A stretch of 64,000 nucleotides of DNA, taken from contig JAVYWL010000001.1 of assembly GCA_038727135.1 (NCBI GenBank), positions 288,001 through 352,000 of the forward strand, given 5' to 3'. Below, one piece after another: positions 1-64,000 of the stretch. Position 1 is the first letter of the stretch; each line of letters starts with the position of its first letter. The stretch comes from Candidatus Bathyarchaeia archaeon (GTDB lineage: Archaea > Thermoproteota > Bathyarchaeia > Bathyarchaeales > Bathycorpusculaceae). The position numbers and the translations under genes were made by a program. The notes under the pieces were generated by a model that was not told where the DNA came from, made no database searches, and saw only the letters and a list, made by a program, of their open reading frames with translations.

Positions 1-2
1 AC

Positions 3-218
3 GTTATGGCTCCGGGAATTCTACGCTTTGAAGGAGAATTTTTGAAGGACGACATAGTCCTGGTTGTGGATGAGAAATATGGCAAGCCTATTGCTGTAGG
101 TGAAATCTGTTACAACTCAGAAGAGGTTGCTGGAGTTAAGCATGGCGTTGTGGTTAAAAATGTCCACCATGTCGGCGATAAAGTCTGGAAAACCATAAAG
201 GAGTTGGCAAGCGCATAA
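3..218 (+). CDS. PUA-domain RNA-binding protein (DUF1947/MCTS1-like), 5' truncated by window edge
   Basis: MAPGI...DIVLVVDEKYGKPIAVG...GVVVKNVHHVGDKVW is the typical C-terminal PUA signature; frame open to window start. Confidence 0.8.
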   Translation, partial: VMAPGILRFEGEFLKDDIVLVVDEKYGKPIAVGEICYNSEEVAGVKHGVVVKNVHHVGDKVWKTIKELASA

Positions 219-365
219 GCAAAAGTAAGTTCGAATCCATATTCTAGATTCATAAACCTATTAACACTAATCCGTATTGTAGATTCAGAGCACCGTTCAA
301 TAAGGAAACGCTTAAACTCTTAAAAAGGGTAAATAGGTATAAAGGGCGTAATAGAGAGGAGAAGT

Positions 366-737
366 TTGCCGGGTTTAGGTGAACTCTTCCGCAAATACAA
401 GAAAGAGGGAAAGGCGGAAACGCCGAAAGCGGAAGCCAAGGAGAAGCCCGGCAAAACCTTCTTGAAGGCTATGCCCCTCCGAGACTTATCCGACTTGGAC
501 GTTGTTAAGAAGGAGGTGAGCTCCGGAAACATACTAATTCTTAGAATAACTCCTCTCGCAAATAAGAGCGTTGACGATGTTAAAAAAGCTGTTAACGAGT
601 TATGCGAGTTCGTCGAGTCTGTCGGCGGGGACATAGCCCGCCTAGGCGAGGAACGCGTGGTTATTTGTCCGCCTAACGTGAAGATTTGGAGAGAGAAAAC
701 GCCGGTGGCAAGCGAGCCTATAGCTACAGCAGCCTAA
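366..737 (+). CDS. sepF: archaeal cell division protein SepF (DUF552)
   Basis: GNILILRITPL...ELCEFVESVGGDIARLGEERVVICPPNVKI matches the archaeal SepF core; amphipathic N-terminus. Confidence 0.85.
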   Translation: MPGLGELFRKYKKEGKAETPKAEAKEKPGKTFLKAMPLRDLSDLDVVKKEVSSGNILILRITPLANKSVDDVKKAVNELCEFVESVGGDIARLGEERVVICPPNVKIWREKTPVASEPIATAA

Positions 738-2643
738 TGGTTTCCATAACTGCGGGTGCAAAGCTCTGGATTCCACATTTTTTCTCTATGAAATTGGATA
801 TGCTGGCTATTTTTGCCCTTTCACCGTGGCAAACTATAACTCGTTCCGGTCTAGGCTTTAAATGCGTTATGTAGTTTATTATCTGCCGCCTATCAGAGTG
901 CCCTGAAAAGCCTTCTATGGATTCTACACGCATCTTTACCTTTACAACGCTCATTTTGCCCTCGCTGTCAATCATTGCCACCTCGTTTATGCCCTTTTGA
1001 ACACGTCTGCCTAAAGTGCCCTCAATCTGGTAGCTTACAAATACTATGGTGTTTCTCTCGTCTTCTGCTAGGCTTTTGAAGTATTCTATTACTGGTCCGC
1101 CCTCAAGCATGCCTGAAGTAGCCATGATTATGCACGGTTCTCCGTCAATCACGCTTTGCCTAACGCTTGGATGCTCAACAACTGTGAAATAATCCGACTC
1201 GAAGGGGTTCACCCCGTCGTGGAGGATGCTGTTTCTGACTTCCCTGCCCAAGTATTCTGGGTAAGCCGTGTGGATTGCCGTAGCTTCAGAAATCATACCT
1301 TCAATGAAGACCGGAGCCTCCTTCATCAGCCCACGCTTCATGTAGCCGTCCAAAACAAGCATTATTTCCTGTGCTCTGCCAACAGCTGGAACCGGAATTA
1401 GAACCTTGCCCCTTTTCTCTAATGTCTCGTTTACTATTTTCGTTAGACGTTCTTCAGCCTCAACCCTTGAGGGCATTATGTCCTCCGGACCACCATAAGT
1501 GCTTTCAGTTATGACAGTTTCAACTCTTGGAAATTCGGCTGTTGCCGCCTCCAAAAGCATGGTTCGCGCATACTTGTAGTCGCCCGTATAAACAATGTTG
1601 TGTAGGCCTTCGCCAATGTGCAAATGCACTATTGAAGAGCCTAAAATGTGCCCGGCATTATGCAGTGTCAGCCGCACGTCCGGGGCAATATCCGTTACAA
1701 CACCATAACGAAGCGGAATAGTGTGAAGGACACATTCCCGAACATCCTTTTGGTCATAGGGTGGAATTATGCCCTGCTTGCTAGCCACATCCAAATAGTC
1801 AAGCTGAAGCAGCGTCATGAGGTTGGATGTTGGAGCGGAACAGTAAACGGGACCTTCGTAGCCATACTTATATAGGAATGGAACCAAGCCGCAATGGTCA
1901 AGGTGGGCGTGGCTTATAACAACAGCGTCCAAGGAGTCTATCTCGAAAGCTGGATGGTCAAACCTTGGAAAAGCCTCAAAAGGCTTCGACGAGCCCGGAT
2001 TTATGCCGCAGTCCAAGAGGATGCTGCTTTCTCTCGTCTGCACAAGGAAAGCCGAGCGTCCAACCTCTTGAACGCCGCCTAATGGCGTAATCCGAACATC
2101 TCCGACCTCGAAGACTTTTGGTCTGAAGATTCTTTCGCCAAATGTGCGGAGGTTTCGCTCCCTTTCCTTGCTTTCAGAATGGAGGTAGTGACGCATGTGC
2201 GCAATAATCTTAGAGCGTAGTGGCGGGCTTCTCAAAACGTGGGGGCGCCACTTTGTCCTCTTTATAATTTCCTGCAAGACAGCACCATTTTTCCCTATAA
2301 CTAGCCCCGGCTTTTTAGCCTCGATGATTATTTCACCTAGACTTGGGTCAAAGTACACATCTGTGACTTCAGCCTCTGGCGGAATTATTTCTCGGGCTAT
2401 TTTCTCTGCCTCTTTCTCTGTAAGCCTCACAGATGGGTCTGAGCGGACGACGATTCTTTTTCTGATGACGTTTACTATGTCAGCTATTAGGCTGCTCTGC
2501 TCCACGAGGATTTCCGGTCTTTTTGCGTAGACCGCCAGCATTGGACCTTCATATTCTACCCTTGTGACTTCAGCCTCTTTTGGGACATGCTCAAGTATGT
2601 ATTTGCTTATTTCGATTTTCTCCCTTTCAGTGTTGGGCGCCAA
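724..2643 (-). CDS. fttA: beta-CASP ribonuclease aCPSF1 / transcription termination factor FttA
   Basis: N-terminal KH domains, SHAHLDH, AGHILGS and FSGHSD motifs; 639 aa; adjacent to psmB as usual in archaea. Confidence 0.95.
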   Translation of the reverse strand: MAPNTEREKIEISKYILEHVPKEAEVTRVEYEGPMLAVYAKRPEILVEQSSLIADIVNVIRKRIVVRSDPSVRLTEKEAEKIAREIIPPEAEVTDVYFDPSLGEIIIEAKKPGLVIGKNGAVLQEIIKRTKWRPHVLRSPPLRSKIIAHMRHYLHSESKERERNLRTFGERIFRPKVFEVGDVRITPLGGVQEVGRSAFLVQTRESSILLDCGINPGSSKPFEAFPRFDHPAFEIDSLDAVVISHAHLDHCGLVPFLYKYGYEGPVYCSAPTSNLMTLLQLDYLDVASKQGIIPPYDQKDVRECVLHTIPLRYGVVTDIAPDVRLTLHNAGHILGSSIVHLHIGEGLHNIVYTGDYKYARTMLLEAATAEFPRVETVITESTYGGPEDIMPSRVEAEERLTKIVNETLEKRGKVLIPVPAVGRAQEIMLVLDGYMKRGLMKEAPVFIEGMISEATAIHTAYPEYLGREVRNSILHDGVNPFESDYFTVVEHPSVRQSVIDGEPCIIMATSGMLEGGPVIEYFKSLAEDERNTIVFVSYQIEGTLGRRVQKGINEVAMIDSEGKMSVVKVKMRVESIEGFSGHSDRRQIINYITHLKPRPERVIVCHGERAKIASISNFIEKKCGIQSFAPAVMETIRLL

Positions 2644-2660
2644 CTTTTAGACTTCCCTTT

Positions 2661-3320
2661 TCAATTTGCAGCTAAAAGTTTCTTCTTCTCCTCTTCTGTT
2701 AATTCTCTATAACCGTTAGCGTCCACAACCGCCACATTGAAGCTGTCTCCGCTCGCCGAGTCCCTTTTCATGGCTGAGTCAACGGCCCTAACAACTATTG
2801 GTAAAGCTTCAGCCACCGACATGCCCTCTCGGAACTTGTCCTCCAAAACGCCGTAGGCTATTGGAGAACCCGAACCGGTGGCGACACACTTCTCCTCTGT
2901 TAGGCTTCCGAAGGGGTCTATGGAGAAAACATGAGGCCCAGTGTCGTCGACTCCGCCTATCAAGACCTGGGTTGCCAGTGGTATGTACCGGGTTGAGAAT
3001 AGGAGGTTTGCCATGAGCCTTGCCGCTGAGCTTATGGGCATTGGTCTTCCCATGTTTATCTTGTAAAGTTGGGCGTTAGCCGTTAAAATGTCCACTGTTC
3101 TTTGGGCGTCAGCGACTGTTCCAGCAATGGTCATCGCCATGTGGTCGTCTATCTTGTATATTTTCTTCCCATGTTTGTGGGCTACATAGAATCCCATGGT
3201 TACTCGGGTGTCTGAAGCCAGGATTACTCCATCTTTGCAGACAACCCCTATGGTTGTCGTTCCCTTCAACGTCAACTTATCAACTACGTTGCTGTTTGAC
3301 ATTTTACGCATTTCTCCCAA
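2661..3320 (-). CDS. psmB: proteasome subunit beta
   Basis: Propeptide followed by G-TTTIGV; ATGSGS; RDSASGD. Confidence 0.95.
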   Translation of the reverse strand: MGEMRKMSNSNVVDKLTLKGTTTIGVVCKDGVILASDTRVTMGFYVAHKHGKKIYKIDDHMAMTIAGTVADAQRTVDILTANAQLYKINMGRPMPISSAARLMANLLFSTRYIPLATQVLIGGVDDTGPHVFSIDPFGSLTEEKCVATGSGSPIAYGVLEDKFREGMSVAEALPIVVRAVDSAMKRDSASGDSFNVAVVDANGYRELTEEEKKKLLAAN

Positions 3321-3436
3321 AACCTAAACACATCGCCAAATTACTTCGCTAGGAAGTAGCATCATTTAATCACGTCATGAAGCTTATTAATATTACGCTT
3401 CGAAAATGCAATTCATCTATAAACGTTTTGAAGCCT

Positions 3437-3598
3437 CTAGATTATGTCTTCTTCCTCTGTTAGCTCGTCTTCCTCCGCCCAATGGCACTCTTCGCAGAAA
3501 CCATCGAACTCTTCATACTCATCCTTTGATATTTCCTTGCCGCACCTCACACAGTAATGTTTACATTTTCCCTTCTCAATTGTCGCCCTATCAGACAT
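3437..3598 (-). CDS. small zinc-ribbon protein with acidic tail (53 aa)
   Basis: MSDRAT...CVRCG...FCEECH then EEDELTEEEDII; the ATG at 3598 is a better start than 3739. Confidence 0.6.
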   Translation of the reverse strand: MSDRATIEKGKCKHYCVRCGKEISKDEYEEFDGFCEECHWAEEDELTEEEDII

Positions 3599-3739
3599 GG
3601 CGATAGGGTTTTTAAATTCTGGATTCTTATCGGTTATGAAACTAAAATTTATAGTTAAAATATACCAGGCTGAAGCGTTGCTTTGAAAAAGGGTTTTAAG
3701 AGCCGCACTCATATCATTTGAGAGGAAAAGTCTCAGCAA

Positions 3740-4804
3740 GTGATTGGTTTGCCTTTAAAACGCCACTGGATGCAGCTTCCAAGGGAGGTTATTGTCGGAG
3801 AGGGCGTAATAGAACAAACTGCGGAAATATCCAAAAGGCTGGGTTTCACGGAGTCCGCCCTAATAATTACTGGGAGGAAAACCCACAATATTGCCGGGAA
3901 AATTGTTGAGGAAATTCTTGAAAAAGAGGGGGTGCAAGCCAAAACGCTCATTGTGGAGTCAGCCACCATAAAAGATGTGGAAGCTGTTGAGGAAAAAATT
4001 AGAGCCTTAAAACCTCAAGTAGTTTTTGGCGTGGGCGGAGGAACAAAAATCGACATTGCAAAGTTAAGCTCTGCCCGGCAAAAGGTGCCCTTCATAAGCG
4101 TTCCAACAACAGCCTCCCATGATGGGATTGCAAGCCCACTGTCGTCTGTCAAAGGTCTTGAAAAACCTTTTTCGGTAATGGCTCAAGCCCCGGTAGCCAT
4201 AATAGCCGACACAAACATAATCACACAGACACCTCACCGTTTTATTGCAAGTGGTTGCGGAGACGTCATTGCAAAATTCACAGCTGTGAGAGACTGGAAG
4301 CTTGCAAGCATGGATAAGAACGAGTATTATGGGGAGTACGCCGCAAGCCTAGCCCTAATGAGCGCAAGGCTCGTGATGCGAAACGCCAGCCTCATAAAAC
4401 CAGAAAACGAGGAAGGCTTGCGCGTGCTCCTTGAAGCCCTAATAAGCTGTGGAGTAGCCATGAGCATTGCTGGGAGCAGCCGCCCATGCAGTGGTGCAGA
4501 ACACTTATTCAGCCACGCCCTAGACCTCATAAAGCCTAACAACGCCCTTCACGGCGAGCAGTGCGGTATAGGAACAATTATTATGGCTTATCTGCATGGC
4601 ACAGACTGGAAGCGCATAAGGGAAACCCTAAAAACAGTTGGAGCGCCAACCAACGCCTACGAACTTGGGTTGGCGAAAGACGATGTGGTTAAAGCCTTGT
4701 TTATGGCATCATCAATAAGACCTGAACGCTACACAATCCTTAATAAGTTAGACCTAAGCCTAGAAGAATGCGAAAGAATTGCGAAAATAACCGGGGTTAT
4801 TTAG
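3740..4804 (+). CDS. egsA: sn-glycerol-1-phosphate dehydrogenase
   Basis: GVGGGTKIDIAK, VPTTASHDGIASP, SRPCSGAEHLFSHALD, LHGEQCG. Confidence 0.95.
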   Translation: MIGLPLKRHWMQLPREVIVGEGVIEQTAEISKRLGFTESALIITGRKTHNIAGKIVEEILEKEGVQAKTLIVESATIKDVEAVEEKIRALKPQVVFGVGGGTKIDIAKLSSARQKVPFISVPTTASHDGIASPLSSVKGLEKPFSVMAQAPVAIIADTNIITQTPHRFIASGCGDVIAKFTAVRDWKLASMDKNEYYGEYAASLALMSARLVMRNASLIKPENEEGLRVLLEALISCGVAMSIAGSSRPCSGAEHLFSHALDLIKPNNALHGEQCGIGTIIMAYLHGTDWKRIRETLKTVGAPTNAYELGLAKDDVVKALFMASSIRPERYTILNKLDLSLEECERIAKITGVI

Positions 4805-5502
4805 GCTTTTGCCTTTGGTTCCGCCTTAAAGGTTTCTGTGAACTTGACGGCGGTTATTTCCGGGAAAAACTTCTGTATGTCTAGGGCTATGCCACGCTTT
4901 GCAACCTGAATTCCTTCCAAGTAGAAGGCTTCTTCAGGCATTTCTATGCTAACGTTTTTCGCTTTAATGGTGAACTTGAACTTTTCAGCCTCAACTGTTG
5001 GTATTCTACGGTGAATTAGGGCGGCTATCTTCTCTTCTGGCGTTTCAAGCTTCTTCTTGACCGTAACCTCGTAAACAAGGGTTTTTCCAGCCAATGGAGG
5101 ATTAAAGTCTAAAAGGACGCGCCCAGCGCCAATAGCCCTAACAGTTGCCATTTTACCGTCGTATTCGAGGCGCATTCCAAGGGTTGGGGTTATGCCCTTA
5201 GCCGTCAAGTGCCTAAGAGGAACTCGCTTAACTTTTTCTGGGTCTCTTGCTCCAAAGGCTTTTTCTGGCGGTATCTCTACAGTTTCAGTTTTTCCAACTT
5301 CCATGTTTGTTAGGCTTTCATCCAAAGCCTTTAGGACCCAGCCCTCGCCTATAACAACGAGTTTTGGCTCGTAGATTTCGCCCTCTTTGTAGAGGCGTTC
5401 TTTTTTGGCTACCTCCTCAATTGTGGTGTCGAAGACTTCTCCTGTCTCTTTTACCTTTGCCACGTAATCTAACAGTATGAAGTCGCCTTTCTGCAAAGCC
5501 AT
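4801..5502 (-). CDS. slyD: long-type archaeal FKBP peptidyl-prolyl isomerase (SlyD-like)
   Basis: GEVFDTT, EIPPEKAFG, LDFNPPLAGKTLVYEV plus C-terminal extension. Confidence 0.9.
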   Translation of the reverse strand: MALQKGDFILLDYVAKVKETGEVFDTTIEEVAKKERLYKEGEIYEPKLVVIGEGWVLKALDESLTNMEVGKTETVEIPPEKAFGARDPEKVKRVPLRHLTAKGITPTLGMRLEYDGKMATVRAIGAGRVLLDFNPPLAGKTLVYEVTVKKKLETPEEKIAALIHRRIPTVEAEKFKFTIKAKNVSIEMPEEAFYLEGIQVAKRGIALDIQKFFPEITAVKFTETFKAEPKAKA

Positions 5503-5604
5503 TTCACATCATCTTTTATGAGCATTTGCCAAACTAAACCAGGAGCATCAATAAAAGCTTTATCCAATCAAAACATGTTTTAAATTCGCCAACCTAAAAG
5601 TTGA

Positions 5605-6072
5605 GTGAACATGATGGAACATAATGCAAAAGAGAAAACTTACAGCGAATGCTTCGAAGCTATAAAGAAAGGAGTTATGGGAAAATCCTTTGAAGAAAGA
5701 ATGGCACTTGTATGCAGCGTTTTGAAGGAGAAAATCCCATACTATTTTTGGGTTGGATTTTATATTCCCAAGAAGGATTGGTTGGAGCTTGGTTCATCAA
5801 AGGGACCGCCAGCATGCGCCAGAATAGCCTACACTGGTGTTTGCGGGAAATGCGCCAAAAGCGGGAAAACCATTATTGTGCCAAATGTTCACGAGTTTCC
5901 AGGACATATCGCATGTGACCCCCGTTCAAAGTCTGAAATTGCCGTGCCAGTATTCGGCGAGAAGGGTGATGTTGTGGCTGTTCTTGATGTTGACAGCGAG
6001 GAATATGGCAGTTTTGACGAGAAAGATAAGGAGTGGCTTGAGAGGATAGCGAAACTCTTAACTTCAGCCTAG
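5605..6072 (+). CDS. msrC: GAF-domain free methionine-R-sulfoxide reductase
   Basis: WVGFY, PACARI, GVCG, FPGHIACD...SKSEIAVP, VLDVDS. Confidence 0.8.
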   Translation: MNMMEHNAKEKTYSECFEAIKKGVMGKSFEERMALVCSVLKEKIPYYFWVGFYIPKKDWLELGSSKGPPACARIAYTGVCGKCAKSGKTIIVPNVHEFPGHIACDPRSKSEIAVPVFGEKGDVVAVLDVDSEEYGSFDEKDKEWLERIAKLLTSA

Positions 6073-6103
6073 ATTAAAGGGCTACTCTTAGCAGGAAAAC
6101 ATA

Positions 6104-7297
6104 ATGAAAAACGGCTTAGCGAATGCGAAAAAAGCCTACGTGGCTATTCTCCTTCTCGGAATAGTGAGCCTCATGGGAGACGTTGTCTATGAGGGTTCAA
6201 GGGGGATTGTTACACCATACCTAGAATTTCTTGGAGCCTCCGCCTTTGCCATAGCCTTTTTCGGCAGATTTGGGGAGTTTTTGGGATACGCCCTAAGGCT
6301 TGTAAGCGGGAGCCTCGCAGACACCACGAGAGCTTACTGGCTTTTCATATTTTTGGGATACGGGCTTATTGTATCAATACCGCTTTTGGGAGTGACAAGA
6401 ATTTGGGAAATAGCAATAATCTTGGTGCTTCTTGAAAGAATTGGAAAAGCCATTAGGTCGCCGGCGAGAGACGCCGTGCTATCTATTGTAAGCCGAGGGG
6501 TTGGCGCTGGAAAAGCCTTCGGAATCCATGAACTATTAGACCAAATTGGCGCCATTTTAGGTCCCCTCATCGTGGCTGGCTTAATGTTCTACACCAGCAA
6601 CAATTACAATTTAACCTTCAGTCTTCTAGCGTTGCCCTTCATCATGCTTATGGCATTCCTAGCCTACACGTTTAGGAAGGTCGGTTGGAGAAAAACCGCA
6701 GAGCCAGCAGAGGTTAGAATAGAAAAGGGTGAAGAAAAACTTGGAAGAGCTTTTTATGTTTACACTTCGGCTGTTTTGCTGAACACTGTTGGGCTTATAC
6801 CCTTCGAGCTTATACTTCTCAAGGCGACAGAAATTCTAAAGCCGACGAACCAGTTGTGGATTGTCCCCCTAATCTACATGCTGATACAGGGGGTGGACGC
6901 GCCAACAGCACTTTTTGCGGGATTCGCCTACGACAGGTTCAAGATTAGAGTTTTGGCGCTGCCGTTCATTCTGTCGGTTTTTCCAACATTTTTTGCCATG
7001 GCTAATGCAGACTTAACAATGCTTGTTATGGCTGCAGCCTTTTTCGGTCTAGTTTTGGGAATGCAGGAGTCCATTTACCGCGCAGCTGTTTCGGGTTTTG
7101 CCCCAATTTCTTTACGGGGAACAGCCTATGGCATATTTAACACGGCTTATGGTGTTGGCATGTTAACTGGCGGGGCAGTATATGGCTTGATGGCAGAATT
7201 GAAAATTCCATACTTAGCCGTGATAATATATGTTCTTTTGACACAAGCCGCCGCGGTGGTTCTACTCATTAACGCCTACTCAAAAACCAAAACGTGA
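6104..7297 (+). CDS. MFS transporter
   Basis: About 12 hydrophobic segments; ERIGKAIRSPARD and GKAFGIHELLDQIGA motifs. Confidence 0.9.
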   Translation: MKNGLANAKKAYVAILLLGIVSLMGDVVYEGSRGIVTPYLEFLGASAFAIAFFGRFGEFLGYALRLVSGSLADTTRAYWLFIFLGYGLIVSIPLLGVTRIWEIAIILVLLERIGKAIRSPARDAVLSIVSRGVGAGKAFGIHELLDQIGAILGPLIVAGLMFYTSNNYNLTFSLLALPFIMLMAFLAYTFRKVGWRKTAEPAEVRIEKGEEKLGRAFYVYTSAVLLNTVGLIPFELILLKATEILKPTNQLWIVPLIYMLIQGVDAPTALFAGFAYDRFKIRVLALPFILSVFPTFFAMANADLTMLVMAAAFFGLVLGMQESIYRAAVSGFAPISLRGTAYGIFNTAYGVGMLTGGAVYGLMAELKIPYLAVIIYVLLTQAAAVVLLINAYSKTKT

Positions 7298-7336
7298 AGA
7301 GAGAAAAGGGTTTAAAGCCTTTAAAGAGATTTTACA

Positions 7337-8284
7337 GTGGCGGTTAGATTGGCATTTAATGACGAAACTAAGGTTCTGGACGTTCTAGAGAAAGTCAGCA
7401 AGTGCGTCGTCAACATCAGCACGATTAGACTGATTCAAGATATATTCTATCAAGTTTTCCCGGTCAAGGGCATGGGTTCCGGAACAATAATAGACAGCGA
7501 AGGTCATATATTGACGAATAACCATGTTGTTCAAGGCGCTGAACGCATAGCTGTCACCCTTTGGAACGGCGAGGTTTTAAACGGACGCTTGCTTGGAACA
7601 TGCACAATTCACGACATAGCCGTAGTCAAAGTTGACAGGAAAGGCTTGCCCTATGCTGAGCTTGGAGACTCTGATAAGTTGAGGATTGGACAGCGCGTCT
7701 ACGCCATCGGTAACCCCTTCGGCTTGGCTGGTGGACCAACAATAACTTCCGGCGTTATAAGCGCCTTAAACCGCACCATAGAATCCAAAAATGAGCTTCT
7801 GGAAAATCTTGTCCAAACAGATGCAGCCATAAACCCGGGAAACAGCGGCGGACCCCTAGTGGATGTTAATGGCAAGGTTGTTGCCATAAGCACCGCTATT
7901 ATTCCCTATGCCCATGGAATCGGGTTCGCCATTCCCATAAACTCAGCCAAAAAGTGCGCAGCAGAAATCATATCTAAAGGGGTGCATACACGACCATGGC
8001 TTGGGATAATGGGATTAAGCCTCACAAAGGAGATTTCCCGCTATTATGGAATACCATTAGATGAAGGCGTTTTAGTCACTAGGGTTGTTGAGGGAAGCCC
8101 AGCGCATGAGGCTGGTATAGCGGCTGGCGACATAATATTGGCTTTGGATGACGTCCCCGTAACACGAATAGAGAAGCTCTTAGGCGAAATTCATAAGAAA
8201 AGGGCTGGCGAAAAAGTCCGCTTGACGGTTTACCGGGATGGTTTTGAGTACTCCTTCGAAGTGATTTTAGCTAAGGCGCCCTAA
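7337..8284 (+). CDS. htrA: HtrA/DegP-like trypsin serine protease with PDZ domain
   Basis: LTNNHVV, DIAVV, QTDAAINPGNSGGPL; C-terminal PDZ; no signal peptide seen. Confidence 0.9.
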   Translation: MAVRLAFNDETKVLDVLEKVSKCVVNISTIRLIQDIFYQVFPVKGMGSGTIIDSEGHILTNNHVVQGAERIAVTLWNGEVLNGRLLGTCTIHDIAVVKVDRKGLPYAELGDSDKLRIGQRVYAIGNPFGLAGGPTITSGVISALNRTIESKNELLENLVQTDAAINPGNSGGPLVDVNGKVVAISTAIIPYAHGIGFAIPINSAKKCAAEIISKGVHTRPWLGIMGLSLTKEISRYYGIPLDEGVLVTRVVEGSPAHEAGIAAGDIILALDDVPVTRIEKLLGEIHKKRAGEKVRLTVYRDGFEYSFEVILAKAP

Positions 8285-8396
8285 AACGTTTGTTTGCGTG
8301 CTGTTCGGTTTTCGAGCGGAAATTATAAATTGGAAAGGTAATAATAAGATGTAAACGCTTCAGAATTTAACTGGTCCTTGTGTATGGGGGAGGCTG

Positions 8397-9131
8397 ATGA
8401 GCACACACGCAGAAGAATTGAAACTGCGTTTAATGACTATTGAACTTCTTCGAACAGCCAAATACAAGCGGAACATCACATACCGCGAGTTGTCAGCAAA
8501 AACAGGCTTGCCAGTAACGGTTCTAAGCAGATACGCCAAAGGACACGTTTTGCCCAACACTGCCAGAGCAAAACAGCTCTGGAAAGTCTTATCAAAATTT
8601 GTGGGTTTGGAAAACGAGCTTCGGAACAGAATAAAGTTTAACGAGGATGGTTATTTTGATAACACCGAGATTATTGGAGATTTTAACATTCTCCAGCAAG
8701 CGGCTAATCATGCTCTTGCAAATTTTGCTGGAAAACGAGTTACAAAAGTGTTTACTGCGGCGGTTGACGGAATCCCATTGGCAACTATGGTGGCAAACGC
8801 TCTAGGCGTAAACCTTGTTATAGCCAAGAGAAGCAAGGAGGTTGGCGTTAAAGAATTTCTTGAGGAAACATTTGTGCTTAGGGATTCCGGCGTAACAATT
8901 ACGCTTTATGTTCCAAAGGAAGCCATCAAAAAGCGGGACAGCGTCCTAATAGTGGATGATATGATTAAGACTGGTGAGACACAAGCAGCGCTCGTCAATC
9001 TTGTGCGTAAAGCGAAGGCTGAAATTTCGGGGATTTTCTCCCTGATAGCCATAGGCGACGAGTGGCGGAAGCGACTAAAGCTTCCGGAAGAATGCCCAAT
9101 AGAGGTTGTAACCTACATTAAGCCCCCATAG
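8397..9131 (+). CDS. HTH-phosphoribosyltransferase fusion (PurR-like / purine PRTase family)
   Basis: N-terminal TYRELSAKTGLPVTVLSRY HTH; PRPP loop VLIVDDMIKTGET. Confidence 0.8.
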   Translation: MSTHAEELKLRLMTIELLRTAKYKRNITYRELSAKTGLPVTVLSRYAKGHVLPNTARAKQLWKVLSKFVGLENELRNRIKFNEDGYFDNTEIIGDFNILQQAANHALANFAGKRVTKVFTAAVDGIPLATMVANALGVNLVIAKRSKEVGVKEFLEETFVLRDSGVTITLYVPKEAIKKRDSVLIVDDMIKTGETQAALVNLVRKAKAEISGIFSLIAIGDEWRKRLKLPEECPIEVVTYIKPP

Positions 9132-9828
9132 CGTGGCGTTTACAATCCGCTTTAACGGGACAGACGGCGCATCTATCCTTTCTACAGTAGTTTTTGCCTA
9201 AGCGAAGCAATGCAGTTTCAAAGTTTATGAAGGACTTGCCAGCCACGGCGTTTTCAGCCCAAAAATCTTCCAGTTGCTGCAAAATCTCTTTTGGAGCCTC
9301 CTCATCAATTATTCCAAGGTTTTTGGCCGCCATTATAACGAGACTTGTTGGCTTCGGCTTGGCTTTCTCCCAAACGTCGCGTAACTCCCTTAAAAATATG
9401 CTGACCGTCACGTCACCGACGCCCTTTCCCAAACCTTTAAGCTTCTCTTCTAAATCCGCATGGTCGCGGGCTTCCTCATATATGGCGGTTAGCCTTCCGC
9501 TATACTTCCCAGTTAAGTTCCGCATAACTTCGAGAAGCTTGTCAGCCGTTTTGAAGTCATAACGTGTGTAGCTTCCCTCGTCCAGAATCCGCACCAAGCC
9601 GTCCCAACCGGTTTCTAGAATCTTTTGAGGGGTTAAGACGCCGTGTTTTTCGAAGCACTTGTAGGTTTTTATGACGGAAGTTTCTGTTATCGGTGCGCCG
9701 AAAAGTATGGAAGTAAAAAACCACTTGAAAATCTCCTCCTCCCTTTGGCTTTTTAGGTCTATGCCCAAAATTTCAGAATATTGCGTTCCAAGCTTTTCAA
9801 CAAGGGTTTGGAGGCTTTCCCTCTTCAA
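9118..9828 (-). CDS. HhH-GPD superfamily protein with C-terminal Fe-S cysteine cluster
   Basis: LGKGVGDVTVSIFLRE helix-hairpin-helix; CRKDRCAVCPVKADC. Confidence 0.7.
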   Translation of the reverse strand: MKRESLQTLVEKLGTQYSEILGIDLKSQREEEIFKWFFTSILFGAPITETSVIKTYKCFEKHGVLTPQKILETGWDGLVRILDEGSYTRYDFKTADKLLEVMRNLTGKYSGRLTAIYEEARDHADLEEKLKGLGKGVGDVTVSIFLRELRDVWEKAKPKPTSLVIMAAKNLGIIDEEAPKEILQQLEDFWAENAVAGKSFINFETALLRLGKNYCRKDRCAVCPVKADCKRHAMGA

Positions 9829-9918
9829 AACTTTTCACCATCCCTTCCCACACGTCTAACAAGATTTATACTTATTCCAGCATAAACGGTTAGCGGACGC
9901 GAAAGGGAGAGACATCGG

Positions 9919-10938
9919 ATGCAAACCATAATGTGGCGCAGCGGAACAGTCGTAACAATAGACCAGATGAAGCTTCCCCATAAAACGGAGTTTCTAGAGT
10001 TAAAGAGTTGCAGCGAAGTGGCTGAAGCCATAAAAACCATGAAGATTAGAGGCGCTCCACTAATCGGGGTTGCCGCAGCCTACGCTTTGGCGCTGACAGC
10101 TTACCATTCAAAGGCGCGGCGAAAGGAGGAGCTTATCCGCGAACTGGAAGAGGCGGCAAAAATATTACGAGAGACCAGACCAACAGGGGTTAACCTCTTC
10201 TGGGCGGTTGACAGAATTTTAAAAAAAGCTGGGGCTTTCCAAGGAAGCGTTGAGGATTTAGCCGCCTTCGTCGTTGAAGAGGCAAATAGGATAGCTGAAG
10301 AAGACGTTGCGGCAAACCGCTCAATGGGAAAGCATGGAGCCACACTAATCAATGATGGGGACACGGTGCTGACACATTGCAACGCTGGGGCACTAGCAAC
10401 AGTGGACTATGGAACAGCCCTAGGCGTTATTAGGGCAGCTGTGGAACAAGGTAAAAGGGTTAGGGTTATTGCCACTGAAACCAGACCGAAGCTGCAGGGC
10501 GCCCGCCTAACAGCCTACGAGCTTAAACGGGACGGAATACCAGTCACCTTGATAAGCGACACCATGGTGGGATACGTCATGTATAAACGCATGGTTGACA
10601 AGGTTATTGTTGGAGCCGACCGTATAGTGCGGGATGCTGTAATCAACAAGATTGGAACCTACCAGATAGCAGTCCTAGCTAAAGAACACGGCATACCATT
10701 TTACGTGGCGGCTCCAAAATCCACCTTTGACTTAGCCCATACAGCAGCAGATATAACAATAGAAGAGCGAAGCCCAGAAGAGGTGACATGTATAGGTTCT
10801 GAGCGGATAGCTCCAGAAGGCGTTCCAGCCCTAAATCCAGCTTTTGACATCACGCCCATAAAATATGTGGCGGCAGTTATTTGTGAAGAAGGCATTCTAT
10901 ATAAGGACGATTTGGCAAAAATAAGCCAGCACGGTTAA
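9919..10938 (+). CDS. mtnA: S-methyl-5-thioribose-1-phosphate isomerase (eIF2B family)
   Basis: IRGAPLIG, RPTGVNL, LTHCNAGALAT, ETRPKLQGARLTAYEL, NPAFDITP. Confidence 0.9.
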   Translation: MQTIMWRSGTVVTIDQMKLPHKTEFLELKSCSEVAEAIKTMKIRGAPLIGVAAAYALALTAYHSKARRKEELIRELEEAAKILRETRPTGVNLFWAVDRILKKAGAFQGSVEDLAAFVVEEANRIAEEDVAANRSMGKHGATLINDGDTVLTHCNAGALATVDYGTALGVIRAAVEQGKRVRVIATETRPKLQGARLTAYELKRDGIPVTLISDTMVGYVMYKRMVDKVIVGADRIVRDAVINKIGTYQIAVLAKEHGIPFYVAAPKSTFDLAHTAADITIEERSPEEVTCIGSERIAPEGVPALNPAFDITPIKYVAAVICEEGILYKDDLAKISQHG

Positions 10939-10942
10939 GCAT

Positions 10943-11503
10943 ATGAGCAAAAGTAAGGAGCCACTGCAACCGCTTCGTCAAGAAACAAAAATTGAGGGAA
11001 CATTAACCGAAAAGGGAGTGAAAATCGCCAACAAACAGAGAGCAGAGGAGCTTAAAGCAAAGGGCTACGGCATAGAAGAAAACGACGGGCTTCTCCTAAA
11101 CTTTTACGAGGCACTCCACCTCCTAGATAAGGGCTTAATTTTAGTTAAAGACGAGAAGGGCTGGGAAATAGACTTCCAACAACTTCTGCAAGTCGCTGAA
11201 AAAACAGACGAGAACGCTTGGGCTAAATACATGGTTTACAGAGACCTTAGAAGCCGCGGATACGTTGTCCGCGAAGGCTTCGGCATGGGCGTAGACTTCA
11301 GAGTCTATGAAAGAGGCGAATATGGGAAGGACACAGCTAAATATCTAATCCTAAACCTTCAAGAGGGCAAACCAATAACAATGGAGGAGCTAACCCAAAT
11401 AATGAGGCAGTGCCAAAGCCTAAAAAAGGAGCTTATTTTGGCCGTTATGAGCCGAAGAGGCGAAATAGTTTACTATTCCGTCTCACAATTAACCCTACCA
11501 TAA
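10943..11503 (+). CDS. tRNA splicing endonuclease subunit, probably the structural (non-catalytic) subunit
   Basis: YRDLRSRGYVV...DFRVY...GEIVYYSV fold motifs; the catalytic His position reads KDTAKY. Confidence 0.8.
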   Translation: MSKSKEPLQPLRQETKIEGTLTEKGVKIANKQRAEELKAKGYGIEENDGLLLNFYEALHLLDKGLILVKDEKGWEIDFQQLLQVAEKTDENAWAKYMVYRDLRSRGYVVREGFGMGVDFRVYERGEYGKDTAKYLILNLQEGKPITMEELTQIMRQCQSLKKELILAVMSRRGEIVYYSVSQLTLP

Positions 11504-11533
11504 AAGAGGTAGAAGCCCAAAACGTGAACGGTT

Positions 11534-12832
11534 ATGAGCGCCTACAAAACAGTCCGGGGAATGAGGGACTTCCTACCAGAAGAAGCGAAAATAATGCGCT
11601 TCATAGAGGAAAAAGCCAGAAAAACAGCCAAACTGTACGGGTATAGGGAGATAATAACACCAGTTGTAGAGTCCTATGAGCTGGTGGCGGCAAAGGCAGG
11701 CGAAGAAGTCCGTGCAAGAATGTACGCCTTTGAAGATTTGGGCGGAAGAAAAGTTGCCTTAAGACCGGAGTTCACGGCTTCCGTTGCAAGGCTTGTGGCG
11801 ACAACAATGCGAAACGAGCCTAAACCATTGAGGCTATTCTGTGTTGGAAGTCTCTACAGATATGATGAACCACAGAAGGGACGCTTTAGGGAGTTTTGGC
11901 AGTCAAACTTTGAGCTAATGGGTTCCGAAAAACCAGAAGCCGACGCCGAAGTGCTGCTACTAACAAACACTTTAATGAAGTCTGTGGGACTGAGGAACCA
12001 CACTTTTAAAGTTGGACATGTCGGCGTTTTAAGAGGCATATTAAGCCACGAAGGACTCGAAGAGGAAACCCAAAACCGCGTCATGCAACTCATGGACAAA
12101 AAGCAGTATGAGGAAGCACTAGGCATTGTAAAGAAAGCTGGCGCGTCGGACAAGTGCCTAAAAACGCTCAGAAGACTGGTCGATTTAAAAGGAAGCAACA
12201 CTGCAAGCATTCTGGATGAAATGGAAAAACTCGTGAAAGATTATGAAAACGCATTAAAAGCGGTAAGAAATCTCAGAGAAATCCTCGAGCTGGTGGGAAA
12301 GTCAGAGAAAGAGCTGGACATAATCGTGGACGCCGGTTTCGCCCGCGGACTGGAATATTATACTGGAATGATTTTTGAGGTTTATGTGCCGGAACTGGAC
12401 ATTGCACTGGCTGGCGGGGGGAGATACGACAAACTTGTGGAGCTTTTTGGTGGAGAGCCAACACCAGCCGTTGGGGTTGCCCATGGAATAGACAGAATAA
12501 TGCTCGCTATGCAAGAGCAGAAAACCAGCTTACCAACTGAAGAGGAGAAACGGGTCATGGTTATTCCTGTTACTGAGAAACTGAACGATGAAGCCTTGAG
12601 GATTTCAGAAATACTTAGGAACGAGGGAATAGTTGTCGAAGCAGAAGTCATGGGGCGGAAGGTTACAAAGGCTTTGGAGGACGCTGACAGAAGGGGCATA
12701 AGCCACGTGGTAATAGTTGGCAAGAGGGAACTAAGCGAAGGCGCCGTCGTCCTAAGAGACATGCAGAAAAAAGAACAAGACAAGGTCAAAATTGAGGAAC
12801 TAGCCCAAAAAATAAAATCTGGCGGAATTTAG
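11534..12832 (+). CDS. hisS: histidine--tRNA ligase
   Basis: VRGMRDFLP, LRPEFTASVAR, YRYDEPQKGRFREF, RGLEYYTG, GGGRYD. Confidence 0.97.
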   Translation: MSAYKTVRGMRDFLPEEAKIMRFIEEKARKTAKLYGYREIITPVVESYELVAAKAGEEVRARMYAFEDLGGRKVALRPEFTASVARLVATTMRNEPKPLRLFCVGSLYRYDEPQKGRFREFWQSNFELMGSEKPEADAEVLLLTNTLMKSVGLRNHTFKVGHVGVLRGILSHEGLEEETQNRVMQLMDKKQYEEALGIVKKAGASDKCLKTLRRLVDLKGSNTASILDEMEKLVKDYENALKAVRNLREILELVGKSEKELDIIVDAGFARGLEYYTGMIFEVYVPELDIALAGGGRYDKLVELFGGEPTPAVGVAHGIDRIMLAMQEQKTSLPTEEEKRVMVIPVTEKLNDEALRISEILRNEGIVVEAEVMGRKVTKALEDADRRGISHVVIVGKRELSEGAVVLRDMQKKEQDKVKIEELAQKIKSGGI

Positions 12833-13338
12833 ATTTCCGAAATTTTTGTGCTTCGCTCCCTTCTTAAGAAGTCTCCAATGTCCAAAATGTTTTTGACGAC
12901 CACGCCGCTTTCCGCCTTGTCTAAGTTCCTTTCTATTCTGCCAAAGCCGAGGCACTCGCCATGGCGATTAAAAACCAATGTGTAGGCGCCTTTACCTCTT
13001 GAGCCATAAGTCTCCAATATTCCCTCCTTAAATATGTCTCTACCGCAAACGAAAAGCCAAGCCGCCTTATCATCAACAACCACCTTGTTTTGGGCTTGGT
13101 CTGCAATCATGAAAAGCAAGGGAAAACTTGGAGAGAACCTTCCATTCTCAACTTTGCCGAGATATGTGCCTGCAAAAAGCCAGTCTCCGCATTTCTCAGC
13201 AAGTTTCCTCAGACTCCGACTTAGCAAGAAAAACTTACCCTTCCTCTTAACCACCAAATCTCTGTCTAAACTAAGTTTTGCACCAAAAAGTCTGGCAAAA
13301 TCCTCTATAGGCTTCGCCACGGCTACTTTCACCCACAC
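12829..13338 (-). CDS. nip7: Nip7-like PUA ribosome biogenesis protein
   Basis: AGTYLG, KVVVDDKAAWLFVCGRDIF, NILDIGDFLRRE. Confidence 0.75.
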   Translation of the reverse strand: MWVKVAVAKPIEDFARLFGAKLSLDRDLVVKRKGKFFLLSRSLRKLAEKCGDWLFAGTYLGKVENGRFSPSFPLLFMIADQAQNKVVVDDKAAWLFVCGRDIFKEGILETYGSRGKGAYTLVFNRHGECLGFGRIERNLDKAESGVVVKNILDIGDFLRRERSTKISEI

Positions 13339-14240
13339 CTGCGCTTTTTAAGTTTGCAGACAAAAAAGCCTTGAGTTTCACCAGGCCATATACGGCGACA
13401 ATTCCCAACGGAATCATCTAGTTTTTTGCCGAAGATTTTTGTTGGCGCCTCCTCTCCATAGCATTCTATCTCCACAGTTTTAAGGCCCAGATTCTTCACA
13501 GCCCAGTCAATGTTTAGTTCGTCTTCTTCCGGCTCCAAGGAGCAAGTAGCATAAACTATTTCGCCATCCTCTTTTAGAACTTTAACGGCTTCTGCAAGAA
13601 TCTCCCTTTGAAGCCTAGCGTTTCTCTTAACATCAGCCAGCGTTCTTCGCCTAAACCAGCCTTTGTCAGTGACGAAGTTGCCGGAACATGGCACATCAAG
13701 CAATATTCTATCAAACTTCAAACCAAGCTTTGAGGCTTTTCTGGCATCCAGCCGATAAACAATGGTGTTTTTTACACGACAACGCTCCAACTGATTTTGT
13801 AAGGCATTGAGCCTTCGCCTATCAACATCCAAAGCCACAATGACGCCGGTGTTCTCCATCAAGTCAGCCAATTGAACAGTCTTGCCGCCTGGAGCGGCAC
13901 AAGCATCTAAAACAGTCTTGCCCCTTAAATCTGTGAACAATGCTGCTGGGATTTGAGCCGCAGCCTCTTGGATGGAATAATAGCCCAAAAGATACTCCAC
14001 AGTGGCGCCGACAGAAAAATCTGAACGCGTAACCCAGTAACCACCACGCAGAAACGGGATTTCCTCAAGCTCAACCCCCAAACCCCTAAGCCTCTCCAAA
14101 ATCTTGACGCCCTTAACATTCATGGCATTAACCCTGATGGCTTGTTTTGGCGCAACATCCCTAAACTCCCAACCCAACAATCGATAACGACCAACAAAAA
14201 ACTTCTTACCAAACATCAAAAACACAAAAGCCAACAACAA
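13329..14240 (-). CDS. RsmB/NOP2 family RNA cytosine-C5 methyltransferase
   Basis: VLDACAAPGGKT, DRILLDVPCSG, VYATCSLEPEEDE, GFFVCKL; true start may be slightly internal. Confidence 0.9.
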   Translation of the reverse strand: MLLAFVFLMFGKKFFVGRYRLLGWEFRDVAPKQAIRVNAMNVKGVKILERLRGLGVELEEIPFLRGGYWVTRSDFSVGATVEYLLGYYSIQEAAAQIPAALFTDLRGKTVLDACAAPGGKTVQLADLMENTGVIVALDVDRRRLNALQNQLERCRVKNTIVYRLDARKASKLGLKFDRILLDVPCSGNFVTDKGWFRRRTLADVKRNARLQREILAEAVKVLKEDGEIVYATCSLEPEEDELNIDWAVKNLGLKTVEIECYGEEAPTKIFGKKLDDSVGNCRRIWPGETQGFFVCKLKKRRCG

Positions 14241-14391
14241 TAAAAACTTGACTATAAAGCAAAACAGAAAACTAGAGGGGGACTATCAATTTTGCAGTCT
14301 CTACCCAACACAAAATTGACATTTGCCATTAACAACACAGAACATAACGCTTTTTAGGAAAGCATGGATAAGAGATAACCGGAAATTATCG

Positions 14392-14469
14392 GCGGCCGTA
14401 GTCTAGCCTGGACTAGGACATCAGCCTGCCACGCTGACGACCCGGGTTCAAATCCCGGCGGCCGCACCA
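14392..14469 (+). tRNA. tRNA-Gly (GCC), CCA encoded, no intron
   Basis: Acceptor GCGGCCG/CGGCCGC-A-CCA; anticodon arm TCAGC-CTGCCAC-GCTGA; T arm CCGGG-TTCAAAT-CCCGG. Confidence 0.97.
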
Positions 14470-14516
14470 TAGATTTTTATCTTAAAACACACAATTAATG
14501 GCTGGAGTTGGTGTGT

Positions 14517-14714
14517 ATGCCTATAGTTCATGTGTATGTTTGGGAAGGTTTCGGAAAAGACCGAGTTAAAACATTAATTCGTGAGATAACCAAGGTGTTT
14601 GGTGGTTTAGGTGTTCCTGAAAGCGTCGTCGAAGTTGTTGTGCATGAAGTCCCAAAAACGCATTGGGGCATTGGTGGGGAGCCAGCTTCTGAAAAGTTCA
14701 AGGATAAGCCTTAA
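14517..14714 (+). CDS. 4-oxalocrotonate tautomerase family protein
   Basis: M-PIVHV start (catalytic Pro1) and EVPKTHWGIGG. Confidence 0.85.
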   Translation: MPIVHVYVWEGFGKDRVKTLIREITKVFGGLGVPESVVEVVVHEVPKTHWGIGGEPASEKFKDKP

Positions 14715-15447
14715 GGCGAATCATATCTTCAATTTTTCTTTTCGCCTCACACATGTTTCTGGCTATGGCGTCTGGTTTCTGCCCGCTTTCAACAAGCTTT
14801 TTAATTGGGAAAAATTGGGAGGCAACAAAGACTGTTTTCATGCCCAGCTGCTTTGCGCCCTTAATGTCTTCTTCTGGGCTGTCTCCAACATAAAGCGCCT
14901 CTTCAGCTGCAACTCCAAGTCTCTTTAATGCTTCTTCGAAGATTTTGGCGTGGGGCTTCCGCCAACCAACAGCATCTGAAACAAGAACCACGTCGAAAAA
15001 ATTGCTTATCCCAACCCTCCTAAGCCCAGCATATATTACAGGGGCATATGTAAAGTTTGAAACAAGTCCAAGCTTACAATCCCCAGCCAAAGCTTCCAAT
15101 GTTTGCCTTGCACACTTCCTAAGCCTAAAAGAATTCAGATAATCCTCAAAGAAAATGTTAACAGCAGTCCTTATGCGAGTGTCCTCTGGACTTGTTTTGA
15201 ACCCCAAACTGTTTAGGGCTTCGGAAATCCATATGGCATTTGTAACTTCGACAAGCCTCTGGTAGCGTATAACACGATACTTTTCATGAGCTTGGCTGTA
15301 CGCCTCCAAAAAGTCTTTTTGACTCACATTAAAACCAGCATCAACAATGGACTTGTAAAGCTTCATTTTGGAAGTTTCCAGATTGTAGCCCTTGACACCC
15401 ACCAGTGTGCCAATAAAGTCAAACATTACAGCTTTAATGGGCGGCAA
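14698..15447 (-). CDS. HAD-superfamily hydrolase
   Basis: FDFIGTL, LVSN, KPHAKIF, YVGDSPEEDIKGA. Confidence 0.9.
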   Translation of the reverse strand: MPPIKAVMFDFIGTLVGVKGYNLETSKMKLYKSIVDAGFNVSQKDFLEAYSQAHEKYRVIRYQRLVEVTNAIWISEALNSLGFKTSPEDTRIRTAVNIFFEDYLNSFRLRKCARQTLEALAGDCKLGLVSNFTYAPVIYAGLRRVGISNFFDVVLVSDAVGWRKPHAKIFEEALKRLGVAAEEALYVGDSPEEDIKGAKQLGMKTVFVASQFFPIKKLVESGQKPDAIARNMCEAKRKIEDMIRLKAYP

Positions 15448-15550
15448 AGCCTTGCTTCTCCAACTTATGAATTTTAATTCTTCTCTGCAATACTTATTTT
15501 CATTTAATAAGGTTTAGGTATATGTCCAATAATGAGAATAATGAGGCACC

Positions 15551-15949
15551 ATGTCCTTCAGGGACTATCTTCACGAGAAAGCCGAAGAGTCAAGACATAA
15601 TGAGACTGTTGCTTATCTAATGTTTCTCGCCGGAACAATATTCTTTGTTGGGGGAATCCTTGAAAACCTACTCATAAGCAGTGTGATCAAGGTAAGCCCT
15701 GAATGGTTTTTGTTCATTCCATATTATGCTGTTTTCCACAGCGGAACGGTTCTGGGTTTAGCCCTAATAATTTGTGGTTTAACCCTAATCGTGTATGGCA
15801 TAACAGCCGGAATAAGTTATTCGAGGGACAGAAGCTGGTACATGAACGAGTTGCGGAAGGCAAACTCTATGGAAGAAGTCTTACTATCAAAAAAGCGGGT
15901 TTCAAGCGAGACAAAACCGCAAAAACCGGCAAAGAAAACAGCCAAATAG
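15551..15949 (+). CDS. hypothetical two-TM membrane protein
   Basis: Two hydrophobic helices, GAGG RBS before the ATG, basic tail. Confidence 0.7.
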   Translation: MSFRDYLHEKAEESRHNETVAYLMFLAGTIFFVGGILENLLISSVIKVSPEWFLFIPYYAVFHSGTVLGLALIICGLTLIVYGITAGISYSRDRSWYMNELRKANSMEEVLLSKKRVSSETKPQKPAKKTAK

Positions 15950-15950
15950 A

Positions 15951-16679
15951 TTAAAGGAAAACTTTTGAGACTATTTCAGCCAGTTTTTTGGCAAAATCCG
16001 TCTTCAAAAGTGAGTTCACGTCTCCCAGCGAATCCTCAACCTTTGGGTCAAAGGGCAACTCTCCAAGAAAGCGAAAACCAGCATTGCCAACGTTTTGCAT
16101 TGTGAAATCGCTTTCCCTAATTTTCATGTTCTCAACAACACCTACTACTGGCACTTTAAGCTCTGCAAGCAGACCTAGAAGTTTTTTAACTGTTTCAAAA
16201 GCGAGCGGTGAAGGTGTTGTAACTATGAGGAAGTTTATGCCTTTAACAAGCCTAATAAGGTCTAATGTGGCGTCGCTTATGCCTGGAGGCATATCAATTA
16301 TTAGGAAGTCTAAATCCCCCCATACCGTAGCGGCGAAAAGCTCCATAAGGACGTTTGAAACATCTGCGCCCCTTAATGGCAACACTTTCTCCTTTGAATA
16401 AGCGACAATCGAGACGTATTTTAAACCGTGAACATATGCCGGGGTTATGCCCTTCTCCTCTTTTAGCTTAACATCTTTAACGCCTAAAATTAGGTGAGTT
16501 GAGGGACTCGTGAAATCAGCGTCAAACAGCCCAACCTTAAAGTTTTCTCTTGCCACTGTGAGGGCAAGGGTGGATGCGACAAGGCTTTTCCCAACCCCAC
16601 CCTTACCACTTGAAACGGCAACTATGCGCTTTACCCCTTCAAGTCTCTTGTTGATTATGCTTTCCCGTGGATCCGGCAT
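15951..16679 (-). CDS. hypB: Mrp/MinD-family ATPase, ATP-type HypB (Thermococcales-like)
   Basis: DPRE...RLEGVKRI, SGKGGVGKS, IDMPPG, VVENMK; no CxxC of Fe-S carrier Mrp; directly downstream of hypA. Confidence 0.75.
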   Translation of the reverse strand: MPDPRESIINKRLEGVKRIVAVSSGKGGVGKSLVASTLALTVARENFKVGLFDADFTSPSTHLILGVKDVKLKEEKGITPAYVHGLKYVSIVAYSKEKVLPLRGADVSNVLMELFAATVWGDLDFLIIDMPPGISDATLDLIRLVKGINFLIVTTPSPLAFETVKKLLGLLAELKVPVVGVVENMKIRESDFTMQNVGNAGFRFLGELPFDPKVEDSLGDVNSLLKTDFAKKLAEIVSKVFL

Positions 16680-16681
16680 GT

Positions 16682-17080
16682 CTATTTTACCCCCTTTACG
16701 CTTTCAAGCCACACGCCTCTTCCTTGCAAAATTTCAAAGTCTGGACTGCCGCATCTTGGACATTTAATAAAGGCGTGGGCTGTTTCTGGAACGAAGTGGA
16801 TGGCCTCGGCTGTTTCCTCGTTTAGTTTGTTGCGGCTAAAAGACCACGTGTGTCTGCAGACTCTGCACTGTAATTCGGCTTTGACAGTTTCAATGAGAAA
16901 TTTTGCGTTTTTGAGCTTGTCCACTTTGAGCTCTGACAATGCGAACTCTAAAATGTCCACTTCCACTTGTTGAAGCTCGCCCACTTTTATCTTGACTTCC
17001 CTAACCTCCTTTAACCCCTCCTTTTCAGCTATTTGCAAGGCAGAAGAGATTATTGCCTCCGCCAAAGCCCACTCATGCAT
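16682..17080 (-). CDS. hypA: hydrogenase nickel metallochaperone HypA
   Basis: MHEWALA start, GELQ, CRVC...HFVPE...CPRCGS. Confidence 0.93.
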   Translation of the reverse strand: MHEWALAEAIISSALQIAEKEGLKEVREVKIKVGELQQVEVDILEFALSELKVDKLKNAKFLIETVKAELQCRVCRHTWSFSRNKLNEETAEAIHFVPETAHAFIKCPRCGSPDFEILQGRGVWLESVKGVK

Positions 17081-17199
17081 AGGAAAGCCTCCGCAAAGCC
17101 GCATTTAAAAATATTGCAGCCTAACGCCTTTAAACGCCTTTAGATGGGACGAAAAATTTTTAAACATCCAGTTTTCCCAACCAAAATTTGGTGATGGCC

Positions 17200-17256
17200 A
17201 TGCCAAAGAAGAAGAAGGAAGAGAAGAAAGAGGAGAAGAAAGAAGAAAAGAAGTAA
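17200..17256 (+). CDS. putative 18-aa Lys/Glu micropeptide MPKKKKEEKKEEKKEEKK
   Basis: TATA-like TTTTTAAA ending at 17164, GGTGA RBS at 17190-17194, clean ORF, pyrimidine tracts downstream. Confidence 0.45.
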   Translation: MPKKKKEEKKEEKKEEKK

Positions 17257-17399
17257 AAGCTCTCTTCGCCTCTTAAAAGTGCTTGGCCTCACCAATCCAC
17301 AGTTAAAACTTCAATATCTTCTCCCTGCTTCTTTTTCTTTAATTTGCAAAATGAGAAGTGTTAAATTGCCGCGTTTATTTTTGACTTTCAAGTGTCGAG

Positions 17400-18251
17400 A
17401 TGGCTAAAATTAGCCGGGTAGCCATAATTAAGGGCCCAAACCCGATAGAAACAACTGTTAAGGCGCTTGAAGCGATAAAGTCGGATTTGGATGCTGTTCT
17501 TTCCGCTAAAAAGTCCATTCTGATAAAGCCCAACTACATAACGGCTCAACACCCATCAACTGGAGTTACAACTGACGGCAGAGTAGTGGAAGGCGTTGTT
17601 AAATTCCTTAAAGAGCATGGCAAAAACAACATTGTTATTGGCGAGGGAAGCGGTTGGGCAGATACTTTTGAGGCTTTCAAAGTTGCTGGAATAGACAAAA
17701 TAAGCGAAAAGTGGAAGGTGAAACTGGTCGACCTTAACAAGGACATTTTCGTTGAGGTTTACCCACCAAATCCCATAACACTCAAAAAGGTCAAGGTGGC
17801 GAAAACAGCCCTAGAAAGCGTAATAATAAGTGTTCCGAAACTGAAGCTTCATAGGCTCGCCACCGTCACGCTTGGGATAAAGAACATGATGGGAGCCCTA
17901 GCCTCTAAAGGAAGCATGCACAATGGAAGGTTACACGCGAACATCGCAGACTTGGCTTCGGTGCTAAAGCCAAGCTTAACGGTCATTGATGGGATAATAG
18001 CTGGAGAAGGCCATGAAACAAGCGGGAATCCCGTAAAAATGGATTTAGTTATAGCGGGCACAGATCCCGTGGCTGTTGACGCCGTCGGAGCTGCTGTTAT
18101 GGGAGTTTCACCAACAGAGGTTGAGCATTTAGTTCTGGCTGAGAAAAAGGGCCTTGGAACATGTCAACTGAAAAACATTGAAGTCATCGGAGAGCCTATT
18201 GAAAAAGTGAAGAGAAAGTTCCGCAGGTCCATCTCTTCAAAAATTCTTTGA
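17400..18251 (+). CDS. DUF362 family protein
   Basis: ILIKPN, TTDGRVV, IGEGSG, VPKLKLH...TLGIKNMMG, DPVAVD. Confidence 0.85.
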   Translation: MAKISRVAIIKGPNPIETTVKALEAIKSDLDAVLSAKKSILIKPNYITAQHPSTGVTTDGRVVEGVVKFLKEHGKNNIVIGEGSGWADTFEAFKVAGIDKISEKWKVKLVDLNKDIFVEVYPPNPITLKKVKVAKTALESVIISVPKLKLHRLATVTLGIKNMMGALASKGSMHNGRLHANIADLASVLKPSLTVIDGIIAGEGHETSGNPVKMDLVIAGTDPVAVDAVGAAVMGVSPTEVEHLVLAEKKGLGTCQLKNIEVIGEPIEKVKRKFRRSISSKIL

Positions 18252-18312
18252 ATATTTCTAAAAACTTTAGGAAAAGCTTTTAAGAATTCATTTTTAACGT
18301 AAAGGGAAGCTT

Positions 18313-19713
18313 ATGGCTGAAGACTCTGAAAGCCCACCAGAGCCTAGCGGAATAAGCAAGTACAGAGACAAAATTATTGACGGCCCCATTATTCGAACAA
18401 TTTTTTGGCTGGGAACACCTCCCCTTGTGAACCAGCTTGTGGTTGTAGCCTATAATGTGGCAGACACTTATTGGCTTAGCGTTTACAGTGAGCAAGCCGT
18501 AGCTGTTCCGAGGCAAATGTGGCCAATCCTCATGCTTTTTCAAGCCCTTGCAAACGCCATCACAACTGCAAGCCTAAGCGTAATCTCACAGTATGTAGGG
18601 AGCAAAGCTTACCGAGAAGCAAGCAAATCAGCCTCCCGCTTCTTTACGCTGTCCCTCATATCTGGCGGCGCCTTAAGCATACTCCTTTTAGCTCTTAGAA
18701 ACTCGATCTTCACGGTTGTTGTGTCCACCCCCACAGAAATTTTTGAGGATGTGATGAAGTATTCTGGCGTTATAGCCTTCGACGTGTTTTTCAACTACAT
18801 AGCCCTCACATACACGACAATTCTCCAAAGCGTGGGAGACACAAGAAGACCAGCAATTGTTAACGTTATGTCTGTCACCATAAACATAGCCCTTGACCCA
18901 TTCCTTGTTCTGGGCATAGGACCCTTTCCAAGGCTTGGGGTAGTTGGAGCAGCCATAACAGATGTTATGGGAAAAATAATATCGATAACGGCGTTAACGT
19001 ACATTTTAAGGAGATACTACCCAGAGCTTCACGTAAGACCCGCTAGGGAAATAGACGCCACGTGGGCTCGCTTGGTTTTACGTATAGGGCTGCCGATTTT
19101 AACGCTTGGGTTGACGAACGGCTTCGCTTTCCTCATGCAGCTTAGACTTGTTAACATGCTTGGAATCATAACTGCAACCGCCTTTTCCATAGGTTTTGTA
19201 ATGATGGATATCGTGGACGCTGCTCTTTGGGGTTTAAGCGGAGCCCCAGCCATAATGATAGGACAAAGCCTCGGCGCAGACAACCCCAAAAGAGCAAGAG
19301 AAGTAGCCTTCAAAGCAGCCCTCCTCATATTTGCCCTGATGATGGCAAGTGCTGCCATAATATACCCGATCAGAAGAAACCTAGTGGACGTCTTCGCAGA
19401 CGACCCCAACACAATAAATGAGACAGACATTTTCCTCCAAACAATGTTGCCAACACTCCCATTCTTCGGACTTTTCGCCGTAGCCCTATCCGTCGGAAGA
19501 GGCTCCGGACACACAACATTTCCAACAGGCCTAGGAATGATGAGGCTCTGGGGAATAAGGATAGCCGCAGGCTACATTATGGCCTTCATTCTAGGCATGG
19601 GCTCTATAGGGGTTTGGCTGGCCATAGCAATAAGCAACATCATAGGCGGAATAATAGCCATACTATGGATAAAATATGGAAACTGGGCGAAGGCAGTCAT
19701 CAAAAATAACTAG
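18313..19713 (+). CDS. MATE family efflux transporter
   Basis: YNVADTYWL, GDTRRP, NIALDPFLVLG...LGVVGAAI; about 12 TM segments. Confidence 0.92.
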   Translation: MAEDSESPPEPSGISKYRDKIIDGPIIRTIFWLGTPPLVNQLVVVAYNVADTYWLSVYSEQAVAVPRQMWPILMLFQALANAITTASLSVISQYVGSKAYREASKSASRFFTLSLISGGALSILLLALRNSIFTVVVSTPTEIFEDVMKYSGVIAFDVFFNYIALTYTTILQSVGDTRRPAIVNVMSVTINIALDPFLVLGIGPFPRLGVVGAAITDVMGKIISITALTYILRRYYPELHVRPAREIDATWARLVLRIGLPILTLGLTNGFAFLMQLRLVNMLGIITATAFSIGFVMMDIVDAALWGLSGAPAIMIGQSLGADNPKRAREVAFKAALLIFALMMASAAIIYPIRRNLVDVFADDPNTINETDIFLQTMLPTLPFFGLFAVALSVGRGSGHTTFPTGLGMMRLWGIRIAAGYIMAFILGMGSIGVWLAIAISNIIGGIIAILWIKYGNWAKAVIKNN

Positions 19714-19756
19714 AGTAGAGGTAGAGAAAATAAAACTCTGTCAAAAACCATTTTCA

Positions 19757-19786
19757 TAGAGCCGGGGGTGGGAGTTGAACCCACAT
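19757..19786 (-). repeat. att site, distal copy (tRNA-Cys 3' duplication)
   Basis: TAGAGCCGGGGGTGGGAGTTGAACCCACAT identical to 24879-24908. Confidence 0.95.
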
Positions 19787-20428
19787 TGTCAATATTATTA
19801 TATATTGATTATTGTTTGTGTTTACATAGCCCATTTTCCTTTACCTTCTACAAATTGTATTGATATGTTTAGCCTTATAAAGACCCCCTCAAAATTTGTT
19901 TTTAACAAATGTTTACCTTAAAAGACTATGACTAATTAAAAAGAATAAGTTCCATCTTCGAAATCACAAATATTCTAAGGACCTTATAGAAGGGAACATT
20001 CACAAGCCATACAGTTAAAGAAGCATTGATATTAATAGTTCTACCTTACAAGGTTGGTCTATGCCCCATACCTAGCACACTTCCTCTAAGTAAAGGTTCA
20101 TATTTTTAGATAAATACCCTTCCAGACCTTGGTTGCCCCATAGGACTATAAAATACACATTCACACACATCCACACTCAATCATACACCAACATAAAATA
20201 AAAAAAGAACAAAACAAAACCTTAAATCAATAGCTTAAACTGAACAATCTTAAGAAAATCTACTTAGAACCTTTAAAACCTAACAATGTTACCCTCAAAC
20301 CTAAGGTTGAAGACCATAAACCAAAAAATACACACCCGCACATATTAACATTCAATCTTTACTCAACATAGAGAAATTTCATAAAAAATAAATCTTGAAA
20401 CTATCAATTATATTTGAGGGAGAAGAGG

Positions 20429-21397
20429 ATGAAGAAGATAGTTTATGGGGTATTTACGTTAATGCTATTAAGCATATTCATTTCAAATATTCAACTTGTC
20501 AAATCTGAAACCATAGAATTGGCTTACGACGACGGAGAGGCTGACCAAGGAGATGCCATGGTTGCAAATAGAACCATCGGGTGGGGAGTAGTGTTCAATC
20601 ACCCTGAAGTGGGTTCTTCATATGTCCTCCAGGGTGTTTCATTTTATATTTTCACTTTCATGGATAATTCGGCTCCTATTAGACTTTTCATTTACTTACA
20701 AAGCGAAGTTCCTTATTATTATAAAAAAGTTCTTGAACTTATAGTTGATGATTTAAAAATTGGATGGAATTACGTAAGTTTAATACAATATAGCATAGTT
20801 GTCTCTAAAAACTTCTTCATCGGTTTCAATTGGGTGCATGATAACAATCCTTACTTGGGAGTTGATGTAGATACACTATCCCATTCTGGAAGTTTCAAAA
20901 CAAGTGATGTTACGTCTTTCCAACTATATAGTGGCTTCTTCAATTATATGATCAGGGCATTCTTATCTAAAACTGGAATTTTAATTTCAACAATAAACAT
21001 TTACCCACAAAGTCTAAATCTTAGGAGTAAGGGTAAATGGATTACAGCCTACATTGAGCTTCCTGAAGGCTACAATGTGACTGACATTAATGTTACTTCT
21101 ATAATGCTCAATAACACTATTCCAGCTAAACCTAAACCTAAGGCTGTTGGAGATTATGACAATGACAGCATTCCAGACTTGATGGTTAAATTTGATAGGG
21201 CTGAAGTCATATCATATATCCTTACCAATGTTAACATTGAAGAGCTAATTGAAGAAAGATTCATGACCATAACACTGACAATAACTGGCTATTTAAATGA
21301 TGGAACACCATTCCAAGGAAGCACAAAAATAAAAATAATAATGCCAATGCCAAGATGCTGGAAGTTCATTAAAACACTGGAAATATACCCAATATAA
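20429..21397 (+). CDS. exported cell-surface protein (element cargo)
   Basis: Signal peptide MKKIVYGVFTLMLL...; ELAYDDGEAD beta-rich domain; C-terminal IYPQSLNLRSKGKWITAYIELP...GDYDNDSIPDLMVKFDR module; several N-x-S/T sequons. Confidence 0.8.
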   Translation: MKKIVYGVFTLMLLSIFISNIQLVKSETIELAYDDGEADQGDAMVANRTIGWGVVFNHPEVGSSYVLQGVSFYIFTFMDNSAPIRLFIYLQSEVPYYYKKVLELIVDDLKIGWNYVSLIQYSIVVSKNFFIGFNWVHDNNPYLGVDVDTLSHSGSFKTSDVTSFQLYSGFFNYMIRAFLSKTGILISTINIYPQSLNLRSKGKWITAYIELPEGYNVTDINVTSIMLNNTIPAKPKPKAVGDYDNDSIPDLMVKFDRAEVISYILTNVNIEELIEERFMTITLTITGYLNDGTPFQGSTKIKIIMPMPRCWKFIKTLEIYPI

Positions 21398-21497
21398 GTA
21401 TCCATTTTTTAACATCTAAATTTTAAATGTACTTCTGTTACTATAACCTTTCAGTAAACATCGCCTGTTTTAGGATTTGGGATTTGTGTCTAACTTG

Positions 21498-21710
21498 TTA
21501 ACGGCTTAGCTGTACAGTTATATAAATTGTAAGTAATTTCTCTATTTCTATGATTTCACTTGTTAAATTGTAGATTGCTTCAGCAGTGTAGTCCTTAACT
21601 TTTACAGCATAGCTGGCTAAGTCTTTAAGCTGCCTCTCCCTCTCACTTATATGCCTTCTAATCTCCTCTAAATTCCTTAAGAACTACTCCCTTTCAACTC
21701 TAAAACTCAT
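21498..21710 (-). pseudogene. 70-codon helical ORF interrupted by in-frame TAG at codon 9
   Basis: GGGTGA RBS then MSFRVERE*FLRNLEEIRRHISERERQLKDLASYAVKVKDYTAEAIYNLTSEIIEIEKLLTIYITVQLSR; TAG at 21684-21686. Confidence 0.55.
21504..21517. repeat. left arm of 14-bp inverted repeat inside the element
   Basis: GCTTAGCTGTACAG is the reverse complement of 23642-23655. Confidence 0.7.
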
Positions 21711-22204
21711 AATATCACCCTTACTCTTGTAGATGACTAGACATATAAGAAATTTAAAATGAACAATCTCAATGCTTCATGTGAAACAATTTGCAATATG
21801 ATTCCATAGGCTTTCAGTTAAACACTCCCAGCTAGGTTCTTAATTTTCAATGATAGCTTTTGAGGGTTGAAAATTGTTTACTGAAAATAACTCCAATAAC
21901 CATGCAGAACAATTCCATTATTCCAGATCTCCAATTTTCCAGCCCTAAATTACTAAATCTAAAATTATATAGCCTGTTTAATATACTTATATGCAAAATC
22001 TTCTTAGAAAGAAGTTCTATTTATTGGAAACTTGCCATAAGAAGTTTGATACCAGACATTACCCATATTAATTGCAAGCAAAAATTAAACATACTCACAT
22101 GTACATTAACATTCATTCAATTATATACTCCAACATTATAAAGTAAGTTTCCATAAAAATAAAAATTATATCTTAAACCATGGAGTAAACTATGGGGAAT
22201 TTAA

Positions 22205-22741
22205 ATGGAGAAAAAGTTGATCTTGGCACTCATCATTATGTTATTAGGATTGGTAGGAGGCTACGGATTAAACCATATAATTTACCAATCACAAATGCAA
22301 CACCTTCAAAAACAGATTCAGAGTCTACAAGAGCAATTAAATGATTTAACCAGTAAGGTGAATTCAATGGTTCCAGATTTTTTGGCAGGAAATGCAACAT
22401 TTCATGAAGTTACACATGTAATTTGGAATAAGGACGAGAATGCTACAAGTGGCAATTATGTAACCGATACATTCTTGCTAACAGGAAAGCTTTGTAGAAT
22501 AAGATGGTGGATGACAGGTGCAACTTTTGATTCCACTGTTATATTCTGGCTTTACTTTGAAAACGGCAAGAAATTCACTCACAGATGTTCTTCAGGTTTC
22601 GCTGGTTCATTTGATTCATTAATAGACCTCACCCTCACCGGATTAAAAGAACTAAATCCTACATCAAGGTATTATTTGAATATAACCATTGAATATGGTA
22701 TTGTGGTTGCATACGAAGTGTGGATTTATGACTATTACTAG
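22205..22741 (+). CDS. membrane-anchored protein with coiled coil and beta-sandwich-like domain (element cargo)
   Basis: N-terminal TM, QHLQKQIQSLQEQLNDL heptads, beta-rich aromatic C-terminus. Confidence 0.75.
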   Translation: MEKKLILALIIMLLGLVGGYGLNHIIYQSQMQHLQKQIQSLQEQLNDLTSKVNSMVPDFLAGNATFHEVTHVIWNKDENATSGNYVTDTFLLTGKLCRIRWWMTGATFDSTVIFWLYFENGKKFTHRCSSGFAGSFDSLIDLTLTGLKELNPTSRYYLNITIEYGIVVAYEVWIYDYY

Positions 22742-22881
22742 GATACGAAAGTCTCCGCTACTCTAAAAGGACAGAGAATGGGATGTGTAGGATACTGGTA
22801 TTATGCATAGTACAAAGAATTACAATAAAGCATGCTTCAATAAAATTTATATTTTAAAACCATGTATTAATTATTGAGATA

Positions 22882-23184
22882 ATGTTTGAAGAATATATGA
22901 TTCTAATGTTCATTGCAACTTTACTTATAGGTTTAGGAATGTGTTTGCTTATTTGGGTTTTTGTTAGAGCTCCTGCAATATCATTGCAATCCAAATTTAA
23001 GAAGTTGGGTGTTGTTAAGGGAAAAAGAAAAGAGGAAATAATTGCAGTTGTTGGGCCGCCAAACTCAATAAGCATGACTCCTAATGGAGAACTATTACAG
23101 TGGATTTCACCTGGTTACCATATTGCACTATTATTTGATTCAAATGGTGTTTGCCTAGGCATAACACATGAAACTGCTGTGTGA
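22882..23184 (+). CDS. small membrane-anchored protein with BamE/SmpA-like motif (element cargo)
   Basis: N-terminal TM, then GKRKEEIIAVVGPP...LLQW...LLFDSNGV. Confidence 0.65.
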   Translation: MFEEYMILMFIATLLIGLGMCLLIWVFVRAPAISLQSKFKKLGVVKGKRKEEIIAVVGPPNSISMTPNGELLQWISPGYHIALLFDSNGVCLGITHETAV

Positions 23185-23216
23185 ATTCAAAAAATACTAA
23201 CCAGATACATGATTTT

Positions 23217-23546
23217 TTATTCTTCCTTTTTCTTTTGAAGGCTGATTCCCTGTTTTTGTAGCCACTCCACAACACTATCCTTATCTTTAACTAGCAAAAT
23301 TTCATCTCCAAGAAAATTGATCCATCCTGCAGATTTTAATTCTTCAAAGTACTCATCTTGAGTTTTCCCTCTAATTCCATAATTAACAGATATTGAACCT
23401 CTAAATTCATCAAGTTTAGCTTTGCCCCCTCTTTCGTATAACTCATTGATTATGTATGCCATTCTTTGTCTTTTCTTTTTTTGGAAAGGGTCAAGTGCAC
23501 CTTCAAACCACAATAGCCCTACCCCCTTCAAATTAATACCTAACAC
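23217..23546 (-). CDS. winged-helix DNA-binding protein (element-encoded)
   Basis: IINELYERGG...YGIRGKTQDEYFEELKSAGWI-wing pattern; real start may be the TTG about 33 nt downstream of 23546. Confidence 0.6.
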   Translation of the reverse strand: MLGINLKGVGLLWFEGALDPFQKKKRQRMAYIINELYERGGKAKLDEFRGSISVNYGIRGKTQDEYFEELKSAGWINFLGDEILLVKDKDSVVEWLQKQGISLQKKKEE

Positions 23547-23641
23547 CAGTTAATATTTAAAACCTGCTGGTATTGGTGTGTAATTGCATATGTAAGGATG
23601 TGGGTGTGTTTTTCTATGTTATATAGCATTTTGTAATATGG

Positions 23642-23655
23642 CTGTACAGCTAAGC
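23642..23655. repeat. right arm of 14-bp inverted repeat inside the element
   Basis: CTGTACAGCTAAGC. Confidence 0.7.
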
Positions 23656-23991
23656 TTTAACTTTAGGTTGGACAAGAACCTTTCCTATATTCCAAATATA
23701 TCATACAAGAATAAAAGTAATTACACATGGTAAAAGACAGTTTGACCCTCCTTACTTTATTTCTTTCATTTTTGGTTTTATTCGTTTTCGGATTCAAAAC
23801 AAATATGTCAATTGGGATGATTTAGACTCCATAAGATATGAAATTAGTGCATAATGCGAGGGCTAAACTCTAATATCTGAACCATTTTAAGGCTTTATAG
23901 TGCACATGGGAATGGTCTCCAATGTGTTTTTTGCAACTTTAGTGAACTTTTCAAACAAAGAGGTTAAATCAGAAAAAGGATGGAGATTGGG

Positions 23992-24948
23992 TTACGTTAT
24001 GATTTTAGGCTTCCTAAGACAATATCCCCACTCGGTCTTAGTAACCAGTTCATAGCCTTCCATGAGATATTTTGTGAGCTCTTCTTTATCATTGGCATAT
24101 ACAACATTATATTCATTCTCTCTGATCCATTGTTTTACAATGTGCACATATTTTAATGTGTTCTGAATGTTGCAGTGTCTTGCAAATCTCTGAGTTTCCA
24201 CAATGTCTTTTGTTTTAAAATATTTCCATGATATAGCAAAATGTCTTAATGTATGGAAATGAATCTTAAGGAAGTCATTGTTACCAGTTTCTTTAGCTAA
24301 TTTCTTAACATAGTTCTTTAACCAGTCATTAATTGTTCGAGGATTCTTTAATGGGAAAACTCTATCAGACTCTTTGGGTAACTGCATTAGAAGAGTGAGT
24401 AGCTCTTCAGACATTGGATAAGTGTTGGTTCTATGCCCTTTAACTCCAGTTATTGTTAGGGTTTTATTCTGTAGGTTGACATCTTTCCATCTAAGGTTCC
24501 ACACTTCAGACTCGGTGGCTCCAGTTTCAACAGCTATCAGAACCATAGCCCTAAGCTTAATGCTCTGTATTCTATAGACCAGTTGTTTAATCATTGATGG
24601 ATTGGGAACATAAAGCTCAGAATTTTTGTAGGCTTTGAAACTGGGTTTTAGAACTTTTAGACCTTTAAACTCTGCAAATTGTTGTACTGTTATCAAGGCA
24701 TACTCCTTAGTCCCATCAGACCATTTAGAAGCTAATATTTGATGGTACATATCCTCAATAGAACCCTTTAAAGCCTTAAGTATCTTCAACTTTCTATGTA
24801 TTGTTGATTCTCTGTTACCTTTCTTGAAAAGCCACAATGCAAAGTTCAAAAGTTCACTGTTATATGTAGGTAGGACTGTAGAGCCGGGGGTGGGAGTTGA
24901 ACCCACATATAGCTGCTCTGCAGGCAGCCGCCTGAACCGTTCGGCCAC
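23992..24948 (-). CDS. int: tyrosine recombinase/integrase, frame open through the att core and tRNA-Cys
   Basis: ETGATESEVWNLRWKDV, VKGH, HTLRH, ARH...TLKY; real start uncertain (GTG in att core or a downstream TTG). Confidence 0.9.
   Translation of the reverse strand: MAERFRRLPAEQLYVGSTPTPGSTVLPTYNSELLNFALWLFKKGNRESTIHRKLKILKALKGSIEDMYHQILASKWSDGTKEYALITVQQFAEFKGLKVLKPSFKAYKNSELYVPNPSMIKQLVYRIQSIKLRAMVLIAVETGATESEVWNLRWKDVNLQNKTLTITGVKGHRTNTYPMSEELLTLLMQLPKESDRVFPLKNPRTINDWLKNYVKKLAKETGNNDFLKIHFHTLRHFAISWKYFKTKDIVETQRFARHCNIQNTLKYVHIVKQWIRENEYNVVYANDKEELTKYLMEGYELVTKTEWGYCLRKPKIIT
24879..24908 (-). repeat. att site, tRNA-proximal copy
   Basis: Identical to 19757-19786; covers T arm, 3' acceptor strand and 3 nt beyond. 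Confidence 0.95.
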
Positions 24949-24954
24949 CCCGGC
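24882..24954 (-). tRNA. tRNA-Cys (GCA), CCA not encoded, no intron
   Basis: GCCGGGG/CCCCGGC-T acceptor; GCTGC-CTGCAGA-GCAGC anticodon arm; GTGGG-TTCAACT-CCCAC T arm. Confidence 0.95.
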
Positions 24955-24994
24955 GCTTTCAAATAGAGTTTTGTCTGGTGGGTGTAATAAGGTT

Positions 24995-26071
24995 TTATCG
25001 GTTTAATCCTATTTTTTGGGCTATTTCTCTGTAGATTTCTAAGGCTTTTTCTTCATTGTCTATGTTTTTTATTAGCATGCGTCCGCCGTTAAACAGTGTT
25101 ATTTCGTAATTTTTGTATGTGAAGACTATTGCCATTGAGGATTTTACTCGTATTTTGAAGTTTTGTCTTATTTTTGTGTGGATGCTTTCAAGGTTTAGTT
25201 TGGCTGGTTTTTCTGGATTTACGTTGACCGTGTTTCTTCCGCAAAGCCAGACAAGCTTTTCCCTTGGCTTTTGGATGGCGGCTTCGCCATGGCATGCTGG
25301 GCAGTTTTCTCTTTTGTATATGTCTATTGTTGTGAAGTACATGTCGCTGAAGTCGCATATCATGAGCTTGCCCTTTAACGGTGTGCCCATCCCAGCCAAG
25401 AGTTTTATTGTCTCCATTGCTTCCATTGTTCCAATGATCCCTGGGGTGGCGCCTAAAACTCCTCTAACGTCGCATGTTAGTAGGTTGCTGTCTTCAAGGT
25501 TTGGTAATACACATTCGAGGCATGGAGTTTCTGGCGGGGCGAAAACTGAGAGGTTGCCTTCTATTCCTATGGCGGCTCCGAAAACATACGGGATTTTCAG
25601 CTTTATGCAAGCTCGATTAATAATGTAACGTGTTCGCATATTGTCCAAGCCGTCAACAACACAGTCAACATCCTTCAAGAGTTTTTCAGCGTTGTCCACG
25701 TTTAGGTTCTCTGGAACCGCCTCAACTTCAACGAAGGGATTCATCCCCATAAGCCTCTTTGCAGAAACCTCAGCTTTTGGATATCGTAAATCTTTTGGCG
25801 TGTATAGGACTTGCCTATGGAGGTTATGCGGTTCCACGGTGTCTTGATCTATTAGGCGTAGGTAGCCAACACCGGCAAGCGTCAAATAAAGCGATGCAAC
25901 TGTTCCAAGGCCGCCGAGCCCAACAACAGCAACCTTCGCCTTAGCAAGTTTCTCTTGTCCCTCACATCCAAGCTCTTTCATAACGAGCTGGCGGCTGTAA
26001 AACTCGCCATAAGAAATGGAGGGCTTCCGTGTTTTCGGCATTCCAAACCTTCCTTTAGTGGTGATACGCAT
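24995..26071 (-). CDS. ThiF/MoeB/UbaA family adenylyltransferase with C-terminal extension
   Basis: YSRQ, VVGLGGLG, NLHRQ, DGLDN, PCLEC, CPAC, LCGRNTV. Confidence 0.9.
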   Translation of the reverse strand: MRITTKGRFGMPKTRKPSISYGEFYSRQLVMKELGCEGQEKLAKAKVAVVGLGGLGTVASLYLTLAGVGYLRLIDQDTVEPHNLHRQVLYTPKDLRYPKAEVSAKRLMGMNPFVEVEAVPENLNVDNAEKLLKDVDCVVDGLDNMRTRYIINRACIKLKIPYVFGAAIGIEGNLSVFAPPETPCLECVLPNLEDSNLLTCDVRGVLGATPGIIGTMEAMETIKLLAGMGTPLKGKLMICDFSDMYFTTIDIYKRENCPACHGEAAIQKPREKLVWLCGRNTVNVNPEKPAKLNLESIHTKIRQNFKIRVKSSMAIVFTYKNYEITLFNGGRMLIKNIDNEEKALEIYREIAQKIGLNR

Positions 26072-27775
26072 TTAAATGCTGTTCTGCACCCTTATATTAC
26101 CCTTTTTCAAAAACTGCTTTTGGTAGATTTCCCTAACCCTTTGTATAGTGTCAGCCTCCTCCGGAGTTTTATCGTCCCTTACGCGGGTTATCCGTGCAAA
26201 CCGCAATGCCATGCCGCACTTGTATTTTGGACTTTTCTGGATTTCGTTGTAGGCTACCTCCACAACAATTTTTGGAGTAACATAGACTCTGCGGTATTCC
26301 TCTTTTATGGCTAGCTCTTTTAGGCGCTTAGTCATCTCGATAATTTCGGAGTCCGTTAGTCCCTTGAAGGTTTTGCCAACAACCAAAAATTCACCAGTTT
26401 CAGCGTCGCGAGCTGCCAAGTAATAGTCCGAAAGCCACTCGTGTCTCCGCCCATAGCCGTATTCCGCGGCAACAATAACCAAGTCTAATGGTTCAAGAGT
26501 TGGCTTTATTTTTAACCAGTGTTTTCCGCGGATTCCTGGTGTATATTCGCTGTTTAGCCTCTTAGCCATAAGCCCCTCATGTCCACAGTCAACAGCTTCC
26601 CTAAGAAAACGCTCGGCTTCTTCAACGCTATCTGTAATTAACTGTTTTGTTAACGGTATCTCACCAGCACTGTCCGCCAAAATTTGTCTTCGCTGAAGAT
26701 AAGGCAACGAAATTAGGCTTTTGTCATCCAAGTATAGGATGTCGAAGAGGTAAAGCTTAACAGGAATCGTTTCAGCCACGTCCTCAATTTCATGAACTCT
26801 TTTAAATCTGCGCATAAGATGCTGGAAAGGAACGGGATATCCCTTATCGTCGATGGCTATCACCTCGCCTTCCATGATGACTTCACGGGCTTTAACCTTC
26901 TTTCTCACCATATCAGCTATTTCTGGCAAACTTTTAGTGACATCTGTCAATCTACGGCTGAAAATTCGCACATCATCGCCGCATTTATGAATTTGGACCC
27001 TGGCACCGTCAAGTTTATACTCAAAGGCGGTTTTTCCGCCGTGCTCTTTAATTGCCTCAGCCACATCATTAGCCATCTGAGCCAACATAAGCTTGACAGG
27101 CTTAAAAATTTGAAAGCCAATTTTTGAAAGAGCCTCTCTACCCTCAGCCTTAATTAACGCTGCTACAGTGCCAATATCTCCAAGCACCATCCCCGCTCTT
27201 TTAACAGTTTCAAACGGTATCTGAAAAGCCCTTGAAATAGCCTGCTCCATTAATCCTTCATGGAAGCCCGTTCGCATCTCGCCGATGAAAATTTTAACCA
27301 GATACTTCGCCTCAAGCGGGGAAGCCGAGCTTAGCAAAGCCTCGATGAGGCGCTCCTTTTTCTCTCTAGCGCCATGCCCAGCAGTTTCAGCTATGGCCTC
27401 AAAACTTCGCCTAACCTCCAATATCGTCAGAGGCTTTTCAAAAAGCACAGCCTGCCGCTTAATTTTGCAACTTTCAAAAACAACCTTCGCCGCCGAACCT
27501 ACATCTCCAGTCTGGTTAAAGGCTTCCAGAAAAATCCTCCAATCAACTCCAGTGATACGCCTAATAATCTCGCTTAAAGTAGCCCAACTAACATCAAGAG
27601 TTTGCTGACTCCACTTTGGAAAAGGTCTGCCCAAAATCATCGAAACTGCCGGCTCAACTTCGTCCGGCTCAAGGCTCTTTAAGAAATCCGCTACAAGGTT
27701 TACGGCTGGAACCCGCCTGCTCATTCCCTCCAGTTTTTCACATAACTCTGCTAAAGCCTTAAACAGCGTCGGCAT
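26072..27775 (-). CDS. lig: ATP-dependent DNA ligase
   Basis: EYKLDGARVQIH, EGLMAK, WLKIK, ALRFARITRVRDDK. Confidence 0.96.
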   Translation of the reverse strand: MPTLFKALAELCEKLEGMSRRVPAVNLVADFLKSLEPDEVEPAVSMILGRPFPKWSQQTLDVSWATLSEIIRRITGVDWRIFLEAFNQTGDVGSAAKVVFESCKIKRQAVLFEKPLTILEVRRSFEAIAETAGHGAREKKERLIEALLSSASPLEAKYLVKIFIGEMRTGFHEGLMEQAISRAFQIPFETVKRAGMVLGDIGTVAALIKAEGREALSKIGFQIFKPVKLMLAQMANDVAEAIKEHGGKTAFEYKLDGARVQIHKCGDDVRIFSRRLTDVTKSLPEIADMVRKKVKAREVIMEGEVIAIDDKGYPVPFQHLMRRFKRVHEIEDVAETIPVKLYLFDILYLDDKSLISLPYLQRRQILADSAGEIPLTKQLITDSVEEAERFLREAVDCGHEGLMAKRLNSEYTPGIRGKHWLKIKPTLEPLDLVIVAAEYGYGRRHEWLSDYYLAARDAETGEFLVVGKTFKGLTDSEIIEMTKRLKELAIKEEYRRVYVTPKIVVEVAYNEIQKSPKYKCGMALRFARITRVRDDKTPEEADTIQRVREIYQKQFLKKGNIRVQNSI

Positions 27776-27873
27776 AATAACACACTTTATTTACTATCAT
27801 GCTAAAAGACACAGCGGAAACTAAAATCGTTTATTTTAGCAAGACGAAATAAAAAGGGAGAATGCGAACGCTT

Positions 27874-28248
27874 TTAGAAAGACTCTTCAAGCTTTGCTTT
27901 AACTTCTTTAATCTTTTTCTCAGTCTCCGAAGCCTTCTCGTTTTCGCCTAAAGCCCTATAACAGTCTCTGGCATATTCTAAGGCGCTAACACCAAACCTG
28001 TCAAAGCCCTTTTGGAAGGAAAGCTCCGCAGACTTCAGAAAGTATTCGACAGCGCCAGCATAATCATTCAACATGAAGGCACACTCGCCAGCCTTAAAAA
28101 GAGCATACGTCGCATCAAAGAAATTGTTCTTCCCCTTGTAAAGCTCAGAAGCCCTCAGAAACTTCTCCCTAGCCTCCCCATACTTGCCCATCTCGTAAAG
28201 TGTATTCCCATCCTTATGCAATTTTACAGGGTCTTCCTCTTCCGCCAT
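27874..28248 (-). CDS. small TPR / alpha-SNAP-like helical repeat protein
   Basis: GKYGEAREKFLRASELY...AGECAF...YAGAVEYFLKSAEL repeat pattern. Confidence 0.7.
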   Translation of the reverse strand: MAEEEDPVKLHKDGNTLYEMGKYGEAREKFLRASELYKGKNNFFDATYALFKAGECAFMLNDYAGAVEYFLKSAELSFQKGFDRFGVSALEYARDCYRALGENEKASETEKKIKEVKAKLEESF

Positions 28249-28369
28249 AAACTATCAACCCAACAATTGTTAACACCATTTACAAACACACAATTTAGGT
28301 TTTCCCCCACTTTCGTGAAAACTTTGACTACATAACTAACAAAATGAAGCTTCAACATCATTCAAAGAA

Positions 28370-29110
28370 TCAGCTAACTTTTCTTTTAAGTAAACTTCTG
28401 TACAACACATACACTGTGTAAAAAGCATAAGCAACAAATAGCTTGGAAAGCTTCCTAAACGATCCGAAACGTAAATGTTCAATGAGTATTTGTATGCTCC
28501 CTCTTATTGTCCAAACTTCTGGAGATCTATAATGCATGCAGTAGGGGTCGTATGTTGCCACTAGCCTATACCCCTTTTTTTCTATCCAATCTTTGATGAA
28601 GGCATCTTCAAAAACGTGCAAATTCCTCGGGATATCTATGTCTTTAATGGCTTCGCGGCGCACAAGTAGATCGTGAGTCCCACCTCTTAAATCGAAAATT
28701 TTCCATGTTATTTTCAAGAAAAGCTTTAAAACAAGCGGATTTTGGATGCCTTCCCAGATTTCAATGCCCCAAACTCCTCCGACATCGTCTGCCAGGATGC
28801 TTTTGGCTTTTTCAAACCATTTATCGCAAAGGACAACATCACTATCGACAAAGACGAACCACTCAGCCTTAACCTCCTTTATGCCTTTCATCCTTGCGCT
28901 GCCACGTGTGCCATTGTCCATTAGTAAAACCACGTTTCCATACTTCTCTCTAAATTTTTCAATAATCTTTAATGTGGAGTCGGTTGAATATCCATCTACA
29001 ACTATTAAACGGTTTACTGGAATGTTTTTGTAGATGGAGTTTAGACATTTTTCTAGAACTCTTTCGCTGTTTTTTGTAAGCACCACAACGTCCACGCTTT
29101 CGATGGACAA
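28370..29110 (-). CDS. glycosyltransferase family 2
   Basis: IVVDGYSTDST, FVFVDSD, FED. Confidence 0.88.
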   Translation of the reverse strand: MSIESVDVVVLTKNSERVLEKCLNSIYKNIPVNRLIVVDGYSTDSTLKIIEKFREKYGNVVLLMDNGTRGSARMKGIKEVKAEWFVFVDSDVVLCDKWFEKAKSILADDVGGVWGIEIWEGIQNPLVLKLFLKITWKIFDLRGGTHDLLVRREAIKDIDIPRNLHVFEDAFIKDWIEKKGYRLVATYDPYCMHYRSPEVWTIRGSIQILIEHLRFGSFRKLSKLFVAYAFYTVYVLYRSLLKRKVS

Positions 29111-29271
29111 TCTGTCACCGTCTGCTGATAATTTATGGTGGCCAATTCCGAATGATAGTTGAAAGATTATAAAGATTTGTTGGTTTCCTATGATTCATGC
29201 TCATTGGGCACGCTAACAGTTTATATTTAAAGCCAAACATTGACTAATAAAATTGGTTAGGACACCTTCAA

Positions 29272-30318
29272 ATGGTGCACTCAATGTCTATAAGGAAGGC
29301 TTTAAGTATTGTTTCCCGGGTCTTGGCTCCGAATAAGCCTTATCATGTTCAATGGATGGTTACAAGAAGGTGCAATTATCGTTGTAGAGGATGCAATGTT
29401 TGGCGAGAGCAGGACAAGGAGGAGTTGTCAACTGAAGAGGTAAAACGTGGGCTGGATGTCCTTCGAAAACTTGGCGTTGTGGAGGTTTTGATATCTGGCG
29501 GTAACCCGCTTTTGAGGGAGGATATTGACGAGATAATCGAGTATGCATCACGTTACTTCTTTCTAACGGTCTATGATAATGGGAGCTTGGCAGCTGAAAA
29601 AATTGACGCTTTACGTCACGCGAATTTTGTTGCAATTTCAATAGATAGCCTAAACCCAGATAAAAACGACAGAATAAGGGGCGTTAAGGGGGCATGGAAA
29701 AGAGCCGTGGAGGCTGTAGAAAGACTTCATATGGAAGGAATTAACGTGAGCGTGACACCAACGATTTCGCAAGCCAACCTTTACGAGATTGTCGATTTCA
29801 CTAAATATTTCTTGGACAGAGGGATACCGGTCTGGTACTCCTTATACTCCTATGACTCGCCAGAAAATTTAAACTCTCTTTTCAAGATAGGCAAGGAGGA
29901 GGATGCCCTTCTAATAAGGGATAAGGAAGCCATGGTAAAAGTTTGCGATGCGCTTCTCGAAATGAAACGGAAAAACGACAATGTTTTGATTACGACAAAG
30001 GTTTTGGAAGCCGTTAAGCACCTTTATCTAGACAACAAGAGAATCTGGAAGTGCCGTGCCCTGCAGAATTTCTTTGTGGTAAATCATCGAGGCGAAGTTT
30101 CCGGCTGCCACCTTAACGAGCCGGTCGCCTCAATTTTTGAGCTGCCAGACCTTTGGGAAAGTGAAAAATTTGAAGCTCTTAGGAAAAAGTACAATGAATG
30201 CGAGAGATGCGCGTATCTTTGTTACATTTTCTATTCGGTTCACGGGAGTATTGCTGGCAACATTGAAATAGTTAGAGACAAGTGGCGCAGCGTAAGATTC
30301 TTCTTAAAAAGACGTTAA
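29272..30318 (+). CDS. radical SAM protein with C-terminal SPASM/Twitch-like cysteines
   Basis: CNYRCRGC, SGGNPLLR, WKCRA...GEVSGC...CERCAYLC. Confidence 0.88.
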   Translation: MVHSMSIRKALSIVSRVLAPNKPYHVQWMVTRRCNYRCRGCNVWREQDKEELSTEEVKRGLDVLRKLGVVEVLISGGNPLLREDIDEIIEYASRYFFLTVYDNGSLAAEKIDALRHANFVAISIDSLNPDKNDRIRGVKGAWKRAVEAVERLHMEGINVSVTPTISQANLYEIVDFTKYFLDRGIPVWYSLYSYDSPENLNSLFKIGKEEDALLIRDKEAMVKVCDALLEMKRKNDNVLITTKVLEAVKHLYLDNKRIWKCRALQNFFVVNHRGEVSGCHLNEPVASIFELPDLWESEKFEALRKKYNECERCAYLCYIFYSVHGSIAGNIEIVRDKWRSVRFFLKRR

Positions 30319-31295
30319 TACGCGGCATGTAATATTTCTAAAACAGCTCTTTCAACTGCTTGACGACTATTTAGTTTTGGCCTCCACCCAAGACTTTTGA
30401 GTCTTTTAATGTTTAAAAGCATGACTTTTACGTCGCCTTTCCAACCTCTCCCTCCATCAACGCCGCCGGTGAAAACATATTGCACATTTTTTAGTCCCAT
30501 TTTCGCGCAAACAATGTCTGCAATTTCTCTTACAACTATTTGGTCTTCAGAGCCTACATTGAATATGCTTACCCTTTCATTACTTGCTTCCAAACCTATT
30601 AAAATGGCATCTACACAATCCTCAACGTGTAGGTAAGATTTCATTTGAGTGCCATCACCGAGTATCTCCAGTCTTTCTGGGTTTTCTCTAAGCTTTTTTA
30701 TGAAATCATAAATGACCCCGTGCTGCGACCTTAAGCCTACAATGTTTGCCAGCCTGTAGATTATTGCTTTAAAGCCATACGTGTTAGCATAGGCCGATAT
30801 GAGGGCTTCAGCCGCAAGTTTAGAAGCACCGTAAGTTGAAAGGGGTTTTAGTGGTGCATAATCCTCCGGGGTTGGTATTGTTTCTGCATCTCCATAAACT
30901 GTTGAGGAAGAAGTGAAAACCAAGGTTTTGACAACCCCAACTTTGCGAATTGCTTCAAGGAGGTTAAATGTTGTAAGCACGTTTTGCTCGTAATGAATTT
31001 GGGGGTTTTCAGAACCAACACGAACTTCTGGGTTGGCGGCTAAATGGAAAACAGTATCACACCCGTTTATGGATTTAACAACCTCTTCGAGAGACAGCAA
31101 GTCACCACGTATGAATCTAAAGCCGGGCGTGCCCAACCACTTCCTTACATTTTCAATGGTACCCGAGCTTAAGTTGTCAAACACAATAACATCTTTGCCC
31201 ATTTTGCATAATCTATCGACTAGGTGGCTTCCTATGAAACCCGCGCCACCGGTTACCAAAATTTTTCCCAAATCTTGGCTTTGAAACATCTTCAT
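30315..31295 (-). CDS. NAD-dependent nucleotide-sugar epimerase/dehydratase (GalE-like)
   Basis: VTGGAGFIGSHL, SSSTVYG, YGASK, GWKGDV. Confidence 0.92.
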   Translation of the reverse strand: MKMFQSQDLGKILVTGGAGFIGSHLVDRLCKMGKDVIVFDNLSSGTIENVRKWLGTPGFRFIRGDLLSLEEVVKSINGCDTVFHLAANPEVRVGSENPQIHYEQNVLTTFNLLEAIRKVGVVKTLVFTSSSTVYGDAETIPTPEDYAPLKPLSTYGASKLAAEALISAYANTYGFKAIIYRLANIVGLRSQHGVIYDFIKKLRENPERLEILGDGTQMKSYLHVEDCVDAILIGLEASNERVSIFNVGSEDQIVVREIADIVCAKMGLKNVQYVFTGGVDGGRGWKGDVKVMLLNIKRLKSLGWRPKLNSRQAVERAVLEILHAAY

Positions 31296-31345
31296 CCTTC
31301 AAAGGATTTCATATTTCAAGAGGACTATAGGCATATTTATTTTTG

Positions 31346-32383
31346 TTATTGTTTTTGCCTTGTTAGCGCTAACCACAAGTGGTCGCATTTTGGACGCGGA
31401 AGGCTTGTTTCACGTTTATCTTTGTGAACCATTACACGCCTACTCGGGTCTTTTAAAAACTCGCCAACTACGGACGCCTCAATTTTCTCTTCCTTCAATT
31501 TCTCAATGATGTGTTCTGCGTATTCTGGTTTTGCCGCAATGAGCATAGCTCCGGAACTTATCAGTTGCAGCGGGTCTATCTCCAAATGTCTGCAAATCTC
31601 CAATGTTTCCTTTGCCACTGGAATTTTTTCTTCAAAAACTTTAACGCCCAAGTTTGAAGCATCCGCCATCTCGTGAATGCCGCCTAGAACACCGCCTTCT
31701 GTTGGATCATGCATTGCATCTACTCCTCCAGTTTTAAAGGCTGTTATGCCATCTTTAACAACACTTATTTTCTCAAAAAACTTCCGTGCAGACTTTAAAA
31801 GCCGGTCGTTGGCGCCCATGTTTAAAAGAAGTTCGTAGCGTTCAGTTGCGAGTATGGCCGTCCCTTCTATGCCAGCGCTTTTCGTCAATATTAATTTGTC
31901 CCCGGGTTTGGCTCCACCAGCAGTGACATAACATCCTTTGTCCGTTATTCCCAAAGCGCACCCTATAACAATCGGATTGATAAGTTCTGGTGTTACTTCA
32001 CAGTGTCCCCCAATAATCGCCATTTTTAAATCTCTTGCAGCCGCATCCATTTGAGAACATATAACCTCAATGGTTTTCCGGTCAGCCTCTTCTGGAAGTA
32101 ATATACATGAAAGGAAGAAGGCTGGTTCCACACCGAAAGTGGCGACATCATTTGCATTAATGTTCACGGCAAGCCAACCAATACGCTCAACAGCACCAGT
32201 AATGGGGTCCATTGAAGCCACCAGAGATTTCTCGCCTAAATCTATGACTGCACCATCATAGCCGGCTGAAGGCCCAATAATAACTTCATTACGTTTGTAA
32301 CCTAAATTCTTGAAGACAACTTCTTCTAATATTTCTATGGGAACTTTTCCAAATGGCAGTTCCAACTTTGATTCCTCAAGCAA
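31346..32383 (-). CDS. AIR synthase-related protein (PurM/ThiL/SelD/HypE fold), function unknown
   Basis: DPITGA, NANDVA, IIGGHCEV, KPGDKLIL, MHDPTEGG; lacks the C-terminal PRIC of HypE. Confidence 0.85.
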   Translation of the reverse strand: MLEESKLELPFGKVPIEILEEVVFKNLGYKRNEVIIGPSAGYDGAVIDLGEKSLVASMDPITGAVERIGWLAVNINANDVATFGVEPAFFLSCILLPEEADRKTIEVICSQMDAAARDLKMAIIGGHCEVTPELINPIVIGCALGITDKGCYVTAGGAKPGDKLILTKSAGIEGTAILATERYELLLNMGANDRLLKSARKFFEKISVVKDGITAFKTGGVDAMHDPTEGGVLGGIHEMADASNLGVKVFEEKIPVAKETLEICRHLEIDPLQLISSGAMLIAAKPEYAEHIIEKLKEEKIEASVVGEFLKDPSRRVMVHKDKRETSLPRPKCDHLWLALTRQKQ

Positions 32384-32396
32384 GTATTTTCTGCTT

Positions 32397-33149
32397 TTAG
32401 CTTTTAAGTTGTGGTAGAGCTTGCCTTACAATCCGAACAATAGGTGTAGCAACAATCACGCCTATAGTCATTTGCCCAATGTTTACAGGAACTTCTGCGA
32501 AGGCGAAGACTCCGAGGAAAAATTGCTCGTAAAGGAAGTAGCCAAAAACCATCAAAAACCCTCCAAAGATGCACGCTATTATCGTTAAACTGAATTCAGG
32601 TTCAGATATTAAGGCTAAGACCGTGATAATAATGAATGAGAGAACCCCTACCCCTAACCAAAACTCGACTGGGATAAAAAAGGTTGATGCGGGATTTTCT
32701 ATGGAAACCATACCTGAATAAAGTTCGACAAAACCACTGTAATAGAGAAAGCCAATGAGGCTAATTAGCATTCCTATAAGTATGCCTATCTCAGTTGTGA
32801 AAATCCTCCACTCCCTTTTGGTATGGGACTTGACGAAAACCTGCGCCTTTCGACTAAGAAAACCAGCTAGAAAACCCTCCAAAGCTTTAATTACCAAAGT
32901 TGCTGGGGCATAATAGTAATAGCCGAGGAAAACGTCTGCGAGCATAGAGCCAACGCCACCAGCAAAGGCTCCTACAAAGGGTCCGAAAAGTAAGGCTGCT
33001 GTATAAACCATCGTCTCTCCGATGTTAAAGTAGCCTTTAGTGCTGGGTACATAAATTGTAAAGCTTATCGTTGCTATGCAAACAAGGGCTGTAAAAACAC
33101 CCGTAATACTTAATCGCCTTGCCAATTCTGCAGAAGATTTTGATAGCAT
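32397..33149 (-). CDS. ECF transporter S component (HmpT/PdxU2-like)
   Basis: GYFNIGETMVYTAALLFGP, GGVGSMLAD, YAPATLVIKALEG, EVPVNIGQ; extra internal TM segments. Confidence 0.85.
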   Translation of the reverse strand: MLSKSSAELARRLSITGVFTALVCIATISFTIYVPSTKGYFNIGETMVYTAALLFGPFVGAFAGGVGSMLADVFLGYYYYAPATLVIKALEGFLAGFLSRKAQVFVKSHTKREWRIFTTEIGILIGMLISLIGFLYYSGFVELYSGMVSIENPASTFFIPVEFWLGVGVLSFIIITVLALISEPEFSLTIIACIFGGFLMVFGYFLYEQFFLGVFAFAEVPVNIGQMTIGVIVATPIVRIVRQALPQLKS

Positions 33150-33167
33150 AACGCGAACCTCTTTTTG

Positions 33168-33191
33168 ATAGTATAGCTACAACTATACTAT
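33168..33191. promoter_or_regulatory. perfect 9-6-9 palindrome (candidate operator) abutting the TATA box of the ECF-S gene
   Basis: ATAGTATAG-ctacaa-CTATACTAT, immediately downstream on the minus strand of TTTAAA (33192-33197) and 18 nt before the ATG at 33149. Confidence 0.7.
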
Positions 33192-33222
33192 TTTAAATTT
33201 ATGTTCCCGACTGCGTGGAAAA

Positions 33223-34626
33223 CTATAGGAGAAGTTTTAAGTTGTCGAACGCATGGAGGGCTTTCATTCCACGTTTTGTTATTTTAAAATACTTTCGCCC
33301 ATCTTTTTCATAACTTGAAATCAGCCCATTCTTTGAAAGTTCGGTTAAATGTTGGTAGATTGCCGCTCTTGTCATCATTTTTCCGAGTTTTTTCCATAAT
33401 TCATATCCGTAGGCATCCCCTTCACATAAAATTCTCAGTATTTTCTCTTTTGTGCTAAGCTCTAACCCAACCACAGCCGTTTTCCTTCTTTTGGTTAAGG
33501 CTTGGAGAATGTCTGTCGCCTTTAGCCCACTTCCAGTTATTAAGCATACAACTTTGTCCTTTTTGTCAATCACCCGTTCGTTCACAAGCTTTTTGAGCGC
33601 TGCGTAGGTTGCTGCGCTTGCTGGCTCGGCGAAGACTCCTTCATGCTTTGCAATTTCTTGTTCTGCTAAAAAAATTTCCTCGTCTGAAACTGATGTGGCG
33701 GTTCCTTTGGATTCTTTGATGGCTTTAAGGGCTAGTTTGCCATACCAAGGGTTTTTAACGAGGATAGCAAGCGCGCGGGTTGAAGGTTTTGTTTTGAGGG
33801 CTGGCTCCTCAAGGTTTTGCGTATACGCCCTAACTATTGGCGAGCATCCTTCGGCTTGAACGCCGACCATCTTTGGGAGAGAGTGTACTTCGCCTTTTAT
33901 TCCAAGCTCTTTGAAGCCTTTCCAAATGGCATATAGTGCTCCACCGCTTCCCATGGAGGCTATAAACCAGTCTGGAACACCCATCTGCTCGTAAACTTCG
34001 TAGGCTATGGTTTTTAGGGCTTCTATGGATAAGGGATTAAATTCGGCGGATCCTTGATACCAGTCCATTTCTTTGGCTAGCTCATCTGCTCTTTTCAGCG
34101 AATCGTCCACTATTTCCCCATACTCTTCGATCACGGCATCGTAGATGAGCATTTGGGCAAGTTTTCCCATATCCACATTTTTCGGCACTATAACATGACA
34201 TGTTAATCCAGACTTGGCGCAGTATGCGGCTAAAGAAGCCCCAAGGTTCCCATTTGTAGCGCACACAACCGACTTATACTCCAAATCTATGGCGTTAGAA
34301 ACAATTAGGGCGGCACATCTATCTCTAAAAGAGTTCGTTGGATTTCGCGTTTCATCCTTAAAGTATAAATTGTTTAGCCCAGCGTTTTTAGCAAGCCTTC
34401 TCGCCCTAATGAGAGGGGTACCCCCTTCCCCCATGGAGACAACATTTCTAACTTTTGGCAAGAATCTCTTGTAACGCCAAAAAATGAAGGGCCCAACGAA
34501 TTTCGCTTTTTTAAGGGTTTCATCATCGCATTTATACTCTAGGGGACTGTCACATTCCTCGCAACTATATTGCGGCGGGTAAGCTTCAAACCTTGTGCCG
34601 CATGCTGTGCATTCCAGATAGAACAT
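33223..34626 (-). CDS. threonine-synthase-like (PLP fold II) domain fused to C-terminal PadR-type winged helix
   Basis: CTACG...CEECD Zn ribbon, SMGEGGTPL, NPTNSFRDR, EPASAA, ITGSGLK; then ILRILCEGDAYGYELWK...AIYQHLTELSKNGLI...RKYFKITKRG. Confidence 0.85.
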   Translation of the reverse strand: MFYLECTACGTRFEAYPPQYSCEECDSPLEYKCDDETLKKAKFVGPFIFWRYKRFLPKVRNVVSMGEGGTPLIRARRLAKNAGLNNLYFKDETRNPTNSFRDRCAALIVSNAIDLEYKSVVCATNGNLGASLAAYCAKSGLTCHVIVPKNVDMGKLAQMLIYDAVIEEYGEIVDDSLKRADELAKEMDWYQGSAEFNPLSIEALKTIAYEVYEQMGVPDWFIASMGSGGALYAIWKGFKELGIKGEVHSLPKMVGVQAEGCSPIVRAYTQNLEEPALKTKPSTRALAILVKNPWYGKLALKAIKESKGTATSVSDEEIFLAEQEIAKHEGVFAEPASAATYAALKKLVNERVIDKKDKVVCLITGSGLKATDILQALTKRRKTAVVGLELSTKEKILRILCEGDAYGYELWKKLGKMMTRAAIYQHLTELSKNGLISSYEKDGRKYFKITKRGMKALHAFDNLKLLL

Positions 34627-34697
34627 TATTTTGCCTCGTCTCTCTTTCTAACCATCATATTTAACAGTCCCGTCTATGAGGCTTTCTAAATTTTGGT

Positions 34698-34949
34698 TTA
34701 AGATTCCAAACTTGGAAGGATTGCAATTATTTCTGCAACCCGCCTTATGGTTGCCCAGTCAAATTTGGCGTCGCTCTCCATATTAACTAAAAGATTAATC
34801 CCGTTCTGCCCGTCTCTTTCCAGTGTTTTTGGGCCTGCATCCTTTGGCTTTTTAAGCTCCATAATTGCTGGCAGAAGCATAATTATGATGAAGGTTATAA
34901 CTCCAAAAAACAACATTACAGCCGACGTTAAAGCCGAAGCCGGAACCAT
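34698..34949 (-). CDS. small single-TM hypothetical protein
   Basis: One TM followed by PAIMELKKPKDAGP; starts 3 nt after the GT2 stop. Confidence 0.65.
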   Translation of the reverse strand: MVPASALTSAVMLFFGVITFIIIMLLPAIMELKKPKDAGPKTLERDGQNGINLLVNMESDAKFDWATIRRVAEIIAILPSLES

Positions 34950-34952
34950 TCT

Positions 34953-36275
34953 CTACCTTTCTAAATGTTTGATGCAGTTCATAATATAACAGTTTCCATT
35001 GCCTGAATGCTCAGTCTTCGCCCAATGGTTGTTGTTTTTCTTTGTAATTTTTGAGAACAGAAGGTCGATGAGGGCTTTTGTACATATGGGAATGTTATAT
35101 AAAAGTGTGAAGAGAAGTAGGGGGATAAGCCACTGCGCCCTCTTTCTGCCGTCAAGATAAGCCCCAACACCAATCTCATAAAATGGGGCAAAGTTCCCAA
35201 TAGAACTGTAGAGGGCGATGGAGGATGCCGCCCAAAATGAGGTGGACCATTGTGAAAATTTCAGAAAGGTTAGCGCCGCCCCAATTATCCATGAAAGAAG
35301 GACGACAACGGGGAGAAAATAGACGCCGAGCAGAAGTAGGCCGTCAATTTTCTCTTTAAATCCGAGCTCTCTGCTTTTTAGAACTTTAAGCCAATGTTTA
35401 AAGGCGCATTGCATATGCCCTTTTGCCCACCTGTATCGTTGTCTCCAGTAGGCTCGCCAGTTTTCAACAGCCTCTTCGTAGCATTCCGCATCGCCAACAT
35501 ACTTAACCTTGTAACCAGCGAGGTAAACACGGAAAGTTAGATCGGTGTCCTCTGCCAAAATATTTTCGTCCCATCCGCCAAGAGATTCCAAAAGAACGCG
35601 CCTAAAACCTCCGACAGTTCCTCCGAATTGAGTTATTAAGCCGAGGGTGTCGCGGGCTTCTTGGTCGACGCGGTATCCGCCTATCCTTTCAAGGGCAACA
35701 AGCCTCGTGACAATGTTCTGCGGCTCGTTGAGCACAACAACCCTGCCTTGAACGGCTCCAACTTTTGGGTCCTTAAACTCTTTCACAAGTTTTTCCACAA
35801 TGTCCCTTTGCGGATAGTAGTCAGCATCAAAACACAATACTATTTCGCCATCAGCCAGCTTCATTCCAGCGTTTAAGGCGGAAGCCTTCCCGCGACCACC
35901 CTCTTCTTTATCTCTTCTCACAACAAGTATGTAAGGATGAATCCTCGAATACTGTTCTGCTATTATTCCAGTTCTATCTGTTGAAGCGTCATCTATCACT
36001 ATTATCTGCAACTTATCCTTAGGATATGTCAGCTCCGTCATTCTTTGGAGAATCCGTCCAATAACACGTTCTTCGTTGCGGGCAGGTATCAAAATTGACA
36101 CTTTTGGTTGATAATATGGGTCCGCAATTTCAGCTGCATTAATGCTTTCTCCATTTCTCTTTGATTTCTTGGCAACTGTAAATGTGAAAATGTAGTGGCG
36201 AACAAGGTATGCCACCATCAAAGCTGTCGACAAAATAAGTAATGCCTCTAAAATTTCTGTTATCAAGTTTTCCAC
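34953..36275 (-). CDS. processive membrane GT2 glycosyltransferase (IcaA/PgaC/cellulose-synthase-like)
   Basis: PARNE, DDASTD, GKASALN, FDAD, AEDTD, RQRYRW (QxxRW), flanking TM helices. Confidence 0.9.
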   Translation of the reverse strand: MENLITEILEALLILSTALMVAYLVRHYIFTFTVAKKSKRNGESINAAEIADPYYQPKVSILIPARNEERVIGRILQRMTELTYPKDKLQIIVIDDASTDRTGIIAEQYSRIHPYILVVRRDKEEGGRGKASALNAGMKLADGEIVLCFDADYYPQRDIVEKLVKEFKDPKVGAVQGRVVVLNEPQNIVTRLVALERIGGYRVDQEARDTLGLITQFGGTVGGFRRVLLESLGGWDENILAEDTDLTFRVYLAGYKVKYVGDAECYEEAVENWRAYWRQRYRWAKGHMQCAFKHWLKVLKSRELGFKEKIDGLLLLGVYFLPVVVLLSWIIGAALTFLKFSQWSTSFWAASSIALYSSIGNFAPFYEIGVGAYLDGRKRAQWLIPLLLFTLLYNIPICTKALIDLLFSKITKKNNNHWAKTEHSGNGNCYIMNCIKHLER

Positions 36276-36658
36276 CGTTTTCTCTCTCTTGTTTCAGTTA
36301 AAAAGGTCAGACTTGTGGACCAAAACGCTACAACCCACAAAACATTCAACATCGGACTTAAAATAATGTACAAAGTGTTAAGCACTACATCCATATGCAC
36401 AATAGCTAAGTGGACGAACGAATAGAAGATGGTGCTCCAAATGAAGCTTAGGATGTTGCCCAACAAAAGTATTGCCGCTTTTCTTTCCAAGGAACTTTTT
36501 AATGGTATAAGAATTAGCAGAAACAGAAAGTTAAATGTAAGCAGTGTTTGAGTTGTCTCCTCAGGTATTGGAAGGAGCCCATAAAGAGTTAGGAGGATAA
36601 AAGCCGCAATAAATGCAGAGCAGAAAATCAGTGTTTTCAAGCTCTCCAATCTCCGCAT
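36263..36658 (-). CDS. four-TM hypothetical membrane protein
   Basis: Four hydrophobic helices; overlaps the GT2 start. Confidence 0.7.
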   Translation of the reverse strand: MRRLESLKTLIFCSAFIAAFILLTLYGLLPIPEETTQTLLTFNFLFLLILIPLKSSLERKAAILLLGNILSFIWSTIFYSFVHLAIVHMDVVLNTLYIILSPMLNVLWVVAFWSTSLTFLTETRERKRWKT

Positions 36659-36733
36659 ATAGTTTAGATTCTGATTTAGATTTTAGTTCTAGAGGAATCT
36701 TATAGAAGTTTTTTCTCTATCAGTTTAAAAAAT

Positions 36734-37324
36734 TTACGCGAAATTCCGCTTACCAAAAATTAGCTTGTCTAGAACCAAGCTTAAGACTTGAAAAACTTCT
36801 TCAGCTGATAAGTTGTCAGTGTCTAATACCATGTGGAAGGGGGTGAAATCTTCGCCTAACTTGAAACCATAAAGCTTCTCATAAATCGCTTTTGTCTTCT
36901 CTTCCTTCTTTCTTAAGGCCTTTAATGCCTCTTTTACGGTTATTTTGTCTCTTTTCGCTACTCTTTCAGCTCTTTTTCTTGGCGATGCTTCAAGCCATAT
37001 TTTAAACCCTTTTTCTAGAAGCCACGGCATTGTCCAACTGTCTAGAACAACGTTTCCCTGTTTTGCGATCTCCAAAAGCTTCTGGTCCACAGCCTTGTCA
37101 AATTCGGGGTTTTTCTCCCGCTTTTCTAGAAATGAGAGGCCTTCCTTGCTTTCCCACCAACCGTGCCCCGCTGGCTTATAACCCCTTTCTAAAGCCAGAG
37201 CCTTTAGAGCGTCCCCGCCTGAATAGTATTTTAATCCATACTTTTCAGCCAGTTTTTTGGCTAGTGTGCTTTTTCCGCTTCCAGCCATCCCACAAACACA
37301 TATAACCAACGGTTCCTTCGCCAT
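36734..37324 (-). CDS. cmk: cytidylate kinase (archaeal)
   Basis: GMAGSGKSTLAK P-loop, DKAVD, KIWLEAS; follows rpl34e. Confidence 0.88.
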   Translation of the reverse strand: MAKEPLVICVCGMAGSGKSTLAKKLAEKYGLKYYSGGDALKALALERGYKPAGHGWWESKEGLSFLEKREKNPEFDKAVDQKLLEIAKQGNVVLDSWTMPWLLEKGFKIWLEASPRKRAERVAKRDKITVKEALKALRKKEEKTKAIYEKLYGFKLGEDFTPFHMVLDTDNLSAEEVFQVLSLVLDKLIFGKRNFA

Positions 37325-37334
37325 ACCGAGAGCC

Positions 37335-37613
37335 TCATGCAGCACTAAGCGTTCGCACCGCTTGCTTTAGAGCCGTTTTCAAGCAGTTGTGGCAGAGGTG
37401 CCCACCATAAATCCTTGAAATGCTCCTCTTTGTCTTGTTGAGCTTTCTTATCTCGTGTGGGAGGAGACGGGGAACTCCAGACAAAGGCTTGCCGCACTTA
37501 GCACAGCCACCGCCCCTTGGAACTTCGCGTTTAAAGTGCAAGCCTGTGCGTCCTCCAGGTAAAGCCTTAAGAACACGTTTTCGACTGCGGGTGCGTTGGT
37601 ATGGTCTAGGCAT
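37335..37613 (-). CDS. rpl34e: 50S ribosomal protein L34e
   Basis: PGGRT, CAKCGKPLSGVP, RIYGGHLCHNCL. Confidence 0.93.
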   Translation of the reverse strand: MPRPYQRTRSRKRVLKALPGGRTGLHFKREVPRGGGCAKCGKPLSGVPRLLPHEIRKLNKTKRSISRIYGGHLCHNCLKTALKQAVRTLSAA

Positions 37614-37619
37614 ATCACA

Positions 37620-38084
37620 TCACTCCACACTTGAAAGGCCAAGTAAATGGGAGAATATTGTGCTGAAAAGGAAGGAACATAAAAGATACCACCAGAACAA
37701 AGACGAAAACCAAAGCAATTTAGACCCGATTCCTGGGAAATATGCAATTTCGATTCCTCCATATGTCCATCCTAAAAAATACCAGACTATCATTAATGGG
37801 ATTAAGAATAGAAATGAAACTTTCATTGATTGCCAAGACATTTTTGCCTGAATCTGGAGTATGTACTGTTGTTTTTTAATTAGTTTCTCCATCTGCTTCT
37901 TATCCCCGCTTTTGCGAGCTTCTCGCAATTGTGCGTTCCACTCGGCGATTTCTTTTCTCCAAGCTTTCGTCTTTTCTGGGTCTGTTGTGAGACGATTAGC
38001 CAAAGTTAGAAGGAACGATATTACAGCGGCAAGCATTAAAATGAAAAGCGTTGACCAAGGAGGACTTGTCGGCAGAAAAGACAT
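37620..38084 (-). CDS. DUF106 / EMC3-TMCO1 (Oxa1 superfamily) membrane insertase
   Basis: TM, coiled coil, TM, WWYLLCSF; downstream of secY. Confidence 0.85.
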   Translation of the reverse strand: MSFLPTSPPWSTLFILMLAAVISFLLTLANRLTTDPEKTKAWRKEIAEWNAQLREARKSGDKKQMEKLIKKQQYILQIQAKMSWQSMKVSFLFLIPLMIVWYFLGWTYGGIEIAYFPGIGSKLLWFSSLFWWYLLCSFLFSTIFSHLLGLSSVE

Positions 38085-38091
38085 GTTCTTC

Positions 38092-39501
38092 TCACTCTCC
38101 AAATATTCTTCTGAAAGCTGGGTACATTTCTGCGGCTCTCTCCCGCACCAAAATTTCGTAATACTGATAAATTATGCCGACGGAAAGCAGAATTCCTATG
38201 CCGGAGCCGAAGACTCCGAAGAAGTCGGACAAGCCAGCGATCAACCCAACTATAATTCCGCCTAAAATGGTGACTGTTGGAATGTAGCGTTTAAGAATCT
38301 GCTCGACAGCCTTTCCCGAACGCCTATAACCCGGAATCTGCATACCAGCGTCCACAAGCTGCTTCGCTACCGTTGAAGGCCCCAAGCCGCCAACCTCAAG
38401 CCAAGTAAGCGAAAAAATCACACAGAAAACTATGAGAATTGCTAAATATCCAATAGCTCTTAAAGGCTCTTGCATCACATTGGTAAGGTTGCCCGGCGAA
38501 GTTACAAAGTAAACGAGACCACCTGCTGGGACATATTGTTCTCCTTCCAGCTTATACCATCCTAACAGTCGGATCCATGGGTTATTTCTGTCCCAATTCC
38601 AAAGTAAATAGGAGAAAAAGTAAATGTTGGCAAAGAGTGCTGAGGCAAAAATTACCGGAAGGTTCGAAACATATAATAGCTTTATTGGATAACGGCTTCT
38701 GAAGCCACGATAACCCGCGTAGGAAAGAGGAAGCTCCACCCTAACGCCTTCCATGTAAATTATTACAAGGAAAGCAGCTATGGTTGCTATTAAGCCTACT
38801 ATGGATGGAAAATTCCCCCTTAGTAACAGTCCAGTTACCGGTTGCCCACGCATTATTGTTTGTGCTAAAGCAACGAATATTCCGTTACTGCCATATACGT
38901 CAGCTGGAGTTGTGTCGAAACAGTGAAGGAATATTTGTTGGGCAACACCAGCCATTATGAAGAGGCTTATTCCGCTTCCAAAGCCCCAGCCTTTTTGAAT
39001 GAGCTCGTCCAAAAGTAAAACGATAAAACCGGCGGCTAAAAGTTGTAGAAATATGATTATGGCTGTTGTGCCCGGTAAGGTGCCGTACATCCCGCTTATT
39101 ATGTATGCTGATGCTTGCACACCTGTGAGAATTATTGCTAAAACTTTGCTTGCAGTCGTGAATAAGGCTCTGTCTTCAGGCTTTGACATGTCGCATTCTA
39201 TCATGGCGGAACCCACCAAAAGCTGTAGTATAAGACCGGCGGTAACTATTGGTCCTATGCCAAGTTCCATGAGGGTTCCCCTGTTCGATGCAAAAATTAT
39301 TCTCAGAGGTGCAAATCTCTCCTCTACAGTGCTGGGAATACCATATAGGCGACATGCGTTGCTGGCCATTATTAGGTATATTATGAGGGCTATGGCTGTC
39401 CAGAAGAGTTTCTCATTAAAGCTTACTCTGCGTTCCGGAGCCTTTACTTCTGGGATGAAGCGTGCAAGAGGTTTGAACATGTTTAGGAATCTTCCAGCCA
39501 T
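38092..39501 (-). CDS. secY: preprotein translocase subunit SecY
   Basis: LMELGIGPIVTAG, GSGISLFI, PIKLLYVSNLPVI, IPGYR. Confidence 0.97.
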   Translation of the reverse strand: MAGRFLNMFKPLARFIPEVKAPERRVSFNEKLFWTAIALIIYLIMASNACRLYGIPSTVEERFAPLRIIFASNRGTLMELGIGPIVTAGLILQLLVGSAMIECDMSKPEDRALFTTASKVLAIILTGVQASAYIISGMYGTLPGTTAIIIFLQLLAAGFIVLLLDELIQKGWGFGSGISLFIMAGVAQQIFLHCFDTTPADVYGSNGIFVALAQTIMRGQPVTGLLLRGNFPSIVGLIATIAAFLVIIYMEGVRVELPLSYAGYRGFRSRYPIKLLYVSNLPVIFASALFANIYFFSYLLWNWDRNNPWIRLLGWYKLEGEQYVPAGGLVYFVTSPGNLTNVMQEPLRAIGYLAILIVFCVIFSLTWLEVGGLGPSTVAKQLVDAGMQIPGYRRSGKAVEQILKRYIPTVTILGGIIVGLIAGLSDFFGVFGSGIGILLSVGIIYQYYEILVRERAAEMYPAFRRIFGE

Positions 39502-39511
39502 GGACTAACAG

Positions 39512-39949
39512 CTACTCCCTTTTTTGAGATTCCACTATAACTCGTCCTCCAGCCTCTTCTATTTTTTCAGTTGCGGACTTGGAGCAGGAGGCAATCTTAA
39601 CAACTAAGGGTTGTGTCACTTTTCCAACGCCGAGGAGCTTTGTATAGCCTAAACTTTCCAAGTCTAAGAGAATTTTGCCCTCTTCGGTTTTTCCTCCATA
39701 TTTTTCAGCTATTTCTTCAAGTTCTCCAACGTTTATGACTTTTTCTTCGCGTCTAAGACTTTTAGGCGACGTGAAGCCCTTTTTCCCGAAGTATTCTGGC
39801 TCGTATTTTATAACGTATGTCCAGCCGTGCTTGTGGCGTCCGGCTCTGCGGTAGCCCTTGGAGCCTGATTTTCTATGCTGTCCTACCCTTCCATAGCCGC
39901 ATGTTCTTGAACCGCGTTTTTTGCGGATTTTCCTAAGCTTATGGGGCAT
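39512..39949 (-). CDS. rpl15: 50S ribosomal protein L15
   Basis: RGSRTCGYG, YFGKKGF, KIEEAGG. Confidence 0.95.
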   Translation of the reverse strand: MPHKLRKIRKKRGSRTCGYGRVGQHRKSGSKGYRRAGRHKHGWTYVIKYEPEYFGKKGFTSPKSLRREEKVINVGELEEIAEKYGGKTEEGKILLDLESLGYTKLLGVGKVTQPLVVKIASCSKSATEKIEEAGGRVIVESQKRE

Positions 39950-39951
39950 TT

Positions 39952-40395
39952 TTAACCAGCAACCTTGTTTAGTGGCCTCTCTTCTGGAGCTTTCTTTAAC
40001 TGTATTTCGAGGACTCCATTCTTATATGTTATGCGGGCTGCTTCTGGAATCACAGCCTCTGGAAGATTTAAACTTTTATAAAATCTACGTCCTTGAGCCT
40101 TTGCGGTCAGGATTAGCCGCTGATTTTCAGCTTTAACTTTTATGTTCTCCTTTTTATAGCCTTTAAGCTCCGCAACAACAATTATCTTGTCTTTTTCCCT
40201 AAAGACGTCTACAAGCGGCTCTGGCTCCCTCCATTTTTTAACCTTGAAACTAAAAGTTTTCAAACCCTTATACTTATGAGAATGCTGCCTTGAAGTCTTC
40301 AAACTTTCAAGCTTGAAAACTCTATCTTCGACTTTTCCATGCCTTTTCACGGTTCTAAACCATTTTGGACGTTTCTCGCTTTTCCGCCATCTCAT
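39952..40395 (-). CDS. Hsp20/alpha-crystallin domain protein with very basic N-terminus
   Basis: EPLVDVF, VVAELKG, FYKSLNLP, YKNGVLEIQLKK. Confidence 0.88.
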   Translation of the reverse strand: MRWRKSEKRPKWFRTVKRHGKVEDRVFKLESLKTSRQHSHKYKGLKTFSFKVKKWREPEPLVDVFREKDKIIVVAELKGYKKENIKVKAENQRLILTAKAQGRRFYKSLNLPEAVIPEAARITYKNGVLEIQLKKAPEERPLNKVAG

Positions 40396-40473
40396 GCTGG
40401 TTTCTCCTTCCCCTTTAACACAAACGCATCTTCAAACAAGTTATAAAAGGTATCGCCACCACAAACGGAGCTG

Positions 40474-40962
40474 TTAAATCATTCTTTGCAAAAGCTCGTT
40501 TATTTTCTCGCCGCGGTATCCAAGTTCGCCGCCCATACCATAGCCCTTCTTTACCTTACCCTTAAAACCCTTCGTTGGTGGGTGCAGCCTAAAATATGGC
40601 TGAATGTTTGGAAGCTTCCAATACTCAACCTTACAATTGTATATTGCGTCTGCAAGCTCTTCTAAAGAGGCGTAGCCAAGCTTTTTGGCGTAGTCATCCG
40701 TCAACTTTTTGTTTCCAACAAGTCTACCCCTCTCCTTCAACAGCATTACTAATGTTTCTTTAGAGATTTCACCCCACGTGACAAAACTTTGGGCTGTTTT
40801 TAACATTCCAATAAAAGAAGGTCTGTTATCAACCAAGACCACATAGTTGTTCCTTTTTAAGTTCAGCATTTTTAGGGTTTCCCTAACTTGGAGTGGCGCG
40901 CTTATAATTCCGCGGACGCGTACGGCTGCTATGCATTTGCGGCTTTCAGTCTCTCCTGGCAA
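40474..40962 (-). CDS. rpl30: 50S ribosomal protein L30
   Basis: AVRVRG, TWGEI, FRLHPP, GELGYRG. Confidence 0.95.
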   Translation of the reverse strand: MPGETESRKCIAAVRVRGIISAPLQVRETLKMLNLKRNNYVVLVDNRPSFIGMLKTAQSFVTWGEISKETLVMLLKERGRLVGNKKLTDDYAKKLGYASLEELADAIYNCKVEYWKLPNIQPYFRLHPPTKGFKGKVKKGYGMGGELGYRGEKINELLQRMI

Positions 40963-40963
40963 G

Positions 40964-41599
40964 CTACCTCACCCAGTCCATTGGTGTTATTAGGCTGTAG
41001 GTCTTCTTCAAAGCGTCAAAAACCGCATATGCAAAGGATGGAACAGTTCTTGTTGAGCCGTAGCTTCTTGTCCAGCAGTCTTTTATTCCCGCAAGTCCGA
41101 GAATCACTTTTGCAACTTCGCTGGCAACCAAGCCCAAACCTCTCGGTCCGGGGATTATAACGACTCTTACGCCGCCACATTTGCCCTCAACCTGGAACGG
41201 GACAGAGTGAGGTTTCCCACATCCGCATTCCCAACTGCCGCATCCACGCCTTATTGGGACGAGATTTAGCCTAGCGTCGGCAGCCGCCTTCTCTATTGCC
41301 GTCCGCACTTGGCTTGCCTTCCCGGCCCCAAGCCCAATATAGCCATCCCGGTTCCCAACAGCAACTATCGCCTTAAACCTAGACTTTTCACCGGCGTCTG
41401 TTTGCTTCTGCACAAGATTTATGTTTATAACCTCTTCTTGAAGGTCTGGAAGCAAAGCATCAACAATCTGTGGCTCCCTTATGGGTAAGCCTTCCATAAA
41501 AACCTCTTCAATAGAGGTTATTTTACCCTCTTGAATCAGTTTTCCAAGACGGGTTTTAGGAACCCACTCCTCCAAACTTCTAGCCCTATCCACTGCCAT
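40964..41599 (-). CDS. rps5: 30S ribosomal protein S5
   Basis: [32 protein letters not shown]. Confidence 0.96.
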
Positions 41600-42203
41600 G
41601 GCTCTTACCTCCAATCTTAAAGGCGGCAATCACAGCCTTCTTAACATCGGCAAAATGTTCGGGAAGACTTTCAGGGAGAACCTTGTTCTTAAGGTATTCT
41701 GAGAACGCTGCCGTATACTTTTCAGTGTTTGCTGAAAGCATTTTTGCATACTGGGCTATGTGCACTCCTTGGATTCTGTTCTCGTCCGGCAGCTTCCCCT
41801 CCCCGTGTGGAACAATTAAACCGGCGTCCAAAACGCCTTTAAGGGCTGCAAAAACCCTTGCACCCTTCGTTGGGGAATGCAGCCCAATGTCTAAAACCGC
41901 CTCTTCTATGCCTTTTGCTTTGGCTTTCAACCCGCACAAAAGCCCCGTTAAATAGGCTGCTGGAAGATTACCCCTAGGAGCTTTCCAACCATAACTTTTT
42001 AGGAGCTCCCTACTGTGGGCTGAAACCAAAACTTCGTCACCGTGTGGTTTTGCGGCAACTATTTGAACAATAATGTTTTTGAGCGTACCGCGAACTACAA
42101 GCCTAGGCTTTTTGGAGAGAATTAAGGCTTTTCTTTTCCGATAATCCGTTTTGCCCTCTCTTCTTCTGCGGTATGGCACACTATAACGGGAGCTCTTCGC
42201 CAT
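41586..42203 (-). CDS. rpl18: 50S ribosomal protein L18
   Basis: [24 protein letters not shown]. Confidence 0.96.
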
Positions 42204-42658
42204 CAGCGTTTCCTCCATAGGTCATGAGCCTTTAGGAACCTCTCCATGTCAGCAACGGACGCGAACCGCCCACTCTTAACCATTGTGTAAAGCTTTCGGT
42301 AGGTGCTTTCAGCGATTACCTTCTTAGCCTTTAACTCACGAAGCCTCTTCCTTAAGGCACGAACTTTATTCATCCAAGCCTCTTTTTTAGAAATTTTAGC
42401 TTTGGCTGCGCCGCTTCTGCTTCCCGGCCCCCGCCTCAAGCCCTTCTTCTTCTTTTGGTGGATAATTCTTGCCCTTGCCCTGCTGACACCCTTCTCCTTT
42501 AGAGGCTTAATCACGCCTTCGTGAATGAGCTTCCTAATTTCCTCACGAGTTATCGCGGCTTCAACATCATCAATCCTATTTGGGTCTATCCAAACCCTAT
42601 CTTCGCCAACCTTCAATATCTGAGCCGCGAGCCGCCTTTGGCTTTTAAGGCTTGTCAC
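42203..42658 (-). CDS. rpl19e: 50S ribosomal protein L19e
   Basis: [32 protein letters not shown]. Confidence 0.96.
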
Positions 42659-43218
42659 TGCTTCTTCTCTCCTCCCTGGCTTTTCTTTACCCTCTTCTGC
42701 TTAGCCTTGGGCTTCGGCTTCTCTTCTTTAACGGGCTTTTCTTTTTCTTCTCCCGCCTCTTTTTCAGCTTTTTCCTCTTCTTCAGCTTCGACTTTCTCCG
42801 CTTCTTCCTCCTTCTCCTCCTCCCCAGCGCCCACATTTAAAATGGTTATTTTCTTCTTCCGTGCCTCTGCAAGAATTTGCATCCTGGTTCTTCTGCCAAC
42901 AGTGTGCGCAATACGCACAGCCTGAGTTTTAGGATTAACCCTCTTAAGCTCGTCAACATTATGCACTAAAACCTCTTCATAACCCGACGGGTGAAGCCCC
43001 CTAGCGGCTTTTGGTCCCCTATATCCAATGTTTACGGTTTGGGGCCATCCCTTAATTTTTCTCCGCATCTTATTGTCTATGCCTTTTGGTCTGCGCCAGT
43101 TCTCCTTTAGCCGGTCGTAACGCCAGCTTTCCTGCCGGACAAAGTCTGGCTTTTTCTTTTTTAGCTTAGCTCTTATCTTCAAGGCTTTTTCTACAACGGC
43201 CGTGTTCTGCTCTTTCAT
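42655..43218 (-). CDS. rpl32e: 50S ribosomal protein L32e with long charged C-terminal tail
   Basis: [27 protein letters not shown]. Confidence 0.95.
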
Positions 43219-43763
43219 GCTTCCATTCCCTCGCTTTTCTCGTATAGGTATATGCCGTCCAAGAAGACGCGGGGGTCTTTCCTCCGCACTTTTGTGGCTT
43301 GCTCTATGTTTGCGGCTGTTTGGCTTACCTCTTCAACGTTTATCCCTTGAACAATTACGTCGTCGCCAGAAACCTTCACCGTCGCATTGCCAACAATTTT
43401 TGCTTTCCTCGGGTTTCTTTCACCAGTAAAGTTCTCGATTAACACCATTCCATCTTGAACTTTGACAGAGATCGGGAAATGAGAGAAAACTATTTTCAAC
43501 TTGTACGTGAAGCCTTTTCTAACTCCGGTAATCATGTTATTAATGTGAGCGTGAATTGTGCCAACTAGGGCGCTCTCTTTTTTCCGAGGCCAGTTAGCCC
43601 AAATACGAAGACTTTTGCCTTGAAGCTCCATTGAAACAGGCGCGTATGAAAAGTCTCTGGTTAAGGTTCCCTTTGCTCCTTTAACCGTCACTTTCTTGCC
43701 TTCTAGGGTCAATTCCACGTCGTCTGGAATTTGAACGACTTTTGAGACTTCAACCGCCCGCAT
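43215..43763 (-). CDS. rpl6: 50S ribosomal protein L6
   Basis: [24 protein letters not shown]. Confidence 0.96.
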
Positions 43764-43776
43764 CTGCCAAAACCTC

Positions 43777-44160
43777 CTAGTAAACGTAGGCTAAGAGTCT
43801 GCCTCCAATGCCCTTTTCTTTAGCTTCCTTGTGGGATAATACCCCTCTTGGAGTTGAGATTATTAGGAGCCCCACCTCTCTGGATGGCAGAAACTTCTTC
43901 TCCCAGTCTTCAATTTCATCAACTTTAACGGCGAAGCGCGGTCTTATGGCGCCGCACTTGTTTATCCTGCCTAATAGTTGGACTTTAAACTTTCCTGAGC
44001 GCCCATCATCTATAAATTCGAATTCGCCGATGTAGCCGTTTAACTGCATAACCCTCAAGACCTTGCCCAAAAGTTTAGAGGCTGGGCTAATCACACATTC
44101 GCGTTTGTTACGCATCTCGTTGTTCAGAATTGTTGTCAAGCCGTTTGACAGCACATCCAT
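43777..44160 (-). CDS. rps8: 30S ribosomal protein S8
   Basis: [28 protein letters not shown]. Confidence 0.96.
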
Positions 44161-44173
44161 TGCGCTTTCCTCA

Positions 44174-44338
44174 TCACTCATATTTTTGGAAACCAAGCTT
44201 TTTTGCTACTTCCCTAAAACAATGCCTACACAAATATAAATTATAACGCCGGATAATAGGCCCATAAGAACCGCATCTAACACATGGCCTAGCGCCCTTG
44301 CCGTATTTTCTTTCCTTTTTAGGTTTCTTTTTACCCAT
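44174..44338 (-). CDS. rps14: 30S ribosomal protein S14 (zinc-binding type); too short for the ORF track
   Basis: Translated by hand: [54 protein letters not shown]. Confidence 0.95.
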
Positions 44339-44357
44339 AAAACTCCCTCTGCATAGC

Positions 44358-44897
44358 CTAGACTATTTCAACCCCCAAAGTGTCTTTAACAAAAACCATA
44401 GCCTCCTCCGGTGTTAAGACGTGGCTTGAACCTATTTTCGCTTGGCATCTACGCCTATTTTTAACACGCCACCCGGGTCGACTCAGTGAAACACAAACGT
44501 CCATGCCAAATATTCCAATTTCTGGGTCATATTTGACCCCTGGAATTTCTATGTGCTCCTTTATTCCAAAGGCGAAATTTCCAAAATTGTCAAAACAGCT
44601 TTTCGGAATTTTATAATCAACCACGTGTAAAACCCTTTTTAAGAATTCTATGGCTTTCTGCTTTCTAAGCGTGACGATGCAGGCCATCGGTTCACCTCTT
44701 CTTATTCCAAAATCCCTAATGGTTTTCTTCGCCTTCCTCTTGCACGGCGTCTGCCCAGTTAAATCCTTCAACACCTTTGCAGCTTTTTCAAGAGGCTCCC
44801 CGGACTTTCCAACACTTATGTTGACAACAACCTTGTCTATCCTTGGTTTAAGCATTGGATTTTCTTCCCATCTTTTTCTAATCTCGTCCTCAGACAT
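44358..44897 (-). CDS. rpl5: 50S ribosomal protein L5
   Basis: [34 protein letters not shown]. Confidence 0.96.
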
Positions 44898-44898
44898 T

Positions 44899-45657
44899 CT
44901 ATTGAGCCTCCGGCAAGGATATCAGCGGTTTTGTTTCACCTACTGCGAAAACGAACTCCATCACCGTCTGGTAGCGGTTGCCCTTCTCGTCTTCCACCGT
45001 CACTACGGCGTCCTTGCGTTTCTTGCCCTTAACTTTCTCAATTTCAATGATTCTGCCACATTTTCCCATGTTTTTGCCGCCGGTTATTATAACGTAAACG
45101 TTTTCCTTCATTTTGATGTGTTCGAGAATTTGCCTATCTGGAAGGCTAATCTTGACCGTGTCAAAAGTGTTGTAAACATCCTCTTGCGGGTTCTTTGGGT
45201 CGGCAACTTTAACAAGCACGTTTGAGCCGTCATGAAGGTTCAATTGTATATGCCCATTTTTCACGATGGTTTTATTCTCTATTCTGCAAAGCTTGAAGTT
45301 GGCTTCTTCCTTGCTAATGGGATGAAGGATTAAGCCCTTATGGGAAGGCAAAATGCGGAAATGCTTATCCAAATCTGGAAGCGAAACCACATCCATAAGT
45401 CCCGTCGGAAACTTGTCGTCGCGCCTCACTCTCCCGTCAACGTAAACCTTTCCCTGCGCAGCTATTATTTTTGCTTCTCTTCTTGTTTTTGCAACTCCCA
45501 AAATATCACGTAAAAGCAAGGTTATGGGCAAACAGCTTTCAAGAGAATGGGGGCCGGGGGTTGGCTTTACAACCCAGACAAACTCCTTTCTATGTATTGG
45601 CCAGATTTTCGGCGCTGGTTTACGTTTAAGGGTTGTTGAGCCGCCTTTTCTACCCAA
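44899..45657 (-). CDS. rps4e: 30S ribosomal protein S4e
   Basis: LKRKPAP, PGPHS, FPTGLMDVV, QLNLHDG. Confidence 0.96.
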   Translation of the reverse strand: MGRKGGSTTLKRKPAPKIWPIHRKEFVWVVKPTPGPHSLESCLPITLLLRDILGVAKTRREAKIIAAQGKVYVDGRVRRDDKFPTGLMDVVSLPDLDKHFRILPSHKGLILHPISKEEANFKLCRIENKTIVKNGHIQLNLHDGSNVLVKVADPKNPQEDVYNTFDTVKISLPDRQILEHIKMKENVYVIITGGKNMGKCGRIIEIEKVKGKKRKDAVVTVEDEKGNRYQTVMEFVFAVGETKPLISLPEAQ

Positions 45658-46234
45658 GTTCGGATTCCTCCGCTTTTTTGCGCCCTCTTACAGCCTTTTC
45701 CTTTGGCTTTTTCGCAGCTCTTTTTCTTCTCGTTGACTTTTTCTCTTTGACTGGTAGTTCTTCTACTGCTGGAGGCTTTTCCTCAACTGGTTTTTCTTCA
45801 ACAACCTTCATCACCACTTCTTCCTCTGGAGGTTTCTCCACGATTTTTTCCGCAACTTCTTTGGCTTTCTTCCGCCTTTCAAGAATCTTTTTTCGCCACT
45901 TGTCGTCAAGGTTGAGCTTTGTTATCATAACCTTTGATGGGTGTATTGGAACAAAAACTGTTGATCCGTCAACTTTCTCGCGGGTTAAGCCCTCGATGTA
46001 AATTTTAAACTTTTTCCTATCAACACGAGCAACTTTCCCCTCAAACCCTTTATGATCCCCTCTTAAAACGCGAACGGTGTCGCCGCTTCTCACTGGAAGA
46101 CTTCTAGTTCCATAGGATTTTCTTAGCTCCGGTGATAGGGGAGCCGAAAAATGCTTGTAGCGTATGTGGTCTGGAGCTTGGAAAAGCATTTTCCTTTGTT
46201 TTGAAGGTTTTGATGTTTTGGCTATTGCTTGCAT
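45650..46234 (-). CDS. rpl24: 50S ribosomal protein L24 with long charged C-terminal tail
   Basis: KPSKQRK, APLSPELR, GDTVRVLRGD, PIHPSKV. Confidence 0.95.
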   Translation of the reverse strand: MQAIAKTSKPSKQRKMLFQAPDHIRYKHFSAPLSPELRKSYGTRSLPVRSGDTVRVLRGDHKGFEGKVARVDRKKFKIYIEGLTREKVDGSTVFVPIHPSKVMITKLNLDDKWRKKILERRKKAKEVAEKIVEKPPEEEVVMKVVEEKPVEEKPPAVEELPVKEKKSTRRKRAAKKPKEKAVRGRKKAEESELG

Positions 46235-46249
46235 AACAATTTCACCATG

Positions 46250-46690
46250 CTATATTATGATGCTGGCGGCACTCGCTATTCTCGGCCACCTTTCAGCCGC
46301 CTCCTTTGCTACCGGTCCACGAATTTCAGAGCCTTTCATCTCGCCTTCTGGTGTTATTATCACTGCTGCATTATCCTCAAATTGAATCCAGACGCCGTCA
46401 GCCCTTCGGAAGGGCATCCTCTGCCTAACAATAACTGCTTGGAAGATTTTCTTCCGCATGTCAGGAGTGCCATGCTTAACCGAAACTGTTATGCGGTCGC
46501 CTACAGCGGCGGAAGGCACACGTCTAAGCCTACCCTTATAACCCATAACTTGTATTAGGCGAAGTTCGCGGGCTCCGGTGTTGTCTGCACATTTCAAGAT
46601 GGAGCCGGCTGGCAGCCCTCTAGAAATTTTTGGTCTTTGACCGATTACTCCTTTTGCAACTAAGCCTCTTGTTTTTGCCTTCGCTGCCAT
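46250..46690 (-). CDS. rpl14: 50S ribosomal protein L14
   Basis: [29 protein letters not shown]. Confidence 0.96.
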
Positions 46691-46691
46691 C

Positions 46692-47015
46692 TTATTTCGC
46701 CTCCTCTTTCTTTTCCACAACTACGAAGGAGACGGTTTTGCTTATTGGGCGACATTCAGCTATTACTACGCGGTCGCCCTCCTTCGCGTCTATACATGGC
46801 GGATTATGAGATGGAATGCGGCTGCGTCGCCTTTCATATCGCATGAACTTTGGAACATACTTCAGATAGTCGTGGCGAACTATGACGGTTTTATCCATTT
46901 TAGCGCTTACAACCACGCCTTCTAATATGCGGCCTCTTATTGGAAGACTCCCATGGAATGGGCAGTTTCTGTCATTGCAGGTTTTCTTGGGCTTTTTAAA
47001 GGCTAGCGCCATCAC
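46692..47015 (-). CDS. rps17: 30S ribosomal protein S17
   Basis: [24 protein letters not shown]. Confidence 0.96.
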
Positions 47016-47293
47016 CAGAGCCTCCTAACACGCTTTTTAAGACGGTCTTCAGGTCTTCCAACAAGAAGCTTCCCATCAATTTCAACAATGGTTCCATCGG
47101 GAAATTTGAAATGAAAAACCGAGGATTCCTTCACAACAACTTTTCTTTCTCCCTCATGGAGTAAGGTAAATGTGTTCCGAGTCTCGTCGATAACCTTGCC
47201 ACGTAATCCAACATAACCCCTGTGGGTGCTACGGGCAACCTTCGCCTCAGTCCCGATAAACTCGTAACGTATAATGTCTGGCGTCACCTTCAC
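47012..47293 (-). CDS. rnp1: ribonuclease P protein component 1 (aRpp29)
   Basis: EFIG, GKVIDETRNT, GRPEDRLKK. Confidence 0.92.
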   Translation of the reverse strand: MKVTPDIIRYEFIGTEAKVARSTHRGYVGLRGKVIDETRNTFTLLHEGERKVVVKESSVFHFKFPDGTIVEIDGKLLVGRPEDRLKKRVRRLW

Positions 47294-47529
47294 TTGCCTA
47301 TCCTCTCCCTGCCTCCCGCTTTTTTAACCTCCAGCTTCTGCTCGTTCTCTATGGTTAATATTCTTGCAATTGCCCTCCGCAACTCCTTTATTCTGGCAGG
47401 GTTTTCTACTGTGCCGCCAGCCTTAACCATAGTTTTTAGCCTAAGTAGTTCTGTTCTAAATTCGTTGAGCTTTTTGCGCCGCTCTTCTGGCGGCATTTCC
47501 CTTATTTCTTTAACCCTGATTATGGGCAT
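47290..47529 (-). CDS. rpl29: 50S ribosomal protein L29
   Basis: EIREM...ENPARIKELRRAIARILT. Confidence 0.93.
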   Translation of the reverse strand: MPIIRVKEIREMPPEERRKKLNEFRTELLRLKTMVKAGGTVENPARIKELRRAIARILTIENEQKLEVKKAGGRERIGK

Positions 47530-47530
47530 C

Positions 47531-48235
47531 TTATCTGGTTGCCTCCTCTTCCCCTTCTTCACCACCGGTCTTTTCGGTCCCTGCCGGGGCTTCTTCAGCA
47601 GCCTCTTCGACGGCTTCTTCGGGTTTCTCTTCTGCTGGCGGAGCCTCGACTATTTGGATTTTGTCCGGAAACTTGGCGTCTGGAGGCATTATCCTAACCT
47701 TGACGCCGTAAATGCCCGGCTTAAGTTGGACATGCACCTCAGCTTTGCGCATGTACTTTAAGGCTGGGTCCCCACACTTCGGCAAGTAGCCACTCCTAAA
47801 CTTTTCATATCTAGCTCGTTCGGTTCGCAGCTTCCCACTAATAATTATCTCCACCCCTAAGGCTCCAGCCTCCATAACTTGGTTTAAAGCCCAGAACCCT
47901 GCACGCCTAAAGTGTACACCCCTCTGCAAAGCTGAGGCTATACGCGTGGCAACAATGTATGGGTTCAGCTCGGGAACCTCAATTTCTGAAACTGAAATTT
48001 GCGGGTTGGAAACCTTGAATTTCTCCTCTAATATTTTTGCAAGTTCCCTTATGGTTTCGCCGCTTCTTCCTATCACAAGTCCGGGACGCATAGCATAAAT
48101 GACCACATGTGTTCCTAGGGGGGTTTCTGAAATGTTTACCCCGCCATAGCCAGCCTTTTCGAGCTTTTTCTGCAAAAACTCGTCGATTTCTGCCCTTTTC
48201 CTAGACTTTGAAATAAAATGTTTCACGACAGCCAT
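47531..48235 (-). CDS. rps3: 30S ribosomal protein S3
   Basis: AGYGG, RPGLVIGRSG, GVEIIISGKL, GIYGVKVRI. Confidence 0.96.
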   Translation of the reverse strand: MAVVKHFISKSRKRAEIDEFLQKKLEKAGYGGVNISETPLGTHVVIYAMRPGLVIGRSGETIRELAKILEEKFKVSNPQISVSEIEVPELNPYIVATRIASALQRGVHFRRAGFWALNQVMEAGALGVEIIISGKLRTERARYEKFRSGYLPKCGDPALKYMRKAEVHVQLKPGIYGVKVRIMPPDAKFPDKIQIVEAPPAEEKPEEAVEEAAEEAPAGTEKTGGEEGEEEATR

Positions 48236-48726
48236 TAGACTTCCTCCACAGTTGCTTCTGGTTGCTCTTCCAAGGCTAGTTCAATATGAGTTAGAGTTTC
48301 AAATTTTGGTGTGGCTCTTCCAAAAGCCCTAGGCATGTACCTCCTAATCTTCATTCCAGGATAAGCCGAAGCATGGATTATTTTGAGTCTTTCCGTGTCT
48401 AATCCCTTGTTTTCAGCGTTGGCTTCCGCTCCTTCAAGAATCTTTAGAATTTGCTTCGCCGCTTTTACTGGGTATCTGCCAGCATAAGCCTTTTCCAGTC
48501 CGTGGCGGTGGGCGGCCTTCTTCTTAAACCTTGTGAAGGGGACAGCCTTCTTCTTGGCTATAACATCTCTCAAAAACTTTTTGGCTTCTGTAAGCATCAT
48601 GCCCTTTATTGCGTTACATACTTCGCGGGCGGATTTATGGGATACCCTAACCTCTCGCCCGCTTGCCTTAACCGTTTTCTCAGGGTCTAATGCTTCTTCT
48701 GGTATGGAGTATCCCCATTTTGGCAC
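48235..48726 (-). CDS. rpl22: 50S ribosomal protein L22
   Basis: GTG start (PKWGYS), VSHKSAREVC, GRYPVKAA, PRAFGRA. Confidence 0.95.
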   Translation of the reverse strand: MPKWGYSIPEEALDPEKTVKASGREVRVSHKSAREVCNAIKGMMLTEAKKFLRDVIAKKKAVPFTRFKKKAAHRHGLEKAYAGRYPVKAAKQILKILEGAEANAENKGLDTERLKIIHASAYPGMKIRRYMPRAFGRATPKFETLTHIELALEEQPEATVEEV

Positions 48727-48947
48727 TCGATAGACTCTCCAACTGTGCAATTGAACAGCTACATGGCGGTTTATATGGTTTTCCATAAACCAGTACATTC
48801 CAAAGTTCGCCTAACACCACAAAACCTACATTTCTTCACAATTAAGTGAATCTGGTCCGTAGGTGTCCTGCCCAAAACCGTTTCACAAATCTTCGATGCG
48901 TTTATGTTTAACCAAGACTTTATTGACATCAAAATGGTGAATCCCCG

Positions 48948-50018
48948 ATGAAAAAGAACGAACATATTACAATGCTGCACGGCGCCGGCGGGACAGTCAT
49001 GCACGACCTCATTAAAAACTACATTTTAAAATACTTTGGCGGCACGGAAAACGCGCGTTTTGAAGTCCCTCTTGAGGCTTTAGATGATGCTGCAGTTGTT
49101 GGCGACATTGTTTTGAAAAGCGACTCCCACGCCGTTAAGCCAATCTTCTTCCCGGGCGGGGACATTGGACGTTTGGCTGTTTCAGGCACTGTTAACGATA
49201 TTGCTGTTTTAGGAGCTGAACCATACGCTTTGGCTTGCGGTTTCATTTTAGAGGAGGGCCTACCCCTAACAGATTTTGAAAAGATTCTTGCCAGCATGCG
49301 GCAAACATGCCGAGAAGCAAATGTAAGCATCGTTACGGGTGACACAAAAGTCATCGAGAAAGGAAGTCTAGGCGGCTGTGTAATTAACGTGTCTGGAATT
49401 GGAAGGAGAACAGAAGCCTTAGAAAAGAATTTGGCTGTTATTAAACGGTTCAGAAACAACTTTAAGGCTCGTTGGATTCTTGATTCAAACCTCAAGCCCG
49501 GAGACAAAATAATATTGTCCGGGACAATAGGCGACCATGGTTTGGCGGTCTTATCAGCTCAAGAGGGCTTTAGCTTTAGAAGTGGCATAAAATCTGATGT
49601 TAAGCCCCTAAACCGCCTCATTCAGCGTTTGTTAGGCGAGGTTGGCGGCATAGTTGCCATGAAAGACCCAACACGAGGCGGGTTGGCAGACGCCTTAAAC
49701 GAGTTCAGCGAAAAATCAAAAGTGGGCATACTAATCCACGAAGAAAAAATTCCAATAAAGGACGACGTAAGAGCGGCATGTGAAATGTTGGGCTTAGACC
49801 CGCTCGAAGTCGGCAACGAAGGAAAAATAGTTATAGGCGTGTTGAGGGAGAAAGCTGAAGAAGTTTTACAATTCTTAAAAGCCACAGAAGAGGGCAAGGA
49901 AGCAGAAATCATAGGCGAAGCAACAAGCACCTTCAACGGAGTAGCCATGCAAACAGTGGTCGGCGGAAAAAGGATAATAGCAAGACCGTTAGGCGACCCG
50001 ATTCCAAGAATATGCTAG
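48948..50018 (+). CDS. hypE: hydrogenase maturation protein HypE
   Basis: HGAGG, PIFFPGGDIGRLAVSGTVND, MKDPTRGG, C-terminal PRIC. Confidence 0.96.
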   Translation: MKKNEHITMLHGAGGTVMHDLIKNYILKYFGGTENARFEVPLEALDDAAVVGDIVLKSDSHAVKPIFFPGGDIGRLAVSGTVNDIAVLGAEPYALACGFILEEGLPLTDFEKILASMRQTCREANVSIVTGDTKVIEKGSLGGCVINVSGIGRRTEALEKNLAVIKRFRNNFKARWILDSNLKPGDKIILSGTIGDHGLAVLSAQEGFSFRSGIKSDVKPLNRLIQRLLGEVGGIVAMKDPTRGGLADALNEFSEKSKVGILIHEEKIPIKDDVRAACEMLGLDPLEVGNEGKIVIGVLREKAEEVLQFLKATEEGKEAEIIGEATSTFNGVAMQTVVGGKRIIARPLGDPIPRIC

Positions 50019-50085
50019 CCTAATGGAAAGTCTTTTAACTAAACCGTGCCATAGATAAGGGGGCGCAGAGTAGAAGGGAAAATAT

Positions 50086-50706
50086 GTGAAAGTGAATTAT
50101 GTTGGCATTATCGGAGGCATACTAGCATTCATCAGCCTAGCACTACCATGGTGGACAATGAACATGTCTATTTCGGCAGGAGGAGAAATTCCTATTCCAG
50201 GTCCCTATTCGGTCGATATCTCAATTTACCCGTACAAGGGAACAGTGTCTGCATCTATAATGGGGATTCCCATTTCAATGGATATTTCTATAAATGTTTG
50301 GTACGGTTGGGCTGCTCTAGTTCTTGTCGTGGTGGGTGGTATATTGGGAATTTTGGGCAGCATAATATCTGGCAATAAAGTGATGCTGGTCGTTGGCGGA
50401 ATACTCGCCCTACTTTCAATCATAATCTTTGCAGCAGGACTACAGATAGAGCTTTCGCAAGGCATGTCAATACCACCACCAACGGGAACAGGCACACCAC
50501 TTCAACTGCCTGCGTTAGGCCTATTCTCCAGCGGATCTTTTGTTCTCATGGATGTACCAGTGAATTATTCGACTTATTTGTCCTTTGGGTTCTGGATCGC
50601 TCTGATTGCTGCAATCTTAATGTTCGTCGCTATGAGAAAAGCTGAAAAAGTTGCGCCGCCACCGACACCGGTGGAGGCCCCAGCGCCACCGCCTCCGCCG
50701 CCATAA
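50086..50706 (+). CDS. four-TM membrane protein with C-terminal polyproline tail
   Basis: LPWW after TM1, GFWIAL in TM4, ends APPPTPVEAPAPPPPPP. Confidence 0.75.
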   Translation: MKVNYVGIIGGILAFISLALPWWTMNMSISAGGEIPIPGPYSVDISIYPYKGTVSASIMGIPISMDISINVWYGWAALVLVVVGGILGILGSIISGNKVMLVVGGILALLSIIIFAAGLQIELSQGMSIPPPTGTGTPLQLPALGLFSSGSFVLMDVPVNYSTYLSFGFWIALIAAILMFVAMRKAEKVAPPPTPVEAPAPPPPPP

Positions 50707-50768
50707 TCTAGGCTACCATTTAACCCCTAATTTTTATATCTTATTATTAGGAAAAAGCGAGCTGAACG

Positions 50769-51080
50769 TTAGGTGTATTTTTTGCATGTGTAGCAGTACC
50801 ATCTTTGATATTGCGGAATATATGTTAATGGTCCTTTGCATGTCGGGCATGTCGGCTGCGTTTGCTCTGGTTTGAGAAGCACAAAATCTCCTACAGCTTG
50901 CACTTCATCCCATGGGATGTTTCTGCTCTCGCCCTTCTTGTCCTCCACATATAGGGATATGCCAGTTCTTCCAACAATGAACGAGACATCCTTAATCGTC
51001 CCAACTATGCGTCCCTCAGCATCTATAACTTGCATACCAATAAGCATGTCCTTAGTAACAGCCTTTTCCTGCTTATCCAT
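50769..51080 (-). CDS. PRC-barrel protein with C-terminal aromatic zinc ribbon
   Basis: LIGMQVIDAEGRIVGTIKDV...IPWDEVQAVGDFVLLK, then CPTCKGPLTYIPQYQRWYCYTCKKY. Confidence 0.85.
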   Translation of the reverse strand: MDKQEKAVTKDMLIGMQVIDAEGRIVGTIKDVSFIVGRTGISLYVEDKKGESRNIPWDEVQAVGDFVLLKPEQTQPTCPTCKGPLTYIPQYQRWYCYTCKKYT

Positions 51081-51213
51081 TTACATCATCCCTGTTGAAA
51101 GTTATTGTATCCTAAGAATTTAAATTTAATAAAAATTTTCCTATGCCATATCATAACGCGGGGAGCGCTTACCATTTAATCAAAAAAAATAATGGCTTAC
51201 CTAGTTTTCAACG

Positions 51214-51969
51214 CTATATTAACGGTGGTGGAGGTGGTGGGGGCGGAGGCAGTGGAATCGGTTGCCTTAAAGACAAATAGAAGTATACGGATGCCACCGT
51301 GAAAATAACATTAACTATCCACATTACTATTGGTCCAATGTAGACGCCCACAACCGGAATCAGCGTAAAGACAACACCAAAAATTATTGAAACTACAGCG
51401 ACTATGATTATGAAGATGATGACTTCACCTAAGTTTTTAATAACGAAATCAGCGGCGTGTTTTGTGCTTTGTATGGCGTCTGTCCCCTCTATTATGGCAA
51501 TGGTAATTATGAACAACGCCACGGGGATCAAGACAAAGGTTATGAAGCATATTGCTGAAATTATTGCTGCCAAAATTAATGTGCCAAATCTGCTAATGAC
51601 AAGGTTCAGACTCTTATCCAAATTCATTTGGCGTCCGTTTATAACATCATTGGCCATATCAACAATTACACAGCTGGCAATAAACCCGACTATGGATGCA
51701 ACGAAATAGCCTCCCCATAAAAGCCACACGTTTGGAACCGCCACTTCAGAGTAAGTGTAATATGGAGGATATGGTGCCCAATTGTAAACGCGATATCTTG
51801 CTGGAAAGACAACACAAGCCAAAATTACAAAGAGTAAATGAATTACCAAAGGGGCGAGCGCTGGGATGAAAAGACCCGGATTCCTTGTTATGATATCTAG
51901 GCCTTTTGAGATTGATTCTGTGGATTTTGACGAAGATGACATTCTAAATCCCTCATTATTGCGTTCCAT
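51214..51969 (-). CDS. multi-TM membrane protein with C-terminal polyproline tail
   Basis: Five to six hydrophobic helices; ends QPIPLPPPPPPPPLI. Confidence 0.75.
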   Translation of the reverse strand: MERNNEGFRMSSSSKSTESISKGLDIITRNPGLFIPALAPLVIHLLFVILACVVFPARYRVYNWAPYPPYYTYSEVAVPNVWLLWGGYFVASIVGFIASCVIVDMANDVINGRQMNLDKSLNLVISRFGTLILAAIISAICFITFVLIPVALFIITIAIIEGTDAIQSTKHAADFVIKNLGEVIIFIIIVAVVSIIFGVVFTLIPVVGVYIGPIVMWIVNVIFTVASVYFYLSLRQPIPLPPPPPPPPPLI

Positions 51970-52043
51970 GTTGTCCGGGTTGCTTTATTAGCTTTATCCA
52001 ACTTATGAAAGCCCGATAAAAAAATGGTCTCGTACTTTTTATG

Positions 52044-53159
52044 TTACAAGAAATTATTAGTTATATTTTGTTTGGTTGTTGATCTTGCCTTTGCCCAGAT
52101 GCTGCATGTTCCTTCTATGCTTACCATGCATGCACCCATAGGTTTCTGCGGAGTGCAAGCCTCCATGAATAATGGGCATTCTGTGGGCTTAATCTTGCCT
52201 ATCATTACAAGATGGCATTGGCATCCTGGCAATAGGTCCCTTCCACGGCTAATTTTTACTCCGAACTTCTTCCGTGCATCGTATACGCCATGTTCCTCCC
52301 TCAGTTTAAATGCTGATAATGGAAGTTTTCCTAAACCGCGCCACTCCCCGTCAACAATTTTGAATGCTTTATGCATTAGTTCTTGTGCCTTAGTATTGCC
52401 TTCCCAGCTTACAGCTCTAACATACTCGTTTTCTAACCGAGCTGCACCATCTTTGACTTGTCTTAAGACCATGTAAATGGCGAACAGAACATCTAATGGT
52501 TCAAATCCAGCCACAACGGTTGGCATACGGTAGGCTTTTGGAAACATTTCATATGCTTTCAAGCCTACGATAGTGCTTACGTGTCCAGGGGCGATGAAGC
52601 CGTCTATGTGAAGGTCTCCTATTCCAAGGAGAAGCTCCATTGCCGGTGGAATCAAACGGTGAGAAACCAGAAAGCTTAGGTTTTTTGGCGGCTTTTTCAG
52701 GATTTCTATGGCTGTTGATGGGGCTGTTGTTTCAAAGCCTATGGCGAAGAAGGCGAACTCTTTATCCGGCTCTTTTTCAGCCATAGTAACGGCGTCTAAT
52801 AGGCTGTAAACAACTCGGACATCGGCGCCTTCAGCTTTAGCATCCAACAACGATTTTTCAGAGCCCGGCACGCGGAGGACGTCCCCAAAGCATGTGACGA
52901 CAACACCTTTTAGGGCAAGCTGTATAGCCTCATCAATTTCAGAGGCTGGTGTGACGCATACTGGGCATCCTGGTCCGGCTATAACCTCAACATTTTGTGG
53001 TAGGAGGCTTCTCAGCCCAAAATGGGTTATTGTCCACTCATGGGTGCCGCACACATGGCATATTTTTACAATGTCACGTTTAGGGGCGATTTCATGGATT
53101 TTTTCAACAACACGCTTCGCTAATTCTGGGTCTCTAAGTTTTTTAAAATTCTCAAACAT
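52044..53159 (-). CDS. hypD: hydrogenase maturation protein HypD
   Basis: VCGTHE, GPGCPVC, GFETT, PGHVS, GACMVS. Confidence 0.96.
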   Translation of the reverse strand: MFENFKKLRDPELAKRVVEKIHEIAPKRDIVKICHVCGTHEWTITHFGLRSLLPQNVEVIAGPGCPVCVTPASEIDEAIQLALKGVVVTCFGDVLRVPGSEKSLLDAKAEGADVRVVYSLLDAVTMAEKEPDKEFAFFAIGFETTAPSTAIEILKKPPKNLSFLVSHRLIPPAMELLLGIGDLHIDGFIAPGHVSTIVGLKAYEMFPKAYRMPTVVAGFEPLDVLFAIYMVLRQVKDGAARLENEYVRAVSWEGNTKAQELMHKAFKIVDGEWRGLGKLPLSAFKLREEHGVYDARKKFGVKISRGRDLLPGCQCHLVMIGKIKPTECPLFMEACTPQKPMGACMVSIEGTCSIWAKARSTTKQNITNNFL

Positions 53160-53165
53160 TTTGGC

Positions 53166-53411
53166 TCATCGCAAATCATTTCGTTCCAGCTTTTCTTCAA
53201 CTTTTAAAATTTCGCTCCACAAGCGTAATGTTTCTTCGGCTTCTTCTTTGCTTAGCACTTGGATGGCATACCCGGCATGGACAAGCACGTAATCATCAAC
53301 TTTCACGTTTACGAGGCTTATGTCAACCTCTTTTATCAAGCCTCCTCCAAAATCAACTTTTGCGAAATTGCCTTGAACGCTCACAACCTTTGCGGGGATA
53401 GCCAAACACAT
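53166..53411 (-). CDS. hypC: hydrogenase chaperone HypC
   Basis: MCLAIPAKV, YVLVHAGYAI. Confidence 0.95.
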   Translation of the reverse strand: MCLAIPAKVVSVQGNFAKVDFGGGLIKEVDISLVNVKVDDYVLVHAGYAIQVLSKEEAEETLRLWSEILKVEEKLERNDLR

Positions 53412-53459
53412 CGTCATCCGCGGAAATAGCAAAACATACGCAGATAAATTGTTTATGGC

Positions 53460-55748
53460 TTAAGAAAACGTGAAACCAGCGGCAAAAGCTTGACCGAAGG
53501 ATAAACCGCCGTCACCAGGTGGAACTGCCTCGTGGACAAGGAATTTTAAGCCAGCAACCTCAACGGTTTCCCGCATAATTTCTACGAAAATTTCGTTGCA
53601 GGCAACCCCGCCAGAAAAACCAACCGTTTTCACGCCATTTTCTAAGGCTTTTTCTATGGCTAGTTCCGCCAAGCCCTTGGCTAGGTAGGCGTGGGCTGAG
53701 AAAGCCAAATCTTGTACTGCGCATCTTCCTCTGTTTTCAAATATTTCAAGCAACAGTTCAGTAGTGTTTAGGGTATCGCCTTCAATTATCGGCTTCATTT
53801 TAAGCTTGTCTCTTCCTTTCATGGCTGTTGATTCAAGTTTCATGGCTGGCTCACCCTCATACGTTCGCTCAAAACATACGCCCAAAACAGCTGCAACGGC
53901 ATCTAAAATTCTTCCGCAACTTGTTGTCCTAACTGTGCCGTGTTCCCTTTTCAACTGCTGAAGAATTAGTTGGACCTCTTCTTTGCCGTGAGGGAAATGC
54001 TTTTCATACTGCATAAGCCAGTCTTCCACATCCACCTTTTTGTATAGGATTCCGGCAGCCATTCTAAGCGGGTAGCGGGTAGCTAAGTCTGCGCCAAGCA
54101 TGGGCTGTTTTTCAAGATGGGCCAGACGCTTGAATTCCATTGAATCTTTTAAGCCCAGTATTATTTCGCCTCCCCATGCTTCACCGTCAACGCCATATCC
54201 ATAGCCATCACAGCAAACGCCCACAATTTCGGGTATGCCATGCTCAGCCATTAATGCCGCAACATGTGCATAGTGGTGTTGGATTTGGAAAAACTGCCAG
54301 CCGTTCTCCTCAGCCAAGTCTCGCGCAAGTTTTGTTGTTGTAAATTTTGGATGCAAATCGCATGCAACGACATTCACCCTACTGTTTGTTAAACGGATCA
54401 AGTGTTTGGCAGCACTTTCCAAGAAATCCCGCGTTTCTATGTTTTCCACATCGCCAATATGCTGGGATATGAAGGCTTTGTTGCCAAGCAAAACACAAGC
54501 GGTATTGTTAAGCTCACCACCCAAAGCCAAAACACATTTTTCAGCTTTTTCCCTTAAAATCACCGGGGCCGGTGCATAACCCCTCGAACGCCTAATAAAA
54601 ACAAGTTTTTCACCGTGGACTCGCACAACGGAGTCGTCGCACCTGTGGGCTATCCGCCTATTATGAAAAAGGAAGTAGTCAACAATGTCGCCTAGCGTTT
54701 TTAGGGCCTCATCATCGTCTTTAACTATGGGTTGATTTGGCGGGTTGGCACTTGTCATAACAAAGGCTGGTTCGTCCACACCATCAAACAGCATATAATG
54801 CAACCCTGTGTAAGGAAGCATAACGCCAACATTATGCAAGCCGGGAGCGATCAAATTTGAAAGGTAGTATTTGCTGCTCTTTTTCAAAAGCACTATTGGA
54901 CGCGTATATGAAGTTAAAAGCTCGGCTTCTTTTGGGCTTACTTCGGCAAAGGAACGCACAGCTTCAAGGCTTGGCGCCATAATGGCGAAGGGCTTCTGCC
55001 TCCTATGCTTTGCCTTTCGAAGCCTTATTAAGGGCTCATCCTTCGTTGTTGCAGCCGCCACATGAAAGCCGCCATACCCTTTGATGGCAACAATAAAGCC
55101 TTCAGCAAGCAGTTTGCCCGCCTCTCTTATTGGGTCGTCGGTGGCGACTAGCTCGCCTCTGCTTGTAGTTAAGCAAACTTTTGGACCACACTTTGGGCAA
55201 GCCACAGTCTGCGCGTGGAAACGTCTATTCAACGGGTCTTTGTACTCTTTTTGACAGAAGCCGCACATGGGAAAATCCCGCATGGTTGTGTTTCCTCTGT
55301 CATAGGGAAGTCGCTCAATAATCGTGTATCTTGGACCACAGTCCGTACACGTTATAAAAAAATAGTCATATCTCGGATTGCTTCTCTCCCTCAATTCTTT
55401 TAGGCATTCATCACATATGGCTACGTCCGGCGGGATAACAGAGCCCGAAAGCTCGGACTCTTCAGAGCTTTTCTCGATTGTAAAGCTTGTATACTGGTTT
55501 TCACCTTCAAGTTTTAATGTTATAATTTCGTGAATATGCGCCAATGGCGGCTTCTTTTCCCTCAAATCCCTTAAGAAACTGTTTATGGCATTTTCTTCAC
55601 CTTCCAAAAGAATTTCAACGCCTGCATCACCCATGTTTCTAACATAGCCTTTCAAGCCATTTTTCACGGCTATGCGGTATACGAAGGGGCGGAATCCAAC
55701 CCCTTGGATTATGCCGGTAACCCTAACTTTTACTCGCACATCGTCCAT
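53460..55748 (-). CDS. hypF: carbamoyltransferase HypF
   Basis: QGVGFRPF, two zinc fingers, RRSRGYAP, QHHYAH, PGDGGLSFGQ. Confidence 0.97.
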   Translation of the reverse strand: MDDVRVKVRVTGIIQGVGFRPFVYRIAVKNGLKGYVRNMGDAGVEILLEGEENAINSFLRDLREKKPPLAHIHEIITLKLEGENQYTSFTIEKSSEESELSGSVIPPDVAICDECLKELRERSNPRYDYFFITCTDCGPRYTIIERLPYDRGNTTMRDFPMCGFCQKEYKDPLNRRFHAQTVACPKCGPKVCLTTSRGELVATDDPIREAGKLLAEGFIVAIKGYGGFHVAAATTKDEPLIRLRKAKHRRQKPFAIMAPSLEAVRSFAEVSPKEAELLTSYTRPIVLLKKSSKYYLSNLIAPGLHNVGVMLPYTGLHYMLFDGVDEPAFVMTSANPPNQPIVKDDDEALKTLGDIVDYFLFHNRRIAHRCDDSVVRVHGEKLVFIRRSRGYAPAPVILREKAEKCVLALGGELNNTACVLLGNKAFISQHIGDVENIETRDFLESAAKHLIRLTNSRVNVVACDLHPKFTTTKLARDLAEENGWQFFQIQHHYAHVAALMAEHGIPEIVGVCCDGYGYGVDGEAWGGEIILGLKDSMEFKRLAHLEKQPMLGADLATRYPLRMAAGILYKKVDVEDWLMQYEKHFPHGKEEVQLILQQLKREHGTVRTTSCGRILDAVAAVLGVCFERTYEGEPAMKLESTAMKGRDKLKMKPIIEGDTLNTTELLLEIFENRGRCAVQDLAFSAHAYLAKGLAELAIEKALENGVKTVGFSGGVACNEIFVEIMRETVEVAGLKFLVHEAVPPGDGGLSFGQAFAAGFTFS

Positions 55749-55789
55749 CTCTTGAAGTTAATTGACATTTAAGACGCTGGTTTAAAGTT

Positions 55790-56533
55790 TCACCCTTCAG
55801 ACTCCTTCCACAAATAGTTGAAATAGTCTTTTGCCAGTGCCGCCAAGCCAGGATGGTCTGACCATATAGCGCTTATTTCGCCTCTTTCATCACTGAAGAG
55901 CAGCAAAACCTCGCTGCAGTCGGATATGGCGCCGCCGCCAAACATTTTTGTTCGGCATCGAACCTCGCCGATTTTTGAAAGCATCCTATATACATTTTCG
56001 TTTAGTCCCTTTAGCATCATGAAGCGAACCTGCACCTTTTCTTCGATAAAAGAATGAAGCAACTGGTAAAAGTCCATTAAAAACTCTTCCTTGACAAATG
56101 GCAAGGCTATGAGCATTTCCTGCCTGCACTTTTTTGCCATTTCCTTAAACTTTGAAAATATGTTCAGCGCGCCTCTCAGAATCCAAACGTCATATTTCTC
56201 CTTTGTTTTAAGCTTCTCGTAAATAGGGAGTAGCTCATCAGTTATTGTTTTCTCGATTTGCAACCACTCATTTTCAAAGGCTACCTTCGCCGCTTTTAGG
56301 GCTGTTTCAGGCGATTTTGGAAAATACTTACTCGGTCTTTTTCTTTCCGATTCTATCCAGCCCTTCTTTTCGAGACTGTTTAGGACTTGGTAAACTTTGG
56401 AGTAGGGTATCTGCGCCCCGTAGCTTATCTGTTTAGCTGTCAGCGCGCCTTTCTCTAGAAGGAGCAAGTATGCGTCTGCCTCATAGTCTGTTAATCCAGC
56501 CTTTCTGAGCAATGCCCTTGTTTTCTCGCTCAT
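55790..56533 (-). CDS. TrmB family transcriptional regulator
   Basis: GLTDYEADAY, IPYSKVYQVLNSLEKKGWI, C-terminal effector domain ending FNYLW. Confidence 0.9.
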   Translation of the reverse strand: MSEKTRALLRKAGLTDYEADAYLLLLEKGALTAKQISYGAQIPYSKVYQVLNSLEKKGWIESERKRPSKYFPKSPETALKAAKVAFENEWLQIEKTITDELLPIYEKLKTKEKYDVWILRGALNIFSKFKEMAKKCRQEMLIALPFVKEEFLMDFYQLLHSFIEEKVQVRFMMLKGLNENVYRMLSKIGEVRCRTKMFGGGAISDCSEVLLLFSDERGEISAIWSDHPGLAALAKDYFNYLWKESEG

Positions 56534-56613
56534 GGTTTTAGAGTAATACTTTTCACCCTATTAAAATTATGGAAAATTTAATATAACCACAAGCCAAGAC
56601 CATAGACCATAAC

Positions 56614-58164
56614 ATGGCGATGGAAATGTCAAAACTGCAACAGCGAGAAGAAGAGGTAAAGTTTGAATCTTATTCAACGAGCCTATGCCCAGAGTGTCTA
56701 AACAAGGTTCCCATGAGAATTTATGAGGAAAACGGCGTAATCTATCTTGAGAAGACCTGCCCCGAGCATGGAAAGTTTGAAGATGTCTACTGGGGAGACG
56801 CTGAACTTTTCAAGTGGATTTACAGGGAATGGTATAACGCCAAATATCTTGGAAACGGTTTAGAAAACCCTCACACAAAAATTGTTAAGGGATGCCCCTA
56901 CGACTGCGGCTTATGCACACAACACAAATCCTACACGGTTCTGGGTATAATAGACGTCACAAACCGCTGCAACATGGCTTGTCCAGTCTGTTTCGCTTAT
57001 GCTGGCGCGGTCAACTATGTTTATGAACCAACATACCAGCAGATTGTGGATATGATTAAACTGCTTAGAAACAACAAGCCTTGGGCGTGTAATGCCCTCC
57101 AGTTCAGCGGAGGTGAACCAACCATAAGAAATGATCTACCACAGCTTATCGCGGAAGCTAAAAAGGCTGGGGTAGAGCATGTGGAGGTGAACACTAACGG
57201 CTTGCGCCTCGCAGAGGACATAGATTACTTCAAAAAGCTTTTAGATGCTGGCATGAGCACACTTTACCTCCAGTTTGACGGTTTAAGGGAAGAAATCTAC
57301 AAGAAAACAAGAGGAAGAACAGACCTCGTTCAAATCAAGCATAAGGTTTTGGAAAATGCCAGAAAAATAGGCTTAGACTCAATAGTTTTGGTCGTCACTC
57401 TTGCAAGAGGCGTAAACGACAAAGACCTCGGCAGCATAATACGCTATGCTGTTGAAAATCACGATGTTGTAAGATGCATTAACATTCAGCCCATTTCCAT
57501 GGCTGGAAGAGCCCGCAAAGACGAAATGCGAAAAATGCGCATAACAGTGCCAGACACCATCAAACTGATAGAGGAACAGACAAACGGAATTATCACACGT
57601 TGGGATTGGCGCCCAGTCAACTGGCCCGTCCCAATCTCCAAAGGCATGGGTGTTGTGAAAAATAGAGTTTATCCAGAGTTTACTATGCATCCCATGTGTG
57701 GGGCAGCAACATTCATTGTTGTTGAAAAAGATGGCTCCTACAAGCCTATTACGCAGTATGTGGACGTTGACCGCTTCGCCGAAATTTTCTGGAACATTTA
57801 TTATTCTGGCGTTAAGGGCAAAAAGACAATGGCGAAAATGAAAATGTTGGAACTACTGCCCCTAGTGAAGTCGCCACTTGTCAGAGGCTTGCTTAAAGAT
57901 GTTATAACTAAGGGAAGTTATGAAGCACTTGGAAGATTCATGCGGAAAATAATAATGATTGGAATAATGCACTTCATGGACGTCTGGAACTTTGACCTAG
58001 ACCGTGTTCAAAGATGTGTCATACACTATGCAACCCCTGACGGCAAGGTTAGACCCTTCTGCACATACAACAGCATACATAGGAATAGCGTGGAAAAACA
58101 GTTCGCCATCTCTGTCAGCAAGTGGACTGAAAAGTTTGGTAAGAAATTAAGCGAGCCAGTTTAG
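56614..58164 (+). CDS. tes: tetraether lipid synthase (Tes/GDGT-MAS, MJ0619 family radical SAM)
   Basis: SLCPEC...KTCPEHG, GCPYDCGLC, CNMACPVC, HPMCG, RCVIHYATPDG...PFCTYN; 516 aa. Confidence 0.85.
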   Translation: MAMEMSKLQQREEEVKFESYSTSLCPECLNKVPMRIYEENGVIYLEKTCPEHGKFEDVYWGDAELFKWIYREWYNAKYLGNGLENPHTKIVKGCPYDCGLCTQHKSYTVLGIIDVTNRCNMACPVCFAYAGAVNYVYEPTYQQIVDMIKLLRNNKPWACNALQFSGGEPTIRNDLPQLIAEAKKAGVEHVEVNTNGLRLAEDIDYFKKLLDAGMSTLYLQFDGLREEIYKKTRGRTDLVQIKHKVLENARKIGLDSIVLVVTLARGVNDKDLGSIIRYAVENHDVVRCINIQPISMAGRARKDEMRKMRITVPDTIKLIEEQTNGIITRWDWRPVNWPVPISKGMGVVKNRVYPEFTMHPMCGAATFIVVEKDGSYKPITQYVDVDRFAEIFWNIYYSGVKGKKTMAKMKMLELLPLVKSPLVRGLLKDVITKGSYEALGRFMRKIIMIGIMHFMDVWNFDLDRVQRCVIHYATPDGKVRPFCTYNSIHRNSVEKQFAISVSKWTEKFGKKLSEPV

Positions 58165-58191
58165 ATAAACGCCAAAAAGAAAAAGGGAAGG

Positions 58192-59922
58192 CTAGGTTTT
58201 AGCAGCCAGTTTTTTAAGCTCCTCTTCTCGCAAGACCCTTCGGAGAACCTTGCCGACAGCGCTTAACGGAAGTTCTTTACGAATTTCCAACTCTCTAATC
58301 GCTTTGTAGGGTGCAACCTTCTCGTTCACAAATTTCATTAGCTCCTCTTCGGTAGCGGCCATCCCATCTTTTAGCACAACGAAGGCTTTTGGAATTTCAC
58401 CAGCAACTGGGTCTGGTTTACCGATTACTCCGCAGAGTTTCACGGCTGGATGCTCATATAAGACATCTTCAAGTTCTCTTGGATAGACGCTGTAGCCCTT
58501 ATACTTGATCAAGTCTTTCTTCCGGTCTGTTATATAGAAGTAGCCATCCTCGTCCATTTTTCCAATGTCTCCCGTGTAAAGCCAACCGTTTCTCAAGACT
58601 TCGGCTGTTTCCTCCGGCATTTTCCAGTAACCCTTCATCACTTGGGGACCCTTAACTATCAGTTCACCGATTTCTCCCGGTGGGAGCTCTTTTTCACCCG
58701 TTTCTATGTCAACTATTTTCGCGTCAGTGTCAGGCCACGGTATCCCTATTGAGCCTATCTTAACAGTTTTCATGGTCTTGTCAAGAGGATTAGCATGTGT
58801 TACGGGCGATGACTCTGTAAGCCCATAACCCTCAACCAAAACGCCGCCGGTAACCTCCATAAACTTCTTCTGAACTTCCGGTGGAAGTGGGGCCGCACCG
58901 GATACGCAGAATTTTATTGATGTGAGGTCGTATTTTTTGAGGTCTGGATGGGCTATGAGCATGGCATACATTGTCGGCGCGCCACAGAACACTGTCACCC
59001 GGTATTTGTGGATGGCTTCTAGGACGGCTACAGGGTCAAAGCGGGGCAGCATAACCATTGTCCCGGCGAAGAATATTGGGGCGTTCATACTTGTTGTCAT
59101 GCCGTAAATGTGGAATAACGGAAGCACCGTCAAAACGACTTCTTCGCCCTCATTGGCTTGCAGCCACTCTTTGCACATAAGAGCGTTTGAAACAAGATTC
59201 ATGTGGGTAAGCATAGCTCCTTTAGAGATACCAGTGGTTCCGCCTGTGTATTGAAGGGCGGCCAAATCCTCCCTCGGGTTTATTTCAACTTTTGGCGGTT
59301 TAGCCTCGTATTTCGCCATCAGCTCCGTAAAGAAGTAAACGTTGGCTCTGCGTTCTACCTTTTGGGACGGAATCTTTTTCAGCAGGGAACCTAAAACAGC
59401 TTTGAAGGTTGGCATGTAATCCTTTAGGCCTGCCACTACAACGTTTCGAAGCTTTGTCTTCTCCCAAACCTTCTCCACAATTGGGTAAAGCATGTCAAGA
59501 ACAACTATTGTTTCGGCTTCGGAATCGTTTAGCTGGTGTTCAACCTCCCGCTCCCTATAAAGCGGGCTTATCGCAGTGACAATTGCTCCAGCCTTCAAAG
59601 CACCATAATATGAAATTACGAACTGTGGAATGTTTGGAAGATATATGGCAACCTTGTCTCCCTTTTTCACACCTAAATCAACTAAAGCTGTTGCAAACTT
59701 GTCAGAAAGTAAATCCAGCTCCTTATAGGTCATTTTTCTGTCAAAGTAGATTATCGCAGTTTTATCCGGGTACTTTTTGGCGGAATCCCTTAAAAACTCG
59801 AAAAGGGGAACCTCAGGGTAGTCTATGTGTTTTCTAACACCTGGAGGCCAAAACTTGTACCATGGTTTTTCCGGCTTTTCAATTTTCTCCTCTGCAACCT
59901 TCTTTTTCCTTTTAGCTGGCAT
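58192..59922 (-). CDS. fadD: long-chain fatty acid--CoA ligase
   Basis: QYTGGTTGISKGA, EGYGLTE, LYTGDIG, DRKKDLI, SAVGK. Confidence 0.92.
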   Translation of the reverse strand: MPAKRKKKVAEEKIEKPEKPWYKFWPPGVRKHIDYPEVPLFEFLRDSAKKYPDKTAIIYFDRKMTYKELDLLSDKFATALVDLGVKKGDKVAIYLPNIPQFVISYYGALKAGAIVTAISPLYREREVEHQLNDSEAETIVVLDMLYPIVEKVWEKTKLRNVVVAGLKDYMPTFKAVLGSLLKKIPSQKVERRANVYFFTELMAKYEAKPPKVEINPREDLAALQYTGGTTGISKGAMLTHMNLVSNALMCKEWLQANEGEEVVLTVLPLFHIYGMTTSMNAPIFFAGTMVMLPRFDPVAVLEAIHKYRVTVFCGAPTMYAMLIAHPDLKKYDLTSIKFCVSGAAPLPPEVQKKFMEVTGGVLVEGYGLTESSPVTHANPLDKTMKTVKIGSIGIPWPDTDAKIVDIETGEKELPPGEIGELIVKGPQVMKGYWKMPEETAEVLRNGWLYTGDIGKMDEDGYFYITDRKKDLIKYKGYSVYPRELEDVLYEHPAVKLCGVIGKPDPVAGEIPKAFVVLKDGMAATEEELMKFVNEKVAPYKAIRELEIRKELPLSAVGKVLRRVLREEELKKLAAKT

Positions 59923-59977
59923 ATCAAACCCTATTAAAGATATTTTCGGTTTTTGAAGTAATAATACTTTCCATGTT

Positions 59978-60409
59978 TTACTCTGGCCGAGTAAACTCGT
60001 AGGTTGGATGCCCTTCAGAGGTTAGCTTTGCCACAAGTTTAGCTTTCATCCCCACTTTAACCTCTGAAAGCTTGAATCCCGTAAGCCATGCAAGCACCCT
60101 AACGCCTTCATTAAGTCTGCCGATGGCTACAGTGTAGGGTTTTTCATGCTGGAAGGTTGTTGGCCTAACAACCACATGCGTGAAGGTCTCTATTGTTGCT
60201 TCATTGCTGAGTTCAACCCACTCCATGTCAGAGGTTAAGCAGTTTGAGCAGTCAGCAACTGGCGGGAAATACAGCTTTCCACATTTTTTGCATTTTGTAG
60301 CTAAGATTTTCCCCTGTTTAAGACCTTCCCAAAACTGAAGAGTCTTGCTTATGGGAATATCCTGTACTATTTTTACCTCTCTCGATTTTATGGAGGGCAT
60401 AGCCGCCAT
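59978..60409 (-). CDS. DUF35 Zn-ribbon/OB-fold thiolase partner protein
   Basis: FWEGL, CKKCG...PP...CSNC, PYTVA; adjacent to thiolase. Confidence 0.9.
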   Translation of the reverse strand: MAAMPSIKSREVKIVQDIPISKTLQFWEGLKQGKILATKCKKCGKLYFPPVADCSNCLTSDMEWVELSNEATIETFTHVVVRPTTFQHEKPYTVAIGRLNEGVRVLAWLTGFKLSEVKVGMKAKLVAKLTSEGHPTYEFTRPE

Positions 60410-60413
60410 TTTC

Positions 60414-61586
60414 TCATCTCCTTAAAATTGTCACGTAACAATAGTGTCCGGTTCCGCCCACATTATGGGCTAAGGCGACGTAATTTTTCATCGGGACCTG
60501 TCTACTCTTTTCAACAGCTTCCTCTCTCAACTGTTTTGTCAATTCGTATATCATTGAGCACCCCGTTGTGCCAATCGGGTGCCCCTTTGCCTTTAAGCCT
60601 CCGTCGACGTTCACTGGGATTTTTCCGCCAATTTCTGTTTGTCCTTCTCTGATTAGTTTGGCGCCTTCGCCTTTTTTACAGAAGCCTAAATCCTCATACG
60701 CCATTATTTCGGCTATGGTGAAGCAGTCGTGGACCACTGCAACGTCAATCTGGTCTGGCGTCGCATTTGCCATTTTGTAGGCTTTTTGGGCTGCTGTCAC
60801 ACTGGCTTCCAATCCAACATAGTCAAGTCTTTTGCTCATGTTGGCTGTTCCAGAGGCGTATCCTATGCCCGCAACCCAAACTGGCGTATCAACTTTAAGC
60901 TCTTTAACCTTCTCTTCGGAAGCTAGGATTATTGAGGCGGCTCCATCAGTTACAGGACAGCAGTCGAAGAGTTTTAGGGGTGCGGCAATAACCATTGAAG
61001 ATAAAACGTCGTCAACTGTTATTCTGTTTTGGAGATGGGCTATCGGGTTCATGGAGGCGTACTTGTGGTTTTTAACGGCAACCAGCGCCAAATCCTCCTC
61101 TGTTGTGCCAAATCTCGCCATGTGAGCAGTTGCATATAAAGCATAATAAGCTGGAAAGGTTAAGCCGAAGTTGTGGAACTCCCATAGGTAGTATCCAGCC
61201 CTTCCAATCCACTCCATCATCGTAGGAGTGTCGATCTCCCGCATCTTTTCAACGCCTAGAGCTGCCGCAATCTCAACTTGCCCGCTTGCCACAGTCCAGT
61301 AGGCTGTTGCAAAGGCAGCGCTTCCACTTGCGCAGGCGGCTTCGCAGCGCACAAGCCCAGCCCCGGTTAAGCCACAATATTCGGCTGAAACCACGGCTGG
61401 GAGTAGCTCCTCATACCATGCTCCGGCGCCGGTTGAGCCAACAGCGACAAACTCTATGTCTTTTGGCGTTATCCCAGCATCCTCAATAGATGGCTTAAAA
61501 GCCTCAAAGGCGAGCTCCGCCACATTAACATCGTTTCTAACTCCGAACTTGGAGCTGCCAACACCAATGATTGCAACTTTCCTCAT
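60414..61586 (-). CDS. thiolase (archaeal SCP2-like acetyl-CoA acyltransferase)
   Basis: EAACASGS, VHDCF, GGLKAKGHPIGTTG, HNVGG. Confidence 0.92.
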   Translation of the reverse strand: MRKVAIIGVGSSKFGVRNDVNVAELAFEAFKPSIEDAGITPKDIEFVAVGSTGAGAWYEELLPAVVSAEYCGLTGAGLVRCEAACASGSAAFATAYWTVASGQVEIAAALGVEKMREIDTPTMMEWIGRAGYYLWEFHNFGLTFPAYYALYATAHMARFGTTEEDLALVAVKNHKYASMNPIAHLQNRITVDDVLSSMVIAAPLKLFDCCPVTDGAASIILASEEKVKELKVDTPVWVAGIGYASGTANMSKRLDYVGLEASVTAAQKAYKMANATPDQIDVAVVHDCFTIAEIMAYEDLGFCKKGEGAKLIREGQTEIGGKIPVNVDGGLKAKGHPIGTTGCSMIYELTKQLREEAVEKSRQVPMKNYVALAHNVGGTGHYCYVTILRR

Positions 61587-61650
61587 TTGACCACTCTTCT
61601 ATTGGACTTCAAATTTGGAACAATTAAAAATGTGGGAAATGGTGGGATGC

Positions 61651-62439
61651 TTACTTTCCTTTGAATTCGGCTTTCCGCCTTGACATGAAGGCTTCTACGC
61701 CTTCTTTCAGGTCTTCTGTTGAGAAGGTTAGACCCATAAGGGCTGATTCTATGCGTAAGCCCGCATCCAAAGGCACTTGCGTTCCAAAGTTTATGGCGAA
61801 TTTCGCATACTTCAAAGCGATTGGCGGTCCCTCGCTCAGTTTTTTAGCTAGCTCACGAACTTCGTCCCTAAGCTTCTCGTAATGCACAACCTTGTGTACC
61901 AAACCAATTCTTAGGGCTTCTTCAGCCTTAAGCCTTGTTCCAAGCATGACCATTTCTTTAGCCTTTGCCAAGCCGACAATCCTAACAAGCCTCTGGGTCC
62001 CGCCCCAACCGGGGATAAGCCCCAAGTTTACTTCTGGGCTTCCTAGTTCGGCGTGTTCGGCGGCTATCCTGAAGTCACATGCCAATGCTAGTTCTAAGCC
62101 TCCGCCGAGGGCGAAGCCGTTAATTGCCGCTATAACTGGTTTTGACATTTCCTCAATTTTACTGAAAACCTTCTGCCCTAGCCTAGAAAACTCCTCAGCC
62201 TTAACGGGTGTTGCCTTTGGAAACATTGTCACGTCTGCGCCAGCGCTAAAGGATCTGTCGCCTTCTCCGGTTATTACAACACACCTAACGGAGGGGTCTC
62301 TGTCGGCTGTATCTAGGGCGTCTGCAAGCTCCTCCATCAAAACGTCATTGAAAGCGTTCAGCCTATGTGGCCTGTTTAGGATTATCCATAGAACGCTGTC
62401 TTCCCTCTCAATTTTTAGGGTTTCGTATGCTTTGCTCAT
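61651..62439 (-). CDS. enoyl-CoA hydratase
   Basis: LNRPHRLNA, FSAGAD, ALGGGLELALACD, PEVNLGLIPGWGGTQRL. Confidence 0.93.
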   Translation of the reverse strand: MSKAYETLKIEREDSVLWIILNRPHRLNAFNDVLMEELADALDTADRDPSVRCVVITGEGDRSFSAGADVTMFPKATPVKAEEFSRLGQKVFSKIEEMSKPVIAAINGFALGGGLELALACDFRIAAEHAELGSPEVNLGLIPGWGGTQRLVRIVGLAKAKEMVMLGTRLKAEEALRIGLVHKVVHYEKLRDEVRELAKKLSEGPPIALKYAKFAINFGTQVPLDAGLRIESALMGLTFSTEDLKEGVEAFMSRRKAEFKGK

Positions 62440-62490
62440 GGTTTCACCAAACCATGTTTTATGGAATAGCCTATATTACTTTTGGGAGAT

Positions 62491-63645
62491 TTAGAACTTT
62501 CTTAGAAGATACTTGAGCACAGTCAGTTTCTGAATCTCGCTGGTGCCCTCGTAAATCTCGGTTATTTTTGCGTCTCTGTGGTATCTTTCAACACGGTATT
62601 CGCCCAGATAGCCATAACCGCCCAATGTTTGGATGGCGAAGTCTGTAGCTTCCATCGCCACACGGCTTGCGTACTGTTTTGCCATGGCTGTTGCCATCGG
62701 GTCCATTTTTCCAACATCTATAAGCCAAGCAGCCTTGTAGGTAAGGAGTCTTGCAGCCTCTATTTTTGTGGCTAACTCCGCCAAGGTGCAGCCTATGGCT
62801 TCATGCTGGATTATGGGCTGCCCGAAGGCTTCCCTCTGCTTTGAGTATCTGAAGGCTATTTCCCAGGCGCCTTGAGCCATGCCGACGGCTTGAGCCGCCA
62901 CACCAACCCGTGTTTTGTCGAAGAACTCCATTGAGTGGTAGAAGCCTCTGTTAAGCTCGCCTACAATATGCCAGTCGGAAACCTTAACATTGTCAAAGCG
63001 CACTTCGCCAGTTTCAGAACACCTAATCCCCATCTTATTATGAAGCTTTGTTACCTCTAGTCCAGGCGTTCCCTTATCAACGACAAAAAGGGTTTCGCCT
63101 CTATAGGTTGGTCTAACCTTCGTATCTGTTTGTGTCAGCACTACTATGAAGTCAGCTATTGTGGCATTTGTTATGAAGGTTTTTGTGCCGTTAATCCACC
63201 ATTCATTCCCGTATTTTGTGGCTGTTGTCTCCATGCGGGTTATGTCGCTTCCGCTTACGTTTGGCTCTGTGAAAGCTGCCGCTGACGTAAAATCACCTCT
63301 GCAAATCGGTGGCAGATATTTCTCCTTCTGCTCTTTCGTGCCATATGCCAATATTAATTCGCTGCCAAAGTTTCCGCTTGAAATAGCTACGCCGAGCGAC
63401 GAGTCAGCTCTGCACATTTCCTCGATTACAAGACATGTTTCCAGAAGCCCGTATCCTTGTCCGCCATACTCTTGTGGGAAGAACATGCTTGTGAAACCCA
63501 GCTTTGCCGCTTTTTTGTAAAGCTCCATTGGAAACTCTTCTTTGCGGTCAAGCTCCAAGGCTAGTTCTGGCTTGAACTCCTTTTCGCAGAACTCCCTCAC
63601 AGCATTTTTTATTCCAATCTGCTCTTCTGTTAATTCAAACTTCAC
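62491..63645 (-). CDS. acyl-CoA dehydrogenase
   Basis: FTEPNVSGSD, NGTKTFITN, QTLGGYGY, IYEGTSEIQ. Confidence 0.94.
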   Translation of the reverse strand: MKFELTEEQIGIKNAVREFCEKEFKPELALELDRKEEFPMELYKKAAKLGFTSMFFPQEYGGQGYGLLETCLVIEEMCRADSSLGVAISSGNFGSELILAYGTKEQKEKYLPPICRGDFTSAAAFTEPNVSGSDITRMETTATKYGNEWWINGTKTFITNATIADFIVVLTQTDTKVRPTYRGETLFVVDKGTPGLEVTKLHNKMGIRCSETGEVRFDNVKVSDWHIVGELNRGFYHSMEFFDKTRVGVAAQAVGMAQGAWEIAFRYSKQREAFGQPIIQHEAIGCTLAELATKIEAARLLTYKAAWLIDVGKMDPMATAMAKQYASRVAMEATDFAIQTLGGYGYLGEYRVERYHRDAKITEIYEGTSEIQKLTVLKYLLRKF

Positions 63646-63999
63646 CTAGTAGAACCCCCTTCCAGTTTTCTTACCAAGCCAGCCCCTGCTAACATACTCT
63701 TCTAGCAGCGGGCATGGCTTATACATTTCCATGTTGTATTTGGCGTAAAGCTCCTTCAACTTGTTAACAATAACGTCTATACCAGTTCTATCCGCGTACT
63801 CGCATGGACCGGACGGCCAATAGGTTCCCAGTTTCATTCCGGTGTCTATGTCTGCTGGGGTTGCCGCATCTTCATGCACTAGCCATGCAGCCTCGTTTAC
63901 GGCTACAGCCCAAGACCTTTCAACATCATACTCTTCCATCAAATTGAAGGGTATTCTTGGTCTCCCCTTAGTCCAGTCGTAGAAACCGACGCCTGTTTT
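63646..63999 (-). CDS. 3-hydroxyacyl-CoA dehydrogenase, C-terminal part (truncated by window edge)
   Basis: KTGVGFYDW, then VNEAAWL...DIDTGMKLG...GPCEYAD...LGKKTGRGFY. Confidence 0.88.
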   Translation of the reverse strand, partial: KTGVGFYDWTKGRPRIPFNLMEEYDVERSWAVAVNEAAWLVHEDAATPADIDTGMKLGTYWPSGPCEYADRTGIDVIVNKLKELYAKYNMEMYKPCPLLEEYVSRGWLGKKTGRGFY

Positions 64000-64000
64000 T

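Follow-up and report, generated by a model that had tools for sequence, protein, structure and literature searches.

The window analysed here, a 64,000-nucleotide stretch of a Bathyarchaeia contig, carries a minus-strand open reading frame (33223-34626) for a 467-aa protein that joins a zinc ribbon, a PLP domain of fold type II resembling threonine synthase (ThrC), and a C-terminal winged-helix domain (wHTH) of the PadR type. This gene, referred to below as the regulator, is followed by a candidate operator and by two further genes on the same strand. The features of the locus are listed in the direction of transcription.

33223..34626, minus strand: putative regulator gene, 467 aa (open reading frame; Pfam PALP and PadR; NF004170; AF2; Foldseek)
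34531..34626, minus strand: N-terminal CxxC...CxxC zinc ribbon, residues 1-32 (C6, C9, C22, C25)
33532..34440, minus strand: ThrC-like PLP-fold-II domain, candidate sensor, residues 63-365 (PALP; 40% identity to 2zsj)
34324..34326, minus strand: Arg101 codon AGA, where ThrC has its Schiff-base lysine (sequence and alignments)
33460..33501, minus strand: flexible linker, residues 376-389 (AF2 pLDDT below 50, the sole such segment in the model)
33253..33441, minus strand: PadR-type wHTH, residues 396-458; a C-terminal helix then runs to residue 466 (PF03551 and AF2)
33191..33203, minus strand: A/T-rich TATA-like box CATAAATTTAAAA, abutting the operator on its upstream side; a putative promoter element
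33169..33190, minus strand: candidate operator TAGTATAGTTGTAGCTATACTA, a 22-bp palindrome with 10-bp arms and a 2-bp spacer (1 mismatch to the consensus)
32397..33149, minus strand: S component of an ECF transporter (ECF-S), 250 aa, candidate importer of a B6 vitamer (PF07155)
31346..32383, minus strand: ATP-utilising protein of the AIR-synthase family (PurM/ThiL/HypE-like), 345 aa (Pfam AIRS and AIRS_C)

An earlier note on this DNA had described a full ThrC-like domain fused in frame to a C-terminal PadR-like wHTH, and profile searches recover exactly this arrangement. The PALP domain spans residues 63-365 (Pfam, E 4.8e-77) and PF03551 spans residues 396-458 (E 1.5e-13, 51 bits against a Pfam gathering score of 27). 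The wHTH is thus PadR-type and C-terminal, and Pfam identified no GntR-type wHTH in the protein. All four cysteines of the zinc ribbon are at least 90% conserved in an alignment of 99 sequences of the fused family, and an unfused paralogue on contig 2 carries the same ribbon. The regulator scores 216.7 bits with TIGR00260 (thrC), whose cut-off is 167.1 bits. Positions 2-441 of the NCBIfam profile NF004170/PRK05638, which is named 'threonine synthase' and has 442 positions, align to residues 4-460, wHTH included, with a score of 400.7 bits that lies under the curated cut-off of 421. This end-to-end match indicates that the fusion architecture is already modelled in a curated library.

Transcription of the locus was searched for in three raw RNA runs. 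One of them yielded nine reads on the regulator gene (34036-34605, first mate on the plus strand) and none on the two downstream genes, and the other two yielded no reads; nine reads are too few to define an expression level or a transcription start. Separately, the contigs labelled 'X1' resemble DNA from a strain of ~96% identity.

The regulator has lost the lysine that forms the Schiff base with PLP. The minus strand reads AAT CCA ACG AAC TCT TTT AGA GAT AGA TGT from 34344 to 34315, which translates as NPTNSFRDRC, and R101 aligns with the lysine of GSFKDR in the solved threonine synthases 2zsj, 2d1f and 6cgq (phmmer). The second motif reads CATNGNLGAS in the open reading frame. Both sequence changes agree with the earlier note, which had reported NPTNSFRDR and the alteration of ASxGN to ATNGN. 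Of 120 homologues sharing 67% identity or more, 116 have arginine at the lysine site (2 S, 1 M, 0 K), so Arg101 is not a private mutation. Similarly, 70 of the 74 readable species-level loci present R, the others presenting S (1), M (1) or no match to the motif (2), and none presents K. We then considered an alignment of 160 relatives, from which 5 fragments shorter than 340 aa were left out. Lysine is absent in 83 of the 85 wHTH-fused representatives, which present R, I, L, M, V, T, F, S, Y, A, N or H instead, and is present in all 75 relatives without a wHTH. All fusions but one long branch group in a single clade of the ThrC-domain tree. Two fused sub-clades have kept the lysine, namely all 15 listed members of one cluster and all 4 full-length members of another, which its source names Lokiarchaeota. 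The earlier note had also asked whether a separate canonical thrC exists; the genome itself encodes two canonical Lys-bearing ThrC paralogues with the motif NPTGSFKDR. Fusion members are known from the cultured Thermococcus chitonophagus and from single-contig genomes, and relatives of the regulator are widespread in Archaea.

The rest of the active site has changed little. Residues N95, P96, T97, S99, F100, D102, R103, G126, N127 and E202 are as conserved in the fusions as in Lys-bearing ThrC, and so are K205, T206, G226, G228, Q257, E334, T364, G367 and K369. This pattern of conservation suggests that the PLP pocket stays under selection after the loss of the catalytic residue. Position 200 follows a different course: it is Arg in 28 of the 75 unfused ThrC, S, T or A in the fusions of the R-type and F or L in those of the hydrophobic type, and the regulator of the window presents Ser200. 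In ThrC, the Arg at this position of the NP(Y/F)R(L/I)EGQKT segment presumably binds the substrate phosphate. Positions 125 and 128 are also altered in the fusions relative to ThrC.

The AF2 model of the regulator has a mean pLDDT of 91.9 and its best Foldseek matches are ThrC structures (TM 0.83-0.86 on target). The wHTH is modelled with a pLDDT of about 85-95 as three helices (392-402, 407-413 and 420-432), a two-strand wing (436-441 and 444-449) and a C-terminal helix (451-466), and the motif of its recognition helix (Y424, H426, L427) is at least 90% conserved. A homodimer formed through the ThrC domain was predicted with an ipSAE of 0.83 (best of three controls, 0.00), a value attained by 20 of 30 solved homodimers and by 1 of 23 single chains. 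Contact agreement across the homodimer runs was at least 52% with a partner pLDDT of at least 86; the predicted dimer may reflect the model's memory of solved ThrC dimers. The wHTH takes no part in the predicted interface.

The ECF-S and kinase-like genes that the earlier note had placed downstream are a PF07155 protein (102.5 bits, Pfam gathering score 26.7) and a protein of the AIR-synthase family, respectively. The only sequence relative of the ECF-S in the PDB is 4HZU chain S (HmpT/PdxU2), with an E-value of 1.2e-9 and a match that involves mainly residues 14-101. HmpT is 166 aa long and belongs to the same PF07155, whereas the ECF-S of the window (250 aa) has ~90 extra residues that separate two matched stretches. 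As read off the alignment, Glu41 of HmpT corresponds to Glu45, the only match among its named substrate residues, and His84 of HmpT aligns with Lys88. An EcfT gene was found elsewhere in the genome. The AIRS-like protein scored below the equivalog cut-offs of HypE (122.7 against 251.6 bits), ThiL (90 against 184.15 bits) and SelD (83 against 291 bits), and the Protein Atlas returned 'AIR synthase family protein' and nothing more specific. Its assignment to HypE or ThiL was ruled out by these cut-offs together with a canonical ThiL, above cut-off, elsewhere in the genome. We know of no B6 chemistry for this protein.

Gene context was compared across species-level loci; a wider search with a six-sequence alignment of the wHTH gave a best 80 loci that were all from Bathyarchaeia. 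Downstream of the regulator, 72 of 77 loci carry the ECF-S gene, and the AIRS-like gene follows it in 61 of 70; the triad regulator, ECF-S, AIRS-like is constant and its flanks differ between loci. The AIRS-like gene pairs with an ECF-S even at loci without the regulator, and was found in 53 of 61 relatives (regulator, 38 of 61). In some lineages, an NAD-kinase-like protein replaces the AIRS-like protein. The gene for an NAD-dependent epimerase that comes next (30315-31295) was rejected as a member of the operon, being conserved in close relatives only.

The palindrome that the earlier note had proposed as an operator is real and sits at 33169-33190, between the stop of the regulator and the start of the ECF-S. 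Its consensus across loci is TAGTATAGTTnnAACTATACTA. Searching the 1.55-Mb genome with TAGTATAGN6CTATACTA, we found TAGTATAGTTGTAGCTATACTA to be the sole copy at 0-2 mismatches; at 3 mismatches, there were five matches and as many for a reversed-pattern control. Within 160 nt past the regulator stop, 69 of 80 species loci carry the palindrome with no more than 2 mismatches and 76 of 80 carry it if up to 4 are allowed, and random windows from the same 80 loci mostly showed 7-11 mismatches. In the four exceptions, the ECF-S lies ~650-1260 nt further downstream and a copy of the palindrome with 1-2 mismatches is found upstream of it, 34 nt from the start of the ECF-S match in two loci and ~73 and ~170 nt from it in the other two. 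Exactly one palindrome within ~12 kb was detected in 71 of the 80 loci. A TATA-like box with the consensus AAAnTTTAAAA directly precedes the palindrome (76 aligned loci). This phylogenetic footprint, which tracks the promoter of the ECF-S, supports the idea of an operator, to which the regulator would bind. A scan for sigma-70 promoters and terminators between 31200 and 34800 stayed at shuffle level with no terminator called; its models are bacterial and the host is archaeal. No R-type palindrome was located at a promoter in five genomes from other families; three matches at 3 mismatches all fell inside coding regions and were taken as chance. The architecture, the loss of the lysine, the palindrome and the downstream genes are far beyond chance.

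The earlier note had not proposed vitamin B6 as the effector or a B6 regulon; both are suggested here, notably by the gene neighbourhoods of related fusions. A sister fusion of the Leu type is divergent from pdxS-pdxT in all five PdxS-bearing genomes of one Thermoproteota family (17 genomes searched), and the ~60-bp spacer between them contains CCTATATATAGG. This 12-mer occurs once per genome in four of five genomes searched, always at the promoter of the regulator, with no occurrence of the reversed control; with a TATA sequence inside it, it may in part serve as a promoter element. The same motif also occurs in the gap that separates other hydrophobic-type fusions from divergent PF07155 genes, and one of the ECF-S proteins that it precedes is 45% identical to that of the window over 230 aa. 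The adjacency to pdxST concerns the hydrophobic (Leu) type in one genus and the regulator of the window is of the Arg type; we infer that the same ligand may serve both sub-clades, which are ~40% identical. Among 20 fusion loci of other families, 9 also have an adjoining PF07155 ECF-S. The 11 other non-Bathyarchaeial loci present no adjacent ECF-S and no adjacent B6 gene, and two of them present a divergent AIRS-like gene. According to an excerpt of PMC9997740, both PdxU and PdxU2/HmpT belong to PF07155; the family also takes in riboflavin (RibU) and other S components.

The genome, which is 94.7% complete, yielded no PdxS and no PdxJ. PdxS exceeds its family cut-off in only 3 of 61 relatives and is absent nearly order-wide regardless of the regulator, so that a correlation between the regulator and the loss of PdxS within the order is uninformative. 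Across a phylum sample of 201 genomes, PdxS was found in 8 of at least 55 fusion-bearing genomes versus 87 of 146 others, a comparison tabulated by hand in which related genomes are not independent.

These results suggest that the gene annotated as a threonine synthase most likely encodes a DNA-binding sensor that switches the neighbouring vitamin-uptake operon. The 467-aa protein would be a one-component transcription factor and not a threonine synthase. With the Schiff-base lysine lost but the remainder of the PLP pocket retained, the protein could bind PLP (or a closely related B6 phosphate) in a reversible, non-catalytic manner. The ThrC-like domain would mediate dimerisation and so position two PadR winged helices for contact with the 22-bp palindrome. 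An ample supply of the B6 cofactor would lead the liganded dimer to occupy this palindrome and thereby to block transcription of the ECF-S/AIR-synthase-like operon. The operon would import an external B6 vitamer and probably process it in an ATP-dependent manner, in a host for which no PLP synthase was found. Based on sequence comparisons and structural models, we assign a probability of roughly 0.6 to this reading as a whole, i.e., a PLP-sensing repressor that acts on a B6 salvage operon and is an independently evolved archaeal analogue of the bacterial PdxR. It is rather unlikely, yet conceivable, that the claim extends further: the clade of wHTH-fused, Lys-less ThrC would then be the archaeal master sensor of free PLP, with the loss of the lysine turning the cofactor site reversible, and the operon would be a complete and undescribed B6 salvage route composed of a PF07155 importer and a non-orthologous B6-vitamer kinase or activating enzyme of the AIRS family.

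Alternatively, the protein might operate like GabR, with PLP as a permanent cofactor and, as the signal, an amino acid or phospho-amino acid (O-phosphohomoserine, threonine, serine or the like) bound to it as an external aldimine. In that case, what the operon takes up or processes would be a compound related to this metabolite instead of B6. The domain does descend from ThrC, an enzyme acting on a phospho-amino acid, and the pocket is also conserved beyond PLP (E202, K205, T206). Moreover, the Lys-less fold-II mutants K87T of tryptophan synthase beta and K41A of OASS reportedly trap PLP-amino-acid aldimines. However, aldimine exchange without the lysine would be slow for a sensor, and the Arg found at position 200 in 28 of 75 ThrC is replaced by S, T or A, or by F or L, in fusions that are also changed at positions 125 and 128. 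No amino-acid genes figure among the targets, which comprise a vitamin-type ECF-S and, for the sister type, pdxST. We consider this scenario unlikely.

A sensor of the thiamine pyrimidine would require that the pocket binds HMP-P, that the ECF-S imports HMP and that the AIRS-like protein is a phosphate kinase of the ThiL type. HMP-P is nearly isosteric with PLP, with an amino group replacing the aldehyde, and the loss of the lysine would suit such an aldehyde-free ligand. ThiL is the second-best family for the AIRS-like protein (90 bits), and 39 of 61 relatives yielded no ThiC. The transporter can be read both ways, since HmpT, the nearest solved S component, was first named as a predicted HMP transporter but itself binds pyridoxamine (excerpt of PMC4860826). 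The host genome, on the other hand, presents ThiC next to ThiD as well as the canonical ThiL, so that HMP salvage is not needed here, and it is a PLP synthase that was not found. The sister regulators flank pdxS-pdxT and not thi genes. An HMP-P sensor thus appears quite improbable.

It is highly improbable that the protein is both enzyme and regulator, as are BirA and the archaeal RbkR, with Arg or another residue taking over the role of the lysine. Its TIGR00260 score exceeds the cut-off, its pocket is strongly conserved and the two Lys-keeping fused sub-clades could be bifunctional. However, the Schiff-base lysine is required for transaldimination and for acid-base steps in fold-II enzymes, no single chemistry fits R, I, L, M, V, T, F and the other residues that replace it in 83 of 85 fusions, and two Lys-bearing ThrC paralogues are encoded in the same genome. 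Finally, the wHTH could be a module for dimerisation or protein contacts that does not bind DNA, with the palindrome, located just 3' of the regulator stop, acting as a hairpin terminator of that gene or as an unrelated promoter element, but this is very unlikely: the wHTH is indeed outside the predicted dimer interface, yet its recognition-helix motif is conserved, and the palindrome always directly follows the TATA-like box, tracks an ECF-S displaced by 650-1260 nt, and is A/T-rich, which makes a poor hairpin terminator and was not called as one by the bacterial-type scan.

The PLP-sensing repressor that we favour would have counterparts in the PdxR/MocR family of Bacteria (GabR, TauR), whose members are likewise transcription factors with a sensor domain derived from a PLP enzyme. 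The pdxR gene is typically divergent from pdxST, and the kind and layout of PdxR targets (pdxST, a PF07155 transporter) are the same as in the gene context of the fusion family. In contrast, the sensor of MocR proteins is an aminotransferase domain of fold type I preceded by a GntR wHTH at the N-terminus, whereas the fusion combines a fold-type II ThrC domain with a C-terminal PadR wHTH; MocR proteins also generally keep the PLP lysine, which is gone here. PdxR regulons include pdxST, pdxK and the PF07155 transporter pdxU, and MocR regulators are described as 'not present in Archaea' (both from an excerpt of PMC5320631). The fusion is an independent invention and not a member of the MocR family.

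The regulator shares its fold, its PLP-site motifs and 35-40% identity over ~340 residues with ThrC (2zsj, 6cgq, 2d1f, 1uim); the archaeal ThrC paralogue has the same N-terminal Zn ribbon, and the predicted dimer forms via the same domain. ThrC, however, possesses the Schiff-base Lys and often an Arg at position 200, where the regulator presents Arg101 and Ser200 along with the added wHTH. The regulator is not expected to make threonine. The equivalog NF004170/PRK05638 covers the fusion architecture but asserts by its name an enzyme function that is unexpected of Lys-less members, and this name appears to be a family-wide misannotation. PadR proteins, which act as dimers on palindromic operators, possess a winged helix followed by a C-terminal helix, as does the model of the regulator, and the predicted dimer and the conserved palindrome are what the PadR mode would have. 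Classical PadR proteins measure ~110-180 aa, carry the wHTH at the N-terminus and directly sense phenolics or drugs, whereas the wHTH is here appended to a 380-aa enzyme-derived sensor that supplies the predicted dimer interface. The same design logic is found in the archaeal ThiR (ThiN domain) and RbkR (riboflavin kinase domain), one-component regulators that use the fold of a vitamin enzyme as sensor to control genes of vitamin synthesis or uptake, although the folds, the vitamins and the DNA-binding domains differ.

The earlier note had presented the fusion as a candidate new class of fold-II PLP regulator. This stands in so far as full-text searches turned up no paper on a ThrC-wHTH or fold-II PLP regulator. 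The architecture itself is already contained in NF004170, and the two sub-clades that keep the lysine limit the generality of the class. A full-text literature search on the roles of the ThrC active-site residues gave nothing relevant, and we found no description of the control of vitamin B6 in Archaea in the literature. An excerpt of PMC9997740 presents B6 transporters as an unsolved puzzle in most prokaryotes and invokes 'an unknown kinase' for some salvagers. Many archaeal proteins carry the name 'threonine synthase' in their source annotations. The fusion proteins among them are probably not enzymes, and naming them as such would distort reconstructions of threonine biosynthesis as well as counts of transcription factors. 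The family offers candidates for an archaeal regulator, for two operator motifs, for a transporter and for a salvage enzyme. It would also constitute a natural case of a pseudoenzyme turned sensor, which converges on the solution of the bacterial PdxR from a different fold.

The regulator lies on the minus strand of the window, together with two further genes and a candidate operator:

33223-34626, minus strand: regulator, an open reading frame of 467 aa by translation
Residues 63-365 of it, minus strand: complete PALP domain (fold-type II PLP; Pfam E 4.8e-77)
Residues 396-458 of it, minus strand: PadR winged helix (wHTH; Pfam E 1.5e-13; 51 bits against a gathering score of 27)
34344-34315, minus strand: codons of NPTNSFRDRC, with Arg101 read as AGA
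33190-33169, minus strand: palindrome TAGTATAGTTGTAGCTATACTA, preceded by CATAAATTTAAAA, between the regulator's stop and the ECF-S start, whose ATG lies 19 nt beyond
32397-33149, minus strand: ECF S component (ECF-S; PF07155, 102.5 bits)
31346-32383, minus strand: AIR-synthase-family protein (AIRS-like; Pfam family match)

In phmmer alignments to solved threonine synthases (2zsj, 2d1f and 6cgq), Arg101 sits under the lysine of GSFKDR. The best NCBIfam model for the protein is NF004170/PRK05638 'threonine synthase', at 400.7 bits below the cut-off of 421; residues 4-460, the wHTH among them, align along the full length of its 442 positions. For the generic thrC equivalog TIGR00260, the score of 216.7 exceeds the cut-off of 167.1. 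Because NF004170 is the top match and the TIGR00260 cut-off is passed, relatives are named 'threonine synthase' in the sources. This label, in NF004170 as in the source annotations, is probably a systematic misannotation of wHTH-fused, mostly Lys-less proteins. Going by how the sources name its closest homologues, the organism belongs to Bathyarchaeia.

The earlier note had proposed a Lys-less ThrC-PadR regulator and asked whether the change from lysine to arginine is conserved and whether a separate canonical thrC exists. Both turned out to be the case. Of the 120 best homologues (99-67% identity, about 467 aa long in 118 cases), 116 have R at the site, two have S, one has M, one is unmatched and none has K; across 80 loci of different GTDB species, 70 have R, one has S and one has M, the others being two loci with no motif match and six with no N-terminus. 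The same genome carries two further ThrC-type genes (422 and 369 aa), both with NPTGSFKDR. The proposal therefore withstands these two tests.

Searching 1.84 billion representatives exhaustively with phmmer returned 1,381 proteins at E <= 1e-30. We aligned 145 of the best 150 matches, leaving out five fragments shorter than 340 aa, with 15 sequences from this analysis. The lysine is present in all 75 aligned proteins lacking the wHTH (including six of 610-633 aa with a different C-terminal domain) and absent from 83 of the 85 wHTH fusions, where the site is occupied by R (25), L (19), I (17), V (5), T (5), M (4), F (3) or, once each, S, Y, A, N and H. Bar one long branch, the fusions make up a single clade in a midpoint-rooted FastTree phylogeny built from the ThrC domain alone, and this clade splits into an R-type and a hydrophobic-type sub-clade. 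Further members occur, by source names, in Thermococcus chitonophagus and Thermoprotei. By these counts and this tree, the fusion family is old and large, and within it gain of the wHTH goes with loss of the lysine. Two Lys-bearing fusion clusters, those of representatives P0121 and P0126, are nested within the R-type and are genuine. Lysine is found in 15/15 listed members of the one with 62 members (P0121, Bathyarchaeota source names) and in 4/4 full-length members of the other, which has a Lokiarchaeota name in its sources; the motifs of the two are NPTSSFKDR and NPTNSFKDR. These clusters are either reversions or bifunctional enzyme-regulators.

Unfused ThrC and the two fused types alike show almost no variation at residues N95, P96, T97, S99, F100, D102, R103, G126, N127, E202, K205, T206, G226, G228, Q257, E334, T364, G367 and K369. 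We take this set to be PLP contacts. Position 200, where an arginine presumably binds the substrate's phosphate in ThrC, is Arg in 28/75 ThrC and S/T/A or F/L in the fusions; positions 125 and 128 also shift. Judged from the alignment, the pocket of the fusions is, lysine aside, constrained in the same way as in real enzymes, a pattern that fits a protein selected for cofactor binding without substrate turnover.

The AlphaFold2 model is confident (mean pLDDT 91.9, pTM 0.79; 99-sequence alignment) except in the linker between enzyme-like body and wHTH (residues 376-389), and its first Foldseek matches are threonine synthases (TM 0.83-0.86 on the target, 35-40% identity). A homodimer through the ThrC-like domain was predicted with an ipSAE of 0.83 (best of three controls 0.00), a mark reached by 20/30 solved homodimers and 1/23 single chains; the run included PLP and our own alignment, so that this calibration is only rough, and solved ThrC dimers may be remembered. 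The runs had at least 52% of contacts in common, with a partner pLDDT of at least 86. In such a model, paired wHTH domains on flexible linkers would fit a two-fold symmetric operator.

The three genes persist in 13-kb views while their flanks vary. Among 30 loci of relatives with 1.5-kb flanks, ECF-S was present in 26 and AIRS in 23. In species loci, ECF-S lies at most 1.5 kb downstream of the regulator in 72/77 and at most 300 nt in 67, with AIRS following in 61/70. The consensus palindrome TAGTATAGTT-nn-AACTATACTA, always preceded by an A/T-rich box, occurs with at most two mismatches in 69 and at most four in 76 of the 80 loci from which these counts were drawn, against mostly 7-11 mismatches in random 160-nt windows of the same loci. 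In the four exceptions ECF-S has moved about 650-1260 nt downstream, and there a copy with 1-2 mismatches stands upstream of it, 34 nt (two loci), about 73 nt and about 170 nt from the start of the ECF-S match. Per roughly 12 kb, exactly one site was found in 71/80 loci, a tandem pair in four and none at three or fewer mismatches in five. The pairs (L121, L131, L142 and L144, around 6250-6296) are overlapping-phase copies 17 bp apart, which suggests that two dimers may bind cooperatively in some lineages. A genome-wide search found no second copy in the window's genome. Archaeal repressors classically bind between the TATA box and the transcription start, and by analogy with this promoter architecture the candidate operator would occupy that position. 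A metatranscriptome placed nine reads on the regulator and none on the operon, too few to use; their orientation would match sense transcripts of the regulator, provided that the library is stranded in the customary way.

The neighbouring genes, a radical-SAM/SPASM gene convergent to the cluster (29272-30318) and, upstream of the regulator (34953-36658), a family-2 glycosyltransferase and two small membrane-protein ORFs with no Pfam matches, are conserved within the genus only and probably unrelated. Elsewhere in the window, a low-GC island (20000-24948; 0.33 against about 0.45 outside it) has a tyrosine integrase gene at its end (23992-24948; Phage_integrase E 1.5e-20) and no Pfam match for its two ORFs 20414-21397 and 22205-22741; it is probably an integrated mobile element.

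The AIRS-like protein falls below every equivalog cut-off (HypE 122.7 against 251.6; ThiL 90 against 184). It occurs in 53/61 relatives and 38/39 high-quality genomes, and the R-type regulator in 38/61; where the latter is missing, the AIRS-like gene still adjoins ECF-S in 10/12 loci and the palindrome is absent. Because this pairing also holds where the regulator is missing, we consider the AIRS-like protein a core partner of the transporter and the regulator an add-on. In two lineages (L047, 7439-8747, and L057), the same palindrome and a 167-aa ECF-S are followed instead by a 240-aa protein with an NAD-kinase C-terminal domain, possibly a non-orthologous substitute for the enzyme of the operon and a hint of a phosphorylating salvage step. 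A second AIR-synthase-family gene of the window (49056-49931; AIRS and AIRS_C) scores 70 bits to the ThiL model. Two single-contig genomes (G236 and G103; loci L161 and L162) have the order regulator (Arg-type, 435-436 aa), ECF-S (253-257 aa), duplicated ABC ATPase (439 aa) and a further gene (248 aa), with an Lrp/AsnC gene just upstream; the run is possibly a dedicated ECF transporter operon.

The only PDB sequence relative of the window's ECF-S is chain S of 4HZU (E 1.2e-9), 'HmpT' of Lactobacillus brevis, which according to PMC4860826 prefers pyridoxamine; PMC9997740 counts the PF07155 members PdxU and PdxU2/HmpT among only three characterised prokaryotic B6 transporters. The window's protein has 250 aa against 166 in HmpT, matching over residues 14-101 and 191-245, and the roughly 90 extra residues are perhaps two added membrane helices; versions of 167-179 aa exist in relatives.

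PdxS exceeds its cut-off in only 3/61 genomes of the order and was present in 4/4 archaeal controls. In a sample of 201 Thermoproteota genomes, pdxS adjoins the fusion gene in three PdxS-bearing genomes of one family, an adjacency that we regard as the decisive hint toward B6. There, a Leu-type fusion (EPTGSYLDR) is divergent from pdxS-pdxT across a spacer of about 60 bp containing CCTATATATAGG (L165, 4129-7173; L166, L167, L175 and L176); PdxS is found in 5/17 genomes of this family, with layout and palindrome in 5/5. Of five genomes searched (1.2-2.2 Mb), four contain the 12-mer exactly once, in each case at the promoter of the regulator, and its reversed control was not found in the five. 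Sibling genomes that lost pdxST keep the regulator, and one of two searched retains the 12-mer; two further genes are lost too in the one locus compared. In three other lineages the 12-mer also occupies the intergenic region of a hydrophobic-type fusion and a PF07155 gene divergent from it; a Bathyarchaeial paralogue is among these cases, and one such ECF-S is 45% identical over 230 aa to that of the window. One regulator family thus fronts either PLP synthase genes or a PF07155 transporter behind the same type of site, the same logic as the bacterial PdxR regulon of pdxST, pdxK and pdxU (PMC5320631). By hand tabulation among the matches listed, PdxS occurs in 8 of the at least 55 genomes with a fusion and in 87 of the other 146, which is supportive only, kin not being independent; in one family of 10 genomes, again among the matches listed, the sole genome with PdxS is the sole one without the fusion.

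Adjacency to pdxST was seen for the hydrophobic type, within one genus. For the R-type of the window, the tie to B6 would run only through the common pocket, the common transporter subfamily and the lack of a PdxS or PdxJ match, and the R-type palindrome could not be recognised at promoters in five genomes from families outside Bathyarchaeia. Of 20 loci from other families, 9 have a PF07155 gene next to the fusion and 11 have no ECF-S beside it. PF07155 is a polyspecific family, and HMP-P, nearly isosteric with PLP, is a serious alternative ligand. The window's genome (94.7% complete) encodes EcfT, and because it yielded no match to PdxS or PdxJ but has ThiC beside ThiD and a canonical ThiL, the organism should, on gene content, depend on external B6 and not on external HMP.

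We put the probability that the protein senses a ligand and regulates the adjacent operon at roughly 0.85 on comparative grounds; the full model, a PLP-sensing repressor of a B6-salvage operon, is moderately favoured. In principle the regulator would work like PdxR/MocR, yet it lacks that family's fold I, N-terminal GntR domain and lysine. It is homologous to ThrC but without its catalytic lysine, and its PadR wHTH sits at an unusual C-terminal position. Full-text searches found no description of a fold-II Lys-less ThrC-wHTH regulator. An enzyme-derived PLP or vitamin sensor joined to a wHTH is already known; new is its archaeal realisation on fold II, as a pseudoenzyme with its own operators.
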